Shown here in pieces: positions 1-64,000 of a stretch of 64,000 bases of DNA. Every line of letters begins with the position of its first letter. Positions within the stretch are counted from its first letter, which is position 1. This stretch comes from Rhodocyclaceae bacterium (GTDB taxonomy: Bacteria > Pseudomonadota > Gammaproteobacteria > Burkholderiales > Rhodocyclaceae), in assembly GCA_026646875.1 (NCBI GenBank), contig JAPKHL010000005.1, positions 24,912 through 88,911 on the forward strand, written 5' to 3'. The position numbers and the translations under genes were made by a program. The notes under the pieces are model-generated. The model saw nothing but the letters and a program-made list of their open reading frames with translations. It had not been told where the DNA came from and did no database searches.

Positions 1-105
1 GGCGAAGATCGGCAAGATTCCGGTCGCCGTGGCCTGAGCGCGCCGGGCACCGTCACCGCGAAGCCGGCCCCCGCGCCGGCTTCGCCCTTTTCCGGGGAGA
101 ACCGC

Positions 106-450
106 ATGAGCATCGACCGCATTGGCACCACCCCCCGCTACTCGGACGCCGTCGCGCATGGCGGCACCGTCTACCTCGTCGAGGTGCCGCAAACCCTCGA
201 CGCCGACATCGCCACCCAGACGCGCGAGGTGCTCGCCGCCATCGAGCGCCTGCTGCTGCGCGCCGGCAGCGACAAGAGCCGTCTGCTGATGGTGACCATC
301 TACCTGCGCGACATGGCCGATTACGCGACGATGAACGCCATCTGGGATGCCTGGCTGCCGGAAGGCACGGCACCGGCGCGCGCCTGCGTGCAGGCGGTGC
401 TGGCCAACCCCGATTTCGCGGTCGAGATGGCGGTCGTCGCGGCACGCTGA
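106..450 (+). CDS. RidA/YjgF-family protein
   Basis: 114-aa ORF. Its size and sequence (GTVYLVEVPQ..., ...ARACVQAVLANPDFAVEMAVVAAR) are typical of YjgF/RidA-fold proteins. Confidence 0.8.
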   Translation: MSIDRIGTTPRYSDAVAHGGTVYLVEVPQTLDADIATQTREVLAAIERLLLRAGSDKSRLLMVTIYLRDMADYATMNAIWDAWLPEGTAPARACVQAVLANPDFAVEMAVVAAR

Positions 451-466
451 CCGGCCCCGTCGCCCC

Positions 467-1252
467 ATGATCGGCGTCTTCGACAGCGGCCTCGGCGGTC
501 TTTCGGTGCTCGCGGCCATCGCGCGCGCGCTGCCGCGCGCCGATCTCGTCTACCTCGCCGACACCGCACACGTTCCCTACGGCGACAAGGACGACGCCTT
601 CATCCGCGGCCGTGTGCTGGCCATTGCCGGGCATCTGCTCGAGCGCGGCTGCACGCTCATCGTGGTCGCCTGCAACACCGCCACGGCGGCGGCCATCGCC
701 GCCTTCCGCGAGGCCTGTCCGGGCGTGCCGGTGGTCGGCGTGGAACCCGGCATCAAGCCGGCGGCGGCGGCCTCGCCGGCGCGCCACATCGCCGTGCTGG
801 CCACCGAGTCGACGGCGCGCAGCGAGCGCCTCGCCCGGCTGGTCCGTCTGCACGCCGATGGCGTGCGCGTCGATATCGCCCCCTGCCCGGGCTGGGCGAC
901 GCGGGTCGAAACGCTGCATCTCGACGGCCCGGAATTCATTGCCGAGGCGCGCCGGCGGATCGAGCCGCTGCTCGCTGCGGGGGCCGATCGCATCGTCCTC
1001 GGGTGCACCCACTACGCCTTCCTCGCGCCGGTTCTCCGGCCGATCGTCGCCGGCCGCGCCGAACTGGTCGACGTGGCCGACGCGGTGGCGCGCCAGTGCC
1101 TGCGTCTGGCCGGTCCCGCCGCGCACGGCAACGGCCACCTGACGCTGCTCGCCACCGCCCGTCCCGAGCGCCTGCAGGCCGCCCTGCCTGCGCTCGGCCT
1201 GCATGCCCTGCTGCCCCGCATCGCCACCCCCGCCGCCCCATGCGCCTGCTGA
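467..1252 (+). CDS. murI: glutamate racemase
   Basis: The internal ATG at 467 of ORF 347..1252 gives MIGVFDSGLGGLSVL. The VVACNTA and LGCTHY motifs are glutamate racemase hallmarks. Confidence 0.9.
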   Translation: MIGVFDSGLGGLSVLAAIARALPRADLVYLADTAHVPYGDKDDAFIRGRVLAIAGHLLERGCTLIVVACNTATAAAIAAFREACPGVPVVGVEPGIKPAAAASPARHIAVLATESTARSERLARLVRLHADGVRVDIAPCPGWATRVETLHLDGPEFIAEARRRIEPLLAAGADRIVLGCTHYAFLAPVLRPIVAGRAELVDVADAVARQCLRLAGPAAHGNGHLTLLATARPERLQAALPALGLHALLPRIATPAAPCAC

Positions 1253-1833
1253 CCGCCTCCCGCTCTCCCGGCGCGCTTTCCGGCATGCTGGCCATCCTGC
1301 TCCTCCTCGCCGGCACGAACGCGCCGGCACGCGCCGCCGAGACCCTCGACACCGAGTACTACACCGCGCCGATCGGCCGCGACGAGTCGCTGCTCGCCGC
1401 GCTCAACCGCGCCACGCCGATCCGCCAGGGCGGCCAGGTCTTCCACGGCTACACGCGCTGGCATGTGGACTGGCGCTTCTACTGGGACAGCGACGCCGGA
1501 GGCTGCCGCATCGTGCGCGCGGAAACCTCGCTGCGCGGCAACATCCAGCTGCCGCGCATCGCCGGCGGCACGCCGGCGCAGCAGACCGCCTTCGCCACCT
1601 ATGCCGCCGCCCTGCGCGAACACGAGCTCGGCCACTACCGCATCGGCCAGCAGGCCGCGGCGGCCATCCGCGCGCGCCTGCGCGGCCACCCGCCGCAGCC
1701 CGACTGCGCCACGCTGGAACGGAGCGCCAACGCGGCGGCGCACGAGACGCTGCAGGAACACGTGCGGCGCGAGCGCGAGTACGACGCCCGCACCGGGCAC
1801 GGCCGGACGCAGGGCGCATGGTTGCCGCGCTGA
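1240..1833 (+). CDS. DUF922-like secreted putative Zn-metallopeptidase
   Basis: The ATG at 1240 gives a signal-peptide-like N-terminus ([16 protein letters not shown]). An HELGH motif is present. Confidence 0.65.
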
Positions 1834-3119
1834 ATTCCGCAGCATCGGCTCCCGCCGCGCCCGGGAGCGACGCCACGATCGCCATCGTCGGCGGCGGCCC
1901 GGCCGGACTGATGGCCGCCGAGGTGCTGGCCGGCGCGGGCGAGCGCGTCGCGCTGTTCGACGCCATGCCCTCGCTCGGGCGCAAATTCCTGATGGCCGGC
2001 AAGGGCGGCCTGAACATCACGCACGCCGAGCCGCTGGCCGGGTTCATCGGCCGCTACGGCGCGCGCACGCGGGAGATCGCGCCGCTGCTCGAGGCCTTCG
2101 GCCCGCAGGCGGTGCGCGACTGGATGCACGGACTCGGCGTGGCCAGCTTCGTCGGCAGCTCCGGACGGGTCTTTCCGGAAGGCATGAAGGCGGCGCCGCT
2201 GCTGCGCGCCTGGCTGCACCGGCTGCGCACGCAGGGCGTCGCCATCCACGCGCGACATCGCTGGACCGGCTGGACGCCCCGCCCGGACGGCGGGGCCGTG
2301 TTGCGCTTTTCCACGCCGCAGGGCGAGCAGGCGCGGTCCTTCGATACCGTGGTGCTGGCACTCGGCGGCGCCAGCTGGCCGCAGCTCGGTGCCGACGGGC
2401 TGTGGGTGGACGCGCTGGCCGCCGCCGCGGTGCCGGTGGCGCCGCTGCGCCCGGCCAACTGCGGCTTCGATGTCGGCTGGAGCGACTTCTTCCGCACGCA
2501 CTGCGCCGGCCAGCCGGTGAAGAACATCGTCGCCGCCTGCGTGGCGGAAAATGGCGAGCGGCACGCCCGGCCGGGCGATCTGATGATCACCGCGAGCGGC
2601 GTCGAGGGCGGCCCGGTCTACGCGCTCTCGGCCTGGCTGCGCGAGGCCATCGCCACGCACGGCGCGGCGACGCTGGAGATCGACCTGCTGCCGGGCCGCG
2701 ACGCCGCCGCCGTGCTGGCGGAAACCGCCCGCCCGCGCGGTGCGCGCTCGCTGGCCAGCCATCTGCAGGGCCGGCTCGGCATCCGCGATGCGAAGGCGAA
2801 GCTGCTGCGCGAATGCCTGCCGGCGGCGACCTTCGCCGACCCCGTCCGTCTCGCTGCCGCGCTCAAGGCCCTGCCCCTCCGCCTGTGCGCACCCCGGCCG
2901 CTGGCCGAGGCGATCAGCACGGCCGGCGGCGTGTGTTTCGAGGCGCTCGACGCGACGCTGATGCTGCGCGCGCTGCCCGGCGTCTTTTGTGCCGGCGAGA
3001 TGCTCGACTGGGAGGCGCCGACCGGCGGCTACCTGCTCACCGCCTGCCTGGCCAGCGGCCGCGCCGCCGGCCACGGCGCGCTCGCCTGGCACCGCCGGGC
3101 GCCGGAGGCGGTGGCCTGA
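1818..3119 (+). CDS. HI0933/BaiN-like NAD(FAD)-utilising flavoprotein
   Basis: The ATG at 1818 in frame 1203..3119 gives the [14 protein letters not shown] dinucleotide-binding motif and [13 protein letters not shown]. Confidence 0.8.
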
Positions 3120-3565
3120 TGCATCTCTGGGTCGATGCCGACGCCTGTCCGCGCAGCGTCCGGGAAATTCTCTTCCGTGCCGCCAACCGCACGGCCACCC
3201 CGCTGACGCTGATCGCCAACCAGATGCTGGCGGTACCGCCCTCCGCGTTCATCCGCAGCGTGCAGGTGCCCAAGGGCTTCGACGTCGCCGACAACGAGAT
3301 CGTCCGGCGCGTCGCCCCCGGCGATCTGGTGATCACCGCCGACCTGCCGCTCGCCGCCGAGGTGATTGCCAAGGGCGCTCACGTACTCAGTCCGCGTGGC
3401 GAGCGTTATTCGAAGGAGAACATCGGTCCCCTGCTCAACATGCGCGATTTCATGGACACCCTGCGCTCGAGCGGGGTCGACACCGGCGGGCCGCCGCCGC
3501 TCTCGGCCGCCGACCAGCGCGCTTTCGCGGCGCAGCTCGACCGCTTCCTGGCCCGTGGCCGCTGA
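3119..3565 (+). CDS. YaiI/YqxD family protein (UPF0178)
   Basis: The ATG overlaps the upstream stop (ATGA-type). [11 protein letters not shown]... is the conserved family N-terminus. Confidence 0.8.
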
Positions 3566-3673
3566 GGCCCGCACCGGCGGAAGCCCCTGATTCTGCTATA
3601 GTTCGGCCTGCGCGCCGCCCGCCGCACCCGTCCTGCGACCGGCGGCCTTCGTTTTTCGCATCCCGGATTCTCC

Positions 3674-5284
3674 ATGACCGCCACCCCCTACCCCCCCGAG
3701 CTGCTGCGCGACGTGCAGAAGCGCCGCACCTTCGCCATCATTTCCCACCCCGACGCCGGCAAGACGACCCTGACCGAGAAACTCCTGCTGTTCGGCGGCG
3801 CGATCCAGATGGCGGGCACGGTGAAGGGGCGCAAGAGCGCCCGTCACGCGACCTCGGACTGGATGGAGGTGGAAAAGCAGCGCGGCATTTCGGTGACCAG
3901 CTCGGTGATGCAGTTCGAGTATCTCGGGCATACCGTCAACCTGCTGGACACGCCGGGGCACGAGGATTTCTCCGAGGACACCTACCGCGTGCTGACCGCC
4001 GTCGATGCGGCGGTGATGGTGATCGACGCGGCCAAGGGCGTCGAGGCGCAGACGATCAAGCTGCTCGACGTGTGCCGCATGCGCAACACGCCGATCATCA
4101 CCTTCGTGAACAAGTTCGACCGCGAGGTGCGCGAGCCCTTCGAGCTGCTCGAGGAAATCGAGAACGTGCTCGGCATCGAATGCGCACCGGTGACCTGGCC
4201 GATCGGCATGGGCAAGACCTTTCGCGGCGTCTATCACCTGCTCGACGATTCGCTGCTGCGCTTCGCCCCCGGCGAGGAACGCCGGAGCGAGGCGGAAAAG
4301 CTGGATGGAATCGACAACCCGCTGCTCGACGCCCAGTTCCCGCTCGAGGTCGGCAAGCTGCGCGAGGATGTCGAGCTGATCCAGGGCGCCAGCAATCCCT
4401 TCTCGCTGGTCGACTTCCTGGCCGGTCAGCAGACACCGGTCTTCTTCGGTTCCGGCATCAACAACTTCGGTGTGCAGGAAATCCTGCAGGCACTGCTCGA
4501 CTGGGCACCGCCGCCGCAGGAGCGCGACGGCGGCGCGCGCATGGTGCAGCCGGCCGAAGCGGCCTTCAGCGGCTTCGTGTTCAAGATCCAGGCCAACATG
4601 GACCCCAAGCACCGCGACCGCATCGCCTTTTTCCGCGTCTGCTCGGGCCGCTACACCTCGGGCATGAAGGTCCGGCACGTGCGCCTGGACCGCGAGATGA
4701 AGCTGGCCAACGCGCTGACCTTCATGGCCAACGAACGGGTGCTGATGGAGGACGCGGTGGCCGGCGACATCATCGGCATCCACAACCACGGCAACCTGCA
4801 CATCGGCGACACCCTGACCGAGGGCGAAACGCTCGGCTTCAAGGGCATCCCCTACTTCTCGCCCGAACTCTTCCGCGCCGCGCGCCTGCGCGATCCGCTG
4901 AAGAGCAAGCAGCTGCAGAAAGGCCTGCAGGAGCTTGGCGAGGAAGGCGCCATCCAGGTCTTCGAGAACCTGGCGAGCGGCGCCATGCTGCTCGGCGCCG
5001 TCGGCCAGCTGCAGTTCGAGGTCGTCGCCCAGCGCCTGCAGACCGAATACAAGGTCGACGCCATCTTCGAGCCGGCCGACATCCACACCGCGCGCTGGCT
5101 GACCTTCCCCGACGAGGCCACCCGCCGCAACTTCGAGCGCGAGCAGCAGCACCGCATGGCCAGGGACGTCGACGGCAACCTCGTGTATCTGGCGAGCACG
5201 CGCTACAACCTCGACGTGACGCGCGAAAAATGGGAGAAGGTCGGCTTCCACGCCTCGCGCGAGCACGGGCAGGTCTTCGACTGA
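3674..5284 (+). CDS. prfC: peptide chain release factor 3
   Basis: 536 aa with the GTPase motifs [20 protein letters not shown] and NKFD, and RF3-like length. Confidence 0.95.
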
Positions 5285-5309
5285 TCCCTCCCCGGCGGGC
5301 GCTGCGCGC

Positions 5310-5876
5310 TCAGCGCCCGCCCAGCGCCGCGTGCCGGAAGCAGCCGACGAGGTGGTCGTTGACCATGCCGGCAGACTGCATGAAGGCGTAGCAGATCGTC
5401 GGCCCGACAAAGCGGAAGCCGGCGCGCGCCAGGGCCCGGCTCATGGCCTCCGACTGCGGCGTGGCGGCCGGCACCTCGGCCAGCGTGCGCCAGGCGTTCT
5501 GGCGCGGCGTGTGATCAACGAAGCGCCACAGGAAATCAGCCAGGGAACCGCCCCCTTCGCGCAGCGCCAGACAGGCGCGGGCATTGCCGATGGTCGCGAG
5601 GATCTTCGCCCGGTTGCGCACGATGCCGGCGTCGGCCAGCAGGGCAGCGACCTTCGCGTCATCATAGGCAGCGACACGCTGCGGATCGAAATCGTCGAAC
5701 ACCCGCCGGTAGTGCGCCCGCTTGCGCAGGATCGTCGCCCACGACAAACCCGCCTGCGCCCCTTCCAGACACAGCAGCTCGAATAGCGCGCGTTCGTCGC
5801 GCAGCGGTACGCCCCACTCCTCGTCGTGATACGCCCGGTACAGATCGAAGCCCTCGCACCACGGACAGCGCTCCAT
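5310..5876 (-). CDS. tag: DNA-3-methyladenine glycosylase I
   Basis: The internal ATG gives MERCPWCEG...YHDEEWGVP, the Tag zinc-snap N-terminus. Confidence 0.9.
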   Translation of the reverse strand: MERCPWCEGFDLYRAYHDEEWGVPLRDERALFELLCLEGAQAGLSWATILRKRAHYRRVFDDFDPQRVAAYDDAKVAALLADAGIVRNRAKILATIGNARACLALREGGGSLADFLWRFVDHTPRQNAWRTLAEVPAATPQSEAMSRALARAGFRFVGPTICYAFMQSAGMVNDHLVGCFRHAALGGR

Positions 5877-5958
5877 CGCATCGCTCCGGCGGATAAGGAT
5901 GGGGAGGATTGTAAATAAAGCCAGCGGATGAGGAGATTGTTGCTGCATCTGGAGCAAA

Positions 5959-5989
5959 CAAAAAGGCCAGTCCTAAGACTGGCCTTTTT
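5959..5989. terminator. bidirectional rho-independent terminator
   Basis: Hairpin GGCCAGTC-ctaa-GACTGGCC flanked by an A-run and a T-run, immediately downstream of tRNA-Pro on the minus strand. Confidence 0.7.
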
Positions 5990-6000
5990 GCCTGAAACAT

Positions 6001-6078
<78 letters not shown>

Positions 6079-6113
6079 CAGCTTTAAATTATAACCGGAA
6101 ATCGGGATAAAAC

Positions 6114-6476
6114 TCAAACTTTCAGGATTTCGGCAATTTTCAGCAACTCGGCGCGGAGGCTTTCGGGCGTCATCGATTCGCCGGACGACGAGGCGTCGCC
6201 GAGATCCTCCAGACGATTGCGCGCGCCGCTGATGGTGAAGCCCTGGCTGTAGAGGAGCTCGCGGATGCGGCGGACGAGCAGGACTTCATGGTGCTGGTAA
6301 TAGCGACGATTGCCGCGCCGCTTGACCGGCTTGAGTTGCGTGAATTCCTGCTCCCAGTAGCGCAGGACGTGCGGTTTGACGCCGCACAGTTCGCTGACTT
6401 CACCGATGGTGAAGTAGCGCTTGGCCGGGATGGGCGGCAGGGGCTCGTTGCCGCCGTCTTTATGACTCGGTTCCAT
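6114..6476 (-). CDS. MerR-family transcriptional regulator
   Basis: [25 protein letters not shown] is a MerR-type HTH. The gene overlaps the 3' end of ihfA, a common arrangement. Confidence 0.85.
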
Positions 6477-6762
6477 GATAGGACTGCTCCACCTCGGCCT
6501 TCAGCTTCTGGCTGGCATGGAAAGTGACGACACGCCGCGCGGTGATGGGGATTTCCTCGCCGGTCTTGGGATTGCGGCCAGGCCGCTGGGGTTTGTCGCG
6601 CAGCTGGAAATTGCCGAAACCGGAGAGCTTGACGCCGTCGCCCCGCTCCAGGGCATTGCGGATTTCCTCGAAGAACGCTTCGACCATATCCTTGGCCTCG
6701 CGCTTGTTGAGGCCGACCTTCTCGAACAACAGATCTGCGAGCTCAGCTTTGGTAAGCGTCAT
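6460..6762 (-). CDS. ihfA: integration host factor subunit alpha
   Basis: 100 aa. [28 protein letters not shown]...[12 protein letters not shown] is the IHF/HU fold. Confidence 0.95.
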
Positions 6763-6774
6763 TGTTCTTCCTTG

Positions 6775-9150
6775 TCAGACGCGAAGCTGCGCCGCGAATG
6801 CCTGCTGCAAGTAGGCAACCAGCTGCTGCATGGCGGCGTCGACTTCCGCATCTTGCAAAGTTCTTTGAGTATCTTGCATAACTATACGGAAAGCAAGACT
6901 TTTCTTCCCGGTCCCGACGCCTTTGCCGGTATAAAGATCGAACAGGCGGATGTCCTGCACGAGGGCCGGGCGATTGGCGGTCATGCCGTCGATCAGTGCC
7001 TGCAGGGAGGTTTCGTGCGGGACGACGATGGCCAGATCGCGGATCGCCGGCGGCTGCCGGGAGACCTCGGCGTACTGCGGCAAGCGGGCGCGCGTGAGCG
7101 GATCGAGTTCGAGCTCGAAGAGTACCGGCGCCAGCGGCAGGTCGTATTTCTGGACCCATTGCGGGTGCAGCTCGCCGAGGAATCCCGCCGGGGCGCCGTC
7201 GATCAGCACGCGGGCGCTGCGTCCGGGGTGCAGCGCCGGGTGGGTGGCCGGCTCGAAACGCAGCTCGGCGGGTGCGAGCAGGGCCTCGAGGTCGCCCTTG
7301 ACGTCGAAGAAGTCGACGTTGCGCGCCGGAGCCCCCCATTGTTCGGGCAGAGCGCTGCCGTAGGCGAGCGCGGCGAGCATCCAGGGCTGCCGGAAGCCAG
7401 CCACCGGGCCGCTCGCGGCGGCACGGGTGAAGCAGCGGCCGGTTTCGAAGACGCGCACGCGGTTCTGGCGGCGCTTGAGATTGGTGGCCACGTTGGCGAC
7501 CAGGCCGCCGATCAGCGTCGAGCGCATGACCGCCAGCTGGCTGGCGATCGGGTTGGCCAGACGGATCGGCGCGGCATTGCCGCCAAAATCGGTTTCCCAG
7601 GCTTCCTCGACGAAGGCGAAGTTGACCACTTCCTGATAGCCGCGCCCGGCGACGATCCGCCGGATGCGCGCCAGCGGCCGCGCATCCTCGGTCTGCGGCA
7701 GCATCGACAGGGCGCCCTGCGGCGCCGGGGCGGGGATGTTGTCGTAGCCGTGCAGGCGGGCGATTTCCTCGATCAGGTCTTCCTCGATTTCAATATCGAA
7801 ACGGTAGCTCGGCGGCGTGACGACGAAATCCTCGCCCTCGCGGACGAAGGTCAGGCCCAGGCGGGTAAATAGCTCTGCGATGCGCGCGCTGTCGAAGGCG
7901 AGACCGAGCACCCTGGCGACGCGCGACGGACGCAGGCGGACGGGAGTGCGCTCGGGCAGGGCGGCCTGCGCCTCGCTGACCGGGCCGGCCTGGCCGCCGC
8001 AGATCTCGAGAACAAGCCGGGTGGCGCGCTCAAGTGCGCGGCGGGTGCCGCCGAAATCGACGCCGCGCTCGAAGCGGTGCGAAGCATCGGAGACAAAGCC
8101 GTAGCGGCGGGCCCGGCCGGCGATCGCGCCGGGGGCGAAAAAGGCGGCTTCAAGAAAGAGCTCGCGGGTTTCGAGGGTGATGCCGCTCTCCTCGCCGCCC
8201 ATGATGCCGCCCATCGCCACCGGGCGCCGGTCGTCGGCGATCAGCAGCACGTCGTCCTCGAGCGTCAGGGTCTGCTCGTTGAGCAGCAGGATCTGCTCGC
8301 CGGCGCGGGCCATGCGCGGCACGATGGCGCCTTCGAGCCGGGCGTTGTCGAAGGCGTGCAGGGGCTGGCCGAGCTCGAGCATTACATAGTTGGTGATGTC
8401 GACCAGCGCGGAAATCGGGCGGATGCCGGAACGCTCGAGCCGGCGCTGCATCCAGAGCGGGGTCGGAGCCCTTGCATCGACCCCGGCGATGACGCGTCCG
8501 CAGTAGCGCGGGCAGGCGTGCGGGGCCTCGAGGCGGATGTCGCGGCGCGTTTCGATGGTTACCGGGGCTTCACCGACTTCGGGATAGCGCGCCGGGGCGC
8601 CGGTCAGTGCCGCCACTTCGCGGGCAATCCCGGTGAGCGACAGGCAGTCGGCACGGTTCGGAGTGAGCTTCAGGGTCAGCAGGCGGTCATCGAGATCGAG
8701 ATACTCGCGAATGCCCTGCCCGACCGGAGCGTCGGCCGGCAGCACGAGCAGGCCGGAGGCATCCTCGGCGATGCCGAGTTCCTTGGCCGAGCAGAGCATG
8801 CCCGAGGATTCGACACCGCGCACCTTGGCCACCTTGATGGTGAAATCGCCGGGCAGCTTCGCGCCGGGCAGCGCGCAGGGCACCTTGAGGCCGGCAGCGA
8901 CGTTCGGCGCACCGCAGACGATCTGCTGCGGGGCGGCGGCGCCGATATCGACCTTGCAGACGTTGAGGCGGTCGGCATCGGGATGCTTCACGACCTCGAG
9001 CACCTGCGCGACGATCACGTCGTTGAACGGCGGGGCAACGGTGTCTTCCTCCTCGACCTCCAGGCCGGCCATGGTCAGGAGATGCGAGAATTCCGCGCCC
9101 GAAAGTTTCGGGTCGACGAAGGTGCGGAGCCAGGATTCCGAGAATTTCAT
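6775..9150 (-). CDS. pheT: phenylalanine--tRNA ligase beta subunit
   Basis: 791 aa. MKFSESWLR... is the canonical PheT N-terminus, and the gene is adjacent to pheS. Confidence 0.95.
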   Translation of the reverse strand: MKFSESWLRTFVDPKLSGAEFSHLLTMAGLEVEEEDTVAPPFNDVIVAQVLEVVKHPDADRLNVCKVDIGAAAPQQIVCGAPNVAAGLKVPCALPGAKLPGDFTIKVAKVRGVESSGMLCSAKELGIAEDASGLLVLPADAPVGQGIREYLDLDDRLLTLKLTPNRADCLSLTGIAREVAALTGAPARYPEVGEAPVTIETRRDIRLEAPHACPRYCGRVIAGVDARAPTPLWMQRRLERSGIRPISALVDITNYVMLELGQPLHAFDNARLEGAIVPRMARAGEQILLLNEQTLTLEDDVLLIADDRRPVAMGGIMGGEESGITLETRELFLEAAFFAPGAIAGRARRYGFVSDASHRFERGVDFGGTRRALERATRLVLEICGGQAGPVSEAQAALPERTPVRLRPSRVARVLGLAFDSARIAELFTRLGLTFVREGEDFVVTPPSYRFDIEIEEDLIEEIARLHGYDNIPAPAPQGALSMLPQTEDARPLARIRRIVAGRGYQEVVNFAFVEEAWETDFGGNAAPIRLANPIASQLAVMRSTLIGGLVANVATNLKRRQNRVRVFETGRCFTRAAASGPVAGFRQPWMLAALAYGSALPEQWGAPARNVDFFDVKGDLEALLAPAELRFEPATHPALHPGRSARVLIDGAPAGFLGELHPQWVQKYDLPLAPVLFELELDPLTRARLPQYAEVSRQPPAIRDLAIVVPHETSLQALIDGMTANRPALVQDIRLFDLYTGKGVGTGKKSLAFRIVMQDTQRTLQDAEVDAAMQQLVAYLQQAFAAQLRV

Positions 9151-9171
9151 GATTCAGCTTCCGGTGTCGGA

Positions 9172-10269
<1,098 letters not shown>

Positions 10270-10282
10270 TCACCTGGACAGC

Positions 10283-10642
10283 TCAGGCGCCGAGCTGTGC
10301 CTTGGCCTGCGAGGCCAGTGCGGCAAAAGCCGGCTTGTCGAAAACGGCCAGATCGGCGAGCACCTTGCGGTCGACTTCGATCTGCGCCTTCTTCAGGCCG
10401 TTCATGAAGGTGCTGTACTTCAGGCCGAGCTCGCGGGCCGCCGCGTTGATACGGGCAATCCACAGGGCACGGAACTGACGCTTGCGCTGGCGGCGGTCAC
10501 GGTAGGCGTACTGACCGGCCTTCATCACCGCCTGCTTGGCGATGCGATATACGTTCTTGCGGCGGCCGCGGTAGCCCTTGGCCAGGGCGAGGACCTTCTT
10601 GTGACGCGCGCGCGCCGTTACACCACGTTTAACTCGGGGCAT
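10283..10642 (-). CDS. rplT: 50S ribosomal protein L20
   Basis: 119 aa, [18 protein letters not shown]... Confidence 0.97.
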
Positions 10643-10653
10643 CTCTTCTCTCC

Positions 10654-10851
10654 TTACGCGTACGGCATCATGGCGCGAACCATGGCCTTGTCGGAGTCAT
10701 GCACTCCGGTTGCACCGCGCAGCTGGCGCTTGGCTTTGGTCGTCTTCTTGGTCAGGATGTGGCGCTTGAACGCCTGTCCGCGCTTGATGCCGCCACTGGC
10801 GCGGACCTTGAAGCGCTTCTTGGCGCTGCTCTTGGTCTTCATCTTGGGCAT
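10654..10851 (-). CDS. rpmI: 50S ribosomal protein L35
   Basis: The internal ATG gives [16 protein letters not shown]..., 65 aa. Confidence 0.95.
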
Positions 10852-10957
10852 TTGTATGCTCCTGTTTATAAACATGGAATCAGGTGTTTCCCGACGGGAA
10901 CGCTTGTTCTACCCGACCCCACTTGGGGTACTGCCGACCGCCTGGGTGCTGCGGGTG

Positions 10958-11479
10958 CTACTTTTTCTTGTGCGGCGAGAGGATCATCACCATTTGCCGC
11001 CCTTCCATCTTGGGCATCTGCTCGACAACGGCCAGTGCCTCGAGATCGCTCTTGATGCGCTCGATCTGGCGCATGCCGATCTCCTGGTGGGCCATCTCGC
11101 GCCCCCGGAAGCGAAGGGTCACCTTGACCTTGTCGTCCTCCTGCAGGAAGCGCGTCATGTTGCGCAGCTTGATCTGGTAATCGTTCTCGTCGGTCCCCGG
11201 ACGAAGCTTGACTTCCTTGACCTGCACCTGCTTCTGCTTGAGCTTCTGCTCATGCTGCCGCTTCTGTTCCTGGTACTTGAACTTGCCGAAATCCATGATC
11301 CGGCAGACCGGCGGCTGGGCCATCGGAGCGATCTCGACCAGATCGACGCCGGCTTCTTCCGCCAAGGCCAGGGCGGCCCTGGAGCTCATGATGCCGAGTT
11401 GTTCGCCGTCTTCGCCGACCAGCCGGACTTCCGGCGCGTTGATCTCTTCATTGACGCGTTGCGACTTTTGCAGTGCTAT
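10958..11479 (-). CDS. infC: translation initiation factor IF-3 (non-canonical ATA start)
   Basis: The conserved N-terminal domain ([23 protein letters not shown]) lies upstream of the first ATG. An in-frame TAG sits at 11494-11492. There is no ATG/GTG/TTG in between. ATA at 11479 is preceded by GGGGAG. Confidence 0.85.
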
Positions 11480-11516
11480 GGTCCCGCTCCCCTATCCCGT
11501 AGGATTCCGACAAAAG

Positions 11517-13433
11517 TTAAGCCGTGCCACTTCGCGCCGCGACTTCTTCCAGAAGTCGCGCGGCCAGCGCCTCGATCGGCATTTGCCCGAGGTCCTGACC
11601 ACCGCGTGTACGCACGGCCACCAGATTCGCCGCCATTTCCTTGTCCCCGACGACAAGTTGATATGGCAGCCTGTTCAAGCTATGTTCTCGGATTTTATAG
11701 GTTATTTTCTCATTGCGCAAATCCGCCTCGACGCGCAGGCCCGCGGCGCGTAGTTTTTTCGCAACACTGTCGGCGTATTCGAACTGCTTTTCGGAAATAT
11801 TGAGGACCACTGCCTGCACCGGAGCCAGCCACAGGGGCAGCGCTCCGGCGAAGTTCTCGATCAGGATGCCGATGAAGCGCTCGAGCGAACCGAGGATGGC
11901 GCGATGCAGCATCACCGGGACACGCCGGGTATCGTCGCCGGCCACGTATTCCGCGCCCAGACGGCCAGGCATCGAGAAGTCGACCTGCATGGTGCCGCAC
12001 TGCCAGGAGCGGCCGATGGCATCCTTGATGTGGAATTCGATCTTCGGTCCGTAAAAGGCACCCTCACCCGGCAACTCGGTCCACTCCAGCTCCGAGGCAC
12101 GCAGGGCATCGCGCAGGGCGTGCTCGGCCTTGTCCCAGACCTCGTCGGAACCAACGCGGCTTTCCGGGCGCAGGGCGAGCTTGACCGCCACGTCGTGGAA
12201 ACCGAAATCGGCATAGACTTTTTTGACCAGCGCGTTGAAGGCCGTCACCTCGGCCTCGATCTGATCCTCGGTGCAGAAGATGTGACCGTCGTCCTGCACG
12301 AAACCGCGCACGCGCATCAGGCCATGCAGGGCGCCCGAGGGTTCGTTGCGGTGGCAGGAACCGAACTCGCCGTAGCGCAGCGGCAGATCGCGGTATGAGC
12401 GCAGGCCGGCGTTATATACCTGGACATGCCCCGGGCAGTTCATCGGTTTCACCGCGTAGTCGCGGTTCTCCGAGGCGGTGGTGAACATGTTGTCCTTGTA
12501 ATGCTCCCAGTGCCCGGACTTTTCCCATAGCGTGCGGTCGAGGATCTGCGGGCAGCGCACTTCCTGGTAGCCATTGTCGCGGTACACCTTGCGCATGTAC
12601 TGCTCGATCTCCTGCCAGACCGCCCACCCTTTGGGGTGCCAGAAGACCAGCCCCGGCGCCTCTTCCTGCATGTGGAAGAGGTCGAACTGGCGACCGAGGC
12701 GGCGATGATCCCGCTTCTCGGCCTCCTCGAGCATGTGCAGATAGGCATCGAGGTCTTCCTTCTTCGCCCAGGCCGTGCCGTAGATCCGCTGCAGTTGCTC
12801 GTTGCGATGATCGCCGCGCCAGTAGGCTCCGGCCACCTTCATCAGCTTGAAGGCCTTGAGCTTGCCGGTCGAGGGCACGTGCGGGCCACGGCAGAGGTCG
12901 ATGAAATCGCCCTCGCGGTAGAGCGAAACCTGCTCGCCGGCGGGAATCGCGCCGATCAGCTCGGCCTTGTATTTTTCGCCCTGTTCGAGGAAGAAACGGA
13001 CGGCCTCGTCGCGGTCCCAGACTTCGCGGATAACCGGAATGTCACGCCGCGCCAACTCGGTCATGCGCTTCTCGATGGCCTCGAGGTCCTCGGGCGTGAA
13101 GGGGCGCTTGTAGGCGAAATCGTAGTAGAAGCCATGCTCGATGACCGGCCCGATCGTCACCTGCGCTTCGGGGAAGAGCTCCTTCACCGCGTAGGCCAGG
13201 AGGTGCGCCGTCGAGTGCCGGAGAATCTCGAGACCTTCGGCATCCCTGTCGGTGACGATGGCCAGATCGGCATCGGATTCGATGCGATGGGAGGTGTCGA
13301 CCAGCCGGCCATCCACCTTGCCGGCCAGCGCGGCGCGGGCCAGACCGGCGCCGATGCTGGCAGCGACTTCAGCGACGCTGACCGGCGCCGGAAAGGAACG
13401 GACGGAGCCGTCGGGCAGTTTGACGTCGGGCAT
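11517..13433 (-). CDS. thrS: threonine--tRNA ligase
   Basis: 638 aa with a TGS domain N-terminus ([14 protein letters not shown]) and class II motifs. Confidence 0.97.
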
Positions 13434-13449
13434 GATTCAGGCCTCGGGC

Positions 13450-13480
13450 AAAAAAAAAGTGCGGACGAGCCGCACTTTTT
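13450..13480 (-). terminator. rho-independent terminator after tRNA-Val
   Basis: Minus strand reads GTGCGG-ctcgt-CCGCAC followed by a T9 run. Confidence 0.7.
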
Positions 13481-13567
13481 GTCGAACAACGGATGCAGTC
13501 TCGATCAGTATTTCGGGAGGCTAGCAGGGCTAGTTCGAAAGGCCATCAATCTGCTCCGTCTGCAATC

Positions 13568-13644
13568 TGGTAGGCGCGATTGGATTCGAACCAACGACCC
13601 CCACCATGTCAAGGTGGTGCTCTAACCAACTGAGCTACGCGCCT
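13568..13644 (-). tRNA. tRNA-Val (anticodon GAC)
   Basis: The reverse complement is AGGCGCGTAGCTCAGTTGGTTAGAGCACCACCTTGACATGGTGG...TTCGAATCC...CGCGCCTACCA. Confidence 0.9.
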
Positions 13645-13719
13645 TCATCACCGCTTTCAACCGCCTGCGGCATCGAAGAAGCGCGCATTATAGCGGGTTT
13701 CCGGCAAAGCGCAAGCGGT

Positions 13720-14505
13720 TTACGGCCAGGCTGCGAGAAATTCTTTCCAGTGGGGTTTGTCGAGCTTGCCCAACTCATCGCGCACGAAGGCGATTTCCGC
13801 CTCGTATCCCTCCCGCGACAGCTCGCCGCGCATCAGGCGGAAGCGCGTGGCAACGAGATAGGTATTGACCACGTCGGTCTCGCAGTAATCGCGGATCTCG
13901 CCAATCTTCCCGCCCTGCCACGCCTCCCAGACCTTGCTGCCGTCCATCCCCAGCTTGCCGGGAAAGCCGATCAGCTTGGCCAGATCGTCGAGCGGTGCCG
14001 CAGCGCGCGGCTGATACATCGCCAGCAGATCCATCAGATCGAGGTGGCGCGTGTGATAGCGACTGATGTAGTTGTTCCACTTGAAATCGCGGCTGTCGGC
14101 GTAGTCGCCGTCGCCGAGGTCCCAGTAGCGGGGCGCGGCGACGCCGTGGATCAGGCCGCGATAGTGCAGCACCGGCAGGTCGAAGCCACCGCCGTTCCAT
14201 GAAACCAGCTGCGGCGTGAATTTCTCGATCCCGTCGAAGAAGCGCTGGACGATCTCGGCTTCGTTCTGTTCCGGCTCGGCCAGCGACCACACGCGGAAAT
14301 CCTTCCCGGCACGCAGCGCGCAGGAGATGACGGCAATGCGCTGCAGGTGCAGCGGCAGGAAATCGCTGCCGTTCTGTGCGCGCCGCTGCTGGAAGGCCAG
14401 TTCGGCCACCTCGGCATCGGACAGCGCCGGATCGAGATCGTGCAGGCGGCGCAGCCCCGGGACGTCGGGGATGGTCTCGATGTCGAAGACGAGCACAGGT
14501 TTCAT
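13720..14505 (-). CDS. 3'-5' exonuclease (RNase H-like / PolB-exonuclease-like fold)
   Basis: The ATG at 14505 gives MKPVLVFDIETIPD. The FDIET ExoI-type motif is present. Confidence 0.75.
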   Translation of the reverse strand: MKPVLVFDIETIPDVPGLRRLHDLDPALSDAEVAELAFQQRRAQNGSDFLPLHLQRIAVISCALRAGKDFRVWSLAEPEQNEAEIVQRFFDGIEKFTPQLVSWNGGGFDLPVLHYRGLIHGVAAPRYWDLGDGDYADSRDFKWNNYISRYHTRHLDLMDLLAMYQPRAAAPLDDLAKLIGFPGKLGMDGSKVWEAWQGGKIGEIRDYCETDVVNTYLVATRFRLMRGELSREGYEAEIAFVRDELGKLDKPHWKEFLAAWP

Positions 14506-14507
14506 GT

Positions 14508-15413
14508 TCAGGCGGGGAAGACGCCGGTGGACAGATAGCGGTCGCCCCGGTCGCAGACGATGCTGACGATCGTGGCCCGCTCGACCTCGCGCGCGATGCG
14601 CAGGGCGACGGCAAGCGCGCCGCCCGAAGAAATCCCGGCGAAGATGCCCTCCTCGCTGGCCAGGCGGCGGGTGATCTCCTCGGCCTCGGCCTGCGAGACC
14701 GATTCGACGCGATCGATGCGCGAGCGGTCGAAGATCTTCGGCAGATAGGCCTCCGGCCATTTGCGGATACCGGGAATCTGCGCGCCGTCCTCGGGCTGGC
14801 AGCCAACGATGCAGACGGCGGGATTCTGCGCTTTGAGATAGCGGGAAACGCCCATGATGGTGCCGGTGGTGCCCATGCTGCTGACGAAATGCGTGATTTC
14901 CCCGCCGGTCTCGCGCCAGAGCTCCGGCCCGGTCCCTTCGAAATGCGCCAGCGGATTGTCGGGGTTGGCGAACTGGTCGAGGATGATGCCCCGCCCCTCG
15001 TCGCGCATCTTCTCGGCCACATCGCGCGCCAGTTCCATGCCGCCGCCGCGCGGCGTCAGCACCAGCTCGGCGCCGAAGGCGCGCATCGTCTGACGACGCT
15101 CGACACTCTGATTCTCCGGCATCACCAGAATCATCCGGTAGCCGCGCATGGCTGCCGCCATCGCCAGCGCGATGCCGGTATTGCCCGAAGTCGCCTCGAT
15201 CAGCGTATCGCCGGGGCGGATGTCGCCGCGCTGCTCCGCGCGCGTGATCATCGACAGCGCCGGACGGTCCTTCACCGAGCCGGCCGGATTGTTGCCCTCG
15301 AGCTTGACCAGCACGACGTTGCCGCGTGCCTCGATATCGGCTCCCGGCAGGCGCTTCAGGCGGATCAGCGGCGTGTTGCCGACATAGTCCTCGAGTGTCT
15401 TATACGCGGGCAT
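14508..15413 (-). CDS. cysM: cysteine synthase B
   Basis: [22 protein letters not shown]...NPAGSVKDR is the PLP-lysine motif. Confidence 0.9.
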
Positions 15414-16404
15414 CGAGCCACTCCACATAACGTTGAACCCCCTCCTCCACCGTCGCGAAGTCATCCTCGTAGCCGGCCTTGCGCAGATTGCCGAGGTCGG
15501 CCTGCGTGAAGCTCTGGTACTTGCCCTTGAGGGCTTCGGGGAAAGGCACGTATTCGATCAGCCCGTCCGCCAGGAGTGTCGCGAGCGGCAGGCGGGCCTC
15601 GCCGGCGAGCGCGCGGCAGCCATTGACGCTGGCCACGGCCACGTCGTTGAAACTCTGCGCACGACCGGTTCCGAGGTTGAAGATACCCGATTTTTCCGGA
15701 TGGTCGAGGAAGAAGAGATTGACCTTGGCCACGTCGCCGACATATACGAAATCGCGCTTCTGCTCGCCGTCGGCATAACCGTCGCAGCCTTCGAAAAGTT
15801 TCACCTTGCCATCGGCGCGGAACTGGTTGAAGTGGTGGAAGGCCACCGACGCCATGCGCCCCTTGTGCGATTCGCGCGGACCATAGACGTTGAAATAACG
15901 GAAGCCGACCACCTGCGAGGCCGAGGGACCGATCTCCGCCAGCCGCCGGCGCACGATCTGGTCGAACAGGAACTTCGAATAGCCGTAGACGTTCAGCGGC
16001 GCCTCGTACTGCCGCTCCTCCCTGAACACGGTGCTGCCGCCGTAGGTTGCCGCACTGGAGGCATAGAGCAGCTGCACGTCCTGATCGAGACACCAGTCGA
16101 GCAGGCTCAGCGAATAGCGGTAATTGTTCTCCATCATGTAGCGGCCGTCGGTCTCCATGGTGTCGGAGCAGGCGCCCTCGTGCAGGATGGCGTCAACCTC
16201 GCCGTCAAAGTGCCCGGCCTGCAGGCGTTCGATGAACTCCTGCTTGTCGAGGTAATCGGCGATCTCGCAGTCGACGAGATTGCGGAACTTGTCGGCCTTG
16301 CTCAGGTTGTCGACAGCGATGATGTTCTTCTCGCCGCGCTCGTTGAGCGCCTTGACGAGATTCGATCCGATGAAACCGGCAGCGCCGGTGACGATGGTGT
16401 ACAT
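15400..16404 (-). CDS. hldD: ADP-glyceromanno-heptose 6-epimerase
   Basis: 334 aa. [21 protein letters not shown] is an SDR Rossmann motif, and the length is RfaD-like. Confidence 0.9.
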
Positions 16405-16413
16405 GCGTGTTCC

Positions 16414-17349
16414 TCAGTTCAATGCAGCTTCGAGTTCGGCGCGGCTGACCACGGCGGTGCCGAGTTTGCCGACCACCACGCCGGCAGCCACGTTGGCGAC
16501 ATGGATCGCGTCGGCCCAGGCGGCGCCTTGGGCGAGCATCACCGCAAGGGTGGCGATCACCGTGTCGCCGGCACCGGAAACGTCGAACACCTCGCGTGCC
16601 ACTGCACCCTGATGCAGGGCTCCGGCCGCGCTGAACAGCGACATCCCTTCCTCGCTGCGCGTGACCAGCAGGGCCTCCAGGCCGAGTTCGGTGCGCAGCG
16701 CCTGGGCCTTGCGCTCGAGTTCGGCGTCGTCCTTCCAGCGCCCGACCACTTCGCGCAGCTCGGCGCGGTTCGGCGTGATCAGCGTTGCGCCGGCATATTT
16801 GGAATAATCGTCGCCCTTCGGGTCGACCAGCACCTTCTTGCCGGCGGCACGCGCCAGGCGGATCATTTCCTCGATGTGCGCGAGACCGCCCTTGCCGTAG
16901 TCGGAAAGCAGCACGACATCGCAGGCCGGCAGGCGCTCGACGAAATCGGCGAGCTTGGCACGCAGGATCTCGTGCGAGGGCATCGTCTCGAAGTCGATAC
17001 GCAGCAGTTGCTGCTGGCGACCGACGACGCGCAGCTTGACCGTGGTGCTGATCGCCGCATCGACGTGCAGTGCCGCTGCAATTCCCGCATCGTCCATCAG
17101 ACGTTGCAGACTGACGCCGGGCTCGTCGTCGCCAACCACCGAGAGCAGGCCGACCGCGGCTCCCAAGGCGGCTGCGTTGCGTGCCACGTTGGCCGCACCG
17201 CCCGGCCGTTCCTCGCTGCGCTCGACCTTGACCACCGGCACCGGCGCCTCGGGGGAAATGCGCGAAACGTCTCCGAACCAGTAGCGGTCGAGCATCACAT
17301 CGCCGACGATGAGCACGCGGGCCCCGGAAAAACTGGGCAGGCGCATCAT
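16414..17349 (-). CDS. hldA: D-glycero-beta-D-manno-heptose-7-phosphate kinase (RfaE domain I type)
   Basis: 311 aa PfkB-family protein with GAGDT near the C-terminus, adjacent to hldD. Confidence 0.85.
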
Positions 17350-18671
17350 TTGCGTCCGATCGCGCAGTATTCGATCCCGTGGCTGCGCGGCAGGCGCGGC
17401 TCGTAGAGATTACGGCCGTCGAAGATCACCGGTGTCTGCAGACGAGCCTTCAGGACTTCGAAATCCGGACTGCGAAATTCCTTCCACTCGGTAACGATGA
17501 TCAGCGCATCGGCCCCGTCGAGCGCGGCCATCGGGCTGTCGGCGTACGACAGACGCGGCTCCTTGCCGAAGATCCGCTGCGCTTCGTGCATCGCCACAGG
17601 ATCGTAGGCGGTGACCGTCGCGCCGGCGGCAAAGAGGTCGGCCAGCAGGTAGCGGCTCGGCGCCTCGCGCATGTCGTCGGTATTCGGCTTGAAAGCCAGC
17701 CCCCAGACCGCAAAGCGGCGCCCCGTCAGATCGTCGCCGAAACGGGCACGAACTTTCGCCGACAGCACGTGCTTCTGCGCTTCATTGGCTTCCTCGACGG
17801 CGTTCAACACGCGCAGTTCGATGCCTGCATCCTGCCGCGCAGTACGCTGCAGTGCCTGCACGTCCTTGGGAAAGCAGGAGCCGCCATAACCGCAGCCGGG
17901 ATAGAGGAAGTGATAGCCGATGCGCGGATCGGAACCAATTCCCTGGCGCACCTGCTCGATGTCGGCACCGAGTTTCTCGGCAAGGTTGGCCAGCTCGTTC
18001 ATGAAGCTGATGCGGGTGGCCAGCATCGCATTGGCAGCGTACTTGGTCAGTTCGGCCGAACGCACGTCCATCACGATCAGTCGTTCATGATTGCGCTGGA
18101 ACGGTGCGTATAGCGCCCGCATCAACTCGATGGCACGGGCATCCTCGGCGCCGATCACGATGCGGTCGGGACGCATGAAATCTTCGACGGCGGCCCCCTC
18201 CTTCAGGAACTCCGGATTCGAGACGACGCTGAAATCGATCCGTGCGCCACGTGCGTCGAGTTCGGCGGCGACAGCGGCGCGCACCCGGTCGCCGGTGCCG
18301 ACCGGGACCGTGGACTTGTCGACGACGATCTTGTAATCGGTCATATAGCGGCCGATGTTGCGCGCTGCGGCCGTCACGTATTGCAGGTCGGCCGAGCCAT
18401 CCTCGTCGGGCGGCGTGCCGACGGCGATGAACTGGATGGTGCCGTGCGCGACGGCATCCTCGACGCTGGTCGTAAAGCGCAGGCGACCGGCGGCGACATT
18501 GCGGCGGACCATGTCAAGCAGGCCCGGTTCGAAGATCGGGATGCCCCCTTCGTTGAGGATGCGAATCTTCTCGGGGTCGACGTCGAGGCAAAGAACGTCG
18601 TTGCCGACCTCGGCAAGGCAGGTGCCGCTGACCAGGCCGACATAGCCGGTACCAACCACGGTGATTTTCAA
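17346..18671 (-). CDS. ugd: UDP-glucose 6-dehydrogenase
   Basis: 441 aa with [14 protein letters not shown] and GGSCFPKD catalytic Cys motifs. Confidence 0.92.
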
Positions 18672-18680
18672 GACGAACTC

Positions 18681-19859
18681 CTAGGGGGTCAGATCGAATT
18701 CTTCGGTGCGCTTCGGCGGGTAGGTCTCCCAGCCACCGCAGGCCGGACAACGCCAGTAGAACTGGCGGGCCTTGAAGCCGCAATTATCGCACCGGTAGCG
18801 GGCCAGCCGGCGCGTGTACCCATGCACGATGCTCTTGGCCAGATCGAGGTCGGCGCGGGTCTCCGGCGAGGCCACCAGCAGACGCGCCTCGAGCAGCTTG
18901 TCGAAGCCAAGCAGGGTCGGATTGCGTTTGAGCTCGTCGCGCACCAGCCGGTACGCCGAATCGGCCCCCTCGCTTTCAAGCACGAGCTGGAACACGACAT
19001 CGAGCAGGTCGAGCGAGGGATAGCGTTCGAGATAGCCGCGCAGGAGCTGCAGCCCTTCCGCGCGGCGATCGAGGCGCCGGTAAGCATCGAGGAGGCGCTG
19101 CGCGACCAGCGCAAGATAGGCCGGATTCTGCTGCTCGATGCGCTGCCAGGCTTCGATGGCAGCACCGACGCGCTCCTGCTGCACTTCGAGATCGCCCTGC
19201 AGCAGGCTGGCACGGACGCATTTGCGGTTGCGCTCCAGGGCGCTCTGAAGGTGGCTAACCGCCAGATCGGGACGCGAGCGGATCATCTCGGCCGCCGCCA
19301 GCTCACAGTAATACTCGGCAACATCCTTCTGGGAAACGCTGTTCGGCAATTCGGCAGCGATCGCGATGGCCTTTTCCCAGTCCTTCTCCAACTGATAGAT
19401 CTCGAGCAGGTTGCGCTTGGCATCCTCGACGAGGGTGGCATTCGGCGATGCGCGCAGTTTCTCGAAGACTTCTTCCGCGCGGTCGAGCAGTCCTGCCTTC
19501 AGGTAGTCCTGACCGAGTTCGGCGAGCGCCTGCAACTTCAGATCCTGCGGCAGATCGTCGCGCTCGAGCAGATTCTGATGCATGCGGATCGCCCGGTCGG
19601 TCTCGCCACGACGGCGGAACAGCCCCCCCAGCGCGAAGTGCAGCTCGATCGTCTGCGGATCGACCTTGACCGCATCGACAAAGGACTCGATGGCCCGGTC
19701 GGGCTGTTCATTGAGCAGGAAATTCAATCCCTGAAAATACGACCGCGGCAGCGCGCGCGACTCCTTGACCAGATGGCGGATGTCGACGCGCGCAGCGGCC
19801 CAGCCGAGGCCGAAGAAAAGGGGGAAGAGCAGAAGTTGCCAGTACTCGAATTCGATCAT
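18681..19859 (-). CDS. lapB: lipopolysaccharide assembly protein LapB (YciM)
   Basis: N-terminal TM helix, TPR repeats and a C-terminal rubredoxin-like CDNCG...CPACGGW motif. Confidence 0.88.
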   Translation of the reverse strand: MIEFEYWQLLLFPLFFGLGWAAARVDIRHLVKESRALPRSYFQGLNFLLNEQPDRAIESFVDAVKVDPQTIELHFALGGLFRRRGETDRAIRMHQNLLERDDLPQDLKLQALAELGQDYLKAGLLDRAEEVFEKLRASPNATLVEDAKRNLLEIYQLEKDWEKAIAIAAELPNSVSQKDVAEYYCELAAAEMIRSRPDLAVSHLQSALERNRKCVRASLLQGDLEVQQERVGAAIEAWQRIEQQNPAYLALVAQRLLDAYRRLDRRAEGLQLLRGYLERYPSLDLLDVVFQLVLESEGADSAYRLVRDELKRNPTLLGFDKLLEARLLVASPETRADLDLAKSIVHGYTRRLARYRCDNCGFKARQFYWRCPACGGWETYPPKRTEEFDLTP

Positions 19860-19950
19860 GAAGGGCGACGCGGAGAGCGGCTCAAGGTGCGATCTGGAAC
19901 GCACCCGGAATGCGACCCGGAATGCGGTTCGGAACGTGACTCAGACGGTT

Positions 19951-20247
19951 TCAGAATCCGGTATCGGTCGTCGGCCCGGCGACCGGTTGCGCGCCCCCTG
20001 TTCCGGTCCGCGCGAGTTCGCGGCGCAGCCGCGCGGCTTCCCGGCGCAGGCCGAGCACGGTCCCCAGCAGAGCAAGCACACCGAACAGGGCCCCTCCGGC
20101 GAAGAAGGCCAGCACGACGATGATCAGCGGCGCCTGCCAGAGCGTGTCGAAAAAGAAACGCACGCTGACGGGGTCGGTATTTCTGACCGCGAAGGCGAAC
20201 AGGAACAAAAAGATGAAGATTCTCACGGCCCAGAGCAAGGCGCGCAT
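19951..20247 (-). CDS. lapA: LapA-family (DUF1049) inner-membrane protein
   Basis: 98 aa with two hydrophobic helices, located upstream of lapB. Confidence 0.8.
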   Translation of the reverse strand: MRALLWAVRIFIFLFLFAFAVRNTDPVSVRFFFDTLWQAPLIIVVLAFFAGGALFGVLALLGTVLGLRREAARLRRELARTGTGGAQPVAGPTTDTGF

Positions 20248-20270
20248 CGCTCCCTCCCGGTCATTTCAAC

Positions 20271-20299
20271 AAAAAGGGCGGCAACTTCCGTTGCCGCCC
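20271..20299 (-). terminator. rho-independent terminator after ihfB
   Basis: 10-bp stem GGGCGGCAAC/GTTGCCGCCC, with a T-run on the minus strand. Confidence 0.7.
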
Positions 20300-20331
20300 G
20301 CAATCTACCACAGCTTGTGTTACGCGGAAGC

Positions 20332-20616
20332 TCAGAGCGTGCCATCGACGCGCTCGCGCAGCTCCTTGCCCGCCTTGAAATGCGGCACCCATTTTTCCGG
20401 GACGCTGACTTTCTCCCCAGACTTGGGGTTTCTGCCGATGCGCGGCGGGCGGTAATTCAGCGCGAAACTGCCGAATCCGCGGATCTCGATGCGATCACCC
20501 CGGGCGAGCGCCTCGGACATCGCATCGAGAACCATCTTGACCGCAAAATCAGCATCTTTCGCGACCAGCTGCGGGAAACGCTCCGCGAGCCGGGCGATCA
20601 GCTCGGATTTGGTCAT
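20332..20616 (-). CDS. ihfB: integration host factor subunit beta
   Basis: 94 aa, [17 protein letters not shown]...[10 protein letters not shown]. Confidence 0.95.
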
Positions 20617-20625
20617 GCTCGGACC

Positions 20626-22326
20626 TTATTGCGGATTGTTCAGCTTGGCCTTGAGCAGTGCGCCGAGGTTGGTCGTGCCCGAGCTGGCGGAACCACTTTC
20701 GGAAGCAAGCTTCTGCATGGCTTCCTGCTGCTCGGCCTGATCCTTGGCCTTGATCGAGAGGTTGATCGAACGCGACTTGCGATCGACGTTGATGATCATC
20801 GCCTCGATCTCGTCGCCTTCCTTGTACACCTTGGTCAGATCGTCGATGCGATCGCGCGAAACCTCGGAAGCGCGCAGGTAACCGTCCATCTCGCCCTCGA
20901 GCGAAACAACCGCGCCACGGGCATCGACCGACTTGATCGTGCCGCGGACGATGGCGTTCTTCTCGTGCGTGGCGATGTAGTTGGTGTAGGGGTCACCCTC
21001 GAGCTGCTTGATGCCCAGCGAGATGCGCTCCTTCTCGGTATCGATGGCCAGCACGACAGCCTCAACCTCGTCGCCCTTCTTGAAGCTGCGGATCGCCTCT
21101 TCGCCCGGAACCGACCAGGAGAGATCGGAGAGATGCACCAGACCGTCGATGCCGCCGGGCAGGCCGATGAACACGCCGAAGTCGGTGATCGACTTGATCG
21201 CACCACGCACCTTGTCGCCCTTCTTGTGGTTCATCGCGAAATCGTCCCACGGATTGGCGGCGCATTGCTTCATGCCGAGGGAGATGCGGCGACGATCCTC
21301 GTCGATCTCGAGGATCATGACCTCGACTTCGTCGCCCAGCTGGACAACCTTGGACGGATGAACGTTCTTGTTGGTCCAGTCCATCTCGGAGACGTGCACC
21401 AGGCCTTCGATGCCCTGCTCGATCTCGACGAACGCGCCGTAGTCGGTGAGGTTGGTGACCTTGCCGAACAGGCGGGTGCCCTGCGGGTAGCGACGCGAGA
21501 TGCCGACCCACGGATCTTCGCCGAGCTGCTTGAGACCGAGCGAGACGCGGTTCTTTTCCTGGTCGAACTTGAGGATCTTGGCCTGCACTTCGTCGCCCAC
21601 GGCCAGCACTTCGGACGGGTGACGGACACGGCGCCAGGCAAGATCGGTGATGTGCAGCAGGCCATCGATGCCGCCCAGGTCGACGAACGCGCCATAATCG
21701 GTGATGTTCTTGACGACACCCTTGACGATGCTGCCTTCCTTGAGGTTGGCAAGCAGCGCTTCGCGCTCTTCACCGACGCTCGCCTCGAGGACGGCGCGAC
21801 GGGAGACGACGACGTTGTTGCGCTTGCGGTCGAGCTTGATGACCTTGAATTCGTAGGTCTTGCCTTCGTACGGCGTGGTGTCCTTGACCGGGCGCATGTC
21901 GACCAGCGAGCCCGGCAGGAAGGCGCGGACGCTGTTGGTCATGACGGTCAGGCCGCCCTTCACCTTGCCGGTGATGGTGCCGGTCACCAGCGAACCGTCG
22001 TTCAGGGCCTGCTCGAGGGCGTTCCAGGCAGCGACGCGCTTGGCGCGGTCGCGCGAGAGGCGGGTTTCGCCGAAGCCGTTTTCGAGCTGCTCGATGGCGA
22101 CCTGGACGAAATCGCCGGCCTTGACTTCGAGTTCGCCCTGATCGTTCAGGAATTCTTCGACATCGATGTAGCTTTCGGACTTCAGTCCGGCGTTAACGAC
22201 CACGAAGTTCTGGTCGACGCGCACAACCTCGGCGGTGATGACCTCGCCCTGGCGCATTTCCTGGCGCGCGAGGCTTTCTTCGAAAAGTTGTGCAAAGCTT
22301 TCTTGGGAGACGGGATTGGCAGACAT
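20626..22326 (-). CDS. rpsA: 30S ribosomal protein S1
   Basis: The ATG at 22326 gives [19 protein letters not shown]. Six S1 repeats are present. Confidence 0.95.
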
Positions 22327-22484
22327 GTGAGTGACCTGACCGCATTGCTGCGGGGTTGGTTGAACAACGTTGCCGCCCCGCACTCCCGGGCTTCCGCACC
22401 AGCGGGCCGATGGAGAGTCCGGCGGAACCGGCAACACCGAAAGACGACACCCCGGAAGGCCGGCGCGCCGTGACTACTACTTGA

Positions 22485-24431
22485 TTACCGCGGCGATTGC
22501 CCCGAAAAGCGCAGCACCTCCGCCACCGCTTGATCGATGGAGAGATGCGTCGTGTCGAGCAACCGGGCATCCGCGCTCTGCTGCAGGGGCGCCACGCTGC
22601 GTTGGCTGTCGCGTTCGTCGCGTTCGCGCATATCCTGCAAAAGAGGCTGAATGCTAGCAGGCATTCCTTTTTCGATCAACTGTTTATAGCGTCTTTCCGC
22701 ACGCGCCTCGACGCTCGCTGTGAGGAAAACCTTGGTCGCGGCGTCGGGAAAAATCACCGTGGACATGTCGCGACCGTCACCGACCAGGCCGGGAGCCCTG
22801 CGAAAGGCCCGCTGCCTGAACAGCAGGGCCTGGCGCACCGCCGGCAACGCGGCGACACGGGAAGCACCAGCGGAAATCTCCTCGCTGCGGATGGTCTCGC
22901 CGACGTCCTCCCCGGCCAGCCGGATCGAATCCTCGGCAAAGCGGACGTCAAGCGCGGCCGCGATCGCCGCCACCCCGGCCTCGTCGTCCCAATCCACCCC
23001 GGCGCGGCGCGCGGCCAATGCGGTGAGGCGGTAGAGCGCGCCCGAATCGAGGTAATGCCAGCCCAGCGCGGCCGCCACGCGGGCCGCCACGGTGCCCTTG
23101 CCCGAGGCCGAGGGGCCGTCGATGGCGATCACCGGCACCGCTGCGGTCACCGCGGTGAAGCGCTCGAAATAGTCGGGAAAGGTCTTCGCCACGCAGTTCG
23201 GCTCGTTGATCCGCAGCGGCGTGCCGAAGGCTGCCAGCGAGAAGCACATGGCGATGCGGTGGTCGTCGTAGGTGTCGATCGCGGCCGGCACGAGGTCGGC
23301 CAGTCGCGCCGGCGGATGCACGCGGATGAAGTCGCCCCCCTCTTCGACCGTGACGCCGAGCTTGCGCAGCTCGGTGGCCATGGCGACGATCCGGTCGGTT
23401 TCCTTGACCCGCCAGCTGGCGATGTTGGTCAGCGTGGTCGGTCCTTCGGCGAACAGCGCAACGGTCGCCAAGGTCATCGCCGCATCGGGGATGTGATTGC
23501 AGTCGAGCGCGATGCCCCGCAGGCGACCGGCGGCCGGCGCGCGCGCCTCGATCCAGTTGTCGCCGAGTTCGATGCGCGCCCCCATTTGCTGCAGCGCCTC
23601 GGCGAAGCGCACATCGCCCTGGATCGAATCGCGGCCGACGCCCTCGACCCGCAGCGGCCCGCCGCCGACGGCGCCGAGCGCCAGGAAATACGAGGCGGAG
23701 GAGGCGTCGCCCTCGACATGCAGCACGCCCGGAGAACGGTAGACGGCCCCGGCGGGCACGCTGAAGCGCTGCCAGCCCGAGCGCGTGACCGGGACGCCGA
23801 AACGTGCCATGGTGGCCAGCGTGATTTCGATGTAGGGCTTGGAGATCAGCTCGCCGACCACCTCCACCGTGGTTTCCACCCCGGTCAGCGGCAGGGCCAT
23901 CAGAAGACCGGTGAGAAACTGGCTGGAAACATCGCCGCGCACGCGCACGACACCGCCCGGGCGGATGCTGGCCGGGCGGATTTCCAGCGGCGGATAGCCG
24001 GTGTTGCCGAGGTAGGCAATGTCGGCACCGATCTGGCGCAGCGCGTCGACGAGGTCGCCGATCGGCCGTTCGTGCATGCGTGGCACGCCGGTCAGCGTGT
24101 AGTTCCCACCGGCCAGCGCCAGCACGCCGGTCAGTGAACGGTAGGCGGTGCCGGCATTGCCGAGGAAGAAGCTACCCTCGCGCACCGGAAAACGGCCGCC
24201 GACGCCGCGCACCCGATAGGCGTGGTCGCCCAACGCCTCGACCCCCACGCCGAGCGCACGCAAGGCATCGAGCATGCGCGCCGTGTCGTCCGACTCGAGG
24301 AGGTCGCGCAGTTCGGTCTCACCCTCGGCGAGGGCGGCCAGCAAGAGCACGCGATTGGAAATGCTCTTCGAGCCGGGCAGGCGTATCGTGCCCTGCGCGG
24401 CCGTGAGCGGCGGCAGATCGAGAAAATCCAT
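22485..24431 (-). CDS. aroA: bifunctional 3-phosphoshikimate 1-carboxyvinyltransferase / cytidylate kinase
   Basis: One continuous frame. The AroA part ([10 protein letters not shown] ... [10 protein letters not shown]) is joined through TAVTAAVP to the Cmk part ([14 protein letters not shown]...). Confidence 0.9.
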
Positions 24432-24433
24432 GG

Positions 24434-25330
24434 TCAATCCGGCAAACGTTGGGGGGGAGTCTCGCCCCAGGCGCGGCGGGCCGTGCGGGCGACGTCGAAA
24501 ATCCGTTCGAGCCGCGCGCCGTCGCTGCGCTGCAGGGCATCGCGCAGTTCGTCGAGCTGGGCGCGATAGCGGTCGAGTTCCTCGAGCAGGGCGACGCGAT
24601 TGGCAAGGCAGATGTCGCGCCACATCTCCGGATGGCTCGCGGCGATGCGCGTGAAGTCGCGGAAACCGCTGGCAGCGAAACTGAAAAAAAGATCACGGTC
24701 TTCGCGCACGGCCAGGTCATGCACCAGCGCGAACGACAGCAGGTGCGGCAGATGGCTGACCGCGGCGAAGACGCGGTCGTGCGCCTCGGGAGTCAGTTCG
24801 TGGATCTGCGCGCCGCACCACTCCCATGCCGAACGGACGCGGGCGACGTCGAGCACGGCATTCTCGGCAAGCGGTGTGAGCACCACCTTCTTCTCGCGAT
24901 ACAGGTCGGCACGCGCGGCGGCCGCGCCGCTGTTTTCCGCGCCGGCGATCGGATGCGCCGGCACGAAGCGGCCGACGGCGCCGCCCAGGGTCGCGCGGGC
25001 GGCGGCAACCACGTCGGCCTTGGTGCTACCGCCATCGGTCAGCAGCGTCCGCTCGCTCAGGTAGGGGGCGATCCGCGCCATGATCTCCGGCATCTGGGCA
25101 ACCGGCGTGGCAAGCAGCACCAGGTCGGCATCGCTCACCTCCTGCCCGGCATTGACGCCCATCCGGTCGATCACGCCAAGGTCGACCGCCTGCTTCAGCG
25201 AACCGAGGCTGCGTCCGAAGCCGACCACTTCCTCGACCTGGCCGGCGGCTTTGAGCGCCAGCGCAAAGGAGCCGCCGATCAGGCCGACGCCGAAGATGAC
25301 GACCTTGCGGAACTCGGGTTCGGCTGCCAT
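24434..25330 (-). CDS. tyrA: prephenate dehydrogenase
   Basis: 298 aa with the [14 protein letters not shown] Rossmann motif, in an aromatic amino-acid gene context. Confidence 0.88.
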
Positions 25331-25343
25331 GCCGCGCCCCCCG

Positions 25344-26433
25344 TCAGCGTGCCAGTGCGAGCGCCGCGAGGAAGCGCGCGTTCTCGGCCTCGGTACCGAT
25401 CGTCACGCGCAGCCACTCGGGCATGCCGTAGCCGGCGATCGGCCGCACGATGACCCCCTCGCGCAACAGTTTCTGGTTGATCGCGGCGGCATCGCCGGCA
25501 CGGAAGGCGACGAAATTGCCGCGCGAGGGAATGTAGTCATAGCCCAGCCGGCGCAGGCCCTCGGTCAGTTGGGCCATGCCGGCACGGTTGAGCGCATAGC
25601 TGCGCTCGACGAATTCGTGATCGTCGAGCGCGGCGGCGGCGGCGGCCAGCGCCAGGTTGTTACAGTTGAACGGCTGGCGGATGCGGTTCATCAGGTCGGC
25701 AATCGCCGCCGAGGTCAGCGCATAACCCACGCGCAGGCCGGCCAGGCCGTAGATCTTGGAGAAGGTGCGGGTGATCACCAGGTTGGGGAAATCCGCCAGC
25801 CAGGCTGCCGTATCGGCACGCTCCTCCGGTGGCAGGTATTCGTTGTAGGCCTCGTCGAGCACCACCACCACGTCCTGCGGCACCGAGGACAGGAAAGCGA
25901 GTACCTCGTCGTGCGGCAGGAAGGTGCCGGTCGGATTGTTCGGGTTGGCGATCCACACGATGCGCGTGTCCGGACGGATCGCTGCGCGCATGGCCGCCAG
26001 ATCGTGGCCGAAATCCTTCGCTGCGACGGCGAGCGGCTCTGCGCCGGCGGTCAGCGTGGCCAGCGGATAAACGGCGAAGGCATGCTGCGAGAACACCGCC
26101 GAACGTCCCGGCGCCAGGAACACACGCGCCACGATGTCGAGCACGTCATTGGAGCCGTTGCCGAGAACGATGCGCTCCATCCCAAGACCGAGATGTCCGG
26201 CAATCGCCTGCTTCAGCACGAAATCGTCTGGATAGCGCTCGAGCGAGTCGATGGCCTTGGCCAGCGCGGCCTTCGCCTTCGGGCTCATGCCCAGCGGATT
26301 CTCGTTGGAGGCCAGCTTGACGATGCGTTTCGACCGGCAGCCCCATCTCGCGCGCCAGCTCGGTGATCGGCTTGCCCGGCTGGTAGGGGGAAATCGAACG
26401 GATGTAGGGAAGCGACTGGGCGCTGATGGACAT
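25344..26433 (-). pseudogene. hisC: histidinol-phosphate / aromatic aminotransferase (HisC family) with an apparent 1-nt frameshift near 26326-26332
   Basis: The N-terminus MSISAQSLPYIRSISPYQPGKPITELAREMGLPVE is in one frame. IVKLASNENPLGMSPKAKA... continues in another frame. The span is 1090 nt (3n+1). Confidence 0.7.
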
Positions 26434-26486
26434 GAGTGACCTCTGGAATCCGGGGTTCGGTGAAATCGGTATCGGGAAAACCGGTG

Positions 26487-27578
26487 TCAATAGACCGCTG
26501 CGGGGTAAGAGCCGAGCACCTTCAGGTAGGCCGCGCGCTGCTGCAGTTCGGCGAGTGCCCGGGCCACCTTCGGCTCGTCGCGGTGGCCGTCGATATCGAC
26601 GAAAAAGACGTAGTCCCAGAGCGTGTGCCGTGCCGGGCGCGACTCCAGCCGCGTCATCGACACACCGGCCTCGGCGAGCGGCACCAGCAGCGCATGCAGC
26701 GAACCGGTGCGGTTGGGGGCCGACATGATCAGCGAGGTCTTGTCGCGGCCCGACAAACCGGCATCATGGCGGCCAAGGACGAGGAAGCGGGTGGTGTTGT
26801 TCGGCTCGTCCTCGATGTTGGCAACGAGAATCGGCACGCCAAAGCGCTCGGCGGCGGCCTGGCCGGCAATGGCGGCAGCGCCGGCTTCCTGCATGGCCAT
26901 CTCGGCGGCTTGCGAATTGCTGCCGACGGAAATGCGCGGCACATTTGGCAAGTTGCGGTTGAGCCATTCATGGCACTGCGCCAGCGACTGCGCGTGCGAA
27001 TAGACCCGGGTCACCCGGTCAAGCGCGGGCTCGCGCGTCATCAGGTTCTGGTGGATGCGCAGCACGACCTCGCCGCAGATCCTGAGCGGTGTCGAGAACA
27101 GCAGATCCATGCTGCGACCGACGGCACCCTCGGTCGAATTCTCGACCGGCACCACCGCGTAGTGGGCATGCCCCGCCTCGACCTCGCGGAAGACATCGTC
27201 GATCGAGGATTGCGGCAGGAGGCGGGCAGCGTGGCCGAAATGCTTGGTCGCCGCGCTGCCGGTGAACGAGCCGAGCGGTCCGAGAAAAGCCACCGACAGG
27301 GGCTGTTCGAGCGACAGACAGGCCGACATGATCTCGCGGAACAGCCAGGTGACGCTTTCGCTGGAAAGGGGGCCCGGGTTCAGTTCCTGGATGCGGCGCA
27401 GCACCTGGGCCTCCCGCTCGGGCCGGTAGATGAAGCCGGCATCGCCGTGCCGCGCCTTGATCTCGCCGACCTTCTGCGCGCAGCGCGCGCGGCGGTTGAG
27501 AAAATCGAGCAGTTGCGCATCGAGCGCGTCGATCTCGCTGCGCACCGCCGAGAGTTCGTTCTGCAGATCGTCGTTCAT
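26487..27578 (-). CDS. pheA: chorismate mutase / prephenate dehydratase (P-protein)
   Basis: The N-terminal CM domain (LSAVRSEIDALDAQLL) is followed by the PDT domain and an ACT domain. Confidence 0.9.
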   Translation of the reverse strand: MNDDLQNELSAVRSEIDALDAQLLDFLNRRARCAQKVGEIKARHGDAGFIYRPEREAQVLRRIQELNPGPLSSESVTWLFREIMSACLSLEQPLSVAFLGPLGSFTGSAATKHFGHAARLLPQSSIDDVFREVEAGHAHYAVVPVENSTEGAVGRSMDLLFSTPLRICGEVVLRIHQNLMTREPALDRVTRVYSHAQSLAQCHEWLNRNLPNVPRISVGSNSQAAEMAMQEAGAAAIAGQAAAERFGVPILVANIEDEPNNTTRFLVLGRHDAGLSGRDKTSLIMSAPNRTGSLHALLVPLAEAGVSMTRLESRPARHTLWDYVFFVDIDGHRDEPKVARALAELQQRAAYLKVLGSYPAAVY

Positions 27579-27600
27579 CGTGGGCCCGGATACCCGCCGC

Positions 27601-28698
27601 TCAGCCGTGACGGCGGGCAAAATCGTTCATGAAATCGACCAGCACGCGCACGCCGGCAAGCGGCATGGCGTTGTAGATCGAGGCGCGCATGCCGCCGAAG
27701 GATTTGTGCCCCTTGAGCGAGGCCAATCCGGCAGCCTTCGTCTCGGAGAGGAAAGCCGCGTCGAGCCCGCTGTCGGCGAGGGTGAACGGGACGTTCATGC
27801 GCGAGCGGCAGGCCGGCGCCACCGGGTTGCGGTAGAAGCCGCCGCTGCCGTCGATGCAGGCATAGAGCAGCGCTGCCTTCTCGGCATTGGCACGCTCGAT
27901 CGCAGGCAGCCCGCCCTGGGCGCGGAGCCACTGGAAGACGAGGCCGGCCACATAGATGGCGAAGGTGGGCGGCGTGTTGAGCATCGAGCCGTTCTCGGCC
28001 ATCACCGAGAAATCCATCACGCTGGGCGTCGTCGGTCCGGCACGACCGAGCAGATCCTCGCGCACGATGACCAGCGTCACGCCCGAGGGGCCGATGTTCT
28101 TCTGGGCGCCGGCGTAGATCAGGCCATAGCGCGAGACGTCGACCGGGCGCGAGAGGATGTGCGAGCTCATGTCGGCGACCACTGGCACGGCGGACGGCAG
28201 CGGGTAGTCGGGGGGCACCTCGACCCCGTGGATGGTCTCGTTGGTGCACAGGTGGAAATAGGCGGCCCGCGGGTCGAACGCCAGCGCCTGGGGATCGGGC
28301 AGGCCGACGAAACCGTCGGCCTCGGTCGAACCCGCACAGCGCACGCTCGCCGTACCGGCGACGACCCGCTGTGCTTCCTTGAGCGCCTTCTTGGACCACG
28401 ACCCGGTGACGAGATAATCGGCCGAGCCGCCGGTCAGCAGGTTCATCGGAATCTGTGCGAACTGCTGCGTGGCACCGCCCTGCAGGAAGAGCACCCGATA
28501 GGATTCGGGCACGCCGAGCAGGGCACGCAGATCGGCCTCGGCCTGCTGCACGATACCGGTGAACTCCTTGCCGCGATGGCTCATTTCCATCACGCCCATG
28601 CCGGCGCCATGCCAGTCGAGCAGTTCGTCGCGCACCTGCTCGAGCACCGGCTGCGGCAGGGCGGCGGGGCCGGCACTGAAATTCCAGATCCGGGCCAT
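27601..28698 (-). CDS. serC: 3-phosphoserine/phosphohydroxythreonine aminotransferase
   Basis: 365 aa, MARIWNFSAGPAALP... is the canonical SerC start. Confidence 0.93.
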   Translation of the reverse strand: MARIWNFSAGPAALPQPVLEQVRDELLDWHGAGMGVMEMSHRGKEFTGIVQQAEADLRALLGVPESYRVLFLQGGATQQFAQIPMNLLTGGSADYLVTGSWSKKALKEAQRVVAGTASVRCAGSTEADGFVGLPDPQALAFDPRAAYFHLCTNETIHGVEVPPDYPLPSAVPVVADMSSHILSRPVDVSRYGLIYAGAQKNIGPSGVTLVIVREDLLGRAGPTTPSVMDFSVMAENGSMLNTPPTFAIYVAGLVFQWLRAQGGLPAIERANAEKAALLYACIDGSGGFYRNPVAPACRSRMNVPFTLADSGLDAAFLSETKAAGLASLKGHKSFGGMRASIYNAMPLAGVRVLVDFMNDFARRHG

Positions 28699-28701
28699 CG
28701 C

Positions 28702-31314
28702 TTACTCCTGCTCCGGTGCGTCGGTGCCCTCGCCGTCCGCGCCCTCGCCGTCCGGCGCGACGTCGGCACCCTGCTCGTCGTCGCTCTCGACAATCTTCTC
28801 GAGGCCGGCCAGCTTCTCGCCCGGATCGAGCGAGATCAGCGTGACGCCCTGGGTGGCGCGTCCGAGTTCGCGGATTTCGGCGACACGCGTGCGGATCAGC
28901 ACGCCGCCGGTGGTGATCAGCATCACCTCGTCCTCATCCTGCACGAGGCGGGCAGCAACGACCTTGCCGTTGCGCTCGCTGGCCGCGATGGCGATGACGC
29001 CCTGCGTGCCCCGTCCCGAATGGCGGAAATCGGCCAGCACGGTCCGCTTGCCGTAACCGTTCTCGGTGGCCACCAGGACGGTCTGCTGATGGTTCTCGGC
29101 GACCAGCAGCGAGAGCACCTGCTGCTCCTCGCCGAGCTTCATGCCGCGCACGCCGCGTGCCGTGCGACCCATCGGACGCACGTCCTCCTCGTCGAACCAG
29201 ACCGCCTTGCCGGCGTCGGAGACCAGCACGATGTCGTGCGATCCGCCGGTGATGTCGGCACCGATCAGATAGTCGCCGTCATCGAGGGCGACGGCGATGA
29301 TGCCGGCCTTGCGCGGGTTGGCGAAATCGGAGAGGGGGGTCTTCTTGACCGTGCCCTGGGCGGTGGCCATGAAGATGAACTTGTCGTCGGCGAATTCCTT
29401 GATCGGCAGGATGGCGTTGATCTTCTCTCCGGCCTCGAGCGGGAACATGTTGACGATCGGCTTGCCGCGACTGGTGCGGCCGCCCTGCGGCACCTCATAG
29501 ACCTTCAGCCAGTAGACGCGTCCGCGGTTCGAGAAGCACAGAATGTAATCGTGCGTATTGGCGACGAAGAGATGATCGACGAAATCGTCTTCCTTCATCG
29601 CCGCAGCCTGCTTGCCGCGTCCGCCGCGCCGTTGCGCGCGGTAGTCGGCGAGCGGCTGCGACTTGATGTAACCCGAGTGAGACAGCGTCACCACCATGTC
29701 CTGCGGCGTGATGAAATCCTCGATGCCGAGATCCTGGGTATGCACGACAATCTCCGAGCGGCGCTTGTCGCCGAACTGGGCGCGCACCGCCGTGAGTTCG
29801 TCGCCGATGATCTCGGTGATCCGCTCGGGACGGGCAAGGATGTCCATCAGGTCGGCGATCTTTTCGAGCAGCTCGGCGAAGTCGGCGACGATCTTGTCGC
29901 GCTCGAGGCCGGTCAGGCGCTGCAGGCGCAGTTCGAGGATCGCCTGTGCCTGCGCCTCGGAAAGCAGGTAGCCGCTCTTCGACAGCCCGTATTCGATGCC
30001 CAGACCCTCCGGACGGGTCGCGTCGAGCGAGGCGCGCTGCAGCATCTCGCTCACCGTCTGCGAGGTCCACAGCCGCGACATCAGGCCGCGGCGGGCATCG
30101 GCCGGCGTCGGCGAGGCCTTGATCAGGGCGATGATCTCGTCGACGTTGTCGAGCGCAACGGCCAGGCCCTCCTGGATGTGCGCACGCTCGCGCGCCTTGC
30201 GCAGTTCGAACACGGTGCGCCGAGTGATCACCTCGCGCCGGTGCGACAGGAAGCAGTCGAGCATCTGCTTGAGGTTGAGCAGGCGCGGCTGGCCGTCGAC
30301 CAGCGCCACCATGTTCATGCCGAAGGTGTCCTGCAGTTGCGTCTGCTTGTACAGGTTGTTGAGGACGACCTCGGCCACCTCGCCGCGCTTGAGCTCGATC
30401 ACCACGCGCATGCCGGACTTGTCGGACTCGTCGCGCAGGTCGGAGATGCCTTCGATCCGTTTCTCGTTGACCAGCTCGGCGATCTTCTCGAGCAGCGACT
30501 TCTTGTTAACCTGGTAGGGCAGCTCGTCGATGATGATGGCCTGCCGGTCGGCGCTGCCCTTGATGTCCTCGAAGTGCGTCTTGCCACGCATCACGACACG
30601 GCCGCGCCCTGTCCGGTAGCCCTCGCGCACGCCGGCCACGCCGTAGATGATGCCGGCGGTGGGGAAGTCGGGGGCGGGAATGAGGTCGATCAGCTGATCG
30701 ACCGACATCTCCGGATCGCGCAGCAGGGCAAGACAGGCATCGACCACTTCGTTCAGGTTGTGTGGCGGAATGTTCGTCGCCATGCCGACGGCGATGCCCG
30801 AGGAGCCGTTGATCAGCAGGTTGGGAATACGCGCCGGCAGGATCAGCGGCTCCTGCTCGGAGCCGTCGTAGTTCGGGCCGAAGTCGACGGTTTCCTTGTC
30901 GATGTCGGCCAGGAGCTCGTGGCCGATGCGCGCCATGCGCACTTCCGTGTAACGCATGGCTGCGGCATTGTCGCCATCCACCGAGCCGAAGTTGCCCTGG
31001 CCGTCGACCAGCATGTAGCGCAGCGAGAAGTCCTGCGCCATGCGCACGATGGTGTCGTACACCGCAGTATCGCCGTGCGGGTGGTACTTACCGATGACAT
31101 CGCCGACGATACGGGCTGATTTCTTGTAGGCCTTGTTCCAGTCGTTGCCGAGCTCGTGCATCGCGTACAGCACGCGCCGGTGCACCGGCTTCAGGCCGTC
31201 GCGCGCATCCGGCAGGGCTCGGCCGACGATGACGCTCATGGCGTAGTCGAGATACGAACGGCGCATCTCGTCTTCGAGACTGACGGGCAGGGTTTCCTTG
31301 GCGAATTGTTCCAT
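28702..31314 (-). CDS. gyrA: DNA gyrase subunit A
   Basis: 870 aa with the [24 protein letters not shown] and AAMRYTE active-site region. Confidence 0.97.
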
Positions 31315-31567
31315 CTTCTATCCGGAGTCTTCCAGCAACGGCCAAACCGCGGCGCTTATGTTGTCGTCGTTGTCGTCTTGGCGAAACCGGGAATTCTATC
31401 ATGCCTGCCGGGGGCGATCGGACTCCCCCGAGCGGTAACGGCGCCGGCGCCGGCCCGCACCTGGATGCGACACCCCTTCCGCAGGCATGTTTATATGTGC
31501 TTAAATCGCCCGGCAGTCCCGCCGTGGTGGACCGCCCGGCCCGTCATGACGGAGACGTGTAAAAACA

Positions 31568-32278
31568 ATGAGGAGGAAGACTTTGAAACCGAAAACCATC
31601 GCCCCCCTGCTGGCCGCCCTCGGGCTGCTGGTCCTGGCCGGAAGCGCCGGCGCCCAGAGCGCCACCAATCGGGCCTATGTCATCGACGCACGCAACGAAG
31701 TCGCCACCAGCGGCTTCGGCCTCTGCTGGCGGACCGGCTACTGGACGCCGGCGGCGGCCGGCAGCGACGCTGCCGGCTGCGCTTGCGACAAGGACCTGAT
31801 GCCCAGGGAGAAATGCGAACCCGCGCCGGCGGCCGCCCCCGCGGCGGCAGCCCCGGCCACCCCGGCCGCCGCCGCCGCGCCGAAGAAATGCGACTTCACG
31901 TCGACGCTGAAGAACGATCAGCTGTTCGATTTCAACAAGGCGAAGCTCAAGCCTGCCGCGATGGCCCAGCTGGACCGGGACGTGATCGGCCGGCTCGGCA
32001 CCTGCGCGCAGGTCAACATGATCCTGATCACCGGGCATACCGACCGGCTCGGCTCGCACCAGCACAACCAGAAGCTCTCCGAAAAACGCGCCGAAGCCGT
32101 CAAGGCCTATCTCGTCAAACAGGGCGTCAACCCCGATCTCATCGAAACGATGGGCGCCGGCAAGACGCAGGCGGTGCCGGGCGTCTCCTGTGCCGACACG
32201 CTGCCGCGCAAGAAGCTGATCGAGTGCCTGGCGCCGAACCGTCGCACCGACATCGAAGTCAAGGGACCGGCGAAGTAA
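31568..32278 (+). CDS. OmpA-family outer-membrane protein (paralog 1)
   Basis: Signal peptide, Pro/Ala linker and a C-terminal OmpA-like domain (GHTDRLGS...NQKLSEKRA). The alternative TTG start at 31583 has a better AGGAGGA RBS. Confidence 0.85.
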   Translation: MRRKTLKPKTIAPLLAALGLLVLAGSAGAQSATNRAYVIDARNEVATSGFGLCWRTGYWTPAAAGSDAAGCACDKDLMPREKCEPAPAAAPAAAAPATPAAAAAPKKCDFTSTLKNDQLFDFNKAKLKPAAMAQLDRDVIGRLGTCAQVNMILITGHTDRLGSHQHNQKLSEKRAEAVKAYLVKQGVNPDLIETMGAGKTQAVPGVSCADTLPRKKLIECLAPNRRTDIEVKGPAK

Positions 32279-32298
32279 GCCATCGCCCTCCCCGGCAA

Positions 32299-32320
32299 CC
32301 CCGCTCCGGCGGGGTTTTTT
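32299..32320 (+). terminator. rho-independent terminator
   Basis: CCCCGC-tccg-GCGGGG followed by TTTTTT. Confidence 0.75.
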
Positions 32321-32346
32321 CTCGCCCGACCGCCTGACGCCCCACC

Positions 32347-33687
32347 ATGAGTGACACGCACGCCGATCTGTTCATCGAAGCCCGCTGGGTCGTTCCCGTC
32401 GCCCCTGCCGGAACCGTTCTCGAAGACCACACCGTGGTCGTCCGCGACGACGTCATCCTGGCCGTGCTGCCGCACGACGAGGCACGCACCCGGTACACGC
32501 CGCGCGAAGTGCGCCCGCTGCCACGCCATGTGCTGATTCCCGGCCTCGTGAACCTGCACAGTCACGCCGCCATGAACCTGATGCGCGGCATGGCCGATGA
32601 CCTGCCCCTGATGGACTGGCTGCAGAAGCACATCTGGCCGGCCGAGGGCCGTCACGTCTCCGCGCAGTTCGTGCACGACGGCACCCGTCTGGCCTGTGCC
32701 GAGATGCTGCGCGGCGGCATCACCTGCTTCAACGACATGTATTTCTTCCCGCAGGCAGCGGGGGAGGCCGCCGTTGCCGCGGGCATGCGCGCCGCCATCG
32801 GCCTCGTGGCGCTCGAGTTTCCCAGCGCCTACGCCGCCGACGCCGACGATTACCTGAACAAGGGCCTGGCCGCGCGCGACGCGCTGCGCGATGCCCCGCT
32901 GCTCACCTTCTGCCTGGCACCGCACGCCCCCTACACGGTGAGCGACCGCAGCTTCACGCGCATCCTCACGCTGGCCGAGCAGATCGACCTGCCGATCCAC
33001 ATCCACATCCACGAGACCGCGCAGGAAGTCGACAACAGCCTGCGCGAGCATGGCCGGCGTCCGCTCGAACGGCTGCACCGGCTCGGACTGCTGAGCCCCG
33101 CCCTGATCGGCGTACACGCCGTTCATCTGAACCGCTTCGACATCGAGCTGCTGGCCCAGCACGGCTGCTCCGTCGCCCATTGCCCGACCTCCAACCTCAA
33201 GCTGGCCAGCGGCATTGCCCCGGTCGGCGAGTTGCTCGAAAGGAAGGTCAACGTCGGCCTGGGCACCGACGGGGCGGCCAGCAACAACCGGCTTGATCTC
33301 TTCCAGGAAATGCGCCTCGCGGCCCTGCTGGCCAAGGGCAGCAGCGGCCGGGCCGAGGTCCTCGGCGCCCATCAGGCGCTGCACTTGGCAACCCTGGGCG
33401 GCGCGCGGGCGCTCGGCCTGGAAGCGCGAATCGGCAGTATCGAGGCCGGCAAGGCCGCCGACCTCTGCGCGGTGGCGCTCGACGGCATCGAACTGGCGCC
33501 CTGCTACGACCCGGTTTCCCACCTGGTGTATGCGGCCGGACGGGAACACGTTTCCGATGTCTGGGTGGCCGGTCGGGAGCGGGTGAAAAACGGCCGGCTG
33601 CTCGGCGATGACGAGGCAAAATTGATAAAAACCGCTGCTTTATGGCAGAATAAAATCTGCCCGCGCGACGTGTTATCCCGACCCTGA
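32347..33687 (+). CDS. mtaD: 5-methylthioadenosine/S-adenosylhomocysteine deaminase (TRZ/ATZ amidohydrolase)
   Basis: 446 aa with amidohydrolase metal ligands (VNLHSHAAM, HIHIHET). Confidence 0.85.
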   Translation: MSDTHADLFIEARWVVPVAPAGTVLEDHTVVVRDDVILAVLPHDEARTRYTPREVRPLPRHVLIPGLVNLHSHAAMNLMRGMADDLPLMDWLQKHIWPAEGRHVSAQFVHDGTRLACAEMLRGGITCFNDMYFFPQAAGEAAVAAGMRAAIGLVALEFPSAYAADADDYLNKGLAARDALRDAPLLTFCLAPHAPYTVSDRSFTRILTLAEQIDLPIHIHIHETAQEVDNSLREHGRRPLERLHRLGLLSPALIGVHAVHLNRFDIELLAQHGCSVAHCPTSNLKLASGIAPVGELLERKVNVGLGTDGAASNNRLDLFQEMRLAALLAKGSSGRAEVLGAHQALHLATLGGARALGLEARIGSIEAGKAADLCAVALDGIELAPCYDPVSHLVYAAGREHVSDVWVAGRERVKNGRLLGDDEAKLIKTAALWQNKICPRDVLSRP

Positions 33688-33763
33688 ACATCAAGCGCAC
33701 CAAAAATGCAGCCCAACAGGCAGCGCGGAGCGGGTCCGCAAGCTCAACCAATGAGGAAAATCC

Positions 33764-34444
33764 ATGAATAAAATTGCGAAACACTCCTTGATGGCCGTTC
33801 TGGCCGCCACCCTCGGTTTCGGCGCAGCCGTCGCCCAGGCACAGACCGCTGCCAACCGCGTTTACGTGATCGATGCCCGCAACGAAGTCGCCACCAGCGG
33901 TTTCGGCCTCTGCTGGCGCACCGGCTACTGGACGCCGGCCGCCGCCGCCAACGACCCGGCTGGCTGCACCTGCGACAAGGACCTCCTGCCCAAGGAAAAA
34001 TGCGAACCGGCCGCCGCTCCGGCTGCCGCTCCGGCCGCCGCCCCCGCTGCCGGCGTGAAGCCGACCGGCGAAAAGATCACCCTCTCCGCTGACGCCCTGT
34101 TCGACTTCGACAAGGCCACCCTGCGCCCCGAAGGCAAGGCCAAGCTCGACGAACTGGCTGACAAGGTGAAGAGCATCAAGCTCGAGGTGATCATCGCCGT
34201 CGGCCACGCCGACCGTTTCGGCTCCGACGCCTACAACCAGAAGCTTTCCGAGAAGCGCGCCGCCGCGGTCAAGGAATACCTGGTCGGCAAGGGCATCGAG
34301 GCCAACCGTGTCTACACCGAAGGCAAGGGCGAGAAGCAGCCCGTGACCAAGCCGGGCCAGTGCAAGGGCCCGAAGAGCAAGAAGGTCATCGAGTGCCTGC
34401 AGCCGGATCGCCGCGTCGAAATCGAAGTCATCGGCACCAAGTAA
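33764..34444 (+). CDS. OmpA-family outer-membrane protein (paralog 2)
   Basis: Same architecture as 31568..32278. The N-terminal block NRxYVIDARNEVATSGFGLCWRTGYWTPAAA is shared. Confidence 0.88.
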   Translation: MNKIAKHSLMAVLAATLGFGAAVAQAQTAANRVYVIDARNEVATSGFGLCWRTGYWTPAAAANDPAGCTCDKDLLPKEKCEPAAAPAAAPAAAPAAGVKPTGEKITLSADALFDFDKATLRPEGKAKLDELADKVKSIKLEVIIAVGHADRFGSDAYNQKLSEKRAAAVKEYLVGKGIEANRVYTEGKGEKQPVTKPGQCKGPKSKKVIECLQPDRRVEIEVIGTK

Positions 34445-34462
34445 TCCGCCCGGTGCGCAAAA

Positions 34463-34486
34463 GCCCTGCTCCGGCAGGGCTTTTTT
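34463..34486 (+). terminator. rho-independent terminator
   Basis: GCCCTGC-tccg-GCAGGGC followed by TTTTTT. Confidence 0.75.
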
Positions 34487-34519
34487 GTTTCAGCCACTCA
34501 CCCTGACACCGACCAGACC

Positions 34520-35218
34520 ATGACCAACGCCGACCCGATCGAACTCGAGAAATTCAGCCAGCTCGCCCACCGCTGGTGGGATCCGAACAGCGAATTCAAG
34601 CCCCTGCACGACATCAATCCCCTGCGTCTCGACTGGATCGAACGCCATGCCGGACTGGCGGGGAAGAAGGTCCTCGACGTCGGCTGCGGCGGCGGCCTGC
34701 TCTCCGAAGGCATGGCCGCGCGCGGCGCCACGGTGACCGGGATCGACCTCTCCGAGAAAGCCCTCGGAGTCGCCCGCCTGCACCTGCTGGAAAGCGGCCG
34801 CAGCGTCGATTACCGGCAGACCTCGGCGGAAGCGCTGGCGGAAGGAGAAGCCGGAGCCTACGACGTGGTGACCTGCATGGAAATGCTCGAGCACGTCCCC
34901 AACCCGGCCAGCACCATCGCCGCCTGCGCCGCCCTGGTGAAGCCCGGCGGACAGGTCTTCTTCTCGACGATCAACCGCAATCCGAAGGCCTATCTGCTCG
35001 CCGTGATCGGCGCCGAATACATCCTCAAGCTGCTGCCCAAGGGCACACACGAGTACGCCCGCTTCATCAAGCCGTCGGAACTCTCGCGCTGGGCAAAAAG
35101 CGTCGGACTGGAACCGGACGAACTGATCGGCATGAGCTACAACCCGCTGACGCAGCGTTACGGCCTCGGACGCGACACCAGCGTCAATTACCTGATCCAC
35201 TGCCGCAGGCATGCCTGA
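34520..35218 (+). CDS. ubiG: bifunctional 3-demethylubiquinol 3-O-methyltransferase
   Basis: 232 aa with the SAM motif [13 protein letters not shown] and WWD near the N-terminus. Confidence 0.92.
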
Positions 35219-35879
35219 TCCCGTAGCGGCGGCCGTTCTTTTCGACCTCGACGGCACCTTCGCCGACACCGCGCCCGACCTCGGCGCCGCCCTCAACCGT
35301 CTGCGGGAAGAACAGGGGCAGCCGCCGCTGCCGCTGGAAACGCTGCGGCCGCACACCTCCAGCGGCGTCCGCGGCATGCTTGGCGCGGGCTTCGGCCTGC
35401 GCCCGGACGACACCGACTACCCGCATTTCCGCACCCGCTTCCTGGCGCACTACGAAACGGGACTCTGCCAGGGCACCACCCTCTTCCCCGGCATCCCGGA
35501 ACTCGTCGACACGCTCGAAGCCCGCGGCAGGCCCTGGGGAATCGTCACCAACAAGGGGCAACGCTTCACCCTGCCCCTGCTCGACGCACTCGGCTACCTG
35601 AAGCGCGCCGCCTGCGTCGTCAGCGGCGACTCGGCCCCGCGCGCCAAGCCTGCCGTGCATCCGCTGCGGCTCGCCTGTGCCCTGCTTGGCGACCTCCCGC
35701 ACAACTGCCTGTACGCCGGCGACGACCTCCGCGACATCGTGGCCGGACGCAACGCCGGCATGCGCACCGTCGCCGTCCGCTACGGCTATCTGGGCGACGG
35801 CCCGCGCATCGAGGACTGGGGCGCCGACCATCTGGTCGATCATGCCAGCGATATCGCCGCACTCGCCGGCCTCGCGTGA
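35211..35879 (+). CDS. gph: phosphoglycolate phosphatase / HAD-IA hydrolase
   Basis: DLDGTFADT is HAD motif I. The gene overlaps the ubiG stop, as in many proteobacteria. Confidence 0.85.
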
Positions 35880-35937
35880 TACCATGCGCGTCTGCTGAAC
35901 TTTTTCGCAGGCCGCCGGTCTATCGGCTGTCTGCTAT

Positions 35938-36302
35938 GGGGGCGACCTGGCTTCGACGTGGGTTGCAAAGCAGCGCAGGGCATACCGAGGACCAGTGACC
36001 TCGTAAATCCATCTGGAAATCAATAAACGCCAACGACGAGCGTTTCGCTCTCGCCGCCTAAAGCGGCGTGACCGCTGCACTGACTGGTCCCTGGGTCAGG
36101 TGGGGCAACCCACGGCAGCGTCATTTACAGGGACTCGCCCTTGCCAGGGTCACTTTGGCCGGGGCTAAATCCAAGGTGACTCGCCAGAAGCAAGCCTGTT
36201 CGGCCGGCGTGCCAAGGTTAAAACCCAATTGACCGGACTAAGTATGTAGAACTGCCTGTAGAGGACTTGCGGACGGGGGTTCGATCCCCCCCGCCTCCAC
36301 CA
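35938..36302 (+). ncRNA. ssrA: tmRNA (SsrA)
   Basis: GGGGGCGACCTGGCTTCGACG 5' end and a tRNA-like 3' end GGACGGGGGTTCGATCCCCCCCGCCTCCACCA. The tag reading frame at 36029-36061 encodes ANDERFALAA*. Confidence 0.95.
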
Positions 36303-36310
36303 ATACCCAA

Positions 36311-36342
36311 AATCCCAACCCTCATCGGTTGGGATTTTTTTT
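36311..36342 (+). terminator. ssrA terminator
   Basis: AATCCCAACC-ctcatc-GGTTGGGATT followed by a T-run. Confidence 0.8.
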
Positions 36343-36563
36343 GCCCGTTCCCCCAGTGTTGGCGCGGTTTTCGGGCCTGGCCTCGCGAGCGCCACCCCTG
36401 CGAAGTCGGCGTTTTTGCCCCCGCCGACGCCTCTCTGTTCTCCGTTTTCTCTGGTGGCCACGCGAGCGTTCTCGAGGCCATTTCCTTTGCTGGCGCGGGT
36501 TTAGAGGCGGTCGGTTGTGGTTGGCAACTCCTGTAGCGGTGGCGACCGAGTGTCGAGAGGCCA

Positions 36564-36586
36564 CAAAAAAACCGCCCGCAGGCGGC
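36564..36586 (-). terminator. terminator of the recombinase operon
   Basis: Minus strand reads CCGCC-tgcg-GGCGG followed by TTTTTTT, 25 nt after the stop at 36611. Confidence 0.7.
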
Positions 36587-36610
36587 AAGCTGGCGCTGGG
36601 TGCGACGTGC

Positions 36611-37084
36611 TCACCCGGGTGGCGCGAGCACGCGCATCTGGTCGCCCCAGGCATTGGGCCAGGGGCGGCGCATCACCTTCTCCAGCACGGCATCGGGCGA
36701 GCCAACCAGCCGTTCCACGACCTCCGGGGCCAGCAGCGTCAGCCGCATGACCCGGCGCACCTGTGTCACGTCCGTGCCTTCGGCCTCGGCGATCTCGGCT
36801 ACTGATGCCGCCCGCTGCTCATCCAGCAGGCGTTGCCAGTGGTGCGCCAGTCCGAGCGCCCGCATCAACGCGGTGTCCTGCGCGGCCGACCGGGCTTCCC
36901 GCTCCCGGGTGGCCTCGGACAGAAATTCCTGCGGCGCGTCCAAGGGCGTGATGACCTGCTTCTTCAGCCCCCGCTTCACCAGCGTCCAGGGCACGAAGGT
37001 TTCCAGTTGCACGCCGCCTGCCGGGTTCGGCAGTTGATAGGTGACCGGATCACCCTTGAACCGGCCCCGGTGCTTCTTGCTCAT
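36611..37084 (-). CDS. small recombinase-associated protein, paralog 2 (RLTLLAP motif, putative HTH)
   Basis: 157 aa. The ATGA overlaps the upstream gene. It shares ETFVPxT...IAxxEGxxxxxVxRxMRLTLLAPxxxExL with 37081..37452. Confidence 0.7.
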   Translation of the reverse strand: MSKKHRGRFKGDPVTYQLPNPAGGVQLETFVPWTLVKRGLKKQVITPLDAPQEFLSEATREREARSAAQDTALMRALGLAHHWQRLLDEQRAASVAEIAEAEGTDVTQVRRVMRLTLLAPEVVERLVGSPDAVLEKVMRRPWPNAWGDQMRVLAPPG

Positions 37085-37452
37085 GCGTCCTCCTCAAAGC
37101 GCTTCACGATCTGGCGTTGCGCCTCCCAATCCACCGGCAGCGGGTTGCGCTGGAACCAGATCAGGTTCATCCGGCGCGGCTGCCGCCCGGCCATCAGCAG
37201 TTCGAGGATGTCAGGCGCGAGCAGGGTCAGGCGCATCAGCTCGTTGGGCACCGAGGGGTGCAGTCCTTCGGTCCGGGCAATGTCTGACCCACTCTTCATC
37301 ACACCGGTGTCCACGAGGTGCTGCCAGTAGAAACCGCGTGCCACCCCCTCCAGCAGCGTCACATCGTGGACGTGACGGTCGTCGGCGGCCACGCGCCGCG
37401 CGCCCCGGCGACGAAATGTCAGGGGCACAAAGGTTTCCAGTGTGTCGTCCAT
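37081..37452 (-). CDS. small recombinase-associated protein, paralog 1 (RLTLLAP motif, putative HTH)
   Basis: The ATG at 37452 overlaps the recombinase stop (ATGA). 123 aa, MDDTLETFVPLTFRRRG... Confidence 0.7.
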   Translation of the reverse strand: MDDTLETFVPLTFRRRGARRVAADDRHVHDVTLLEGVARGFYWQHLVDTGVMKSGSDIARTEGLHPSVPNELMRLTLLAPDILELLMAGRQPRRMNLIWFQRNPLPVDWEAQRQIVKRFEEDA

Positions 37453-38831
37453 CAGGCTTCGACCTCCACCAGTTCCGCGCCGATGCCCCTCGGGGCGAAC
37501 TCGCCGATTAGGGCGTCCCAGCCCAGTTCCCGCCACTTCACCTTGATGCCCTGCACCTCGCCGACGTGGACGAGGTCGATGCGCTCGATCATCAGGTTGG
37601 CGATGCGGTGACGCTCGACCGGGAACAACTGATCCCACACGTCGTTGAGCCGTCCCATCGCCATCACCGTGGTGGCCTCGTCGATCTGGGCCCCATTGCG
37701 CTGGATGTGGCGCACCACCGATGCGATGGATTCCGGGCTGGTCAGCACCGTGCGGATCTGGGCCACCACCGCCGCCTCGATCTCAGGTGCAGGCAGGCGT
37801 TCGTAGCTCTTGCCCGGTGCTCCGAACCGGCTTTCCGACTTGGACACGTAGTAGTGGTACTTGCGCCCGTTCTTGCGCGAGTAGGTCGGGTACATCCGTT
37901 CGCCCGAGGGGGCGTACAGCAGGCCGCGCAGCAAGGCGTCGGTGCGCGACCGGATCTTGGTCTCCACCGACCGGGCGTGCCCATCCCTGGCCAGCACCGT
38001 GTGGACCTTGTCCCAAAGCTCCTGGTCGATGATCGGCGGGTGAGCGCCGGGGTACCAGTTCCCCTTGTGCGATAGCTCCCCCAGGTAGATGCGGTTGCGC
38101 AGCAGCTTGTGCAGGTACTTCTTGTCGATGCGTGTGCCGCTGCGGGTCTGGCCCTCCTGCGTCGTCCAGGCCTTGGTCGTGATGCCGTCGGCAGTGAGGC
38201 TGACGGCGATCTGGGTCGGCGAGCCGATGGTCAGCATCTCCTCGAAGATGCGACGCACCACCGCCGCCTCGGCCTCGTTGATGACCAACAGGCGGTTGTC
38301 GACGTCGTAACCCAGGGGCGGGACGCCGCCCATCCACATCCCCTTGCGCTTGGCGGCGGCAATCTTGTCGCGGATGCGCTCGCCGGTGACCTCGCGCTCA
38401 AACTGGGCGAAGGACAGCAGGACGTTGAGCATCAGCCGACCCATCGAGGTGGTGGTGTTGAACTGCTGGGTGACCGACACAAAGGACACCCCGTGGCGTT
38501 CGAACACTTCAACCATCTTGGAGAAGTCGGCCAAGCTGCGCGTCAGGCGGTCGATCTTGTAGACCACCACGATGTCGATCTGGCCGCGCTCGATGTCCGC
38601 CATCAGGCGTTTCAGCCCCGGCCGATCCGTGTTGCCGCCAGAGAAGCCGGGGTCGTCGTAGTCGTCGGCCACCGGAATCCAGCCCTCGGATCGCTGACTG
38701 GCGACGTAGGCGTGGCCCGCCTCCTTCTGCGCGTCGATGGAGTTGAACTCCTGGTCAAGCCGTTCATCCGAGGACACCCGGCAGTAGACGGCGCAGCGCT
38801 TGCGGGCCTTGGTGCTGGCAATCTCGCTCAT
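37452..38831 (-). CDS. large serine recombinase (resolvase/invertase N-domain + recombinase domain)
   Basis: 459 aa. CAVYCRVSSDE is the catalytic Ser region. VVYKIDRLTRS and a recombinase domain follow. Confidence 0.9.
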   Translation of the reverse strand: MSEIASTKARKRCAVYCRVSSDERLDQEFNSIDAQKEAGHAYVASQRSEGWIPVADDYDDPGFSGGNTDRPGLKRLMADIERGQIDIVVVYKIDRLTRSLADFSKMVEVFERHGVSFVSVTQQFNTTTSMGRLMLNVLLSFAQFEREVTGERIRDKIAAAKRKGMWMGGVPPLGYDVDNRLLVINEAEAAVVRRIFEEMLTIGSPTQIAVSLTADGITTKAWTTQEGQTRSGTRIDKKYLHKLLRNRIYLGELSHKGNWYPGAHPPIIDQELWDKVHTVLARDGHARSVETKIRSRTDALLRGLLYAPSGERMYPTYSRKNGRKYHYYVSKSESRFGAPGKSYERLPAPEIEAAVVAQIRTVLTSPESIASVVRHIQRNGAQIDEATTVMAMGRLNDVWDQLFPVERHRIANLMIERIDLVHVGEVQGIKVKWRELGWDALIGEFAPRGIGAELVEVEA

Positions 38832-39280
38832 CGCGCACCTCCCTTGCTCAGGCCAAAGAACAGCGGCCCCGACCAGTGCGCGCCCGTGATGTGGCGGGCC
38901 ACCGCCGTCAGGCTCTTGAAGTTGCGCCCCTGGTACTCAAACAGCCCCTCGGCGGTGACTGTCACCCGATGTTCGCGCTCGCCCCATTCGCGCAGCAGGA
39001 TCGTGCCCGGCGCGAAATCGAACTCGCGCGGCTTGGCCCGCAGCTTGATCTTGGAGTGTTTTGCGCCGATGGCTTCCAGGCGCTGCTTGGTCTCGGGCGC
39101 AAGGCCACCGAAGGCTTCCTCCTGCAGCTTGTAGGCGAGACGGGACTCGACGTGCGTGCGGTTGGGGTAGTCCGGGCGACGCGGGAAATACCGATCCCAC
39201 ACCGTCCAGAGCTCGGACATCGGCAGGCAGGCCAGCTCCGCAATCCGCGCGGCGACGGATGCTTGTTTCTCGTTCATCAC
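38828..39280 (-). CDS. DUF2924-like protein
   Basis: 150 aa whose stop overlaps the recombinase start. The ...FKSLTAVARHITGAHWSGPLFFGL tail is typical of the family found upstream of serine recombinases. Confidence 0.75.
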   Translation of the reverse strand: MMNEKQASVAARIAELACLPMSELWTVWDRYFPRRPDYPNRTHVESRLAYKLQEEAFGGLAPETKQRLEAIGAKHSKIKLRAKPREFDFAPGTILLREWGEREHRVTVTAEGLFEYQGRNFKSLTAVARHITGAHWSGPLFFGLSKGGAR

Positions 39281-39305
39281 AACTTCTCCTCTTGATAGGG
39301 GGTTG

Positions 39306-39337
39306 TATGAACGCGCTGGTCGGGCAGGAAGCCAAGG
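39306..39337 (-). promoter_or_regulatory. copy D of the 32-nt conserved motif (AACGCGCTG-N9-GAAGCCAAG on the plus strand)
   Basis: Lies 25 nt upstream of the DUF2924 start. Aligns without gaps to the copies at 54762, 55422 and 55723. Confidence 0.7.
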
Positions 39338-39584
39338 CCAACTTCTCTCTGTTTTGGTTCATCCGCAGCAAGGGTGCGGACGATGGCAGCCGCAAGGATG
39401 GCGGCGATTTCGCCAGCACGGGCGCTGGCGCTCATCTCCGTGGGAGATGCGAGTTCGAGGTTCTTCATGACGGCTCCGAGGAATTGCAACCGTCAGGGAT
39501 AGTGAGCCTGATCTTCCGAAGCGGATGGCAACGCAGGGTAATCGTGACCGCCAGTCATGAATCCATTGCGCGTTAACGAAACAG

Positions 39585-39613
39585 TTGACAGAGTGCCTCT
39601 TGGCCTCTACCAT
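39585..39613 (+). promoter_or_regulatory. sigma70-like promoter of the XRE/ImmA operon
   Basis: TTGACA-17 nt-TACCAT, 35 nt upstream of the ATG at 39649. It is bracketed by the inverted GTTAACGA(A)ACAG repeats at 39572-39584 and 39614-39624. Confidence 0.6.
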
Positions 39614-39619
39614 CTGTCG

Positions 39620-39637
39620 TTAACTAATCACGCAATC
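39620..39637 (+). promoter_or_regulatory. operator-like box 1 (TTAACTAATCACGCAATC)
   Basis: 15/18 identical to the box at 40797-40814. Lies between the -10 element and the XRE start codon. Confidence 0.6.
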
Positions 39638-39648
39638 AGGTCACAACC

Positions 39649-39927
39649 ATGCCCTTTGGAGCATTCATCCGCAAGAAGCGCGAAGAGAAAGGCATTCAGA
39701 TGAATGACTTTGCGCGCCAGCTGGAGATATCACCCGCCTACTGGTCGCGCATCGAGCGCGACATGGAAAAACCGCCCAAGGACGAGCTGATCCGTAAGGC
39801 GGCCGAGATCCTTGGAATCAGCGCCGACGACGCTTTCGTCGAGGCCAGTCGCCTGCCTCCCGACATCCGCGATGATGTTGGCAACCTGGTTCGGATGTAC
39901 CGCCGGAACGTGACGGAGAAGAAGTGA
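39649..39927 (+). CDS. XRE-family helix-turn-helix regulator
   Basis: 92 aa. IRKKREEKGIQMNDFARQLEISPAYWSRIERD is an HTH_3-type motif. Confidence 0.88.
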   Translation: MPFGAFIRKKREEKGIQMNDFARQLEISPAYWSRIERDMEKPPKDELIRKAAEILGISADDAFVEASRLPPDIRDDVGNLVRMYRRNVTEKK

Positions 39928-40740
39928 ATGGCGGTACTGACTCTCGACTACCGGTGCTGCGACCGGAAGCGCCCGCTGTACATCAAGCACATTGAGGTCG
40001 AACGCATCGCCGCGACCGCGCGCCAGCAACTGGTCGCGGACAGCATCGATGCCGTTTCTTTCGACGCGCTGCGGCAGATCTCCGGCCTGAAGATCAACGG
40101 CATCGACTTCGCGCTGGAGGTCAGCACCGACTACTCCGTGCATGACGAGCAAGGCAACCACGTCTTCGGCGTCTGTGAATTCGACCCCGCTATGCCCGAC
40201 GCCGCGATGGTGTCCATCTCGCCCGTGGGTGAGAGTCTCAGCGAACTGCTGGCCCTCAGCACCTTGGCCCACGAGCTGGGCCACGCCGTGTTCGACGCCC
40301 CCGGCTGGGTTGTTCAGGGCAGCAAGGGTCCCGGGTTGTTCGATGACATCGAACCGACGATGCAACGCGCCTACCGCACCACGACGCCGGACAGCGACCA
40401 CTTGTCCAAGTCACTATCTGCGAAGCCAACGACGGAAGAACACTTCGCCGAGCTGCGCGCCAACGAGTTCATGGGCTCCTTGCTGGTGCCTCGCCAACGC
40501 ATCATCGCCGCCGTCGAAGAGCTTGCGCCCCAGCACGACATCACCATCCATCGCCATCCTTCAACCGATCCCGACCACCCCGGCACGGCCCTGCGCATCA
40601 AGGCGAACGGCGACCTGGGAGTCTTGGAGATGGATCGCTTCGAGAAAGCCTTGGCGACGCGCTTCGGTGTCAATCCACGGTTCATCCAAGTACGTCTGAA
40701 CCGTTATGGCCTGACCACTCAGGAGGCCACGATGCGCTGA
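39928..40740 (+). CDS. ImmA/IrrE-family zinc metallopeptidase
   Basis: 270 aa starting directly after the XRE stop, with HELGH and a downstream EFMGSLLVP motif. Confidence 0.8.
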   Translation: MAVLTLDYRCCDRKRPLYIKHIEVERIAATARQQLVADSIDAVSFDALRQISGLKINGIDFALEVSTDYSVHDEQGNHVFGVCEFDPAMPDAAMVSISPVGESLSELLALSTLAHELGHAVFDAPGWVVQGSKGPGLFDDIEPTMQRAYRTTTPDSDHLSKSLSAKPTTEEHFAELRANEFMGSLLVPRQRIIAAVEELAPQHDITIHRHPSTDPDHPGTALRIKANGDLGVLEMDRFEKALATRFGVNPRFIQVRLNRYGLTTQEATMR

Positions 40741-40761
40741 CCAGGATCTACCGCCTGTGGA

Positions 40762-40785
40762 GCCGACCTCGCGTCGGCGTTTTTT
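40762..40785 (+). terminator. rho-independent terminator after the ImmA-like gene
   Basis: GCCGAC-ctcgc-GTCGGC followed by GTTTTTT. Confidence 0.7.
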
Positions 40786-40796
40786 GAATCATTCGA

Positions 40797-40814
40797 TTAA
40801 CTGTTCGCGCAATC
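40797..40814 (+). promoter_or_regulatory. operator-like box 2 (TTAACTGTTCGCGCAATC)
   Basis: 15/18 identical to box 1. Lies 27 nt upstream of the ATG at 40841. Confidence 0.6.
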
Positions 40815-40840
40815 GCGCACTTTGTCAAAGGAACTTGCCT

Positions 40841-42265
40841 ATGCCAGCTGACCAAGCCTCAACAACAAAGAAAAGCACCAAGTTGGCGACGAGCCAGCCT
40901 GCAGCAAAACGTGCGCGTGAGCATCGATCCGATGAGGGCGCAAACATCCTGCCGAACGCAGAGAACTTCGTCAGCCTCGTGCGCAAGGTCGCGCGCCCCG
41001 GGCTGCTGGTGGATCTGCTCGAACGCGCCAGCGCGACGGCACTGCCGGAGTTGAAGGCATTGGCAGAAGCGGCCAAGGGCAAGTTGCCAGTCGAGTCGCG
41101 TCAGGCACTCTTTCATGCTGTCGGCAAATTGCCGGTGGCCGCCCAGTACAGCATCGAGTGTGCCGCCGAGCGAGTGATGCTCCTTGACGATGACTACGGG
41201 GCACAGGCCGTCTTGTCCCTGCTCAACGAAGAGCGTGCCGACGATGCCGCCATGCTGGCTGCGCCCAGCGACCGCTACAGCCGCGCCCTGTATCTGCACC
41301 TCTTGCAGGACTTTCCAGCGCAAGGCGCCCGCCGCGACGAACGCTTCGATCAGGCTGAGCATCTGCAAGTGATGCATCGTCAGTGGAAAAGCGACCACTA
41401 CTCCAGCCACTACCTGGGCCCCAAGGGCGTCGTGCCGAAGAGTGGGATCGACGTTCAAGAGGTGTTGCGCACACGCATTGCCGAACTGTTCCCGAAGGTG
41501 CCGAAGGATCAAATCCTGATCGAGCAATTCACGCGCCGAGATCTGTCATGCGAACAGGGTGATGACGATGATTGCGAAGCCGGTCAGTCGGCGCTGTTGC
41601 ACACGCTGACGGCGACCTTCAATGGCAAGACGGCCACGTTCCAGCAAGTGGCGAACGGGCATGTCGTCGACCACGAGGAACCCGCTGCGATGTCGGCCCG
41701 CTTCTCGTGGGAGCCGGATACTGGCTCACTCAGCGTGTTCTGCGAAGAACGGGAGGCGCGCCGCGAGCTGGCCACCGTCTTCCGTGATGTCGCGTTGGCG
41801 CACGAAGGCCAGATCGAGGACATGCCCATGCGGCAGTTCGACCTGCTCGGCTTTGCGACCTCCAAGATGCTGGACCGCCTCAAACGTGACCGGGTCGCAG
41901 GCATCGACGATATCTCGATCCTGCAGATCACGGTGGCCAAGCCGTTCGAGCAGACCTCAGAGTACGGCGGACGTGATGTGGTGCGGCAACTCTCCAGCAA
42001 GATGCAAATCACCCGCGACCGGCGCGACGGCCGCAACATCTATCAGGTTGCTTATGAGGACTATTGCGCCGAAGACCTGAGTCAGTACGCGCTTGTGCAG
42101 GTGAAGTTGGTCATGAGGATGTCCAAGACGCCACACCGCAAGGCGCACAACGTCGCTGTCCAGATCACCGCGCCGAACGGGCTGAACGACAAGAGCAGGA
42201 CCGACGACGACCGCAAGCGCGTGCAGGAACAGCTCATCAAGATCGGCGTGCTGAGCCAGTTCTGA
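40841..42265 (+). CDS. hypothetical protein (474 aa), no recognisable family
   Basis: ATG with an AAGGA RBS. The long ORF has normal, non-shadow composition. The N-terminus is K/A/S-rich and an acidic patch CEQGDDDDCEAG is present. Confidence 0.75.
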   Translation: MPADQASTTKKSTKLATSQPAAKRAREHRSDEGANILPNAENFVSLVRKVARPGLLVDLLERASATALPELKALAEAAKGKLPVESRQALFHAVGKLPVAAQYSIECAAERVMLLDDDYGAQAVLSLLNEERADDAAMLAAPSDRYSRALYLHLLQDFPAQGARRDERFDQAEHLQVMHRQWKSDHYSSHYLGPKGVVPKSGIDVQEVLRTRIAELFPKVPKDQILIEQFTRRDLSCEQGDDDDCEAGQSALLHTLTATFNGKTATFQQVANGHVVDHEEPAAMSARFSWEPDTGSLSVFCEEREARRELATVFRDVALAHEGQIEDMPMRQFDLLGFATSKMLDRLKRDRVAGIDDISILQITVAKPFEQTSEYGGRDVVRQLSSKMQITRDRRDGRNIYQVAYEDYCAEDLSQYALVQVKLVMRMSKTPHRKAHNVAVQITAPNGLNDKSRTDDDRKRVQEQLIKIGVLSQF

Positions 42266-42276
42266 GGAGGACGCCG

Positions 42277-43215
42277 ATGACGTCGCCGCATTTGAGCTTT
42301 TTCCTCGCGCTGGACAACCTCCCACGACTCGACGAATCAGTGCTGGCCGACAGGCTCGGGCGCGACCACCAGCAGTTTCTTCAGCGGCGCTGGATCGTGC
42401 CCGCAGGCCATCTCACCCATGTGATGGTGCCGTTTCTCGATTCCGAACAGGAAGTCGAAATCGATGTCGATGAGGACGCCGGTCGCTACAGCTACTGCAG
42501 TCCGCTGAACGGCAGAACCATCGTCCAACCGCTGGCGGGGATTGCCCTCTATTCCATCCAGATGGATTCCTGGCTCGCAGATCTGGCGGCGCTGATCGGC
42601 ATTGAGGAGCGGCGACGCTCGAGCCAGATCTGCCGGACACCGAATCACCTGTGGCACCTCGGTGAGCAGCGAATCGCTGGCACGCACGATTTCGCACCGG
42701 TGTTCGTTGGCCGAGCATGGTCACGCGCACCGCAGGACAAGATCACCGCAGTCCTTGCCGACACCGTGTGGCCGCGTGGTGGCGTTGTTCTGTGCCCAAG
42801 GCGAACCAATGCTTCGCTGCCACGTGACCACACGCTGCGCGGCTTCGATGAGTTCGTCCGCGTGACCGATGGCGCAGATGCGTTCGACACCGATGCCTTT
42901 GATCGTGTCCTGCGCGGCTACGCAACCAACGTGGGTGAGCCGGAACCGGTGCAGTTCTTCAATGGCAAGCGGCTCAAGCTCCCGCACATGGCGTCGTCCA
43001 TCGAACTCACCGAAGCGCGCGCCAAGATCATCAAGCTGATGTGGGGGACCGAAGGAAGTGCCCCGCCCGTGATGTCGTGGAAAGAGGTGAATGGTTCCGT
43101 CACCGTCAACACCGGCTTCCAATCCTTCGACGATGCCTTCGGCGACAAAGTAGCGCGTGAGGAGGTGATCGAGTGGGTTTCGCACGGTAAATACCGGGTT
43201 AGGCGCAACACATAA
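42277..43215 (+). CDS. hypothetical protein (312 aa), no recognisable family
   Basis: ATG 11 nt after the upstream stop, preceded by GAGGAGG. Confidence 0.75.
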   Translation: MTSPHLSFFLALDNLPRLDESVLADRLGRDHQQFLQRRWIVPAGHLTHVMVPFLDSEQEVEIDVDEDAGRYSYCSPLNGRTIVQPLAGIALYSIQMDSWLADLAALIGIEERRRSSQICRTPNHLWHLGEQRIAGTHDFAPVFVGRAWSRAPQDKITAVLADTVWPRGGVVLCPRRTNASLPRDHTLRGFDEFVRVTDGADAFDTDAFDRVLRGYATNVGEPEPVQFFNGKRLKLPHMASSIELTEARAKIIKLMWGTEGSAPPVMSWKEVNGSVTVNTGFQSFDDAFGDKVAREEVIEWVSHGKYRVRRNT

Positions 43216-43300
43216 ACGCCCCCATAAATCGAGCCAGACACGGCCCATAAACCCGTGCGGAGACTGCGATGTGCCCATTTCATACAGGAGGCACATCGAA

Positions 43301-43558
43301 ATGCAAACCTACTTCACCAACGCAACATCTGGCCAGACTCCGGCCAAACCCGGTGCGCCACAGCGCATCGCCCTTGACGAAAACGAGCTGGCCATCCGCT
43401 GGGGGCTTTCCGTCAAGACCCTGCGCCGCTGGCGGCAGGAACAACTCGGCCCGGTCTTCTGCAAGCTCGGTGCCCGCGTCACCTACCTGATCTCCGAGGT
43501 CGAAGCCTTCGAGCGTCGCGTTTCGCGGCACTCGACCTTCACTCGTGCATACCAGTGA
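43301..43558 (+). CDS. small HTH DNA-binding protein (AlpA/excisionase-like)
   Basis: LAIRWGLSVKTLRRWRQEQLGPVFCKLGARVTY is an HTH_17-type motif. AGGAGG RBS. Confidence 0.7.
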   Translation: MQTYFTNATSGQTPAKPGAPQRIALDENELAIRWGLSVKTLRRWRQEQLGPVFCKLGARVTYLISEVEAFERRVSRHSTFTRAYQ

Positions 43559-43569
43559 GGAGAGCGGCC

Positions 43570-44052
43570 ATGAGCGATCTGACCATCTTTCCCGCCGACC
43601 TCGCTGCCATGAGCACCGCCCAGTTGGTGGCGCTGCCGATCACCGATTTCGTCGCTGCCGAGCGCAATGTCGACGAGGCCACTGCTTACCTCAAGCAGCT
43701 GCGTGCCAAGCTGGATGCCGCCAAGCTCCAGCGCTACGGCGAGCAGGCCCGTAGCGCGCTGCGGGATTCCGGCCGCGACTTCGGAACCGCCCACGTCAGC
43801 GACGGTGCGCTGCACGTGAAGTACGAGCTCCCCAAAAAGGTGACCTGGAGCCAGACCATCCTCAAGGAGATGGCCGAGCGTATTGCCGCCTCAGGCGACA
43901 AGGTCGAGGACTACATCGACATCAAGTTGTCGGTGTCCGAGTCCCGCTACACCAACTGGCCCACGGCGCTGCAGGAGCAATTTGCGGCTGCGCGCACGGT
44001 CGAGGAAGGCAAGCCGAGCATCACCCTGACGCTCGATGGGGGTGCCGCATGA
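43570..44052 (+). CDS. hypothetical phage protein
   Basis: 160 aa. Its stop overlaps the next gene's start. Confidence 0.65.
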   Translation: MSDLTIFPADLAAMSTAQLVALPITDFVAAERNVDEATAYLKQLRAKLDAAKLQRYGEQARSALRDSGRDFGTAHVSDGALHVKYELPKKVTWSQTILKEMAERIAASGDKVEDYIDIKLSVSESRYTNWPTALQEQFAAARTVEEGKPSITLTLDGGAA

Positions 44053-44897
44053 AGAAGCTCCCCATCGTGTCCGCAATCGAGCGGATGGCCGAGCGCAAGG
44101 GCGTGAAGCTGCTGATGCTGGGCAAGTCTGGCATCGGCAAAACCACGCGGCTCAAGGACCTCGACCCGGCCACCACGCTGTTCCTCGACATCGAGGCCGG
44201 TGATTTGGCGGTGGCCGACTGGCCGGGCGACACCATCCGTCCGGCTTCGTGGCCGGAGAGCCGCGACTTCTTCGTGTTCCTCGCGGGCCCGGACAAGTCG
44301 CTGCCGCCTGAGAGCGCCTTCTCGCAGGCTCACTACGACCACGTCATCGAAAAGTTTGGTGATCCGACACAGCTCGAGCGCTACCAGACCTTCTTCCTCG
44401 ACTCGATCACGCAGCTGTCCCGCCAGTGCTTCGCGTGGTGCAAGACGCAGCCGGGTGCCGTCAGCGACCGCTCGGGCAAGCCTGACCTACGCGCGGCCTA
44501 TGGCCTGCTCGGCCAGGAAATGATCAGCGCATTGACCCACTTGCAGCACGCACGCGGCAAGAACGTGGTGTTCGTGGCGATCCTCGACGAGCGGCTCGAT
44601 GACTACAACCGCAAGGTGTTCGTCCCGCAGATCGAAGGCAGCAAAACCAGCCTGGAGCTGCCCGGCATCGTCGACGAGGTTGTGACGCTGGCCGAGATCA
44701 AGGCCGAGGACGGCAGCACCTACCGCGCCTTCGTCACCCACACCGTCAATCCCTACGGCTTTCCGGCCAAAGACCGCAGCGGTCGCCTCGACCTGCTGGA
44801 GCCGCCGCATCTCGGCGCGCTGATCGCCAAGTGCGCAGGCGCTTCCGCCGTGCCTGCCAGCGCCGCCACCCCCGCACACATCGAATCTCAGGAGTAA
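44049..44897 (+). CDS. Sak4-like RecA-fold ATPase (AAA_24 type)
   Basis: Walker A LMLGKSGIGKTT; 282 aa; phage recombination gene context. Confidence 0.75.
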   Translation: MKKLPIVSAIERMAERKGVKLLMLGKSGIGKTTRLKDLDPATTLFLDIEAGDLAVADWPGDTIRPASWPESRDFFVFLAGPDKSLPPESAFSQAHYDHVIEKFGDPTQLERYQTFFLDSITQLSRQCFAWCKTQPGAVSDRSGKPDLRAAYGLLGQEMISALTHLQHARGKNVVFVAILDERLDDYNRKVFVPQIEGSKTSLELPGIVDEVVTLAEIKAEDGSTYRAFVTHTVNPYGFPAKDRSGRLDLLEPPHLGALIAKCAGASAVPASAATPAHIESQE

Positions 44898-44902
44898 TCG
44901 CA

Positions 44903-45526
44903 ATGACCGCATGGAATGACTTCAACGACGCCGACGCCCAGCAATCCGGCTTTGATCTGATCCCCAAGGGCACCGTTGTCCCGGTGCGCATGACCCTCAA
45001 GCCCGGTGGCTATGACGACCCGTCGCAGGGCTGGGGCGGCGGCTACGCCACCGAATCTTTCGAGACCGGCTCGATCTACCTTGCCGCCGAATTCGTGGTC
45101 ACCTCTGGTGACCACGCCAAACGCAAGATGTGGTCGAACATTGGCCTGCACTCCAAGAAGGGTCCGACCTGGGGCCAAATGGGGCGCAGCTTCATTCGCG
45201 CGGCGCTCAACAGTGCCCGCAACGTTCATCCGCAGGACAACAGCCCACAGGCTTCTTCTGCGCGCCGCATCCAGGGCTTCCATGAACTGGATGGCCTGGA
45301 GTTCCTCGCCCGCGTCGACATCGAGAAGGACGGCAAGGGCCAGGACCGCAACGTGGTCAAAGTGGCGGTCGAACCCGATCACCCCGACTACGCCAAGTTG
45401 ATGGGTGTGCCGACCAAGGCTTCGGGCGGCGGATCTTCCGGGGCTCCGGCGCAGGCAGCACCCGCGTACCAAGCACCGGCTCCGCAACGCGCACCCGTGA
45501 CGGGCAAACCGTCGTGGGCGCAGTGA
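44903..45526 (+). CDS. DUF669-like phage protein (putative ssDNA-binding partner of Sak4)
   Basis: 207 aa located directly after the Sak4-like gene, the usual pairing. The assignment rests on context and sequence feel. Confidence 0.55.
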   Translation: MTAWNDFNDADAQQSGFDLIPKGTVVPVRMTLKPGGYDDPSQGWGGGYATESFETGSIYLAAEFVVTSGDHAKRKMWSNIGLHSKKGPTWGQMGRSFIRAALNSARNVHPQDNSPQASSARRIQGFHELDGLEFLARVDIEKDGKGQDRNVVKVAVEPDHPDYAKLMGVPTKASGGGSSGAPAQAAPAYQAPAPQRAPVTGKPSWAQ

Positions 45527-45537
45527 GGGAGATTGCC

Positions 45538-46392
45538 ATGAACGCATCCATGCTCACTGCCAGCCACTACGGCGTCGTGCATTTCGGCGATCTCGACTGC
45601 GAGGCGGTCGTGCTCACCACCGGCGAGCGCGGCTACGTCCGCAAGGAACTGGCCAAGCTCCTCGGTTTTCACGAATCGCACAAGGGTGGCCGTTTCGCCC
45701 GTTTTCTGGCTGACATTGCACCTAACTCATTGTCTCTATTGGAGAAATCATCCGGGCCGATTCTGCTGCCATCGGGACGCCAGACCCAGTTCTTCCCTGC
45801 AGGCATCATCGCGGACGTGGCCACCTCCGTGGTGGACGCAGCCATTGCAGGCACGCTGCACCGCGCACGCCAGGGCATCGTCGGTAACTGCCTGACGATC
45901 ATGCGCGCTCTTGCCACCACTGGCGAGGTCGCGCTGATCGACGAGGCCACTGGCTACCAGCACCACCGCGCACCGGATGCGCTGCAGGAGCTGATCTCCA
46001 AGTTGCTGCGCCAGTCCTGCGCATCGTGGGAGCGCCGCTTCCATCCGGACTACTACCGCGCCATCTATCGGTTGTTCGGCTGGAAGTACCAGGGCCACGA
46101 CCAGAACCCTCCGCACGTCGTCGGCCAGATCACGCTGCGCTGGGTCTACGGGCCGGTGCTGCCAGAAGACTTGCTGGGCGAGATCCGCAATCGCAAGGGC
46201 ATCTCGCAGAAGCACCACCAGTGGCTGTCCGATCAGGGACTTGCGCATCTGGAATCGCAGATTCACGCCGTCACGGCGATTGCGCGCAGCTCGATGAGCT
46301 ACCCCGACTTCAAGCGCCGCTGCGAAGCCGCTTTCGCTGGTGCTGCCCTGCAGTTGGGCCTGCTGCTCGATGAACTCGAGGAGGGGGCGTGA
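45538..46392 (+). CDS. P63C-domain-like phage protein
   Basis: 284 aa. The central ...WERRFHPDYYRAIYRLFGW... region resembles the P63C family. Confidence 0.55.
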   Translation: MNASMLTASHYGVVHFGDLDCEAVVLTTGERGYVRKELAKLLGFHESHKGGRFARFLADIAPNSLSLLEKSSGPILLPSGRQTQFFPAGIIADVATSVVDAAIAGTLHRARQGIVGNCLTIMRALATTGEVALIDEATGYQHHRAPDALQELISKLLRQSCASWERRFHPDYYRAIYRLFGWKYQGHDQNPPHVVGQITLRWVYGPVLPEDLLGEIRNRKGISQKHHQWLSDQGLAHLESQIHAVTAIARSSMSYPDFKRRCEAAFAGAALQLGLLLDELEEGA

Positions 46393-46889
46393 AATGCTGG
46401 GTCTGCAAACGACAGGCCCGGGGCTACGGCCACACCGACAACCGCCACGGTGTGGGCGATCCCCGGCGCTATCCCATCGACTGGGTGTTCTGCTCGCGTC
46501 GCTGCCAGGACGCATTTCACGCGCTGTACGGCAACTGGCAGCGGGCCAAGGAAGGTCGCATCGACAAGACGGAGGTCGCCATGATTGATCCGTCTGATGT
46601 CGAACTAGCCGCAATGCGTCATTGCCTCAAGGCCTTCGGCGAGGCAGCGGGCGAGATCGGCTTCACCAAGCCGCTGGGCGACTACTCCGAAGCCGAAGCT
46701 CTGCGGGTAATCGACGCCATCGTCACTTGCTGGTCGGACGCAATGGTCGCGCACCACGAGTCCAGCAAGTTTCCGCCCGTGCGGGGCTTGCCGCCCACGC
46801 CCGATCCGCTGGCACCCGATGCCGCCAATCCGTTCGCGGATCTGGAGGACGACCTGCCCTGGGAAGAACCGAGGGGGAAGAAGCCATGA
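46389..46889 (+). CDS. hypothetical phage protein with an N-terminal Cys-rich motif
   Basis: The GTG start overlaps the upstream stop. CWVC...CSRRC suggests a zinc ribbon. Confidence 0.6.
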   Translation: MKCWVCKRQARGYGHTDNRHGVGDPRRYPIDWVFCSRRCQDAFHALYGNWQRAKEGRIDKTEVAMIDPSDVELAAMRHCLKAFGEAAGEIGFTKPLGDYSEAEALRVIDAIVTCWSDAMVAHHESSKFPPVRGLPPTPDPLAPDAANPFADLEDDLPWEEPRGKKP

Positions 46890-47620
46890 TGGACTTCAAT
46901 TCCTCATCGAGCATCGCGGGCCAGGTCACCGCCTTGGTCGACGCCGGGTTGCAGCAGGCCCGCGCCCGTCAGTCTGAGCGCCAGTACCTCGGGGCCTCGC
47001 GCCTCGGAGTGGCCTGCAAGCGCGCGCTGCAGTTCGAGTACGCCAAGGCTCCCATCGACCACGGGCGGGACACCCCGGGCCGGATGCTGCGCATCTTCGA
47101 GCGTGGCCATGTCATGGAGGACTGCATGGTCGCGTGGCTGCGGGACGCAGGTTTTGACTTGCGCACCCGAAAGGCCGATGGCGAGCAGTTCGGCTTCTCG
47201 GTGGCCGATGGTCGCCTGCAGGGACACGTCGACGGCGTCGTCGTTGGGGGCCCCGAGGGCTTCGCCTATCCCGCGTTATGGGAGTGCAAGTGCCTGGGCA
47301 ACAAGTCCTGGAGCGATCTGGAGAAAAAGGGCTTGGCCATCTCCAAGCCCATCTACGCCGCGCAAGTGGCGATTTACCAAGCCTATCTCGAACTGCACGA
47401 GCACCCGGCGATCTTCACGGCGCTCAACGCCGACACGATGGAGATCTACACCGAGCTCGTGCCCTTTGACGCGGCGCTGGCCCAACGCATGTCGGATCGG
47501 GCAGTGAAGGTCATCACGGCGACCAAGGCTGGCGAGCTTCTGCCACGCGCCTTCCACGACCCGACCCACTTCGAATGCCGGATGTGCGCGTGGCAAGACC
47601 GCTGCTGGAGGACAACATGA
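46886..47620 (+). CDS. PD-(D/E)XK nuclease, Cas4-like with a 4-Cys cluster
   Basis: D...ECK motif (HVDGVV...LWECKCLG) plus an N-terminal Cys and a C-terminal CRMCAWQDRC. Confidence 0.75.
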   Translation: MMDFNSSSSIAGQVTALVDAGLQQARARQSERQYLGASRLGVACKRALQFEYAKAPIDHGRDTPGRMLRIFERGHVMEDCMVAWLRDAGFDLRTRKADGEQFGFSVADGRLQGHVDGVVVGGPEGFAYPALWECKCLGNKSWSDLEKKGLAISKPIYAAQVAIYQAYLELHEHPAIFTALNADTMEIYTELVPFDAALAQRMSDRAVKVITATKAGELLPRAFHDPTHFECRMCAWQDRCWRTT

Positions 47621-47862
47621 GCAACGACACGCAATTCATCGGTGGCGTCGAACCGATGATCGACGCCAAGCAGGCCGCTGCCGCACTGCGACTGCCGTAC
47701 TACTGGTTTGCTGATCCGCAGATGCGCAGCAAGTACAAGATTCCCCACTACCTGATGGGCGGTCTGGTGCGCTATCGACCATCAGAACTGTCGGCGTGGG
47801 CCGCGCGCAGCACTGCCGCGCAGGGGCGCAACGGGGACGCCGATGGTGAGGAGGCCGAATGA
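47617..47862 (+). CDS. small HTH protein (excisionase/AlpA-like)
   Basis: 81 aa. The ATGA overlaps the upstream gene. Contains AAAALRLPYYWF...GGLVRYRPSELSAW. Confidence 0.6.
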   Translation: MSNDTQFIGGVEPMIDAKQAAAALRLPYYWFADPQMRSKYKIPHYLMGGLVRYRPSELSAWAARSTAAQGRNGDADGEEAE

Positions 47863-50159
47863 CGCTCGACTTCAACGACATCGCGCCACTGCCCGACCCC
47901 ACCCGCCTCACCCTCGGCGATGCCGAACGCGAAGAACTGCGTGCCGAACTGCTCGCGCGTCTTGAATCCGTTCTGATCACCTTATTCCCGGCGGGCAAGA
48001 AGCGCCGTGGCAAGTTCCTGATCGGCGACGTGCTGGGTAGTCCCGGCGACAGCCTCGAGGTGGTGCTCGATGGCGAGAAGGCTGGACTGTGGACAGATCG
48101 CGCCACCGGCGACGGTGGCGACATCTATGCACTGATTGCCGCGCACCTCGGTATCGACGTGCCGGGCGACTTTCCGCGCGTGCTCGACGCCGCTGCCGAT
48201 CTGATCGGACGCTCGCGTTCCGCACCAGTACGCAAGGCCAACAAGAAGGACGTGCCGGTCGACGAACTCGGCCCCGCCACCGCGAAGTGGGACTATCTCG
48301 ACGCCCAAGGCCATCTCATCGCCGTCGTCTACCGCTACGACCCACCCGGACAGAAGAAGCAGTTCCGGCCCTGGGATGCGAAGCGGCGCAAGATGGCACC
48401 GCCCGACCCGCGTCCGCTCTACAACCAGCCAGGGATGACCAGTACCGCGCAGGTGGTGCTGGTCGAAGGCGAGAAGTGCGCGCAGGCCCTGATCGACGCG
48501 GGCATCGTGGCCACCACGGCGATGCACGGCGCGAACGCTCCGGTCGAAAAGACCGACTGGTCGCCATTGGCCGGAAAGGCCGTGCTGATCTGGCCCGACC
48601 GCGACAAGCCGGGCTGGGAGTACGCCACGCAGGCGGCACAGGCCATCTTGTCGGCGGGGGCCAAATCCTGCCACGTTCTCTATCCGCCCGAAGAGGCTGC
48701 AGAGGGCTGGGACGTGGCCGATGCCATCGCCGAGGGCTTTGATGTCGCCACATTCCTCACCCACGGGCCGCGCCTGCAGATGCACGACGTGGCCGATGAC
48801 GTTGATCCACTCGTTAGCAGCGACGAATCCGTCTGGGGTACGGAGGACGCGCTGGCGCTGTCCTTCACGCGCCGCTACCACCGCGACTGGCGCTACGTGG
48901 CTGGCTGGGGCAAGTGGCTGGTCTGGGACGGGCAACGCTGGCGCACCGAGGACACGCTGGCGGCCACGGACTTGATCCGCAGCGTCTGCCGCCAGACGGC
49001 TGTGCGCGCCGACAACCCCAAGGTCGCCGCCAAATTGGCCAGCGCAGGAACGGTCGGCGGTGTGGAGCGCCTGGCGCGTGCTGATCGCAGGCACGCGGCC
49101 ACCACCGACGAATGGGATGCAGATCCGTGGTTGCTCAACACGCCGGGCGGTGTGGTCGATCTCAAGACAGGCCGGATGCGCCCGCACGAGCGCGCCGACC
49201 GGATGACCAAGATCACCACAGCCACGCCGAGTGGCGACTGCCCGACCTGGAGGCAGTTCATCGACGAGGTCACGGGTGGCGACAAGGAGTTGCAGTCCTA
49301 CCTGCAACGGATGGTCGGTTACGCACTGACCGGGTCGACGCAAGAGCACGCGCTGTTCTTCCTGTACGGCACAGGCGCGAACGGCAAGTCGGTGTTCGTC
49401 AACACGCTGGCCACCATCCTGGGTGATTACGCGACCAACGCGCCGATGGACACCTTCATGGAAACGCGCACCGACCGGCACCCGACCGATATGGCGGGAC
49501 TGCGCGGCGCGCGCTTCGTGGCGGCCATCGAAACCGAGCAGGGAAAACGCTGGGCCGAGTCCAAGCTCAAGAACCTCACCGGTGGGGACAAGATCTCGGC
49601 GCGCTTCATGCGCCAGGACTTCTTCGAGTTCTTCCCGCAGTTCAAGTTGTTCGTGGCGGGCAACCACAAGCCTGCCATTCGCAATATCGACGAGGCGATG
49701 AAACGCAGGCTGCACCTGATCCCTTTCACGATCACCGTGCCGCCCGAGCGCCGCGACAAGAACCTGCAACAGAAGCTCTTGGCCGAACGTGACGGCATCC
49801 TCGGGTGGGCCGTGCAGGGCTGTCTCGACTGGCAGCGCCACGGACGACTCTCTCCACCGCAGCGCGTGGTGGACGCCACCGAGGAGTATTTCGAAGCCGA
49901 GGACGCCCTGGGTCGCTGGCTCGATGAGCGCTGCGTGCGCGAGCCCAACGCCAAGTCATTGACCGCCGAGTTGTTCAACGACTGGAAGCAGTGGGCTGAA
50001 GCTTCTGGCGAGTTTGTCGGCGCACAACGCCGCTTTTCCGATCTGCTCATCACGCGTGGGTTGGACAAATGGCGCAACGGGATGGGCGTGCGCGGGTTCC
50101 AGGGCATTGGCCTCAAGCACCCGCCGACCCCTGCCTACACCCCCTACGCGGACGACTGA
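47859..50159 (+). CDS. phage/plasmid primase-helicase (Toprim + D5_N + P4-type C-terminal NTPase)
   Basis: 766 aa with Toprim VVLVEGEKCAQAL...WPDRD and Walker A GTGANGKS. Confidence 0.88.
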   Translation: MTLDFNDIAPLPDPTRLTLGDAEREELRAELLARLESVLITLFPAGKKRRGKFLIGDVLGSPGDSLEVVLDGEKAGLWTDRATGDGGDIYALIAAHLGIDVPGDFPRVLDAAADLIGRSRSAPVRKANKKDVPVDELGPATAKWDYLDAQGHLIAVVYRYDPPGQKKQFRPWDAKRRKMAPPDPRPLYNQPGMTSTAQVVLVEGEKCAQALIDAGIVATTAMHGANAPVEKTDWSPLAGKAVLIWPDRDKPGWEYATQAAQAILSAGAKSCHVLYPPEEAAEGWDVADAIAEGFDVATFLTHGPRLQMHDVADDVDPLVSSDESVWGTEDALALSFTRRYHRDWRYVAGWGKWLVWDGQRWRTEDTLAATDLIRSVCRQTAVRADNPKVAAKLASAGTVGGVERLARADRRHAATTDEWDADPWLLNTPGGVVDLKTGRMRPHERADRMTKITTATPSGDCPTWRQFIDEVTGGDKELQSYLQRMVGYALTGSTQEHALFFLYGTGANGKSVFVNTLATILGDYATNAPMDTFMETRTDRHPTDMAGLRGARFVAAIETEQGKRWAESKLKNLTGGDKISARFMRQDFFEFFPQFKLFVAGNHKPAIRNIDEAMKRRLHLIPFTITVPPERRDKNLQQKLLAERDGILGWAVQGCLDWQRHGRLSPPQRVVDATEEYFEAEDALGRWLDERCVREPNAKSLTAELFNDWKQWAEASGEFVGAQRRFSDLLITRGLDKWRNGMGVRGFQGIGLKHPPTPAYTPYADD

Positions 50160-50299
50160 CCCCATGAAAACCACGCGGTCTGACGCAGCTGACGCAGTTT
50201 GTCGTAACCCCTACGCGTGCGCGTGTGCGCGCGCCTCATGGAGAGTTTCGTCACGAAGTGTCAGCTGCGTCAGATCCGCACCGGATAAGGACTGACACC

Positions 50300-50764
50300 A
50301 TGACCACGACCATCCTCGCCCTCGATCTGGGCACCACCACCGGCTGGGCACTGCGCGGCAGCGACGGCCACATCACGAGCGGCTCCGAGAGCTTCCGGCC
50401 GCAGCGCTTCGAAGGCGGCGGAATGCGCTTCCTGCGCTTCAAACGCTGGCTCACCGAACTGAAGGCCGTCACCAGTGGCATCGACTGCCTGCACTTCGAA
50501 GAGGTGCGTCGCCACGTCTCGACCGATGCTGCCCACGCCTACGGCGGTTTCCTTGCCACGCTCACGGCGTGGTGCGAGCATCACCATATCCCGTACCAGG
50601 GCGTGCCAGTCGGCACGATCAAGAAGCACGCGACCGGCAAGGGCAACGCCAGCAAGGATGAGATGGTGGCATCCGTCCGGGCGCGTGGCCACGCTCCGGT
50701 TGATGACAACGAAGCCGATGCCCTAGCACTGCTGCACTGGGCCATCGAGACGCAGGAGGTGTGA
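50300..50764 (+). CDS. RuvC-like Holliday junction resolvase
   Basis: ILALDLGTTTGWAL, HFEEV and NEADALAL are RuvC-fold acidic motifs. Confidence 0.75.
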   Translation: MTTTILALDLGTTTGWALRGSDGHITSGSESFRPQRFEGGGMRFLRFKRWLTELKAVTSGIDCLHFEEVRRHVSTDAAHAYGGFLATLTAWCEHHHIPYQGVPVGTIKKHATGKGNASKDEMVASVRARGHAPVDDNEADALALLHWAIETQEV

Positions 50765-50765
50765 C

Positions 50766-50966
50766 GTGAAGATACCCGCCTACCGTTACCGCTGCCCCCT
50801 TGGACGTCTCGATGACCGTGATGACCCAGAAGACATCAAACGCCAGGGCTGGCGCGACCAGCACATCCTGGTGGTCAACGCATCCGATGAACGTCTGGAC
50901 TTTATCGAGCGAGAGATCGTGCGCCGCATTGGCGAACGCTTGTACGGAGGGGCTCGTCATGGCTGA
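50766..50966 (+). CDS. hypothetical phage protein
   Basis: 66 aa with a GTG start, tightly packed between neighbouring genes. Confidence 0.45.
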   Translation: MKIPAYRYRCPLGRLDDRDDPEDIKRQGWRDQHILVVNASDERLDFIEREIVRRIGERLYGGARHG

Positions 50967-51375
50967 ATGGACGATTGAGGATGTAGCGGCCCGCTTCGAG
51001 GAGGCCGCCAGCACCGGACGACGCCTGCCCCCTGTGCGTGTGCAGGGCTACTTCAACACATGGCCCGTCATCGTGCGCAAGGAGTGGGAGACGTTCGCAG
51101 CTGACGAGCACGTCTACCGACCGTTCCCCCCCACCCCCGATGCCATCGATCGCATGCTGGAGACGATGAAGTGGGTGCAGTGGTTGGAGGTCGAGCAACG
51201 ACATCTGGTGTGGATGCGTGCCAAGCGCTACGGCTGGCGGGACATCACGATCCGCTTTGCCTGCGACCGCACGACGGCGTGGCGTCGCTGGCAGCGGGCG
51301 CTGGAGATCGTGGCCGAGAAGCTCAACAGCGAAGGCATCCGTGCGCCCTCCAAAATCGTAGGCCAAGCAGGGTAA
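50959..51375 (+). CDS. hypothetical phage protein
   Basis: 138 aa, MAEWTIEDVAARFEEAASTGRRLPP... Overlaps the upstream ORF by 8 nt. Confidence 0.6.
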   Translation: MAEWTIEDVAARFEEAASTGRRLPPVRVQGYFNTWPVIVRKEWETFAADEHVYRPFPPTPDAIDRMLETMKWVQWLEVEQRHLVWMRAKRYGWRDITIRFACDRTTAWRRWQRALEIVAEKLNSEGIRAPSKIVGQAG

Positions 51376-51590
51376 TGCTTGCCGCGTTTGTCCTTCGTTT
51401 CCTGCGTTTGTCCCTTTTGATGCTCGCCGAGGCTGCAACAAATCACCCCGGTCGGGGGTAGTATTTCAGCTATCTTCTGGACAGCGGTGACGGTTAGGCG
51501 AGCGGCCCGAGGCAAAAGGGGTCCTTCCTTCCCGAATCGCAATGCGGGGGGCGCGAGCGCGACGCTTTTTTAGCGTCAGGTCGCGGACAA

Positions 51591-51644
51591 GGTTACCAGT
51601 CCGCCAGGTTACCGCCCCGGTTACCACCCCCAGGCGCAGTTACC
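51591..51644 (+). repeat. four direct (G)GTTACC(a/g)CCCC iterons
   Basis: GGTTACC at 51591, 51607 and 51619, and GTTACC at 51639, all in the same orientation within a 315-bp non-coding gap. Confidence 0.7.
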
Positions 51645-51689
51645 ACCCCACCAGAATCTTCATTCAACCAACCCGCCCTGCGGCAACGC

Positions 51690-53135
51690 TTGGCGGGTTT
51701 TGCTTTTGGGACTTCCACTTTGAACACGCTCAACGTCGAGTACCGCAAGGTCGAGGCGCTGATTCCCTACGCCCGCAATCCGCGCACGCACGCCGAAAGC
51801 CAGATCGCCAAGATCGCGGCCAGCATCGTCGAGTACGGCTGGACGAACCCGATCCTCGTCGACGGCGACAACGGCATCATCGCCGGGCACGGGCGTTTGG
51901 CCGCTGCGCGCAAGCTCGGCCTGGATCAGGTGCCGGTGATCGAACTGGCCCATCTAACCGTCGCGCAGAAGCGGGCACTCGTGATCGCCGACAACCGGCT
52001 GGCACTGGATGCGGGCTGGGACGAAGAAATGCTCGCCCTGGAACTGGCTGAGCTGTCCGACGCGGGATACGACCTCGCTCTGACCGGCTTCGAGGATGCC
52101 GAGATCGAGGCACTGCTCACCAGTGCGGCGGCCGTCGCAGATGATGAATCAGAGTCCGAAGCCGACGAGCCTGACGCGGCTGACGACGTGCCGGAAGCAC
52201 CCGTCGTGGCAGTGTCCCGGCCGGGCGATGTCTGGGCGATTGGCCCGCACCGCCTGATCTGTGGTGACGCCACCGACCGGGACGTGGTCGCTGCGCTGAT
52301 GCAGGGTGAAGTCTCTCGCCTGTGCTTCACCTCGCCGCCCTACGGCAACCAGCGCGACTACACCTCGGGCGGCATCTCCGATTGGGACGGCCTGATGCGC
52401 GGCGTGTTCGCACACCTGCCGATGGCAGGCGACGGTCAGGTGTTGGTCAACCTGGGCCTCATCCACCGCGACAACGAGGTCATCTCGTATTGGGACGCTT
52501 GGCTGGGCTGGATGCGCCAGCAGGGCTGGCGGCGCTTTGCGTGGTACGTCTGGGACCAGGGGCCGGGGATGCCCGGCGACTGGGCAGGCCGCTTCGCGCC
52601 GAGCTTCGAGTTCGTCTTCCACTTCAACCGGGAGAGCCGTAAGCCGAACAAGATCGTCCCCTGCAAGCACGCAGGCCAGGAATCCCACCTGCGCGCCGAC
52701 GGGTCGTCCACCGCGATGCGCGGCAAGGATGGCGAGGTGGGCGGCTGGACGCACAAGGGGCTGCCGACGCAGGACACGCGCATCCCCGACAGCGTGATCC
52801 GCGTGATGCGCCACAAGGGCAAGATCGGTCAGGACATCGACCACCCCGCCGTGTTCCCGGTGGCGCTGCCGGAGTTCGTCATCGAGGCCTATACGGATGC
52901 GGGCGACATCGTGTTCGAACCCTTCGGCGGCAGCGGCACAACGATGCTGGCCGCCGAGCGCACCGGTCGGATCTGCCGCAGCGTGGAAATCGCCCCGCAG
53001 TACGTGGACGTCGCCATCAAACGCTTCCAGCAGAATCATCCCGGGGTGCCGATCACCCTGATCGCCACCGGCCAGTCCTTCGAGCAAGTAGTCGCCGAGC
53101 GCGCCGCCACCGTTAATGCCGAGGTGCTGACATGA
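51690..53135 (+). CDS. ParB-like N-terminal domain fused to a DNA methyltransferase (N6A/N4C type), copy 1
   Basis: ParB box GHGRLAAARKLG and catalytic TSPPY motif. No ATG is available; candidate TTG starts are at 51690 and 51720. Confidence 0.85.
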   Translation: MAGFAFGTSTLNTLNVEYRKVEALIPYARNPRTHAESQIAKIAASIVEYGWTNPILVDGDNGIIAGHGRLAAARKLGLDQVPVIELAHLTVAQKRALVIADNRLALDAGWDEEMLALELAELSDAGYDLALTGFEDAEIEALLTSAAAVADDESESEADEPDAADDVPEAPVVAVSRPGDVWAIGPHRLICGDATDRDVVAALMQGEVSRLCFTSPPYGNQRDYTSGGISDWDGLMRGVFAHLPMAGDGQVLVNLGLIHRDNEVISYWDAWLGWMRQQGWRRFAWYVWDQGPGMPGDWAGRFAPSFEFVFHFNRESRKPNKIVPCKHAGQESHLRADGSSTAMRGKDGEVGGWTHKGLPTQDTRIPDSVIRVMRHKGKIGQDIDHPAVFPVALPEFVIEAYTDAGDIVFEPFGGSGTTMLAAERTGRICRSVEIAPQYVDVAIKRFQQNHPGVPITLIATGQSFEQVVAERAATVNAEVLT

Positions 53136-54394
53136 GCTGGCTGGCCGACAAGATCGAGCAATGGCCGACTGCCAAGCTGCTGCCCTACGCCCGCAACGCG
53201 CGCACCCATTCCGAGGAGCAGGTGGCGCAGATCGCCGCCAGCATCGCCGAGTTCGGATTCACCAATCCGATCCTGGCGGGCAGCGACGGCATCATCGTCG
53301 CAGGCCACGGTCGTCTCGCCGCCGCCCAGAAGCTGGGTCTGGAACGGGTACCGGTGGTCGTGCTCGATCACCTGACGCCGACCCAGCGCCGGGCTCTGGT
53401 CATTGCGGACAACCGCATCGCAGAGAACGCAGGCTGGGACGATGCGATGCTAAGGATCGAACTGGAAGCCTTACAACTCGAAGGCTTCGATCTGGACATC
53501 ACCGGCTTCGACGCCGACGCTCTGGCCGAACTGATCGCAGGAGACGAGCCGGACAACGAGGGTCAGACGGATGAGGATGCGGTGCCCGAGGTCAGCGAGA
53601 CACCCATCTCGCGTCCGGGCGATCTCTGGATCATGGGCCAGCACCGACTGCTGTGCGGCGACTCGACCGTGGCCGAGAGCTACGAGCGGATGATGCAGGG
53701 CGACCTGGCGGACATGGTCTTCACCGACCCGCCGTATAACGTGAACTACGCCAACAGTGCCAAGGACAAGATGCGCGGCAAGGATCGCGCGATCCTGAAC
53801 GACAACCTGGGTGACGGCTTCTACGACTTCCTGCTGGCAGCGCTGACGCCCACCGTCAGGCATTGCCGGGGCGGTATCTATGTGGCGATGTCCTCCAGCG
53901 AACTGGATGTGCTGCAGGCCGCCTTCCGCGCCGCCGGTGGCAAATGGTCGACCTTCATCATCTGGGCCAAGAACACCTTCACCCTGGGGCGCGCCGACTA
54001 CCAGCGCCAGTACGAGCCGATCCTCTACGGATGGCCCGAGGGGGCGACACGCCACTGGTGTGGTGACCGCGACCAGGGGGACGTCTGGAACATCAAGAAG
54101 CCGCAGAAGAACGACCTGCACCCGACGATGAAGCCGGTGGAGTTGGTCGAGCGTGCTATCCGCAATTCGAGCCGACCCGGCAACGTGGTTCTCGACCCGT
54201 TCGGTGGCTCTGGAACCACGCTGATTGCTGCCGAGAAGTCAGGCCGCTCTGCGCGACTGATCGAACTCGACCCGAAGTACGTGGATGTGATCGTGCGCCG
54301 GTGGGAGGAGTTCACTGGTAAGCAGGCCACCCGCGAGGCGGATGGCGCGGTGCTTGATCAGGCGGCCAGCGATTCCTCGACGATCTCGCAGTGA
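53132..54394 (+). CDS. ParB-like N-terminal domain fused to a DNA methyltransferase, copy 2
   Basis: ParB box GHGRLAAAQKLG, DPPY motif and FGGSGTT SAM motif. The ATGA overlaps copy 1. Confidence 0.88.
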   Translation: MSWLADKIEQWPTAKLLPYARNARTHSEEQVAQIAASIAEFGFTNPILAGSDGIIVAGHGRLAAAQKLGLERVPVVVLDHLTPTQRRALVIADNRIAENAGWDDAMLRIELEALQLEGFDLDITGFDADALAELIAGDEPDNEGQTDEDAVPEVSETPISRPGDLWIMGQHRLLCGDSTVAESYERMMQGDLADMVFTDPPYNVNYANSAKDKMRGKDRAILNDNLGDGFYDFLLAALTPTVRHCRGGIYVAMSSSELDVLQAAFRAAGGKWSTFIIWAKNTFTLGRADYQRQYEPILYGWPEGATRHWCGDRDQGDVWNIKKPQKNDLHPTMKPVELVERAIRNSSRPGNVVLDPFGGSGTTLIAAEKSGRSARLIELDPKYVDVIVRRWEEFTGKQATREADGAVLDQAASDSSTISQ

Positions 54395-54726
54395 ATCACA
54401 AAGCCCGTCAGGTAAGGCAGGCCGCGCGGGATGCCGTATTGCTTGCTGGTTTGACGGCCAATCGTCCAGCCCATCCAACGCTGGGTGGCTGCGTTGATCG
54501 CGTCCGCCAGGGCCTTACCCTCGTAAAGCCCGTTCTGGACGTCGTCGGCAAAGTGGCGACCGTGGCGGCTGTCGAGGAAGACCCTGACCGATTCGAGCGG
54601 CTGGCTGGTGGCGTCCGAGATGGCGGCCATTGCCAGGGGCCAAGCCGTGCTGGCGTGTTCGTTCATCGTGCCCCAAAAGCCCCAGGCTTCGTTCTGGGTG
54701 GCGGGGATCTGCGTGGTGGTGTTCAT
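54358..54726 (-). CDS. hypothetical protein (122 aa)
   Basis: Has a GGAG RBS and is preceded by motif copy A. Its 3' end overlaps the methylase 3' end convergently by 37 nt. Confidence 0.6.
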   Translation of the reverse strand: MNTTTQIPATQNEAWGFWGTMNEHASTAWPLAMAAISDATSQPLESVRVFLDSRHGRHFADDVQNGLYEGKALADAINAATQRWMGWTIGRQTSKQYGIPRGLPYLTGFVIHCEIVEESLAA

Positions 54727-54761
54727 CTCTGGCTCCTTCGGGTTGATCGTTGCGACACCCG

Positions 54762-54793
54762 TAGTAACGCGCTGTTCGATTGAGAAGCCAAGC
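54762..54793 (-). promoter_or_regulatory. copy A of the 32-nt conserved motif
   Basis: TAGTAACGCGCTGTTCGATTGAGAAGCCAAGC, 35 nt upstream of the start at 54726. Confidence 0.7.
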
Positions 54794-54823
54794 GCCGCTT
54801 GGCCTCTTTCTCGATCATTCTGG

Positions 54824-55387
54824 TCAGGCGATGCGGTACACCCGCTCGCTGCCCTGCGGCTTTTCCGACACGATGGTCAGGCCCAGCTTCTTCTTGAAGG
54901 CCCCGGCAAAGGTGCCGCGCACTGTGTGTGCCTGCCAACCGGTGGCGGTGCAGATCTGGCCGATGGTTGCGCCTTCGGGGCGTTGCAGCATCCGGATCAC
55001 TTCGGCTTGCTTGCTGTTGTCGCGGGTGCGCGGCTTGGCCCACGTTGCTTCGGCGGCGGTTACGGCGGCTTCCAGTTCGGGATCGCTCGCGGCGGCTGGC
55101 CCGCCTTCAGCATTGGCGATGATCTGGTCGAGATTGGCTTCGAATTGACCGATGCCTGTCTTGTTCACGCCGGGGCGCGACATTCCCAGTGCGTCGTAGC
55201 CCTCGGCGGCGACGAACCAGTCGGTGCCGTCGGTGGTGATCAGGGCACGGTTGAACATCCCGTCGAGCACTTTCTTGCGCGCGCCGCCTTTGATGTTGTC
55301 GGGGAACCAGTCGATCTTGCCAGCGCTGGTGTTGATGGCCTTGGCCAGGATGGCGTGCTGGGCCGGGGTCAGGTTGGTGGTGGTCAT
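54824..55387 (-). CDS. DUF3489-like protein
   Basis: 187 aa. The C-terminal MLQRPEGATIGQICTATGWQAHTVRGTFAGAFKKKLGL...RVYRI is the DUF3489 signature. Confidence 0.7.
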   Translation of the reverse strand: MTTTNLTPAQHAILAKAINTSAGKIDWFPDNIKGGARKKVLDGMFNRALITTDGTDWFVAAEGYDALGMSRPGVNKTGIGQFEANLDQIIANAEGGPAAASDPELEAAVTAAEATWAKPRTRDNSKQAEVIRMLQRPEGATIGQICTATGWQAHTVRGTFAGAFKKKLGLTIVSEKPQGSERVYRIA

Positions 55388-55421
55388 GGGCTGCTCCTTC
55401 GGGGGTGGTGGATGACGATGT

Positions 55422-55453
55422 GATGAACGCGCTGTCAGGGACTGAAGCCAAGC
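55422..55453 (-). promoter_or_regulatory. copy B of the 32-nt conserved motif
   Basis: GATGAACGCGCTGTCAGGGACTGAAGCCAAGC, 34 nt upstream of the start at 55387. Confidence 0.7.
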
Positions 55454-55482
55454 GCTTTCTGCTTGGCTTGGCGGCTTTCCCG

Positions 55483-55689
55483 TCAGTCCTTGGCGATTTC
55501 CCCTTCCGTGGCCTTCGGGCTCGATGCGCCAAATTCGACGCCCGCCTTGAAGGCCGCTTCCAACGCGTCCTTGAGGCACCACACCGCCGTGTCGTGGAAG
55601 TCGAGGCTGTCGGCGTTGCGGGTTTGCAGGGTTTCGATGCCGAGATGCTTCTGGGCGATGAGTGTGAGGATGGTGTCGATCTGGCTCAT
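55483..55689 (-). CDS. hypothetical small protein (68 aa)
   Basis: ATG at 55689 with an AAAGGAAAA RBS region, preceded by motif copy C. Confidence 0.55.
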   Translation of the reverse strand: MSQIDTILTLIAQKHLGIETLQTRNADSLDFHDTAVWCLKDALEAAFKAGVEFGASSPKATEGEIAKD

Positions 55690-55722
55690 GGCGTTTTCCT
55701 TTCGGGATTGGTTGGCGTGACG

Positions 55723-55754
55723 TGATGAACGCGCTGTTCTCGATGGAAGCCAAG
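55723..55754 (-). promoter_or_regulatory. copy C of the 32-nt conserved motif
   Basis: GATGAACGCGCTGTTCTCGATGGAAGCCAAGC, 33 nt upstream of the start at 55689. Confidence 0.7.
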
Positions 55755-55795
55755 CTAAATCTGCGGACATGACGAACAAATGATTGAAGGTGACG

Positions 55796-56341
55796 ATGGG
55801 ACTCTCCATTCGCGCCTACGCGCGCCACCGTGGCGTGTCGCACGTGGCCGTGAAGAAGGCCATCGACACCGGGCGGATCACACCGCTGCCAGACGGCACG
55901 ATTGATCCGGATACCGCCGACGCGCAGTGGGCACAAAACACATTGCAACCCCGCAAGGCGGCAGCGCCGGAGAAGGTCAGTCCCTCGAAGGCGCGCGTAC
56001 TGCCCGAGCGTGAGGTGCCCGAACCCGGCACCCCACCGTTGTCGACGGGCGGGACATCGCTGCTACAGGCACGCACCGTCAACGAAGTGCTCAAAGCCCA
56101 GCTCAATAAGGTGGAGCTGGCGCACCGCAAGAAGGAACTGGTGGATCGGGCGCAGGCCGTGGCCCACGTGTTCAAACTTGCGCGCATCGAGCGCGACGCG
56201 TGGTTGAACTGGCCCGCGCGTATCTCGGGGCAGATGGCATCCACGCTCGGTGTCGATGCGCACCAGATGCACGTGGCCCTGGAGGCTGCCGTGCGCGAGC
56301 ACCTGATTGAGCTGGGCGAGCTGCGCCCGCGCGTGGATTGA
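55796..56341 (+). CDS. terminase small subunit
   Basis: N-terminal HTH (LSIRAYARHRGVSHVAVKKAIDTGRI). Lies directly upstream of, and overlaps, the large terminase gene. Confidence 0.75.
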   Translation: MGLSIRAYARHRGVSHVAVKKAIDTGRITPLPDGTIDPDTADAQWAQNTLQPRKAAAPEKVSPSKARVLPEREVPEPGTPPLSTGGTSLLQARTVNEVLKAQLNKVELAHRKKELVDRAQAVAHVFKLARIERDAWLNWPARISGQMASTLGVDAHQMHVALEAAVREHLIELGELRPRVD

Positions 56342-58299
56342 TGACGATGGACTACGAAGGCGCGCAGGAGATCGAACGGGCGTGGCGCGACGGGCTTGCT
56401 CCCGACCCGCTGCTCACGGTATCGGAATGGTCAGATCGCCACCGGATGCTCTCCAGCAAGGCGTCTGCCGAGCCGGGGCGCTGGCGTACCAGCCGCACGC
56501 CGTACCTCAAGGCCATCATGGATTGCCTGTCGCCGACCTCGCCGGTCGAGCGTGTGGTGTTCATGAAGGCAGCGCAGCTCGGTGCGACCGAGATGGGGTC
56601 GAACTGGATCGGCTATGTCATCCACCACGCGCCGGGGCCGATGATGGCGGTCTGGCCGACGGTGGAGATGGCCAAGCGCAACTCCAAGCAGCGGATCGAT
56701 CCGCTGATCGAGGAGTCAGCCGCGTTGGCCGAACTGATCGCACCGGCGCGCAGCCGCGACTCGGGCAACACGATCCTGGCCAAGGAGTTCCGGGGCGGCG
56801 TGCTGGTGATGACCGGTGCTAACAGTGCGGTGGGCTTGCGCTCGATGCCGGTGCGCTACCTGTTCCTCGACGAGGTGGACGGCTACCCCCTGGACGTCGA
56901 GGGCGAAGGCGACGCGATCTCGCTGGCCGAGGCGCGCACGCGCACCTTTGCCCGGCGCAAGATCTTTATCGTGTCGACGCCGACGATCTCGGGGGCCTCG
57001 GCCATCGAACGCGAATACGAGGCCAGCGACCAGCGCCGCTACTTCGTGCCGTGCCCACACTGCAACCACCCGCAATGGTTGCGCTTCGAGCAACTGCGCT
57101 GGGACAGGGGGCAACCGGAAACCGCCGCATACATCTGCGAGTCCTGCGACACCGCGATTTCCGAGCATCACAAGACGTGGATGCTGGAGCGTGGCGAATG
57201 GCGTTCGATGGCACAGGGCAAGACGGCTGGCTTTCACCTGTCGTCGCTCTACAGCCCCGTTGGCTGGCGATCCTGGCGTGACATCGCTGCGGCGTGGGAA
57301 GCCGCCGTCAACAAGGAGTCGGGATCGGCCGCCGCGATCAAGACTTTCAAGAACACCGAGCTGGGCGAGACCTGGGTCGAGGAAGGCGAAGCGCCCGACT
57401 GGCAACGGCTGGTCGAGCGCCGCGAGGACTATTCCGTGGGCACCGTGCCACTGGGCGGCCTGCTGTTGGTGGGTGCGGCCGACGTCCAGAAGGATCGCAT
57501 CGAGGCCTCGATCTGGGCCTTTGGGCGCGGTAAGGAGTCCTGGCTCATCGAGCACCGAGTCCTGATGGGCGATACCGCACGGGACGCGGTGTGGAAGGCG
57601 CTGGCCGCGATGCTGGCCGAGAACTGGACGCACGCCTCGGGGGGGGCGATGCCACTGGCGCGCTTCGCGCTGGACACCGGCTTTGCCACGCAGGAGGCTT
57701 ACGCCTTCGTGCGAGCCTGCCACGATCCGCGCGTGATGGCGGTCAAGGGCGTGCCGCGCGGTGCCGCACTGATCGGCACACCGACAGCCATCGATGTGTC
57801 GCAGGGTGGCAAGAAACTGCGCCGAGGCATCAAGGTGTTCACGGTGGCGGTTGGGATCGCCAAGCTGGAGTTCTACAACAACCTGCGCAAGAGCGCGGAT
57901 GTGGGCGAGGACGGCTCGACCCCGGTGTTTCCAGCCGGGTTCGTCCATTTGCCCAAGATCGACGCCGAGTTCATCCAGCAGCTCTGCGCCGAGCAACTGA
58001 TCACGCGCCGCGACCGCAACGGATTCCCGGTGCGCGAATGGCAAAAGATGCGAGAGCGCAACGAAGCGCTCGACTGCTACGTCTACGCCCGCGCCGCCGC
58101 ATCGGCGGCGGGACTGGACCGCTTCGAGGATCGCCACTGGCGGGAGTTGGAGCGTCAACTTGGGGTAGCGCCCCCACCGGATGCGCCACCGCCCATTCAC
58201 AACATCGAATTGAACGAGGCCACCCCCAGCGGTGGCCTCGCTGCTTCTGGAACCCGCAATACCGGTCGACGCGTCATCCGAAGCCGTTGGCTTCGCTGA
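56341..58299 (+). CDS. terminase large subunit (lambda GpA family)
   Basis: About 652 aa. The N-terminus ...VSEWSDRHRMLSSKASAEPGRWRTSRTPYLKAIMD is GpA-like, and CPHCN...CESC is a zinc motif. Confidence 0.9.
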   Translation: MTMDYEGAQEIERAWRDGLAPDPLLTVSEWSDRHRMLSSKASAEPGRWRTSRTPYLKAIMDCLSPTSPVERVVFMKAAQLGATEMGSNWIGYVIHHAPGPMMAVWPTVEMAKRNSKQRIDPLIEESAALAELIAPARSRDSGNTILAKEFRGGVLVMTGANSAVGLRSMPVRYLFLDEVDGYPLDVEGEGDAISLAEARTRTFARRKIFIVSTPTISGASAIEREYEASDQRRYFVPCPHCNHPQWLRFEQLRWDRGQPETAAYICESCDTAISEHHKTWMLERGEWRSMAQGKTAGFHLSSLYSPVGWRSWRDIAAAWEAAVNKESGSAAAIKTFKNTELGETWVEEGEAPDWQRLVERREDYSVGTVPLGGLLLVGAADVQKDRIEASIWAFGRGKESWLIEHRVLMGDTARDAVWKALAAMLAENWTHASGGAMPLARFALDTGFATQEAYAFVRACHDPRVMAVKGVPRGAALIGTPTAIDVSQGGKKLRRGIKVFTVAVGIAKLEFYNNLRKSADVGEDGSTPVFPAGFVHLPKIDAEFIQQLCAEQLITRRDRNGFPVREWQKMRERNEALDCYVYARAAASAAGLDRFEDRHWRELERQLGVAPPPDAPPPIHNIELNEATPSGGLAASGTRNTGRRVIRSRWLR

Positions 58300-58329
58300 T
58301 GGCCGTAGCCTTCAAACCAAGGAGAACAA

Positions 58330-58821
58330 ATGAGTCTTGCCACCCGTATCGAGAGCCTGGTCATCAGGGTCGCCCAGGAGTTCAACGACGTCCGGGCGAC
58401 GGCGGGAAACCTAGCCAGCCTGTCCACCACCGACAAGTCGAGTCTGGTCGCGGCGATAAACGAACTGAAGGCGGCGGTACTCTCCGCAACCGCCATCGAC
58501 GACAACCAGATCGCCACCTCAACCACCTACTCGTCGAACAAGATCGTGTCGCTGCTCGACGCGCTCAAGGCCGACATCCTCGGTGGAGCAGACGCCGCCT
58601 ACGACACCCTGGTGGAGATCCAGCAGTTGCTGCAGAACGGCACTACGGGCCTGGACGCGCTCCTCGCTGCCGTCAATCTGCGGGTGCGGTACGACGCGGC
58701 GCAAACCCTGACCGTTGCCGAGCAACTTCAGGCGCGCACCAACATTGGCGCGGTTGCGGCCGTCGATGTTGGCAACACCGACACGGACTTCGTCGTGATC
58801 TTCGACGGGGCGCTGGCCTGA
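58330..58821 (+). CDS. hypothetical protein with a tail-fibre-like N-terminal motif
   Basis: 163 aa. LSTTDKSSLVAAINELK resembles the motif seen in phage fibre proteins. Confidence 0.55.
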   Translation: MSLATRIESLVIRVAQEFNDVRATAGNLASLSTTDKSSLVAAINELKAAVLSATAIDDNQIATSTTYSSNKIVSLLDALKADILGGADAAYDTLVEIQQLLQNGTTGLDALLAAVNLRVRYDAAQTLTVAEQLQARTNIGAVAAVDVGNTDTDFVVIFDGALA

Positions 58822-59213
58822 TGAGCCTCGCGTCCAGCATCGCCGCCCTGGCTGCGCGCATCGGCTTCGAGGTCAAGACCAAGATCGACGCCACGCACCC
58901 TGGACTTGCTCGGGTGTGGGTGAGCTTTGGCTACGTGGGCGGTCAGATCGTGATCGGCAGCGCGCACAACGTGGCCAGCGTCGTGCGTACAGCGGCGGGC
59001 CGCTACCGCGTGCATTTTGCGCTGGCGATGCCGGATGCGAACTACTGCTGGACGGCGCTCGCACGCAGCAGCAGCAACAGTGGCCAGCAGCGTGTGGCTG
59101 TCGTTCGCGCCAGCTCTGACCTGAAAACGGCCCAGTACGTCGACATCTCCTGCGCGACGACAGCAACGTCGTTCGACGACTCCTCCGAAATCAATCTCGT
59201 GGTGTACCGCTGA
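58821..59213 (+). CDS. hypothetical phage protein
   Basis: 130 aa, with ATGA overlaps on both sides. Confidence 0.55.
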   Translation: MSLASSIAALAARIGFEVKTKIDATHPGLARVWVSFGYVGGQIVIGSAHNVASVVRTAAGRYRVHFALAMPDANYCWTALARSSSNSGQQRVAVVRASSDLKTAQYVDISCATTATSFDDSSEINLVVYR

Positions 59214-59434
59214 TGGCCTACACAGAAACCCAGCTCCAGGCCCTGGAATCCGCACTCGCCAAGGGCGAACGGCGGGTGACCTTTGCCGACAAGACGGTCG
59301 AGTACCGCTCTGTCGACGAATTGATGGCCGCCATCCGCGAAGTCAGGCGGGGCCTGCTTCAGCAGGCGGCTGAGACCGGGCTGTTGCCCGGTGCGCCACG
59401 CCAGATCCGCGTTACCACGCGCAAGGGGTTCTGA
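59213..59434 (+). CDS. head-tail joining protein gpW-like
   Basis: 73 aa, located between terminase and portal as in lambda. ...RVTFADKTVEYRSVDELMAAI is present. Confidence 0.75.
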   Translation: MAYTETQLQALESALAKGERRVTFADKTVEYRSVDELMAAIREVRRGLLQQAAETGLLPGAPRQIRVTTRKGF

Positions 59435-59435
59435 G

Positions 59436-60944
59436 ATGGCTTGGTTCTCCCAAACCGTGCGCCGGTTGTTCGGTGCCTCGCCGGTACACGAAGCCGCAGG
59501 TCGTGGCCGTCGCTCGCTGGCTTGGATGCCCGGCAATCCGGGTGCGGTCGCCGCGATGCTGGCGACCAACGCCGAACTGCGCGGTAAGAGCCGGGACCTC
59601 GTTCGGCGCAATGCCTGGGCGCAGGCCGGTATCGAAGCCTTCGTAGCCAATGCGGTCGGCACCGGCATCAAGCCGCAAAGCCTGTCTGGCGACGAACGGT
59701 TCAAGGCGGAGGTGCAAGCACTGTGGCGCGATTGGGTCGAGGAAGCCGACGCGGCCGGACAGACCGACTTCTATGGCCTGCAGGCCCTGGCGTGTCGGGC
59801 GATGCTCGAAGGTGGCGAATGCCTGATCCGACTGCGGCCACGCCGTCCGGAGGATGGCCTGTCGGTGCCCCTGCAGCTCCAGTTGCTGGAGCCCGAGCAC
59901 CTGCCCATCAACCTGAACACCGATCTGCCGTCCGGCAACGTCGTGCGCTCCGGCATCGAGTTCGACAACCTTGGGCGGCGCGTTGCCTACCACCTGTACC
60001 GCTCGCACCCGGAGGACGGGCGTTTGGCCCCGATGTCGGGCCAGGGCGGGATGGACACGGTGCGGATCGATGCCAAGGAGATCATTCACCTGTTCCGCGT
60101 GCAGCGCCCAGGCCAGATCCGGGGCGAGCCGTGGCTGTCGCGGGCCCTGGTCAAGCTCAACGAGCTCGACCAGTACGACGACGCTGAGCTGGTGCGCAAG
60201 AAGACTGCCGCGATGTTCGCGGGCTTCGTCACGCGCGCCAACCCCGAGGACAACCTGATGGGCGAAGGCGCATCGGACGCCGACGGTATTTCGCTCGCAG
60301 GGCTGGAGCCGGGAACGCTGCAGATTCTGGAGCCCGGCGAGGACATCAAGTTCTCCGATCCTGCCGACGTTGGCGGTTCGTACTCCGAATTCCTGCGCAC
60401 CCAGTTCCGCGCGGTTGCCGCCGCCATTGGTATCACCTACGAGCAGTTGACCGGCGATCTGACCGGCGTGAACTACTCGTCCATCCGCGCCGGGATGCTG
60501 GAGTTCCGGCGTCGCTGCGAGATGGTGCAGCACGGGGTGCTGGTGCATCAGATGTGCCGTCCGGTGTGGGCAGCCTGGATGAAGCAGGCGGTGCTCGCCG
60601 GGGCCCTGGATGCCCCGGGCTTCGCTCGAGGCGGGCCAGCCCGTCGTCGCCAGTACCTCGCGGTGAAGTGGATTCCCCAGGGCTGGCAGTGGGTCGATCC
60701 CGAGAAGGAATTCAAGGCGATGTTGCTGGCGATCCGCGCGGGCCTGATGAGTCGCTCGGAAGCCATCTCGGCCAATGGCTACGACGCCGAGGACGTCGAC
60801 CGCGAAATCGCCGCCGACAACAAGCGCGCCGACGACCTCGGACTGATTTTCGATTCCGATCCTCGCTACACGTCGAAGGACGGCGGCAGTGCGGAACCCA
60901 ACCGCAACGCCGCCGACGCATCCGGCACCAATTCGACTGCCTGA
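59436..60944 (+). CDS. portal protein (lambda family)
   Basis: 502 aa, MAWFSQTVRRLFG...RGKSRDLVRRNAWAQAGIEAFVANAVGTGIKPQS. Confidence 0.88.
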   Translation: MAWFSQTVRRLFGASPVHEAAGRGRRSLAWMPGNPGAVAAMLATNAELRGKSRDLVRRNAWAQAGIEAFVANAVGTGIKPQSLSGDERFKAEVQALWRDWVEEADAAGQTDFYGLQALACRAMLEGGECLIRLRPRRPEDGLSVPLQLQLLEPEHLPINLNTDLPSGNVVRSGIEFDNLGRRVAYHLYRSHPEDGRLAPMSGQGGMDTVRIDAKEIIHLFRVQRPGQIRGEPWLSRALVKLNELDQYDDAELVRKKTAAMFAGFVTRANPEDNLMGEGASDADGISLAGLEPGTLQILEPGEDIKFSDPADVGGSYSEFLRTQFRAVAAAIGITYEQLTGDLTGVNYSSIRAGMLEFRRRCEMVQHGVLVHQMCRPVWAAWMKQAVLAGALDAPGFARGGPARRRQYLAVKWIPQGWQWVDPEKEFKAMLLAIRAGLMSRSEAISANGYDAEDVDREIAADNKRADDLGLIFDSDPRYTSKDGGSAEPNRNAADASGTNSTA

Positions 60945-60954
60945 AGGACTTCCC

Positions 60955-62190
60955 ATGACCTTGCTGCCGCATCTGGCGGCGCGCCTCTTTGGCGTGCCGC
61001 TGGCCATCCATCGCCCAAAACTTGACGTGATCCTGTCCGTGCTCGGCCCCCGCGTCGGCCTTTCCGATCTGGCCGCTGCCCCTGGCTACACGCCGCCGAC
61101 ACGTGCGATGTCCGGGGCGCCGCCCGGTGTGGCCGTCATCCCGATCCACGGCACGCTGGTGCGCCGCACCGTGGGGCTGGAGGCCGAGTCCGGACTGACA
61201 AGCTACGCGGGCCTGACCGCGCAACTGGACGCCGCCATCGGCAATCCGGAGGTGTCGGCCATCCTGCTCGACATCGATTCACCGGGTGGCGAGTCGGGCG
61301 GCGTGTTCGATCTGGCCGACCGCATCCGCACGGCAGCGCAGATCAAGCCGGTCTGGGCCGTGGCCAATGACATGGCCTTCTCAGCCGCCTACGCGCTGGC
61401 GTCCGCCGCCAGCCGGGTTTTCGTCTCGCGCACCGGCGGTGTCGGCTCGATTGGCGTGATTGCGATGCACGTCGACCAGTCCGAGAAGGATGCGCAGGAC
61501 GGCGTTCACTACACCGCCGTGTTCGCGGGCGACCGCAAAAACGATCTCAACCCGCACGAGCCAATCTCCAGCGAAGCCCACGCCTTTCTGAAAGCTGAGG
61601 TCAATCGCATCTACGGCCTGTTCGTCGAGACGGTGGCTCGTCACCGGGGCATTGAGACATCCGCCGTGCGCGACACCGAGGCCGGACTGTTCTTCGGGCA
61701 GGCGGCCGTCGCCATGGGCCTTGCCGACGCCGTCGGCACTTTCGACGACGCGCTCGCGCAACTGCTCGCATCCCTTTCCCCCAACCCGACTCCGGTGGCC
61801 GTGGCCGCGCGGGCGGGCTTTTTCAGCAACCACCCCAAGGAGTCATTGATGAATGATCGAACCGACCCCGCTGCTCTTGATCGGCCTCTTGCTGATCCTG
61901 TTGGCAGTCCTTCTCAATCGCCCACCGCCACGTTGACCGTGGCCGATGCCGTCGAGATCGCGCAGACCTGCCAGCTTGCTGGCCGCGCCGATCTGATCGC
62001 AAGTTTTCTCGAGGCCAACACCGCACCCGCAACGGTGCGCAGCCAACTGCTTTCGGCCAAGGCCGAAGCCAGCCCCGAGATCGTCAGTCACATCGCACCT
62101 GACGCCTCTCGCCCCGCATCCGTCAATCCACTGCTCGAAGCCGCCCGGAACCTTGCGGCGCAGTCGTCCGCACTGAAGAAGGAGATCTGA
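60955..62190 (+). CDS. S49-family head maturation protease (lambda gpC-like, with a scaffold-like C-terminal part)
   Basis: ILLDIDSPGGESGG and SAAYALASAA are ClpP/SppA-type motifs. Confidence 0.85.
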   Translation: MTLLPHLAARLFGVPLAIHRPKLDVILSVLGPRVGLSDLAAAPGYTPPTRAMSGAPPGVAVIPIHGTLVRRTVGLEAESGLTSYAGLTAQLDAAIGNPEVSAILLDIDSPGGESGGVFDLADRIRTAAQIKPVWAVANDMAFSAAYALASAASRVFVSRTGGVGSIGVIAMHVDQSEKDAQDGVHYTAVFAGDRKNDLNPHEPISSEAHAFLKAEVNRIYGLFVETVARHRGIETSAVRDTEAGLFFGQAAVAMGLADAVGTFDDALAQLLASLSPNPTPVAVAARAGFFSNHPKESLMNDRTDPAALDRPLADPVGSPSQSPTATLTVADAVEIAQTCQLAGRADLIASFLEANTAPATVRSQLLSAKAEASPEIVSHIAPDASRPASVNPLLEAARNLAAQSSALKKEI

Positions 62191-62191
62191 A

Positions 62192-62572
62192 ATGCCGACC
62201 GTTTTTACCGAGGCCATGAACCTGGGCGACCTGCTCAAGTTTGAAGCGCCCAACCTGTACTCGCGTGACCGCGTCACCGTGGCCGCAGGCCAGAACCTGC
62301 CGCTGGGTACGGTGCTCGGCATCGTGACCGCCAGTGGAAAGTACAAGCAGATCGACCCGTCCGCTGAGGACGGCTCGCAGGTCGCCGCAGGCGTGCTGCT
62401 GCAGAACTGCGACGCCACGTTGGCCGACCGTGACAACGGTCTAGTCGTCGCGCGTCACGCCATCGTTTCCGACCACGCACTGCAGTGGCCCGAAGCCATC
62501 ACCGCTGCCGAGAAGGCGTCGGCCATTGCCCAGCTCAAGGCGCTGGGTGTCCTCGTCCGTCAAGGAGTCTGA
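62192..62572 (+). CDS. head decoration protein (gpD-like)
   Basis: 126 aa, positioned between the protease and the major capsid gene. Confidence 0.8.
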   Translation: MPTVFTEAMNLGDLLKFEAPNLYSRDRVTVAAGQNLPLGTVLGIVTASGKYKQIDPSAEDGSQVAAGVLLQNCDATLADRDNGLVVARHAIVSDHALQWPEAITAAEKASAIAQLKALGVLVRQGV

Positions 62573-62574
62573 CC

Positions 62575-63585
62575 ATGCAGAACATCTTCGAGAACCCAGC
62601 GTTTTCGATGTCGGCGCTGACCGCCGCCATCAACATCCTGCCCAACAACTACGACCGTCTGGCCCAGATGGGGCTGTTCGTCGACCGCCCGCAGCGCTTC
62701 CGCTCGATCATCGTCGAGAAGCAAAACAACGTGCTGACCCTGCTGCCGACGATGCCTGTGGGCTCGCCCGGCACCGTCGGTGTGCGCGGCCAGCGCAACG
62801 TGCGCTCGTTCCACATTCCGCACATTCCACACGATGACGTGGTGCTGCCCGAGGAGGTCCAGGGCATCCGCGCCTTCGGCTCGGAGACGGAACTGCAGAC
62901 GGTGGCGGGCGTGATGGCGCAGCACCTGCAGACGATGCGCAACAAGCACGCGATCACCCTGGAGCACTTGCGCTTTGGCGCGCTCAAGGGGCTGATCCTC
63001 GATGCTGACGGCAGCGTGATCTACAACCTGTACGACGAGTTTGGCATCACCCCGCAGACCTTTGCGTGGGACATCGCTGCGCACGACAGCGCTTTCGATG
63101 TCGGCAAAGCCTGCCGTGAGCTCCTGCGTTACGTCGAGGACAACCTGCAGGGTGAGCGGATGACCGGCGTCCACGTCCTGGTCGGCAAAGACTTCTTCGA
63201 AGCGCTCACGACGCACGACGATGTCATCGCGGCCTACGAGCGCTGGCAGGACGGTCAGGCGCTGCGCACGGATATGCGCTCCGGCTTCACCTTCTGCGGC
63301 ATCACCTTCGAGGAGCATCGCGGTCGCGCGACTGCGCCCGGTGGCACCGTGCGCCGTTTTGTCGAGGAGGACGAGGGGCACGCCTTCCCGATCGGCACGA
63401 TGGACACCTTCGCCACGTACTACGCACCTGCCGACTTCAACGAGACGGCCAACACGATGGCGCTGCCGCTGTACGCGAAGCAGGAGCCCCGCAAGTTCGA
63501 CCGGGGCACCGATTTGCACACGCAGGCCAACCCGCTACCGCTGTGCCACCGACCGCAGCTGCTGGTGAAGCTGGAGATCGCGTGA
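62575..63585 (+). CDS. major capsid protein (lambda gpE family)
   Basis: 336 aa. MQNIFENPAFSMSALTAAINILPNNYDRLAQMGLF is a gpE-type N-terminus. Confidence 0.9.
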   Translation: MQNIFENPAFSMSALTAAINILPNNYDRLAQMGLFVDRPQRFRSIIVEKQNNVLTLLPTMPVGSPGTVGVRGQRNVRSFHIPHIPHDDVVLPEEVQGIRAFGSETELQTVAGVMAQHLQTMRNKHAITLEHLRFGALKGLILDADGSVIYNLYDEFGITPQTFAWDIAAHDSAFDVGKACRELLRYVEDNLQGERMTGVHVLVGKDFFEALTTHDDVIAAYERWQDGQALRTDMRSGFTFCGITFEEHRGRATAPGGTVRRFVEEDEGHAFPIGTMDTFATYYAPADFNETANTMALPLYAKQEPRKFDRGTDLHTQANPLPLCHRPQLLVKLEIA

Positions 63586-63887
63586 TGGGCCTCGTCGAAC
63601 AGGTCTATGCCGCCGCTTTGAACGCGGGCCTGCTGCGCGATTGCCGGTGGCAGCCTGCCGATGGCTCGCCGTCGCAGACGCACCCGGTCGGCTTCACTGC
63701 GCCGGACGACACCGTGTTCGACGGACTGGCCTCGACCACCGACCACCAGATGTCGTACCCGGCCTCGGTCCTCAAAGGGCTGGCTCCGCGCGACACGGTC
63801 GAGATCGATGGCGTGATCTATCAGGTGCGTAGCACCCGGGCCGTGGGCGACGGCTCGGAGATGCGCGCACAGCTCACCAGGGTGTAG
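63585..63887 (+). CDS. putative head-tail connector/joining protein
   Basis: 100 aa, directly after the capsid gene with an ATGA overlap. Confidence 0.55.
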   Translation: MGLVEQVYAAALNAGLLRDCRWQPADGSPSQTHPVGFTAPDDTVFDGLASTTDHQMSYPASVLKGLAPRDTVEIDGVIYQVRSTRAVGDGSEMRAQLTRV

Positions 63888-63891
63888 CGCC

Positions 63892-64000
63892 GTGTCCGGC
63901 AACTCGATCCGCGAACAGATCCTGCTCGCGGTGATGGCGGCTGTCCGAACGCCGGTGGAATCGCTCGGTGCGACGCTACACCGCTCGCCCACGGTGGCCA
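63892..64000 (+). CDS. phage head-tail module protein, 5' fragment truncated by the window end
   Basis: GTG start 5 nt after the upstream TAG. The frame stays open to the window end. Confidence 0.4.
   Translation, partial: MSGNSIREQILLAVMAAVRTPVESLGATLHRSPTVA

Follow-up and report, generated by a model that had tools for sequence, protein, structure and literature searches.

A tentative lysogeny-control region in an AcaML1-like prophage, with a two-gene module that may be analogous to lambda Rex

We analysed a window of 64,000 nucleotides (the whole stretch of DNA under study). The part from 39.5 to 43.2 kb can be read, with a confidence slightly short of an even chance, as the lysogeny-control (immunity) region of an AcaML1-like temperate prophage. 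In this reading, which is equally tentative in its second half, a repressor/protease switch would control a two-part DNA-binding module, proteins A and B, analogous to lambda Rex.

Prophage backbone and the position of A-B

The prophage begins just downstream of the tmRNA gene, hence ssrA is probably its integration site. In relatives, the same prophage adjoins smpB/ssrA or occupies other sites. The genes around the region are:

35938-36302, + strand: tmRNA gene (ssrA), called by ARAGORN
37452-38831, - strand: large serine recombinase, 459 aa (Pfam Resolvase, Recombinase and Zn_ribbon_recom)
38828-39280, - strand: DUF2924 protein, 150 aa, conserved companion of the recombinase (Pfam DUF2924, E 7e-50)
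39277-39489, - strand: small conserved ORF, 70 aa, opening the leftward unit (53-100% identity across loci)
39649-39927, + strand: XRE/Cro-CI-type HTH repressor, 92 aa (Pfam HTH_3, E 9e-11)
39928-40740, + strand: ImmA/IrrE-type (M78) zinc metallopeptidase, 270 aa
40841-42265, + strand: protein A, 474 aa
42277-43215, + strand: protein B, 312 aa, obligate partner of A
43210-43300, + strand: conserved gap between B and the HTH_17 gene
43301-43558, + strand: HTH_17 gene (counterpart of AcaML1 Gp9), heading the shared early/replication backbone

The serine recombinase is the counterpart of Gp3 of the Acidithiobacillus phage AcaML1, with equal length and equal position. The DUF2924 gene is syntenic in all loci compared, and the 70-aa ORF, which has no Pfam match, corresponds to AcaML1 Gp5. 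The prophage genes include AAA_24, P63C, D5 primase, gpA terminase, lambda-type portal, S49 protease and capsid E. The backbone is common to AcaML1 (AAA_24 71% identity, p165 57%, gene order identical), and after the HTH_17 gene it runs through p165, AAA_24, P63C, DUF6511, PD-(D/E)XK and D5 primase. The gap between B and the HTH_17 gene carries three (A/C)CATAAA direct repeats, and an 8-bp stem (43268-75 / 43290-97) flanks the HTH_17 ribosome-binding site. In relatives L071-73, an oppositely oriented AbiEii/AbiEi pair intervenes between B and HTH_17; in L074, a PDDEXK/UvrD/DUF6361/PLD operon follows XRE-M78.

The first-pass annotation had placed the region in an integrase-proximal slot for variable cargo. 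This does not hold. A-B occupies the same place in every relative examined, the isolated phage AcaML1 included. There, Gp6 (AFU62851, 'hypothetical protein') sits on the same backbone between the recombinase module and the HTH_17-led operon, but it is a fused protein encoded on the opposite strand, and the genes ahead of it encode HTH_17 (Gp8) and a PIN_3 protein (Gp7) in place of XRE and ImmA.

A repressor, a peptidase and three operator-like boxes

The XRE and peptidase genes stand as the first-pass annotation described them. The TGA of XRE abuts the ATG of the peptidase with zero gap, which suggests that the two are probably translationally coupled. XRE matches PHROG transcriptional repressor families, and from its position alone we infer that it is the prophage repressor. 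The peptidase carries HELGH and a second ImmA/IrrE-type motif, ELRANEFMGSLLVP; it reaches 25.7 bits against Pfam Peptidase_M78 (cut-off 22) over an aligned stretch of just 22 residues.

ImmR/ImmA (ICEBs1, phage phi105), DdrO/IrrE and CapH/CapP likewise combine a small XRE-type HTH repressor with a HExxH M78 peptidase directly downstream, and likewise have operator-like sites at their own promoter and at a second target. Compared with all three, the 270-aa peptidase has an N-terminal extension of about 100 residues. It also lacks BLAST similarity to the ~300-aa M78 partners in distant A-B loci. In this family of regulators the peptidase cleaves the repressor after DNA damage, and CapH/CapP-like pairs head many immune operons (bioRxiv 10.1101/2022.04.27.489752).

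In an alternative reading, along the lines of the first-pass annotation, the region could be a self-contained, damage-licensed anti-phage defence cassette. The role of XRE/ImmA would then be that of dedicated regulators resembling CapH/CapP, and A and B would make up a new effector of two proteins whose task is to defend the lysogen, for instance through exclusion or abortive infection. We consider this unlikely, yet several observations agree with it. In the PADLOC check proposed by the first-pass annotation, XRE and the peptidase matched capH (1e-5) and capP (5e-4), weakly in both cases. The neighbourhood takes defence cargo (the AbiE pair of L071-73, the operon of L074), and a RexA-like fold would suit an exclusion role. 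However, the same check left A and B without a match, and their constant position is not that of variable cargo. They pair with classical phage S24 repressors as readily as with XRE/M78. Moreover, neither these prophages nor AcaML1 show any other evident master repressor, so that XRE/ImmA is needed as the phage's own switch. Nor is there an obvious killing effector, because B lacks conserved catalytic residues and neither A nor B has a membrane segment. Since A-B is constant in position and also stands beside regulators other than XRE/ImmA, the simpler reading of XRE/ImmA is that of the prophage's lysogeny switch, not of a regulator devoted to a defence cassette.

The regulatory sites of the region are:

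39565-39576, - strand: box O1, TTAACGCGCAAT, inverted, 8 nt upstream of the XRE -35
39585-39613, + strand: sigma-70-like XRE-ImmA promoter, TTGACA-17-TACCAT
39620-39637, + strand: box O2, TTAACTAATCACGCAATC, between the -10 and the XRE ATG
40762-40785, + strand: intrinsic-terminator-like hairpin and T-run between ImmA and A
40797-40822, + strand: box O3, TTAACTGTTCGCGCAATC (40797-40814), with an invariant extension, as a whole TTAACnnnTCGCGCAATCGCGCACTT, ending 18 nt before the ATG of A

An 18-nt box shared between the XRE leader and the sequence upstream of the 474-aa ORF had been reported before, and we recover it as O2 and O3: their pattern has 2 matches in the 64 kb, where 0.03 are expected. 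O1 is a third, inverted copy, additional to these two, and with it the count becomes 3 matches against 0.05 expected. Across 45 related loci (550 kb), TTAAC-N0-8-CGCAA occurs only at the three box positions; the strict pattern is present at O1 in 27 of the 45 loci, at O2 in 44 and at O3 in all 45. The boxes, the -35 and the -10 are conserved across relatives, whereas the promoter spacer and the flanks diverge. Because O3 gives no RNA structure signal (z = 0) and O1 is inverted, the sequences favour a DNA operator. The protein binding the three TTAAC...CGCAA(T) boxes would be XRE.

The hairpin (GCCGAC-CTCGC-GTCGGC at 40762-40778, followed by GTTTTTTG) lies where it had been annotated as a clean terminator, but its free energy is modest (-10.5 kcal/mol, z = -1.2). 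The loop varies among about 37 distinct relatives, all of which keep the same stem and T-run. The search upstream of A gave no convincing sigma-70 promoter; a weak candidate, TTGAAT-18-CGCAAT, is overlapped by O3. At four distant loci, inverted repeats lie before the -35 and after the -10 of the A-facing promoter and bracket it with the geometry that O1 and O2 have here, so that XRE-type operators in these relatives bracket the promoter that drives the A homologue directly. The invariance of O3 and these distant operators make the earlier proposal that XRE co-regulates a two-protein module plausible; what finds no support is a tie of A-B to XRE/ImmA.

Proteins A and B form a pair

Protein A and protein B are a genuine pair. 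Their genes are 11 nt apart, and a GAGGAGG ribosome-binding site overlaps the stop codon of A, as noted before. The two co-occur wherever downstream sequence is available, down to about 15-25% identity, on shared contigs and in identical order in about 55 genomes. Distant A homologues likewise have a B homologue next in line, and in several distant loci the called gene coordinates of the two overlap. In AcaML1 they are one protein: the 751-aa Gp6 contains A at residues 12-405 (E 3e-40) and B at residues 419-715 (E 1e-28), and this fused form belongs to a cluster of 104 members. The co-occurrence that the first-pass annotation asked about is thus real.

Both proteins are as family-less as they had appeared. 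Even with 54 diverse members, neither has a match in Pfam, NCBIfam, PHROGs or PADLOC; the homologues all carry the label 'hypothetical', and we found no paper that names them. At E<=1e-3, 148 clusters (50% identity) match A, again without a family name.

A-B always lies beside a lysogeny regulator, whatever its type, and its orientation relative to that regulator varies among loci. The expected XRE+M78 neighbours are present in relatives, either co-directional or divergent, but they are not the only ones: the regulator is an S24 repressor in L067, a LexA-like HTH with S24 in the P0352 contig, and HTH_17 with PIN in AcaML1. The four genes XRE, ImmA, A and B diverge together as one unit (Spearman rho 0.80-0.92, compared to 0.17-0.52 with flanking genes), and ImmA, A and B evolve faster (median identity 62-66%, against 91-95% for recombinase/AAA_24). 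Both observations would also fit the defence cassette.

Rapid evolution would fit a further, purely inferential possibility, to which we assign a very low probability. A-B could be an anti-defence or host-takeover module, first made after derepression, that binds DNA or mimics a DNA-bound state and in this way disables a nuclease or immune sensor of the host. Lambdoid phages have early anti-host genes at the head of a repressor-controlled unit, a place that A-B would share, and enzymatic motifs are absent from A-B. Against this, the pair resembles no known anti-defence protein, and its strict pairing with a regulator, including arrangements in which it is co-transcribed downstream of that regulator, is atypical of such genes.

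Predicted folds and a proposed Rex-like role

The first-pass annotation called the large proteins family-less and recognised no Walker A, HxxH, PD-(D/E)xK, HNH, TIR or transmembrane signatures in them. For families this stands, but the model of A (AF2 pLDDT 75.7, pTM 0.49) matches the RdgC/RexA/Chl4 fold class; the RdgC/RexA fold is one that encircles DNA. A consists of a basic disordered tail (residues 1-32), a helical domain (about 33-184) and a beta-rich C-terminal region (about 185-474), and this last region is predicted to have an RdgC/RexA/Chl4-like fold. In the Foldseek search of the PDB that had been suggested, the top six matches are RdgC (three) and Chl4/CENP-N (three), with probabilities of 0.66-0.98. 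Against BFVD, the top four have E-values of 5e-5 to 7e-4 and probabilities of at least 0.99, and one of them is named 'Recombination-associated protein'. Globally the matches in both libraries are weak (TM-scores 0.18-0.34). RexA is absent from the top 50 PDB matches. At the sequence level there is no signal to RdgC, RexA or RexB: Pfam RdgC is undetected in all 54 members of the A family, and hhalign against E. coli RdgC is empty.

Comparison of protein B with its distant homologues leaves three invariant positions, Y73, G129 and R146. Its C-terminal 80 or so residues are basic (pI 9.5) and predicted to run helix-helix-helix-strand-strand, which looks like a winged helix.

RdgC (PDB 2owl, 2owy) is a recombination-associated protein that forms rings and binds DNA. 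Of the structural matches to A, those to RdgC and to phage RdgC-like proteins rank highest in both libraries, over about 330-375 aligned columns, and A adjoins a recombination/replication module. A-B could therefore be an RdgC-like accessory of early lytic recombination or replication. By coating or encircling DNA, it would hold back host RecA/RecFOR or protect the ends of phage DNA, leaving replication to the phage's own AAA_24/Sak4-like and SSB-like proteins, PD-(D/E)XK exonuclease and D5 primase. RdgC is reported to inhibit RecA functions, LexA cleavage included (PMC11077077). In most loci A-B lies directly upstream of, and co-directional with, HTH_17-p165-AAA_24 and the following genes; no terminator was detected between B and HTH_17; and in relatives of the divergent type the rightward promoter, which is under repressor control, reads into A first. 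Still, we hold this role to be improbable. The fused gene of AcaML1 lies on the other strand, where it shares the direction of HTH_17+PIN and diverges from the replication operon, while in L071-73 the AbiE pair splits A-B from that operon. The divergence of A-B tracks that of the regulator genes, not that of the replication genes. RdgC itself is a lone homodimer, whereas A always has its partner B and an added N-terminal domain.

We therefore return to the Rex-like reading. For RexA, an RdgC-like fold, non-specific DNA binding and a biasing effect on the switch have been reported; lambda RexA/RexB and the Rex-like pairs of actinobacteriophages form a two-gene module beside the immunity repressor, in either orientation, and travel with the immunity region (PMC11077077). 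A-B does likewise, and A would share the fold class of RexA through its matches to RdgC and Chl4/CENP-N. Several points argue against the analogy: the low TM-scores and pTM, the lack of sequence or profile similarity to RexA/RexB, and the varying orientation, with which A-B may be expressed either in the lysogen, like rexAB, or only after derepression. A, with 474 aa, has an extra N-terminal helical domain compared to RexA. B is a soluble protein of 312 aa, whereas RexB is a small multi-pass membrane protein. Unlike rexAB, A-B lies in many relatives on the repressed side of the switch and is not co-transcribed with the repressor.

The Rex-like mechanism would work as follows. XRE at O1 and O2, which bracket its own promoter, would regulate itself, and the leftward unit (small ORF, DUF2924, recombinase) is probably under the control of these two boxes as well. 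O3, the third box, would act from the stretch that separates ORF A from the modest terminator. If the peptidase works as its counterparts in ImmR/ImmA, DdrO/IrrE and CapH/CapP do, it would cleave XRE on a DNA-damage signal and so derepress the promoter. Transcription would reach A-B by reading through the terminator, from the weak O3-overlapped promoter, or both, and would probably run on into the HTH_17-led early operon. A and B together would form one two-part, non-enzymatic module that may bind DNA, A contributing the predicted RdgC/RexA-type fold and B the winged-helix-like basic C-terminus. By position and fold, A-B would be the counterpart of lambda Rex, and A that of RexA. As a companion of the repressor on DNA, the module may bias or lock the lysis-lysogeny switch, exclude other phages, or both; such Rex-like switch control or exclusion is its most likely role.

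The repressor-protease operon and its boxes

The element in the window is a prophage. After a tmRNA gene come two small ORFs, a large serine recombinase and a DUF2924 protein, and then the region under study. It is followed by HTH_17, AAA_24, P63C, DUF6511, a PD-(D/E)XK nuclease and a D5-type primase, and further on by two ParB-methylase fusions, a gpA-type terminase, a lambda-type portal, an S49 protease and capsid protein E. The features discussed here are the following.

35938-36302, tmRNA gene, after which the prophage genes come
39565-39576, box O1, inverted
39585-39613, promoter-like site TTGACA-17-TACCAT
39620-39637, box O2
39649-39927, plus strand, XRE, 92-aa HTH repressor gene
39928-40740, plus strand, ImmA, 270-aa ImmA/IrrE-type peptidase gene
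40762-40785, terminator-like hairpin from a terminator scan, GCCGAC-CTCGC-GTCGGC then GTTTTTTG
40797-40814, box O3
40841-42265, plus strand, ORF of protein A, 474 aa
42277-43215, plus strand, ORF of protein B, 312 aa

As regulators, XRE and ImmA are unremarkable members of the XRE/M78 repressor-protease family. XRE scores 42.1 bits against Pfam HTH_3 (E 9e-11, residues 7-60), well over the curated cut-off of 23, and so belongs to the XRE/Cro-CI HTH repressors. The ATG of ImmA directly follows the XRE TGA, and this adjacency is repeated in about 50 loci. As ImmA/IrrE type we counted proteins with an HExxH zinc motif, a downstream E..AN.F...LL.P motif and an M78 score over the cut-off. ImmA carries HELGH and, about 60 residues further on, ELRANEFMGSLLVP, the signature that reads EA(E/D)(A/T)NxFAxxLLMP in robust M78 proteins of related loci. 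Its Peptidase_M78 score is 25.7 bits (cut-off 22), but with just 22 residues aligned, and no stretch passes alone. We read XRE/ImmA as a damage-responsive switch of the same kind as ImmR/ImmA, DdrO/IrrE and CapH/CapP.

The first-pass annotation had described four features of the cassette: abutting XRE and ImmA genes, a terminator, the closely spaced A and B genes and a shared box. All four were confirmed in the sequence, and a third box can be added. For the box pattern TTAACNNNTCNCGCAAT there are matches at 39620 and 40797, with 0.03 expected. The inverted box, TTAACGCGCAAT, lies 8 nt upstream of the XRE -35, and with a variable spacer the pattern has three matches in 64 kb against 0.05 expected. 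The site at 39585-39613 is the only promoter-like one in the region. Hence, O1 and O2 flank the XRE promoter.

Non-coding conservation points to the same elements. From 56 genomic loci encoding A relatives we took 37-41 distinct sequences upstream of XRE and upstream of A for alignment. Conservation, in part complete, covers the -35, the -10, the three boxes, the terminator stem with its T-run and an extended block in front of A (TCGCGCAATCGCGCACTT), with variation in the promoter spacer, hairpin loop and flanks. Across 45 loci (550 kb) TTAAC-N0-8-CGCAA occurs 116 times, 27 times at O1, 44 at O2 and 45 at O3, and nowhere else. Two points speak against RNA elements and for protein-binding DNA sites: the inverted orientation of O1, and the absence of an RNA structure signal at O3 (z = 0).

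The hairpin has a 6-bp stem, five pairs of which are G-C, and a modest free energy of -10.5 kcal/mol. It is kept in relatives with a varying loop and has the hairpin and T-run of an intrinsic (rho-independent) terminator. By structural definition we classify it as such, with termination itself predicted. A and B are separated by 11 nt, and a GAGGAGG ribosome-binding site overlaps the A stop codon. No good sigma-70 promoter match was found in front of A. A-B transcripts here could start at a weak promoter, TTGAAT-18-CGCAAT, or arrive through the -10.5 kcal/mol terminator by read-through.

We propose that XRE/ImmA is the damage-responsive switch of the prophage. On O1 and O2, XRE would control its own operon by autoregulation and probably also influence the leftward integration unit, and XRE at O3 would keep A-B off. 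Loss of XRE mediated by ImmA would then release both.

Pairing of A and B and exchange with the regulator

A and B occur as a pair, as the first-pass annotation had supposed. Each has about 190 homologues, all annotated hypothetical, on shared contigs. Wherever the locus is long enough the order is constant: recombinase, DUF2924 and a small ORF on the minus strand, and XRE, ImmA, A, B and the early/replication genes HTH_17, p165 and AAA_24 on the plus strand. An exhaustive profile search of 1.84 billion representatives places the A family in 148 clusters (50% identity) at E<=1e-3, some of them from a distant subfamily (about 390 aa, 17-25% identity). In the contexts of this subfamily A is each time followed by a B homologue. 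It is detected in loci L063, L065 and L064 (E 1e-10, 1e-9 and 3e-6), while in L067, L071, L074 and L075 it is a B-equivalent by position and length, as is a 318-aa gene on the P0352 contig of a distant relative. In several distant-subfamily loci the A and B homologues, as called, have overlapping coordinates.

In the Acidithiobacillus phage AcaML1 (L070) the two are one protein. In the 751-aa Gp6 the A profile aligns to residues 12-405 (E 3e-40) and the B profile to residues 419-715 (E 1e-28). The fused form falls in a 104-member cluster from Acidithiobacillus and Tepidiphilus, so it is not an assembly artefact. Such a gene fusion is classical evidence for two proteins acting together. We had also considered that AcaML1 was without A-B and that the pair was hence dispensable cargo; Gp6 disposes of this. 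With tblastn, A and B match none of 50,697 phage records, and the AcaML1 homologue surfaced with profiles only.

The first 17 AcaML1 genes have the gene order of the window prophage, with 71% identity for AAA_24 and 57% for p165. AAA_24 is also 49% identical to its counterpart in Wolbachia phage WO, near which neither A nor B is detectable. The closest loci, with 98-100% identical proteins, come from Extensimonas vulgaris and from Thiomonas, Ottowia and other MAGs. The wider family reaches other Burkholderiales (Ralstonia, Hydrogenophaga and Comamonas among them), further Betaproteobacteria such as Dechloromonas, and Xanthomonas, Stenotrophomonas, Pseudomonas aeruginosa, the Burkholderia cepacia complex and Candidatus Nitrospira defluvii. 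Paraburkholderia phage 437 was considered and is an unrelated phage. No paper found in the literature mentions the A or B proteins, and queries with accession numbers or on DUF2924 prophages brought up nothing of relevance.

The slot of A-B is constant: the integration module is on one side, the HTH_17-led early/replication operon on the other, and a regulator, of varying kind, always adjoins the pair.

Regulators beside A-B (regulator; arrangement; where found)
XRE + M78; co-directional with A-B, with terminator and O3; the window's clade
XRE (106-108 aa) + M78 (~300 aa); divergent from A-B; L063, L071-73, L074, L075-76
S24 repressor; divergent from A-B; L067
LexA_DNA_bind + S24; co-directional with A-B, 13 nt upstream; P0352 contig
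HTH_17 + PIN_3; co-directional with A-B, divergent from the early operon; AcaML1

These contexts change the earlier picture of a dedicated XRE/ImmA effector cassette. Control by XRE stays plausible. Specificity for XRE/ImmA does not, given the S24, LexA-like and HTH_17 + PIN_3 regulators, and neither does variable cargo, since A-B occupies the same slot in all loci examined, including AcaML1.

Four divergent-type loci have a strong promoter toward A (ATGCTTGACA-N17-18-GATAAT, TAATAG or TATCTT). It has inverted repeats AAGTTCG..CGAACTT on both sides, before the -35 and after the -10, the geometry that O1 and O2 have around the window promoter. Because this bracketed promoter faces A, a repressor-controlled promoter drives A-B directly in these relatives. 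In the window's clade XRE-ImmA stands between promoter and A-B, followed by the modest terminator and the third operator-like box.

Identities to the window, taken over 45+ loci, co-vary among XRE, ImmA, A and B (Spearman rho 0.80-0.92). With recombinase, DUF2924, HTH_17, p165 and AAA_24 they do not (rho 0.17-0.52). By this sequence measure the four genes are exchanged as a single block. Immunity regions of lambdoid phages are exchanged as a block as well. No other CI-like repressor is evident in the window prophage or in the whole AcaML1 annotation.

Readings that tie A-B to neighbouring modules have to be weighed against this pattern. That A-B are the first core genes of the early replication operon was dropped, since the AcaML1 fused gene is on the opposite strand and, in L071-73, an AbiE pair sits between A-B and the operon. 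For A or B as a recombination directionality factor or replication initiator we found no evidence; they co-diverge with the regulators, not the recombinase. An RdgC-like accessory of phage recombination and replication is a related reading: RdgC structures head the matches of A, and the inheritance of A follows the switch. We consider it unlikely.

Protein folds and a possible Rex-like role

A and B match nothing in Pfam, NCBIfam, PHROGs or PADLOC (PADLOC-DB v2, none at E<=1), and profile searches against PDB sequences gave nothing meaningful. The first-pass view of two proteins without a family, known defence families included, thus stands. PADLOC has weak matches of XRE to capH (1.3e-5) and of ImmA to capP (4.6e-4); the neighbours A and B match none of its models. 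We regard a self-contained defence cassette as improbable, and A-B as an anti-defence module as very improbable.

Foldseek on both predicted models, as the earlier annotation had proposed, gave a weak lead for A and none for B. In the AlphaFold model of A (pLDDT 75.7, pTM 0.49) a basic, disordered tail precedes a helical domain (about 33-184), and the C-terminal region is beta-rich. Against the PDB, RdgC of P. aeruginosa and E. coli (2owy, 2owl) takes ranks 1-3 with probability 0.97-0.98, and Chl4 and CENP-N ranks 4-6; RexA is not in the top 50. In BFVD the best four (E 5e-5 to 7e-4, probability >=0.99) are phage proteins some 320-370 aa long, one of which carries the name 'Recombination-associated protein'. 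Globally the matches are weak, with TM-scores of 0.18-0.34. RexA, RdgC, Iml3 and Chl4 are reported to share one fold (PMC11077077), which makes the match list coherent. An RdgC/RexA-type fold of A is a coherent lead from the model, yet a weak one.

Sequence comparison adds little here. A and 54 diverse family members do not match Pfam RdgC (PF04381) even at E<=10, and nothing recurs in Pfam. With hhalign the A family profile has probability 0.1 against E. coli RdgC and 0.3 against lambda RexA, and the B profile 0.1 against RexB; all three templates are single sequences, which gives low power.

The model of B (pLDDT 73.8) has no structural match in the PDB by Foldseek. Only Y73, G129 and R146 are invariant among distant homologues, so B is unlikely to be an enzyme. 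Its last ~80 residues are basic (pI 9.5), with three predicted helices and a beta hairpin, and we infer from the model that this C-terminus may be winged-helix-like. No membrane segment was found in A or B (B reaches at most 1.24 on the Kyte-Doolittle scale in 19-residue windows). Lambda RexB, in contrast, is a small multi-pass membrane protein; B is a soluble, unrelated partner.

RexA is reported to bind DNA non-specifically and to bias the lambda switch toward the lytic state, and Rex-like pairs are reported beside the repressor in either orientation (PMC11077077). Rex-like modules stand beside the immunity repressor and are inherited with it, and A-B is adjacent to a regulator in every context examined. 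Because of its position, block inheritance and the fold class of A, lambda Rex is the closest analogue, with A as the RexA counterpart. A-B would then be one two-part DNA-binding module and constant companion of the switch, with B as a new soluble partner replacing RexB. By this analogy A-B may bias or lock the lysis-lysogeny decision, act in exclusion, or both. We think such a Rex-like role quite possible, if still short of probable, and our confidence in the regulatory anatomy and in the A-B pairing is much higher than in function. The fuller reading is more doubtful, though conceivable: a two-component system of a DNA-encircling RdgC/RexA-type fold and a new partner, licensed by a damage-cleavable repressor for switch-locking or phage exclusion, and spread by one prophage lineage through Burkholderiales, Xanthomonadales, P. 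aeruginosa, Stenotrophomonas, the B. cepacia complex, Nitrospira and Alphaproteobacteria.

A-B is a conserved, unnamed pair accompanying the lysogeny switch of a whole temperate phage lineage, with carriers that include prophages of P. aeruginosa, Stenotrophomonas maltophilia and the Burkholderia cepacia complex. What appears new is an immunity-region companion of putative RdgC/RexA-type fold, with a novel partner and without a sequence family. If A has this fold and acts with B on DNA, RexA-like switch or exclusion factors would be far more widespread, and their partners more diverse, than the lambda and actinophage Rex examples. It would also offer a second tractable system for the long-standing question of the Rex-type role at the switch. 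The pair is widespread, tied to the switch and experimentally accessible; its function we infer, and the structural evidence is of low global quality. Material is available in AcaML1 in A. caldus ATCC 51756 and in prophages of culturable type strains such as Extensimonas vulgaris DSM 100911, and the Gp6 fusion is a ready-made construct for structural work.

Cargo and smaller elements around the region

Several loci carry further genes. In L071-L073 (11304-12948) an AbiEii/DUF6088 (AbiE-type) pair lies on the opposite strand between the B homologue and HTH_17, so this junction accepts defence cargo. An RmuC-family gene directly downstream of XRE-M78 and co-directional with it (L075-L076, 5930-7321) is, from its sequence context, further cargo riding on the repressor operon. 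The XRE-M78 pair of a Hyphomicrobiales MAG (L074, 1-8861) heads a leftward operon of PDDEXK (899 aa), UvrD-helicase/PDDEXK (1055 aa), DUF6361 and a PLD-like protein; A-B-HTH_17 lies on the other side, with no phage genes after. We see in this locus a possible remnant, with XRE/M78 perhaps controlling an uncharacterised helicase-nuclease system. The Corticibacter populi locus (L012) had looked like a minimal domesticated island, which we reject: it is a deletion remnant joined to tail genes. At 7437-10588 the deletion brings a tail host-specificity-like gene right up to the B homologue at its 3' end. The early and head region is missing entirely, and XRE-ImmA-A-B is retained.

Some AcaML1 genes can be related to the window. 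Two small minus-strand ORFs at 36611-37638, in the ssrA-recombinase interval, are counterparts of Gp1 and Gp2 without a Pfam match; Gp2 is annotated 'recombinase small subunit'. The tandem genes at 51690-53135 and 53132-54394, each a ParB_N domain fused to an N6/N4 DNA methylase, probably correspond to the adjacent Gp24/Gp25, annotated 'DNA modification methylase'. In AcaML1 itself (5562-6600) Gp8, annotated 'excisionase', is a 153-aa HTH_17 protein, and Gp7 has a PIN_3 domain. The two look like a toxin-antitoxin-type regulator pair placed upstream of the A-B fusion gene. Gp8, divergent from Gp9, is a possible lysogeny regulator of AcaML1.

The stretch between B and HTH_17 (43210-43300) gave no promoter or terminator hit. 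It contains (A/C)CATAAA as three direct repeats, at 43210-16 (overlapping the B stop), 43222-28 and 43245-51. A different clade of the prophage family has CCGTAR at all three; they co-vary like sites for a specificity-variable protein. The likely true start of HTH_17 is the ATG at 43301. Around its ribosome-binding site an 8-bp inverted repeat, GATGTGCC/GGCACATC, spans 43268-43297, with a fold of -15.2 kcal/mol (z = -2.9), and AcaML1 has a different 7-bp stem (GGGCTCC/GGAGCCC) in the same place. The repeat may be a translational control element.

Follow-up and report, generated by a model that had tools for sequence, protein, structure and literature searches.

E. coli RdgC is a recombination-associated, nucleoid-associated DNA-binding protein that acts non-enzymatically as a ring dimer, and RexB is a polytopic inner-membrane protein. 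Class II activators such as PhoB and OmpR (at pho boxes) and lambda CII bind phased direct repeats that replace the −35 element, and MotA/AsiA of phage T4 constitute a two-protein early-to-middle switch. RdgC, RexA and Iml3/Chl4 share one common DNA-binding fold, and lambda RexA, which adjoins cI, is a non-specific DNA binder that tips the lysis-lysogeny switch in favour of lysis (PMC11077077; PMC12315714). RdgC homologues also lie beside cI in some lambdoid phages (PMC12315714). The small regulatory cassettes CapH/CapP, CapW and CapK/CapS directly precede immune operons, Bub among them, in many cases just 3′ of an R-M system, and respond to DNA damage (PMC13373217; bioRxiv 10.1101/2024.11.21.623953).

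The locus studied here lies in a 64-kb window (the whole stretch of DNA that was analysed), inside a prophage of ~45 kb that is integrated next to the tmRNA gene, and consists of two ORFs, A and B, directly 3′ of the genes for an XRE repressor and an ImmA/IrrE protease (Table 1). A first-pass annotation made from the sequence alone had described A and B as adjacent, coding-like ORFs of 474 and 312 aa with good ribosome-binding sites and close spacing, all of which was borne out. A Shine-Dalgarno-type AAGGAA is found 8 nt 5′ of A, GAGGAGG precedes B, and the gap between the two ORFs is 11 nt. The GC1/2/3 pattern (0.67/0.41/0.78 in A, 0.65/0.45/0.73 in B) and the homologue clusters found at E ≤ 1e-3 (193 for A, 192 for B) confirmed the coding character of both. 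Longer GTG (40757) and TTG (42064) starts were rejected because the homologues start at the ATGs and the 100 nt 5′ of the ATG of A consist of a conserved non-coding terminator and motif. A and B are genuine, adjacent genes, and they are probably co-translated.

Table 1 Features of the A-B locus, with coordinates counted from the first nucleotide of the window
Feature	Coordinates	Strand	Description
O1, operator-like site	39565..39577	.	ATTGCGCGTTAAC; abuts −35 of repressor promoter; conserved across relatives
Sigma-70-type promoter of HTH-ImmA operon	39585..39613	+	TTGACA-17-TACCAT; promoter scan
O2, operator-like site	39620..39636	+	TTAACTAATCACGCAAT; just 3′ of −10; motif match, conserved in relatives
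XRE-family HTH protein, presumed prophage repressor	39649..39927	+	92 aa; Pfam HTH_3 E 8.8e-11
ImmA/IrrE-type M78 metallopeptidase	39928..40740	+	270 aa; HELGH motif; Pfam Peptidase_M78 E 1.1e-5, above curated cut-off
Intrinsic terminator ending HTH-ImmA transcript	40762..40787	+	GCCGACCTCGCGTCGGC then T-run
O3, operator-like site before A	40797..40822	+	TTAACTGTTCGCGCAAT plus invariant block CGCGCAATCGCGCACTT
ORF A	40841..42265	+	474 aa; ATG start
ORF A, predicted architecture	40841..42265	+	disordered basic N-tail, helical domain (residues ~33-181), then alpha/beta domains with RdgC/RexA/CENP-N-like fold
ORF B	42277..43215	+	312 aa; ATG start
ORF B, N-terminal and middle part	42277..42978	+	residues 1-234; co-inherits with A
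ORF B, C-terminal domain	42979..43215	+	~78 residues; predicted helix-helix-helix-hairpin (winged-helix-like); array specificity determinant by covariation
B-box array, four direct repeats	43209..43251	+	starts 43209, 43221, 43233, 43244: CACATAAA, CCCATAAA, GCCAGACA, CCCATAAA
−10-like hexamer, conserved, no −35	43260..43265	+	GAGACT; candidate promoter of downstream operon
Inverted repeat over Shine-Dalgarno of next gene	43268..43297	+	GATGTGCC-N14-GGCACATC; RNA fold −15.2 kcal/mol, z = −2.96
HTH_17 (excisionase/AlpA-like) gene	43301..43558	+	first gene of downstream early/replication operon

The immunity genes upstream of A, which the first-pass annotation had passed over, form an adjacent pair of an XRE HTH protein and an M78/IrrE metallopeptidase of the CapH/CapP (ImmR/ImmA) type. 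The HTH protein also matched PHROG transcriptional-repressor families and, weakly, the PADLOC capH model (1.3e-5); the ImmA protein, syntenic in all close relatives, gave a weak capP match (4.6e-4). Two operator-like sites, O1 and O2, flank the HTH promoter, whose hexamers are kept in relatives as TTGACA / TAYGAT, and a third, O3, precedes A with the same TTAAC-N6-CGCAAT layout as O2. The pattern TTAAC-N(0-10)-CGCAAT has three matches in the 64-kb window, namely O1, O2 and O3, with 0.07 expected. The stem and T-run of the terminator are near-invariant among relatives with A identity of 43–98%, and the terminator together with the TTAAC-N6-CGCAAT block 5′ of A is invariant down to 43% A identity. 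This conserved terminator and operator-like site stand between A-B and the repressor transcript and therefore disfavour expression of A-B in the lysogen, an idea floated by the first-pass annotation. A k-mer search upstream of A in distant loci returned no common motif, the operators being clade-specific; an Rfam search across 39200–43700 returned nothing.

The gene order serine recombinase-DUF2924 / HTH-ImmA-A-B-HTH_17-replication genes recurs in Burkholderia, P. aeruginosa and GCA_000963005.1. Identity of A to the window correlates most closely with that of ImmA (r 0.94), B (0.89) and HTH (0.87), and less with that of HTH_17 (0.67), Sak4 (0.61) and Int (0.47), indicating that A, B, HTH and ImmA are co-inherited as a module. 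A role of A-B as excision factor of the serine recombinase is unlikely, given that the Int correlation is the lowest of these and that A-B also occurs without a recombinase. Our literature search on DUF2924/serine-recombinase prophages returned nothing on the A or B genes.

Searches of A and B against Pfam, NCBIfam and PADLOC gave no match and those against PHROGs none of known function, so that no clear functional assignment emerged; by sequence, as already judged from the first inspection, neither is cI, cro, cII, N or a recognisable exclusion protein. The earlier view that the pair carries no motif that can be placed holds for curated families of known function and fails at the level of structure. 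The AlphaFold model of A (pLDDT 90.5, pTM 0.83) had RdgC as its best structural matches in both libraries searched with Foldseek: 2owy/2owl in the PDB (E 1.4e-3 to 1.9e-3, probability 0.96–0.99), together with CENP-N/Chl4, and phage RdgC proteins in BFVD (E 1.1e-4 to 2.8e-3, probability 0.99–1.0). TM-scores against RdgC were low (0.21–0.37), showing that the likeness is one of domains and that the domain arrangement differs; at that domain level, the model of A has the RdgC fold. RexA, whose fold is shared with RdgC and CENP-N/Chl4 (PMC11077077), was absent from the best 50 PDB matches of A. By sequence, A matched neither the RdgC family (PF04381) nor, at E ≤ 0.1, Pfam RexA or DUF4747-type families, and hhalign probabilities were 0.12% against E. 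coli RdgC and 0.24% for the A profile against lambda RexA. PDB sequence-profile searches with A, B and the B C-domain returned nothing significant. Homology between A and B was rejected (hhalign probability 0.2%), their joint BLAST cluster being a single-linkage artefact. No transmembrane-like segment was found in A (maximum Kyte-Doolittle 19-residue mean 0.93).

The details given by the first-pass annotation were mostly right, in weaker form than it had claimed. The low-confidence or disordered N-terminal tail of A comprises about the first 30 residues rather than 45 (pLDDT 41/52/74 over residues 1–30), and the C-terminal third is basic as described, only mildly so (pI 8.6, net +2). The supposed Cys-flanked acidic patch turned out to be a variable low-confidence loop (residues ~236–250) whose cysteines are not conserved. 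The A superfamily comprises 146 representatives at the 50% level, with distant relatives of ~390 aa in Alpha- and Gammaproteobacteria and Magnetococcales, and A is present on 107 IMG/VR viral contigs. All 38 distant relatives tested matched phrog_37634 (PHROGs v4, unknown function; E down to 2.7e-92), so the wider A family was on record from (pro)phage genomes before; the A of the window did not reach this family at E ≤ 0.1. The distant relatives matched nothing in Pfam or PADLOC, and tblastn gave no match for A and two distant relatives among 50,697 phage genome records or for A among the PLSDB plasmids.

B is a predicted soluble alpha/beta protein in a model of moderate confidence (pLDDT 81; the other four models 49–72). 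The first-pass annotation was right that B lacks hydrophobic helices: Kyte-Doolittle analysis of B and 74 homologues revealed no hydrophobic or transmembrane segment (maximum 19-residue mean 1.24 in B, median 1.27 over the homologues). The acidic stretch it had pointed out, SEQEVE(V/I)(E/D), is conserved and corresponds to a predicted beta-strand. No conserved catalytic-type residues and no toxin-like domain were detected in B. The C-terminal domain is predicted to fold as a strand, three helices and a hairpin, with an OmpR-like "LTxKQ...L" helix and a "GxYxL" wing. Its similarity to known DNA-binding domains did not reach statistical significance in any search: Trans_reg_C (PF00486) was matched below the cut-off by one of 43 B homologues (E 0.023) and by none of 25 isolated C-domains, which had no significant Pfam match at all; a PDB profile search of the C-domain ranked winged-helix proteins at E 0.16–1.7 and response-regulator DNA-binding domains at E 0.21–1.7; and hhalign against PhoB residues 125–229 gave a probability of 0.5%. 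Foldseek found no PDB match for B (best E 0.17, to SH3/Tudor-like fragments), and PHROGs matched neither B nor any of the 43 homologues searched.

The stop codon of B is overlapped by box 1 of an array of direct repeats spaced 11–12 nt apart, which is unique in the window (0.00 expected by chance) and is followed by an operon for HTH_17, Sak4, an SSB-like protein, helicase and primase. The −10-like GAGACT is weak in the clade of the window; its equivalents in other clades are TAATAC, TATACT, CATACT or CATCCT, located 8–13 nt past box 4. No −35-like hexamer precedes these elements in any clade inspected and several of the −10s are good (TATACT, TAATAC), which together make up the signature of an activator-dependent promoter. 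In another clade, compensatory substitutions turn the inverted repeat over the next Shine-Dalgarno sequence into CAGTGC...GCACTG. Arrays phased at 11–12 nt follow B whether HTH_17 or a Bub-type operon comes next; the box motif, read on the + strand in the array, is confined or nearly confined to it in most of 18 loci checked. In a strict exact-match test, arrays followed B in 20/65 loci as against 7/325 controls, and terminator-like hairpins were found past the stop of B in 21 of 65 distant loci and 2 of 325 controls. One locus (L012) contains four arrays within 400 nt, giving it an iteron-like look.

The sequence of the boxes co-varies with the C-terminal ~78 residues of B, and no such relation holds for A, the remainder of B or the gene that follows; this link to the adjoining DNA had been missed when the pair was called unplaceable. 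Clusters of the C-domain are pure for box type, the box classes including CCATAAA, TCCGGA, TCCTACC and TTCACAC. Pairs of loci with different boxes have a C-domain identity of at most 59% and an N-part identity of up to 96%. Between L104 and L115, where the boxes are switched, A is 88% and HTH_17 91% identical and the N-part of B 76–100%, whereas the C-domain is 28–57% identical; conversely, L019 and L035 carry the same boxes with 66% identity in the C-domain and 32% in the N-part. A was rejected as the determinant of box specificity, being 88–95% identical across box switches, and HTH_17 as the binder of the array, since its identity is 91–95% across loci whose boxes differ and arrays are retained in loci that lack it. 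The covariation supports binding of the array by B, not the sign of its effect. Together with the phasing of the array, it would fit binding, in the manner of an OmpR/PhoB-type winged-helix domain, to tandem direct repeats spaced by about a helical turn near the −35 position.

In 73 of 87 loci A has a B homologue directly after it, mostly with the start of B overlapping the stop of A by 4–8 nt. Distant A-B pairs usually adjoin a damage-responsive repressor: repressor-type genes lie directly upstream of A in 57/72 distant loci (divergent HTH/ImmA in 39, co-directional HTH/ImmA in 14, a LexA/CI-like S24 repressor in 4). At five loci, A-B precedes a Multi_ubiq/E2-like-JAB-ThiF (ubiquitin-like, Bub-type) operon; L010, L015 and L029 lie beside type I and type II R-M genes, in defence islands, and L035 and L036 in an ICE. 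In several loci B is directly followed by AbiEii/AbiEi genes, recognised from inspection of their sequences and not by family search.

Taken together, these results led us to propose, with a probability of roughly 0.45, that A and B make up a self-contained module of the prophage immunity region that controls transcription through two proteins and is itself under repressor control; B, acting with A, would switch on the adjacent operon. In the lysogen, the XRE repressor would occupy both sites that flank its own promoter, O1 and O2, as well as O3 before A, and its transcript would end at the terminator. Inactivation of the repressor by the ImmA protease would then allow A and B to be made together. 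The winged-helix-like C-domain of B would bind the four phased repeats and, since the boxes stand in for the missing −35, would turn on the promoter of HTH_17, Sak4, helicase and primase. A, given its RdgC/RexA-like fold, is presumed to act as a dimer that grips DNA of any sequence as a clamp or horseshoe and may work with the N-terminal part of B as a co-factor or DNA-state sensor, and in defence islands the module would control the Bub-type operon instead. Points that count against this proposal are the low TM-scores of A, the absence of RexA from its best 50 PDB matches and its lack of sequence similarity to RdgC and RexA, the slightly acidic character of whole A and whole B (pI 6.1–6.2), the moderate model of B and the insignificant similarity of its C-domain to known DNA-binding domains, the weak −10 in the clade of the window, the iteron-like arrays of L012, and the result of the promoter scan, in which no convincing sigma-70 promoter appeared between O3 and A. 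A broader form of the proposal is one that we put forward tentatively and consider rather unlikely: A-B would be an unrecognised class of two-protein controller, in which the A clamp reads the state of DNA (ends, ssDNA, replication or repair intermediates) and licenses B, a modular winged-helix activator with an exchangeable C-domain for its cognate four-box array, to time delayed-early genes in temperate phages of Proteobacteria that make up a very large family and, in defence islands, to switch on Bub-type operons. Such a controller would be a mechanistic relative for the poorly understood "switch-biasing" activity of lambda RexA. The pairing of an RdgC/RexA-fold protein with a DNA-binding-switch-like B has not been described before.

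The same module might act with the opposite sign. B would repress the adjacent promoter from the array, and A, as sensor or anti-repressor, would free it on a DNA signal (ssDNA, DNA ends or foreign DNA), which would make A-B a new controller like CapH/CapP, CapW or CapK/CapS. Box 4 overlaps the −35 and spacer region of the promoter, a position from which RNA polymerase could be occluded, the covariation backs binding without deciding its sign, and A-B stands immediately upstream of the Bub-type operon at five loci, the place held at Bub operons by CapK/CapS and CapH/CapP, which are repressors (PMC13373217; bioRxiv 10.1101/2024.11.21.623953). Repression is nevertheless unlikely in our judgement: clades with good −10s and no −35 point to a need for activation, and the prophage A-B itself is apparently controlled by a repressor, so that the production of a further repressor only once induction has begun would be surprising.

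The RdgC/RexA-like fold of A, the location of a two-gene unit beside an immunity repressor, as in cI-rexA-rexB and as for the RdgC homologues that adjoin cI in lambdoid phages (PMC11077077; PMC12315714), the occurrence of A-B in defence islands and the AbiEii/AbiEi genes inserted after B would all suit a Rex-like pair for superinfection exclusion or abortive infection, with A as a RexA-like DNA sensor and B as the effector that protects the lysogen. We regard this as quite unlikely, because B has no transmembrane segment, catalytic-type residues or toxin-like domain and its C-domain co-varies with a DNA array in the manner of a transcription factor, because the terminator and operator-like site part A-B from the repressor transcript, and because the position of A-B is fixed across very distant prophages, unlike that of typical accessory defence genes; PADLOC matched neither protein. 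A function in recombination or replication, with A a phage RdgC analogue restraining RecA or protecting DNA, B an origin or iteron binder and the array part of the phage origin, would agree with the resemblance of A to phage proteins annotated RdgC, the place of A-B just upstream of the Sak4/SSB-like/helicase/primase module and the iteron-like phasing of the repeats, four arrays of which occur in L012. It appears very improbable, as the same arrays follow B at Bub-type loci that have no replication genes, the divergence of A-B tracks the repressor and ImmA genes and not Sak4, and a −10-like hexamer and the start of the next gene invariably come at a short, constant distance 3′ of the arrays.

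If the proposed activating module is correct, A-B would supply the early regulator so far missing for a family of ~45-kb temperate phages that is widespread but has never been isolated. The family occurs in Burkholderia, Pseudomonas aeruginosa, Ralstonia, Xanthomonas and many Alpha- and Gammaproteobacteria, with relatives at 80 genome loci and on 107 IMG/VR contigs. A function that experiments could test would also be at hand for a protein of RdgC/RexA-like fold beside a phage repressor, bearing on the long-standing question of the part played by RexA-like proteins at the lysis-lysogeny switch. Among the cassettes that control immune operons such as Bub, A-B would be a candidate positive regulator, and the pairs of B C-domain and box array would represent a natural orthogonal set of transcription factors and promoters.

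Like lambda RexA/RexB and the Rex-like pairs of actinophages CarolAnn, Sbash and Toast, A-B consists of two genes beside an immunity repressor, the first encoding a protein of RdgC-type fold. A nevertheless has no sequence similarity to lambda RexA, and its 474 aa include an extra N-terminal helical domain as against the 279 aa of RexA; B is soluble with a predicted winged-helix-like domain, unlike the polytopic membrane protein RexB; and, in contrast to cI-rexA-rexB, the terminator and operator-like site would insulate A-B from the repressor transcript. From RdgC, A differs in domain arrangement and in its obligate pairing with B. The upstream position of the Cap controllers is held by A-B in L010, L015, L029, L035 and L036, and the prophage A-B travels with a CapH/CapP-like HTH + M78 pair, but the folds of A-B are unrelated to those of CapH/CapP, CapW and CapK/CapS, no GHKL kinase, STAS, WYL or M78 domain is present in A-B, and its promoter architecture suggests activation where the Cap proteins repress. 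An identity of A-B with CapK/CapS (HTH-STAS-GHKL kinase plus STAS-wHTH substrate; PMC13373217) was rejected, as there was no STAS or GHKL Pfam match and the folds differ. B likewise differs from PhoB and OmpR in having no significant Trans_reg_C/PhoB sequence match and no receiver domain. In architecture, the 7-8-mers every 11–12 bp that end just upstream of a −10 without a −35 resemble the sites of PhoB, OmpR and CII and, again in architecture, A and B would be two early proteins that turn on the next temporal class, as MotA/AsiA do in T4.

The two adjacent ORFs reported by the first-pass annotation, here called A (474 aa) and B (312 aa), were placed correctly, and the claimed good ribosome-binding sites (AAGGAA ahead of A, GAGGAGG ahead of B) and close spacing (an 11-nt gap) were found as well. 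GC content at the third compared to the second codon position was 0.78 versus 0.41 in A and 0.73 versus 0.45 in B. Each ORF had ~190 homologue clusters from Betaproteobacteria, Pseudomonas aeruginosa and Xanthomonas, with mean column identities of 74% (A) and 69% (B) in the homologue alignments, all labelled "hypothetical" and none with a Pfam domain. The N-termini of the homologues and the conservation of the non-coding DNA ahead of the ORFs showed that the ATG starts are in use, and ruled out the longer GTG start of A and TTG start of B. The proposed search of Pfam and PHROGs returned no match for A or B, as did NCBIfam and PADLOC. Earlier remarks on composition were roughly right but overstated: the N-terminus of A is disordered over only ~30 residues in the AlphaFold model rather than ~45, its Cys-flanked acidic patch exists but is a loop that varies, cysteines included, across the alignment, and its C-terminal third is only mildly basic; the lack of hydrophobic helices held, neither protein having a membrane segment.

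Features of the A-B region, with positions in the window
Feature	Position	Strand or direction	Detail
tmRNA gene	35938-36302		tag ANDERFALAA
Large serine recombinase, then DUF2924 protein	37452-38831 (recombinase)	leftward	
Conserved small ORF, cluster c22	39277-39468	minus	63 aa from MKNLEL...
XRE HTH protein	39649-39927	rightward	
ImmA/IrrE M78 peptidase	39928-40740	rightward	
Intrinsic terminator	40762-40787		GCCGAC...GTCGGC + T-run, between ImmA and A
Conserved block	40797-40822		(A/G)TTAAC-N4-TCGCGCAATCGCGCACTT, ahead of A
A	40841-42265		474 aa
B	42277-43215		312 aa
Boxes 1-4	starts 43209, 43221, 43233, 43244		CACATAAA, CCCATAAA, GCCAGACA, CCCATAAA
Inverted repeat	43268-43297		GATGTGCC-N14-GGCACATC, covers HTH_17 Shine-Dalgarno

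An array of direct repeats (boxes) with 11–12-nt phasing lies just downstream of B, alike whether the next gene is HTH_17 (excisionase/AlpA-like) or a Bub-type operon. The array of four boxes occurs once in the window (0.00 expected by chance) and is followed 8 nt later by a conserved GAGACT, ahead of which we found no −35 element. Other clades showed the same layout with other boxes (TCACCCC, TTCACAC, TCCTACC, AACTACC, CCTAACC, TTCTCYC, TCCGGA or CCGTAG), followed by the hexamers TAATAC, TATACT, CATACT or CATCCT. At most of 18 loci checked, the motif was limited, or nearly so, to the array spot, with array copies on the plus strand; at a few, copies also lay outside the array or on the minus strand, and TCCGGA is itself a palindrome. 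Under a strict exact-match test, phased arrays were detected at 20 of 65 distant loci compared to 7 of 325 control segments, and terminator-like hairpins directly past the B stop at 21 of 65 compared to 2 of 325. A Magnetococcales locus (L012, 6516-6912) carries AACTACC in four separate phased arrays, rather than one, within the 400 nt after B; these look iteron-like or like several B-dependent promoters. The inverted repeat past the window boxes (−15.2 kcal/mol as RNA, z = −2.96) is replaced at the same spot in another clade by CAGTGC...GCACTG, a compensatory change, and might act on translation as a hairpin or serve as a palindromic operator.

The key result is that the box sequence tracks the C-terminal ~78 residues of B (the C-domain) and nothing else. 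Among 65 distinct B proteins of the close group, C-domain clusters were pure for box type, and pairs of loci with different boxes had C-domain identities of at most 59%, with identities of the remaining N-part of up to 96%. Between two loci separated by a box switch (L104 and L115), A was 88%, HTH_17 91% and B residues 1–230 were 76–100% identical, whereas the C-domains were only 28–57% identical; L104 and L001, which share their boxes, had C-domains 79–96% and B N-parts 40–66% identical. An IMG/VR locus (L098) has an A 95% identical to the window copy and a recombination breakpoint inside B near residue 60–70, beyond which B is 16–44% identical to its window counterpart; the boxes change too, demonstrating natural domain shuffling within the gene. 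The pattern extended to distant clades, where a prophage locus (L019) and a Bub-type locus (L035) have common TTCACAC boxes, with C-domains 66% and N-parts 32% identical, whereas L014 and L038, with different boxes, have N-parts 48% and C-domains 31% identical. Covariation of this kind is the hallmark of a domain that binds DNA sequence-specifically, together with its site. The B model was moderate (pLDDT 81) and had no PDB match; its last ~70 residues were predicted as three helices and a hairpin. Known domains resembled the C-domain only below threshold (a MarR-family regulator and OmpR/PhoB-type winged helices, the alignments covering a strand and the "LTxKQ..L" helix), and hhalign of the C-domain against PhoB gave nothing.

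The 100 nt separating ImmA from A are conserved above the flanking coding DNA, and the terminator and TTAAC block within them are invariant across relatives in which A is only 43–98% identical. A conserved TTGACA-17-TAYGAT promoter ahead of the HTH gene is flanked by ATTGCGCGTTAAC and TTAAC-N6-CGCAAT. The 64 kb hold exactly three instances of the pattern TTAAC-N(0-10)-CGCAAT (39565, 39620 and 40797; 0.07 expected). The simplest candidate for a common regulator is the XRE repressor, which would control A-B as well as its own promoter; A-B is probably insulated from the repressor transcript. We found no convincing promoter for A in the window's clade; L048, the sole divergent-type locus scanned, has a candidate near-consensus promoter (TTGACA-18-TATCTT) directed toward A ~310 nt upstream.

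In the window, the prophage starts directly after the tmRNA gene, and since this gene lies directly left of its recombinase end, the element is apparently integrated beside ssrA; at a related locus (L002), the same element is directly behind smpB. The rightward genes are XRE HTH, ImmA, A, B, HTH_17, phrog_2480, a Sak4-like AAA_24 ATPase and further replication genes. This prophage gene order is repeated in Burkholderia, P. aeruginosa and GCA_000963005.1 at differing chromosomal sites, in elements extending to a D5-type primase, a ParB-methylase and a terminase, and the late region is similar to predicted Ralstonia prophages and Acidithiobacillus caldus phage records. A is carried by 107 IMG/VR contigs (typically 42–49 kb, with A ~4.3 kb from one end); tblastn of A and two distant relatives against 50,697 deposited phage genome records gave no match, nor did A against PLSDB plasmids. 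All close relatives have the small ORF between DUF2924 and the HTH promoter. One A protein (P0074) labelled "Burkholderia cepacia complex" is also found in a contig with P. aeruginosa-locus flanks (Lactamase_B, AraC, TetR and others; L004 versus L005), suggesting either spread of the prophage family across genera or a mixed sample. In addition, positions 1-4000 are unusually GC-rich (0.70–0.76 compared to ~0.64 elsewhere), and tRNA-Pro(GGG) and tRNA-Val(GAC) genes lie at 6001-6077 and 13568-13644.

Among close relatives, divergence of A from the window copy correlated best with that of ImmA (r = 0.94), B (0.89) and HTH (0.87), and more weakly with HTH_17 (0.67), Sak4 (0.61) and the recombinase (0.47), indicating that HTH-ImmA-A-B is exchanged as a single immunity-type module. 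Decaying copies occur at L006 9494-12377 (GCA_000963005.1) and L007 1281-4164 (a metagenome contig), with ImmA deleted (a 40-aa remnant in L007), B split into 59-aa and 227-aa ORFs, and A intact. A profile search extended the A superfamily to 146 representatives, including ~390-aa proteins lacking the N-tail; distant relatives had no match in Pfam or PADLOC, and all 38 tested matched phrog_37634 ("unknown function"), so the wider family is already known as a PHROG. The distant relatives were represented by 80 genome loci from Alpha- and Gammaproteobacteria, Magnetococcales and others; overall, a distant B homologue of ~314 aa directly follows A at 73 of 87 loci, its start mostly overlapping the A stop by 4–8 nt. 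Homology between A and B was rejected. Of the 72 loci whose upstream sequence was long enough, 57 have a repressor of a damage-responsive type immediately ahead of A (divergent HTH+ImmA at 39, co-directional HTH+ImmA at 14, a LexA/CI-like S24 repressor at 4). HTH_17, phrog_2480, Sak4, a DUF669-like gene, a DEAD helicase, a PD-(D/E)XK nuclease and a primase usually follow A-B. Five exceptional loci instead have Multi_ubiq(x3)/E2-like, JAB-like (named from its motif, with no Pfam match) and ThiF E1 proteins, together a ubiquitin-like operon of the Bub type in a defence context (bioRxiv 10.1101/2024.11.21.623953; PMC1779556); three adjoin type I and type II restriction-modification genes, and two lie in an ICE, downstream of a fused HTH-M78 gene and a DUF2188 gene. 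At L016, L021, L028, L032 and L058, an AbiEii-like nucleotidyltransferase and AbiEi-like antitoxin pair, called by reading the sequences, is on the opposite strand directly after B, and the junction of B with the early operon looks like a hotspot where accessory defence genes insert.

The most economical reading of these results is a cascade from the repressor through A-B to the next operon. ImmA would inactivate the repressor, A-B expression would follow, and B, with A, would act on the four-box array in place of a −35 element and turn on the next operon. In prophages this operon consists of the early/replication genes; in defence islands it is the Bub-type one. By its fold, A may be a sequence-independent DNA clamp or sensor with the N-terminal part of B as its partner. 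Within this cascade we infer the sign of regulation, the role of A and the protein binding the three operator-like TTAAC sites. There are three rival readings. In the first, the module is identical but B represses, as a Cap-like controller would. The second, a Rex-like exclusion pair, is weakened by the absence of a membrane or effector feature in B and because A-B is insulated from the transcript of the repressor; the third, a function in recombination or at an origin, is weakened by arrays at loci without replication genes. The proposals for A-B are directly testable.

AlphaFold modelling of A from a 62-sequence alignment (pLDDT 90.5, pTM 0.83) gave a helical domain at residues ~33–181 followed by alpha/beta domains. 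Its top PDB matches were RdgC (2owy and 2owl; E 1.4–1.9e-3, probability 0.96–0.99) and CENP-N/Chl4, and its top viral matches included RdgC-annotated phage proteins (E 1.1e-4 to 2.8e-3, probability 0.99–1.0); as TM-scores were low (0.21–0.37), the similarity to RdgC is at the domain level. Sequence comparison of A with RdgC and RexA gave nothing, and A has no conserved catalytic-type residue. We found no published description of A-B as a unit, of its RdgC/RexA-fold assignment, of the box arrays or of their covariation with B. Lambda RexA has the RdgC fold, which is also common to Iml3/Chl4, binds DNA non-specifically, is encoded beside cI and biases the switch toward lysis (PMC11077077), and RdgC homologues lie beside cI in some lambdoid phages (PMC12315714). 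This literature ties the fold to the very genomic position that A occupies, and we rate A-B as related to two known kinds of system, immunity-region RexA/RdgC-fold proteins and controllers of adjacent operons.

Follow-up and report, generated by a model that had tools for sequence, protein, structure and literature searches.

The AcaML1-like prophage and its four motif copies

The window, the whole 64,000-nt stretch of DNA analyzed here, contains an AcaML1-like prophage integrated beside ssrA. Its integration functions are encoded on the minus strand, where the stop codon of a 63-codon ORF (39277 to 39468; AcaML1 Gp5-like) overlaps the ATG of a DUF2924 gene (149 aa; 38828 to 39277; Gp4-like), followed by a large serine recombinase gene (37452 to 38831; Gp3-like) whose product carries Resolvase, Recombinase, and Zn_ribbon_recom domains. 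The distal genes of this integration operon (36611 to 37455, minus strand) are a probable Gp2-like "small subunit" at 37081 to 37455, assigned by position only, and a Gp1-like gene at 36611 to 37084 that belongs to phrog_14161. A leftward array of small cassette genes, also on the minus strand, is separated from the recombinase genes by 16 kb. It begins with a 68-aa DUF6900 gene (55483 to 55689) and continues with a DUF3489 gene (187 aa; 54824 to 55387), which encodes a candidate trans-acting factor, and a 122-aa gene (54358 to 54726; phrog_8020) with no Pfam assignment. The terminase small-subunit gene, terS (55796 to 56341, plus strand), diverges from the array.

The cassette proteins had no match among the PADLOC defense-system models, and PDB sequence searches with DUF2924, the 122-aa protein, and DUF3489 returned no meaningful relatives. 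The AlphaFold model of the 122-aa protein (pLDDT of 57) was too poor for a structure search. Relatives of this protein are encoded in 533 species-level genomes, with 84 to 97% amino acid identity in the best 80 of them, and in thousands of protein clusters in metagenomes; the prophage family is thus very common, yet almost unstudied. To our knowledge, AcaML1 is the only cultured member that has been described, and we know of no description of its regulation.

Four copies of one motif are distributed over the two gene groups. On the plus strand, a 27-nt core, AACGCGCTG-N9-GAAGCCAAG, matches exactly at 39310 to 39336, 54766 to 54792, 55426 to 55452, and 55728 to 55754 (copies A, B, C, and D), its only occurrences in the window; read on the minus strand, the core is CTTGGCTTC-N9-CAGCGCGTT. 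The original prediction of four gap-free copies with two invariant 9-mers spaced by 9 nt was borne out, its 32-nt alignment beginning 4 to 5 nt before the core. The conserved unit extends beyond that alignment to about 40 nt, all four units being oriented on the minus strand. Copy A (39298 to 39337) ends its core 29 nt upstream of the DUF2924 ATG; copy B (54754 to 54793), an ACT variant, lies 39 nt upstream of the 122-aa gene; and copies C (55414 to 55453) and D (55716 to 55755) each lie 38 nt upstream of their genes, encoding DUF3489 and DUF6900, respectively. The downstream genes had therefore been named correctly (the DUF2924/recombinase operon and the 122-aa, DUF3489, and 68-aa ORFs). Copies B, C, and D are intergenic, but copy A falls inside the conserved 63-codon ORF. 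Only 41 nt separate copy D from the divergent terS start codon.

None of 100 shuffles led us to expect an exact copy, against the four observed. Allowing up to 3 mismatches added a single window match, at 15147, which is unconvincing. When the window was searched with an nhmmer profile built from 431 motif instances, the same four copies were recovered with E values of 1e-9 to 1e-13, the runner-up had an E value of 0.23, and no weaker copies emerged.

Conservation of the motif and the coding and RNA-level readings

The motif recurs, base for base, at over 230 loci, viral and genomic, that span several bacterial classes. Exact copies were found at more than 120 viral loci and more than 118 genomic loci, both counts being lower bounds, with about 17 chance matches expected in the genome collection. 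A locus or cluster (647 to 4,672 nt) holds 1 to 6 copies; of the 238 loci that the two scans listed between them, 94 hold 2 to 5 exact copies, which invariably share a strand and are spaced about one gene length apart. The internal geometry is rigid: the gap from CTTGGCTT to AGCGCGTT is 11 nt in 585 instances, 10 nt in 2, and never any other length. Of 392 unique instances, 346 are followed by a start codon after 29 to 46 nt, the mode being 37 to 39 nt, and the genes so preceded form 38 protein clusters representing over 30 unrelated families of small genes. The conservation in related elements on which the original prediction had been staked is therefore present, together with a constant start codon distance. 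No description of the motif turned up in literature searches that covered its sequence, the DUF names, and AcaML1-like phages.

Ralstonia phage YO164_3 and two viral contigs contain divergent motif pairs arranged back to back, 33 nt apart. The three pairs are homologous to each other and therefore represent one evolutionary event. Convergent pairs do not occur among the loci examined.

Part of this conservation could reflect an encoded peptide. Copy A lies within the 3' end of the 63-codon ORF, where it is translated as ...LGFLPDQRVH..., and at least four divergent subfamilies of the ORF preceding DUF2924 read the motif as ...LGFxxxQRVH.... The homologous stretch of alphaproteobacterial relatives changes in the manner of coding sequence, with position 2 free and synonymous substitutions (CAA/CAG and CGC/CGT); some of the conservation in the DUF2924 context is accordingly at the peptide level. 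Extended to the motif as a whole, this would make its conservation a by-product of a small-ORF C terminus, or else a matter of chance or recent duplicates with no function of their own. We regard such an account as extremely unlikely, and it is largely refuted by the noncoding copies: B, C, D, and most of the hundreds of others are noncoding, with stops within or beside the motif, and 18 to 25 bases are identical before the 38 unrelated gene clusters despite differing flanks and N9. In addition, the motif reads CAT and never CAC, even where genome GC3 exceeds 80%.

The constant start codon distance would equally suit a signal acting in the mRNA, that is, a leader bound by a protein or the ribosome that controls translation, processing, or stability of each cistron of a polycistronic mRNA. 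The position of the motif between cistrons of an apparent operon fits this proposal, as do hairpins adjacent to some copies. An inverted repeat, GCCAAGCG/CGCTTGGC (54787 to 54803), overlaps box 1 of copy B between the DUF3489 and 122-aa genes and, with its T-rich tail on the plus strand, appears terminator-like; another, GCCAAGC...GCTTGGC (55446 to 55467), overlaps box 1 of copy C between the DUF6900 and DUF3489 genes. The hairpin with a GCCAAG arm had been assigned to two copies. It is present at the 54.8-kb and 55.4-kb copies but not at the 39.3-kb copy: folding gave stable hairpins at B and C only, A and D folded no better than shuffles, and the four copies share no RNA structure. Across the family, 68 of 356 instances (~20%) have box 1 repeated in inverted orientation 5 or 9 nt upstream. 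Among 587 instances there was no Watson-Crick covariation, mutual information being confined to adjacent columns and driven by lineage, and an Rfam scan of the 36- to 64-kb region at an E value of ≤1 returned only the tmRNA gene. Moreover, in the divergent pairs and the short terS intergenic region, a leader would force transcription to start inside the neighboring motif or gene. A 5' leader, the alternative offered by the original prediction, is thus unsupported, and we judge an mRNA-level role distinctly improbable.

Promoter-like geometry and the DUF3489 protein as candidate regulator

The arrangement of the conserved unit resembles that of a promoter. With position 0 set at the first C of CTTGGCTTC, positions -8 to -4 are A-rich within DNA of ~65% GC, a tract that resembles a proximal UP element. 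TTGGCT (positions 1 to 6) agrees with the -35 consensus TTGACA at four of six bases, and its TTG is invariant. After a 17-nt spacer, whose last bases, (C)AGCGC, are nearly invariant, GTTCAT (positions 24 to 29) occupies the -10 position; T29, the -7 base, is invariant. Pyrimidine, purine, and pyrimidine follow at positions 35, 36, and 37 in 100%, 92%, and 98% of instances, respectively (weighted over 33 gene clusters). This step, 7 nt past GTTCAT, is fixed relative to the motif and not to the ATG, the stretch from the motif to the Shine-Dalgarno sequence varying in length, which argues further against an mRNA leader; it would mark the transcription start, predicted near 39300, 54756, 55416, and 55718 for copies A, B, C, and D. 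The original prediction had also tentatively read TTGGCT as the -35 element but had paired it with TTCATC across an 18-nt spacer; the 17-nt spacer with GTTCAT, and a Y/R start 7 nt farther on, gives the better register.

The fit to σ70 is incomplete. The housekeeping consensus has a 16- to 18-bp spacer followed by TATAAT, with A at -11 and T at -7. In the putative -10 element here, the -11 base is an invariant T and the -12 base is a G, and a consensus scan of the cluster found no consensus σ70 promoter. As had been pointed out, an invariant block in the spacer is not explained by σ70 recognition: AGCGCG is conserved with no σ70 contact to account for it. Apart from these two features, the -11 T and AGCGCG, the geometry appears to match that of a σ70-type promoter. 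Because both are invariant, host RNA polymerase with σ70 alone is unlikely to use the motif efficiently, and since GTTCAT lacks the -11 A, the promoter reading needs a helper factor or an alternative σ. In distant noncoding relatives, box 1 is CTTGACT, GTTGACT, or TTGATG, nearer to the TTGACA consensus, and AGAGCGT...T is kept at unchanged spacing.

Other σ factors were considered by fitting the motif by hand to their consensus sequences, and none accounts for it. The σ54 consensus places GG and GC exactly 10 nt apart (TGGCAC-N5-TTGC). The motif has TGGC at positions 2 to 5, but the expected GC reads GA (G15 in 72% and A16 in 87%), and the invariant block would fall downstream of -12. For σ32, the distance from CTTG to CAT is 4 to 5 nt too long. 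A σE/ECF fit is geometrically possible, with GAAC (15 to 18) as -35 and GTC (36 to 38) as -10; it strands the invariant block in the spacer. A GAAC-N5-GTTC palindrome in box 2 is lost in the ACT variant and in the distant relatives.

The available space also points to the motif as the place where transcription would begin. The first array copy lies only 41 to 53 nt from the divergent terS ATG, no promoter-like hexamers are conserved across subfamilies in this stretch, and the motif occupies the sole promoter space in divergent intergenic regions. The very short divergent region and the back-to-back pairs are the grounds for placing the signal at the DNA level, as a promoter/operator. The motif might instead be an operator only, a stoperator-like site for a repressor or other regulator that blocks or modulates transcription downstream of separate, unrecognized promoters, with the DUF3489 protein, DUF2924, or a prophage repressor as proposed binders. 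Its asymmetry, strict conservation, and constant orientation relative to transcription would agree with such a site, as would the poor -10 position and the invariant AGCGCG outside σ70 contacts. However, neither the terS interval nor the pairs 33 nt apart leave space for such promoters, and the A-rich tract, TTG, T at -7, and Y/R pattern match promoter geometry; we consider a pure operator unlikely.

We therefore favor, as the probable reading, a DNA-level promoter with a built-in operator, about 40 bp long and with the motif as its core, that is private to widespread AcaML1-like temperate phages. Each copy would provide a separate transcription start for the gene or operon that follows it, with TTGGCT serving as -35 and GTTCAT lying in the -10 position; a start at the Y/R/Y step would leave a leader of ~30 nt carrying a Shine-Dalgarno sequence. 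One signal would drive both the ORF-internal start of the DUF2924/serine recombinase operon and the leftward accessory array, which would make the integration functions and the cassette genes one regulon. Comparative evidence, including the fixed start codon distance in hundreds of elements, thus lends support to the promoter/operator part of the original prediction, in which recombination and accessory genes were coregulated. The proposed tie between the two groups is strengthened by distant relatives in which one operon encodes DUF3489, DUF2924, and the serine recombinase.

We infer that an element-encoded DNA-binding protein, acting positively or as a gate, would control the motif. No gene resembling a σ factor was found in the window. 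The strongest candidate is the DUF3489 winged-helix protein: its gene is present in all 119 complete clusters, the only confident AlphaFold model was that of the C-terminal DUF3489 domain, a winged helix, and in other elements its translation is coupled to that of DUF2924 and the serine recombinase. The link between DUF3489 and motif binding is circumstantial, and the invariance of the motif across host classes would be unusual if its reader were a fast-evolving phage protein.

Proposed cassette exchange and comparison with known systems

The motif also lies at the joints of the cassette array. Extra cassettes in four related loci (L253, L276, L044, and L064), compared with the window, are flanked by duplicated segments that cover the motif (query positions 1174 to 1248); these junction segments are ~75 nt long and ~83% identical. 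The repeated identical unit of 40 to 75 bp may thus act as a recombination substrate through which [motif + small gene] cassettes are inserted, deleted, or swapped. The shuffling would be a side effect of the repeat. Alternatively, the motif could be the site at which the multisubunit serine recombinase acts, capturing and excising cassettes in integron-like fashion. This proposal would accommodate three observations: the motif bounds each cassette of more than 30 unrelated small genes, copies of it stand on either side of inserted cassettes, and an identical motif precedes the recombinase operon. Serine recombinase sites, however, are dyads centered on a dinucleotide, a symmetry that the motif lacks; the constant distance and orientation of the motif to start codons point to expression, the junction segments fit homologous recombination, and the array is remote from the recombinase genes. 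A dedicated recombination site is accordingly very unlikely in our estimation.

A bolder and unlikely version joins both activities: a two-domain DUF3489 protein would serve as a bipartite private σ factor or activator for the integration and cassette regulon, with the motif also the point of cassette exchange. If true, temperate phages of several bacterial classes would possess an integron-like capture-and-express system. 

Judged from sequence comparisons, the unit is most likely a private promoter/operator that also marks the points of cassette swapping. It offers a marker with which to find these prophages and correct their gene starts, defines a ready candidate regulon (integration module plus accessory cassettes) for studying integration decisions of serine recombinase phages, assigns a testable role to DUF3489, DUF2924, and DUF6900, and is itself a candidate broad-host-range, factor-dependent promoter.

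Several known systems share features with this arrangement. Integron attC sites are imperfect palindromes of 57 to 141 nt (R''-L''/L'-R', with a GTTRRRY core) located 3' of cassettes and recombined by the tyrosine integrase IntI. Both systems place small, unrelated, same-orientation genes between conserved repeats in an element with a site-specific recombinase, but the motif lacks overall dyad symmetry and lies 29 to 46 nt 5' of genes, and the recombinase is of the serine type. The stoperators of cluster A mycobacteriophages are 13- to 14-bp sites, present in 20 to 35 copies per genome across early and late operons, that bind the immunity repressor and stop elongation. They are likewise asymmetric, strictly conserved, multicopy, and oriented with transcription, whereas here 1 to 6 copies of ~40 bp occupy promoter positions.

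The CII-activated promoters of phage λ, pI, pRE, and paQ, are nearly alike and weak by themselves, and they link integrase expression to other leftward functions; pI lies within xis. By analogy, several near-identical and intrinsically weak promoters may coordinate the recombinase with other leftward functions here, and the location of pI inside xis would parallel that of copy A inside the 63-codon ORF, each upstream of its recombinase. CII-dependent promoters carry a TTGC-N6-TTGC direct repeat straddling the -35 element. That repeat is absent from the motif logo, and no copy precedes a recognizable repressor gene.

The PeSL (promoter-early stem-loop) cassettes of T4-type phages (Arbiol et al. 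2010, PMC2839356; Comeau et al. 2014, PMC4122927) are a further parallel. There, a short conserved promoter unit, in one orientation and often fused to a terminator-like stem-loop, precedes small, mostly orphan ORFs of a hypervariable region, and indel junctions between related phages fall in the repeated unit. In the elements described here, too, a conserved unit with presumed promoter activity stands before small ORFs of a hypervariable region, and the indel junctions fall within it. The sequences are unrelated, and the hosts of the units differ, temperate GC-rich phages here versus virulent T4-like myoviruses; our -10 element is noncanonical, only ~20% of copies appear to have a stem-loop, and the unit also heads the integration operon. 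The idea that promoter units double as recombination joints for shuffling orphan genes would thereby extend from virulent T4-like phages to temperate ones.

Motif copies in the window and their prophage

Scanning the window for AACGCGCTG-N9-GAAGCCAAG returned exactly four plus-strand matches, at 39310, 54766, 55426 and 55728 (copies A to D), against an expectation of zero from 100 dinucleotide-preserving shuffles. Permitting three mismatches added a single unconvincing match, and the same four copies were recovered with a profile HMM trained on 431 related instances (E values of 1e-9 to 1e-13; next match, E 0.23). On the minus strand, the motif reads CTTGGCTTC-N9-CAGCGCGTT followed by CAT, or by ACT in copy B at 54.8 kb, and a minus-strand ATG with a preceding Shine-Dalgarno sequence lies 29 to 39 nt downstream of every copy. 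Using Pfam, we found that copy A precedes a DUF2924 gene (38828-39277, -), which is followed by a large serine recombinase gene (37452-38831, -); copy B precedes the gene for a 122-aa protein without a Pfam family (54358-54726, -; phrog_8020), copy C that for a 187-aa DUF3489 protein (54824-55387, -), and copy D that for a 68-aa DUF6900 protein (55483-55689, -). The scan, shuffles, HMM, and Pfam assignments thus confirm the original prediction of four copies before minus-strand starts.

The window holds a prophage adjoining a tmRNA gene that ends near 36302. Its rightward part comprises an HTH_3 regulator and an M78 peptidase-like gene (39649-40740), replication genes (AAA_24, D5-type primase, and RuvC-like resolvase), two tandem ParB_N-fused N6/N4 DNA methyltransferase genes (51690-54394, +), and terminase and structural genes from 55796. 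The island of three small leftward genes sits between the methylases and the terminase small-subunit gene, terS, and the second methyltransferase gene shares 37 nt (54358-54394) with the convergent 122-aa gene, at the 3' end of the latter. Between the end of the tmRNA gene, ssrA (36000-36302, +), and the last integration-operon gene (36611-37084) lie ~300 nt, and the prophage is apparently integrated at or beside ssrA, though its recombinase is of the serine rather than the tyrosine type. A weak second tmRNA match (36258-36572), a faint "permuted tmRNA" just downstream of ssrA, may be a duplicated attachment-site fragment. Third-position GC at 40757-43555 is below that of the remaining prophage, and a 502-aa ORF there (40757-42265) had no Pfam, PHROG, or PADLOC match; this region, which follows the HTH_3/M78 pair, may have been inserted from a foreign source (a moron).

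Within the phage collection, Acidithiobacillus phage AcaML1 is the sole cultured relative; the other relatives are unverified Ralstonia prophage records. AcaML1 gp1 to gp5 match the leftward integration operon gene for gene (157-aa protein, "small subunit," serine recombinase, DUF2924, and 63-aa ORF), AcaML1 has the same methyltransferase pair (Gp24 and Gp25), and it carries one motif copy inside gp5 and three in the gp27-32 cluster. The five-gene operon (36611-39468, -; comparison locus L321, 313-3176) encodes a serine-recombinase system of unusual complexity; its accessory proteins, among them the ~124-aa "small subunit" and the 157-aa protein (phrog_14161), are all uncharacterised. AcaML1 Gp23 (2230-2757 of L239, JX507079) is a homologue of the product of the window terS (55796-56341, +). 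Several GenBank gene calls in AcaML1 are at odds with the motif (L239 6376-6756, 6760-7122, and 7950-8448): annotated Gp29 and Gp30 extend across motif copies, and an unannotated DUF6900 homologue (minus strand, ~8177-7950) lies beneath the annotated "gpNu1" Gp33.

Distribution of the motif

An exact scan for the 18 specified bases in viral contigs and species-representative genomes (596 Gb) found the motif at at least 120 and at least 118 loci, respectively. Some 15 to 20 of the matches are single, lack both CAT and any downstream ORF, and lie within coding DNA of unrelated genomes, in agreement with the ~17 chance matches expected in the 596-Gb genome collection under equal base frequencies. 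The hosts of the remaining listed matches are chiefly Betaproteobacteria and Gammaproteobacteria, with some Alphaproteobacteria, Acidithiobacillia, and "Candidatus Nitrospira defluvii." Among the matches listed, 94 of 238 loci have two to five exact copies, always on a shared strand and 270 to 2565 nt apart (median, 472). A motif-independent sample was obtained by fetching loci via the 122-aa protein, relatives of which are encoded in 533 species genomes; the best 80 of these 533 loci contained, on the gene strand, 223 exact copies, 22 with one mismatch, and very few more diverged, with mismatches clustering at positions 8 and 18 (numbered on the gene strand from the first C of box 1 as 0).

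The 122-aa protein itself, whose function is unknown, is 84 to 97% identical among prophages of loci L240 to L319, in Burkholderiales, Xanthomonadales, Rhodocyclales, Ectothiorhodospira, and Nitrospira; its conservation far exceeds that of the DUF3489 protein encoded next to it, an unusual trait for a phage accessory gene. Database entries for DUF3489 proteins are often 193 or 208 aa rather than 187 aa (P0003, P0024, P0033, P0041, P0052, and others), their starts apparently annotated too far upstream, across the motif, which could serve to correct start codons in this family.

We found no description of the motif in the searchable literature, and its host phage family is very common and almost unstudied. 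Judged by its sequence, the unit is best described as a ~40-bp promoter-like or operator signal private to one temperate-phage family, and it connects the integration operon of the serine recombinase with an array of small genes that can be exchanged. We consider the finding real and not ordinary. Of the element-specific promoter/operator that had been proposed, the existence of the signal, its privacy to the element, and its link between recombination and small genes are supported by the comparisons; promoter function, start site, and regulator are predicted.

Promoter-like geometry and a candidate reader

Extended by a logo of 374 unique instances, the motif reads G-CTTGGCTT(C)-N5-c-(G)AA-(C)AGCGCGTT-CAT. 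The spacing between boxes is nearly invariant: 585 instances share it, 2 are a base shorter, and no other spacing occurs. When each of 33 downstream gene clusters was weighted equally, pyrimidines made up 100% of position 35 and 98% of position 37, purines 92% of position 36, and C 75% of position 38, while positions -8 to -4 were 46 to 61% A in DNA of ~65% GC. If the purine at 36 were +1, T29 would fall at -7, GTTCAT (24-29) at -12 to -7, TTGGCT (1-6) at -35 to -30 with a 17-bp spacer, and the A-tract at -44 to -40, matching the proximal UP subsite; such a layout would match the way a bacterial RNA polymerase holoenzyme covers a promoter. Two features misfit a plain sigma70 promoter, namely an invariant T at -11 and an invariant AGCGCG block at -17 to -12. 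The rightward early operon, by comparison, is headed by a near-consensus promoter before the HTH_3 gene (TTGACA-17-TACCAT, 39585-39613, +), which sets the motif apart as a signal class of its own. Repeats or palindromes containing CGTTAAC bracket this early promoter (39571-39583 and 39618-39630) and probably serve the early switch as operators; the one at 39571-39583, GCGCGTTAAC, has GCGCGTT in common with box 2 of the motif.

The original prediction had also allowed an RNA-level role. Stable hairpins do form at copies B and C (-29 and -25 kcal/mol), owing to an inverted copy of box 1 (GAAGCCAAG) upstream; such a copy occurs 5 or 9 nt upstream in ~20% of instances, right after the stop codon of the preceding gene. 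Four lines of evidence nevertheless favour a DNA-level signal and speak against that suggestion. An Rfam search at E<=1 gave no match at the motif. Mutual information among 587 instances did not reach past neighbouring columns, where it reflects gene-family-specific leaders, not base pairs. Shuffled sequence folds as well as copies A and D do. Finally, if the motif were a leader element, every copy would need its own promoter upstream, for which the space is too short: only 41 to 53 nt, including the terS ribosome-binding site, separate the divergent terS start codon from the first array copy, and no consensus sigma70 promoter was detected in this gap. In Ralstonia phage YO164_3 (L320, 2726-4961), six copies lie within 2.3 kb, two of them on the opposite strand; back-to-back pairs 33 nt apart point outward toward divergent genes in this phage and in viral contigs L030 and L096, and no convergent pairs exist. 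The copy B hairpin (54787-54813, +) also scored as a plus-strand terminator and has a conserved T-rich tail on that strand, CTCTTTCTCG; it may act as a bidirectional terminator, ending rightward transcripts that cross the 122-aa gene in the antisense direction.

Among the prophage genes of the window, none proved sigma-like, and in comparisons by hand the motif misfits the sigma54, sigma32, and sigmaE consensus sequences. As a reader encoded by the element itself, we infer DUF3489 to be the strongest candidate, since it is universal in the clusters (119/119), its own gene carries the motif, other elements have it in one operon together with DUF2924 and the recombinase, and its C-terminal domain is a confidently predicted winged helix (pLDDT ~90; ArsR, MarR, and TFE-like Foldseek neighbours). 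The N-terminal domain was modeled without confidence, with faint winged-helix hints. Other possible readers are DUF2924, the HTH_3 regulator, the 63-aa ORF, and the 122-aa protein, which is very conserved. That the motif stays exact in hosts belonging to different classes would make more sense if a highly conserved host surface, RNA polymerase itself, supplied most of the contacts.

The recombinase-operon copy and the gene cassettes

Copy A lies within a 63-codon ORF (39277-39468, -; AcaML1 Gp5-like) whose stop codon overlaps the DUF2924 ATG, and at least four divergent ORF subfamilies translate the motif as ...LGFxxxQRVH.... Relatives, mainly alphaproteobacterial, were fetched via DUF2924 homologues of ~45% identity; they are arranged either as small ORF, DUF2924, serine recombinase, and 157-aa gene or as DUF3489, DUF2924, and serine recombinase joined by overlapping TGATG junctions. 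The corresponding site in these relatives has a diverged bipartite sequence that keeps the N9 spacing, e.g., CTCGACTTC-N9-CAGAGCGGTCAT. Where this stretch is coding, drift is codon-like, with position 2 free and CAA/CAG and CGC/CGT alternating, and CAT is never CAC despite high GC3. In non-coding versions, upstream of DUF3489/DUF2924, box 1 is CTTGACT, GTTGACT, or (C/G)TTGATG, nearer to TTGACA than the motif is, and box 2 is (C/G)AGAGCGT...T. We conclude that the DUF3489/DUF2924/serine-recombinase module has long included the signal, which in AcaML1-like phages became fixed in one exact form and was copied before other genes.

The 346 downstream ORFs fall into 38 clusters, the largest being DUF3489 (74), the 122-aa family (69), DUF6900 (53), DUF2924 (48), and a 119-aa family (25); the rest include many small orphans. 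The orphans tested received no Pfam or defence-system assignment. In 126 loci flanked by both terS and methylase, arrays span 647 to 4672 nt with up to six motif copies. Seven intervals without motif or cluster genes are probably mis-bounded; the 119 complete clusters left contain DUF3489 in every case, the 122-aa gene in 108, and DUF6900 in 92. In pairwise alignments of the window array with larger arrays, each extra gene sits between two ~75-nt motif-bearing segments; for example, window-query positions 21-1248 and 1174-1800 both align to locus L253, flanking a 423-nt insertion.

The signal is best described as belonging with phage-specific repeated promoters or PeSL-like mobile promoter cassettes. 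In lambda, pI lies inside xis, and the position of copy A inside the 63-codon ORF recalls this arrangement. In T4-type phages, PeSL promoter/stem-loop units show the same insertion behaviour (PMC2839356, PMC4122927), and the extra genes described here are likewise flanked by duplicated motif segments.
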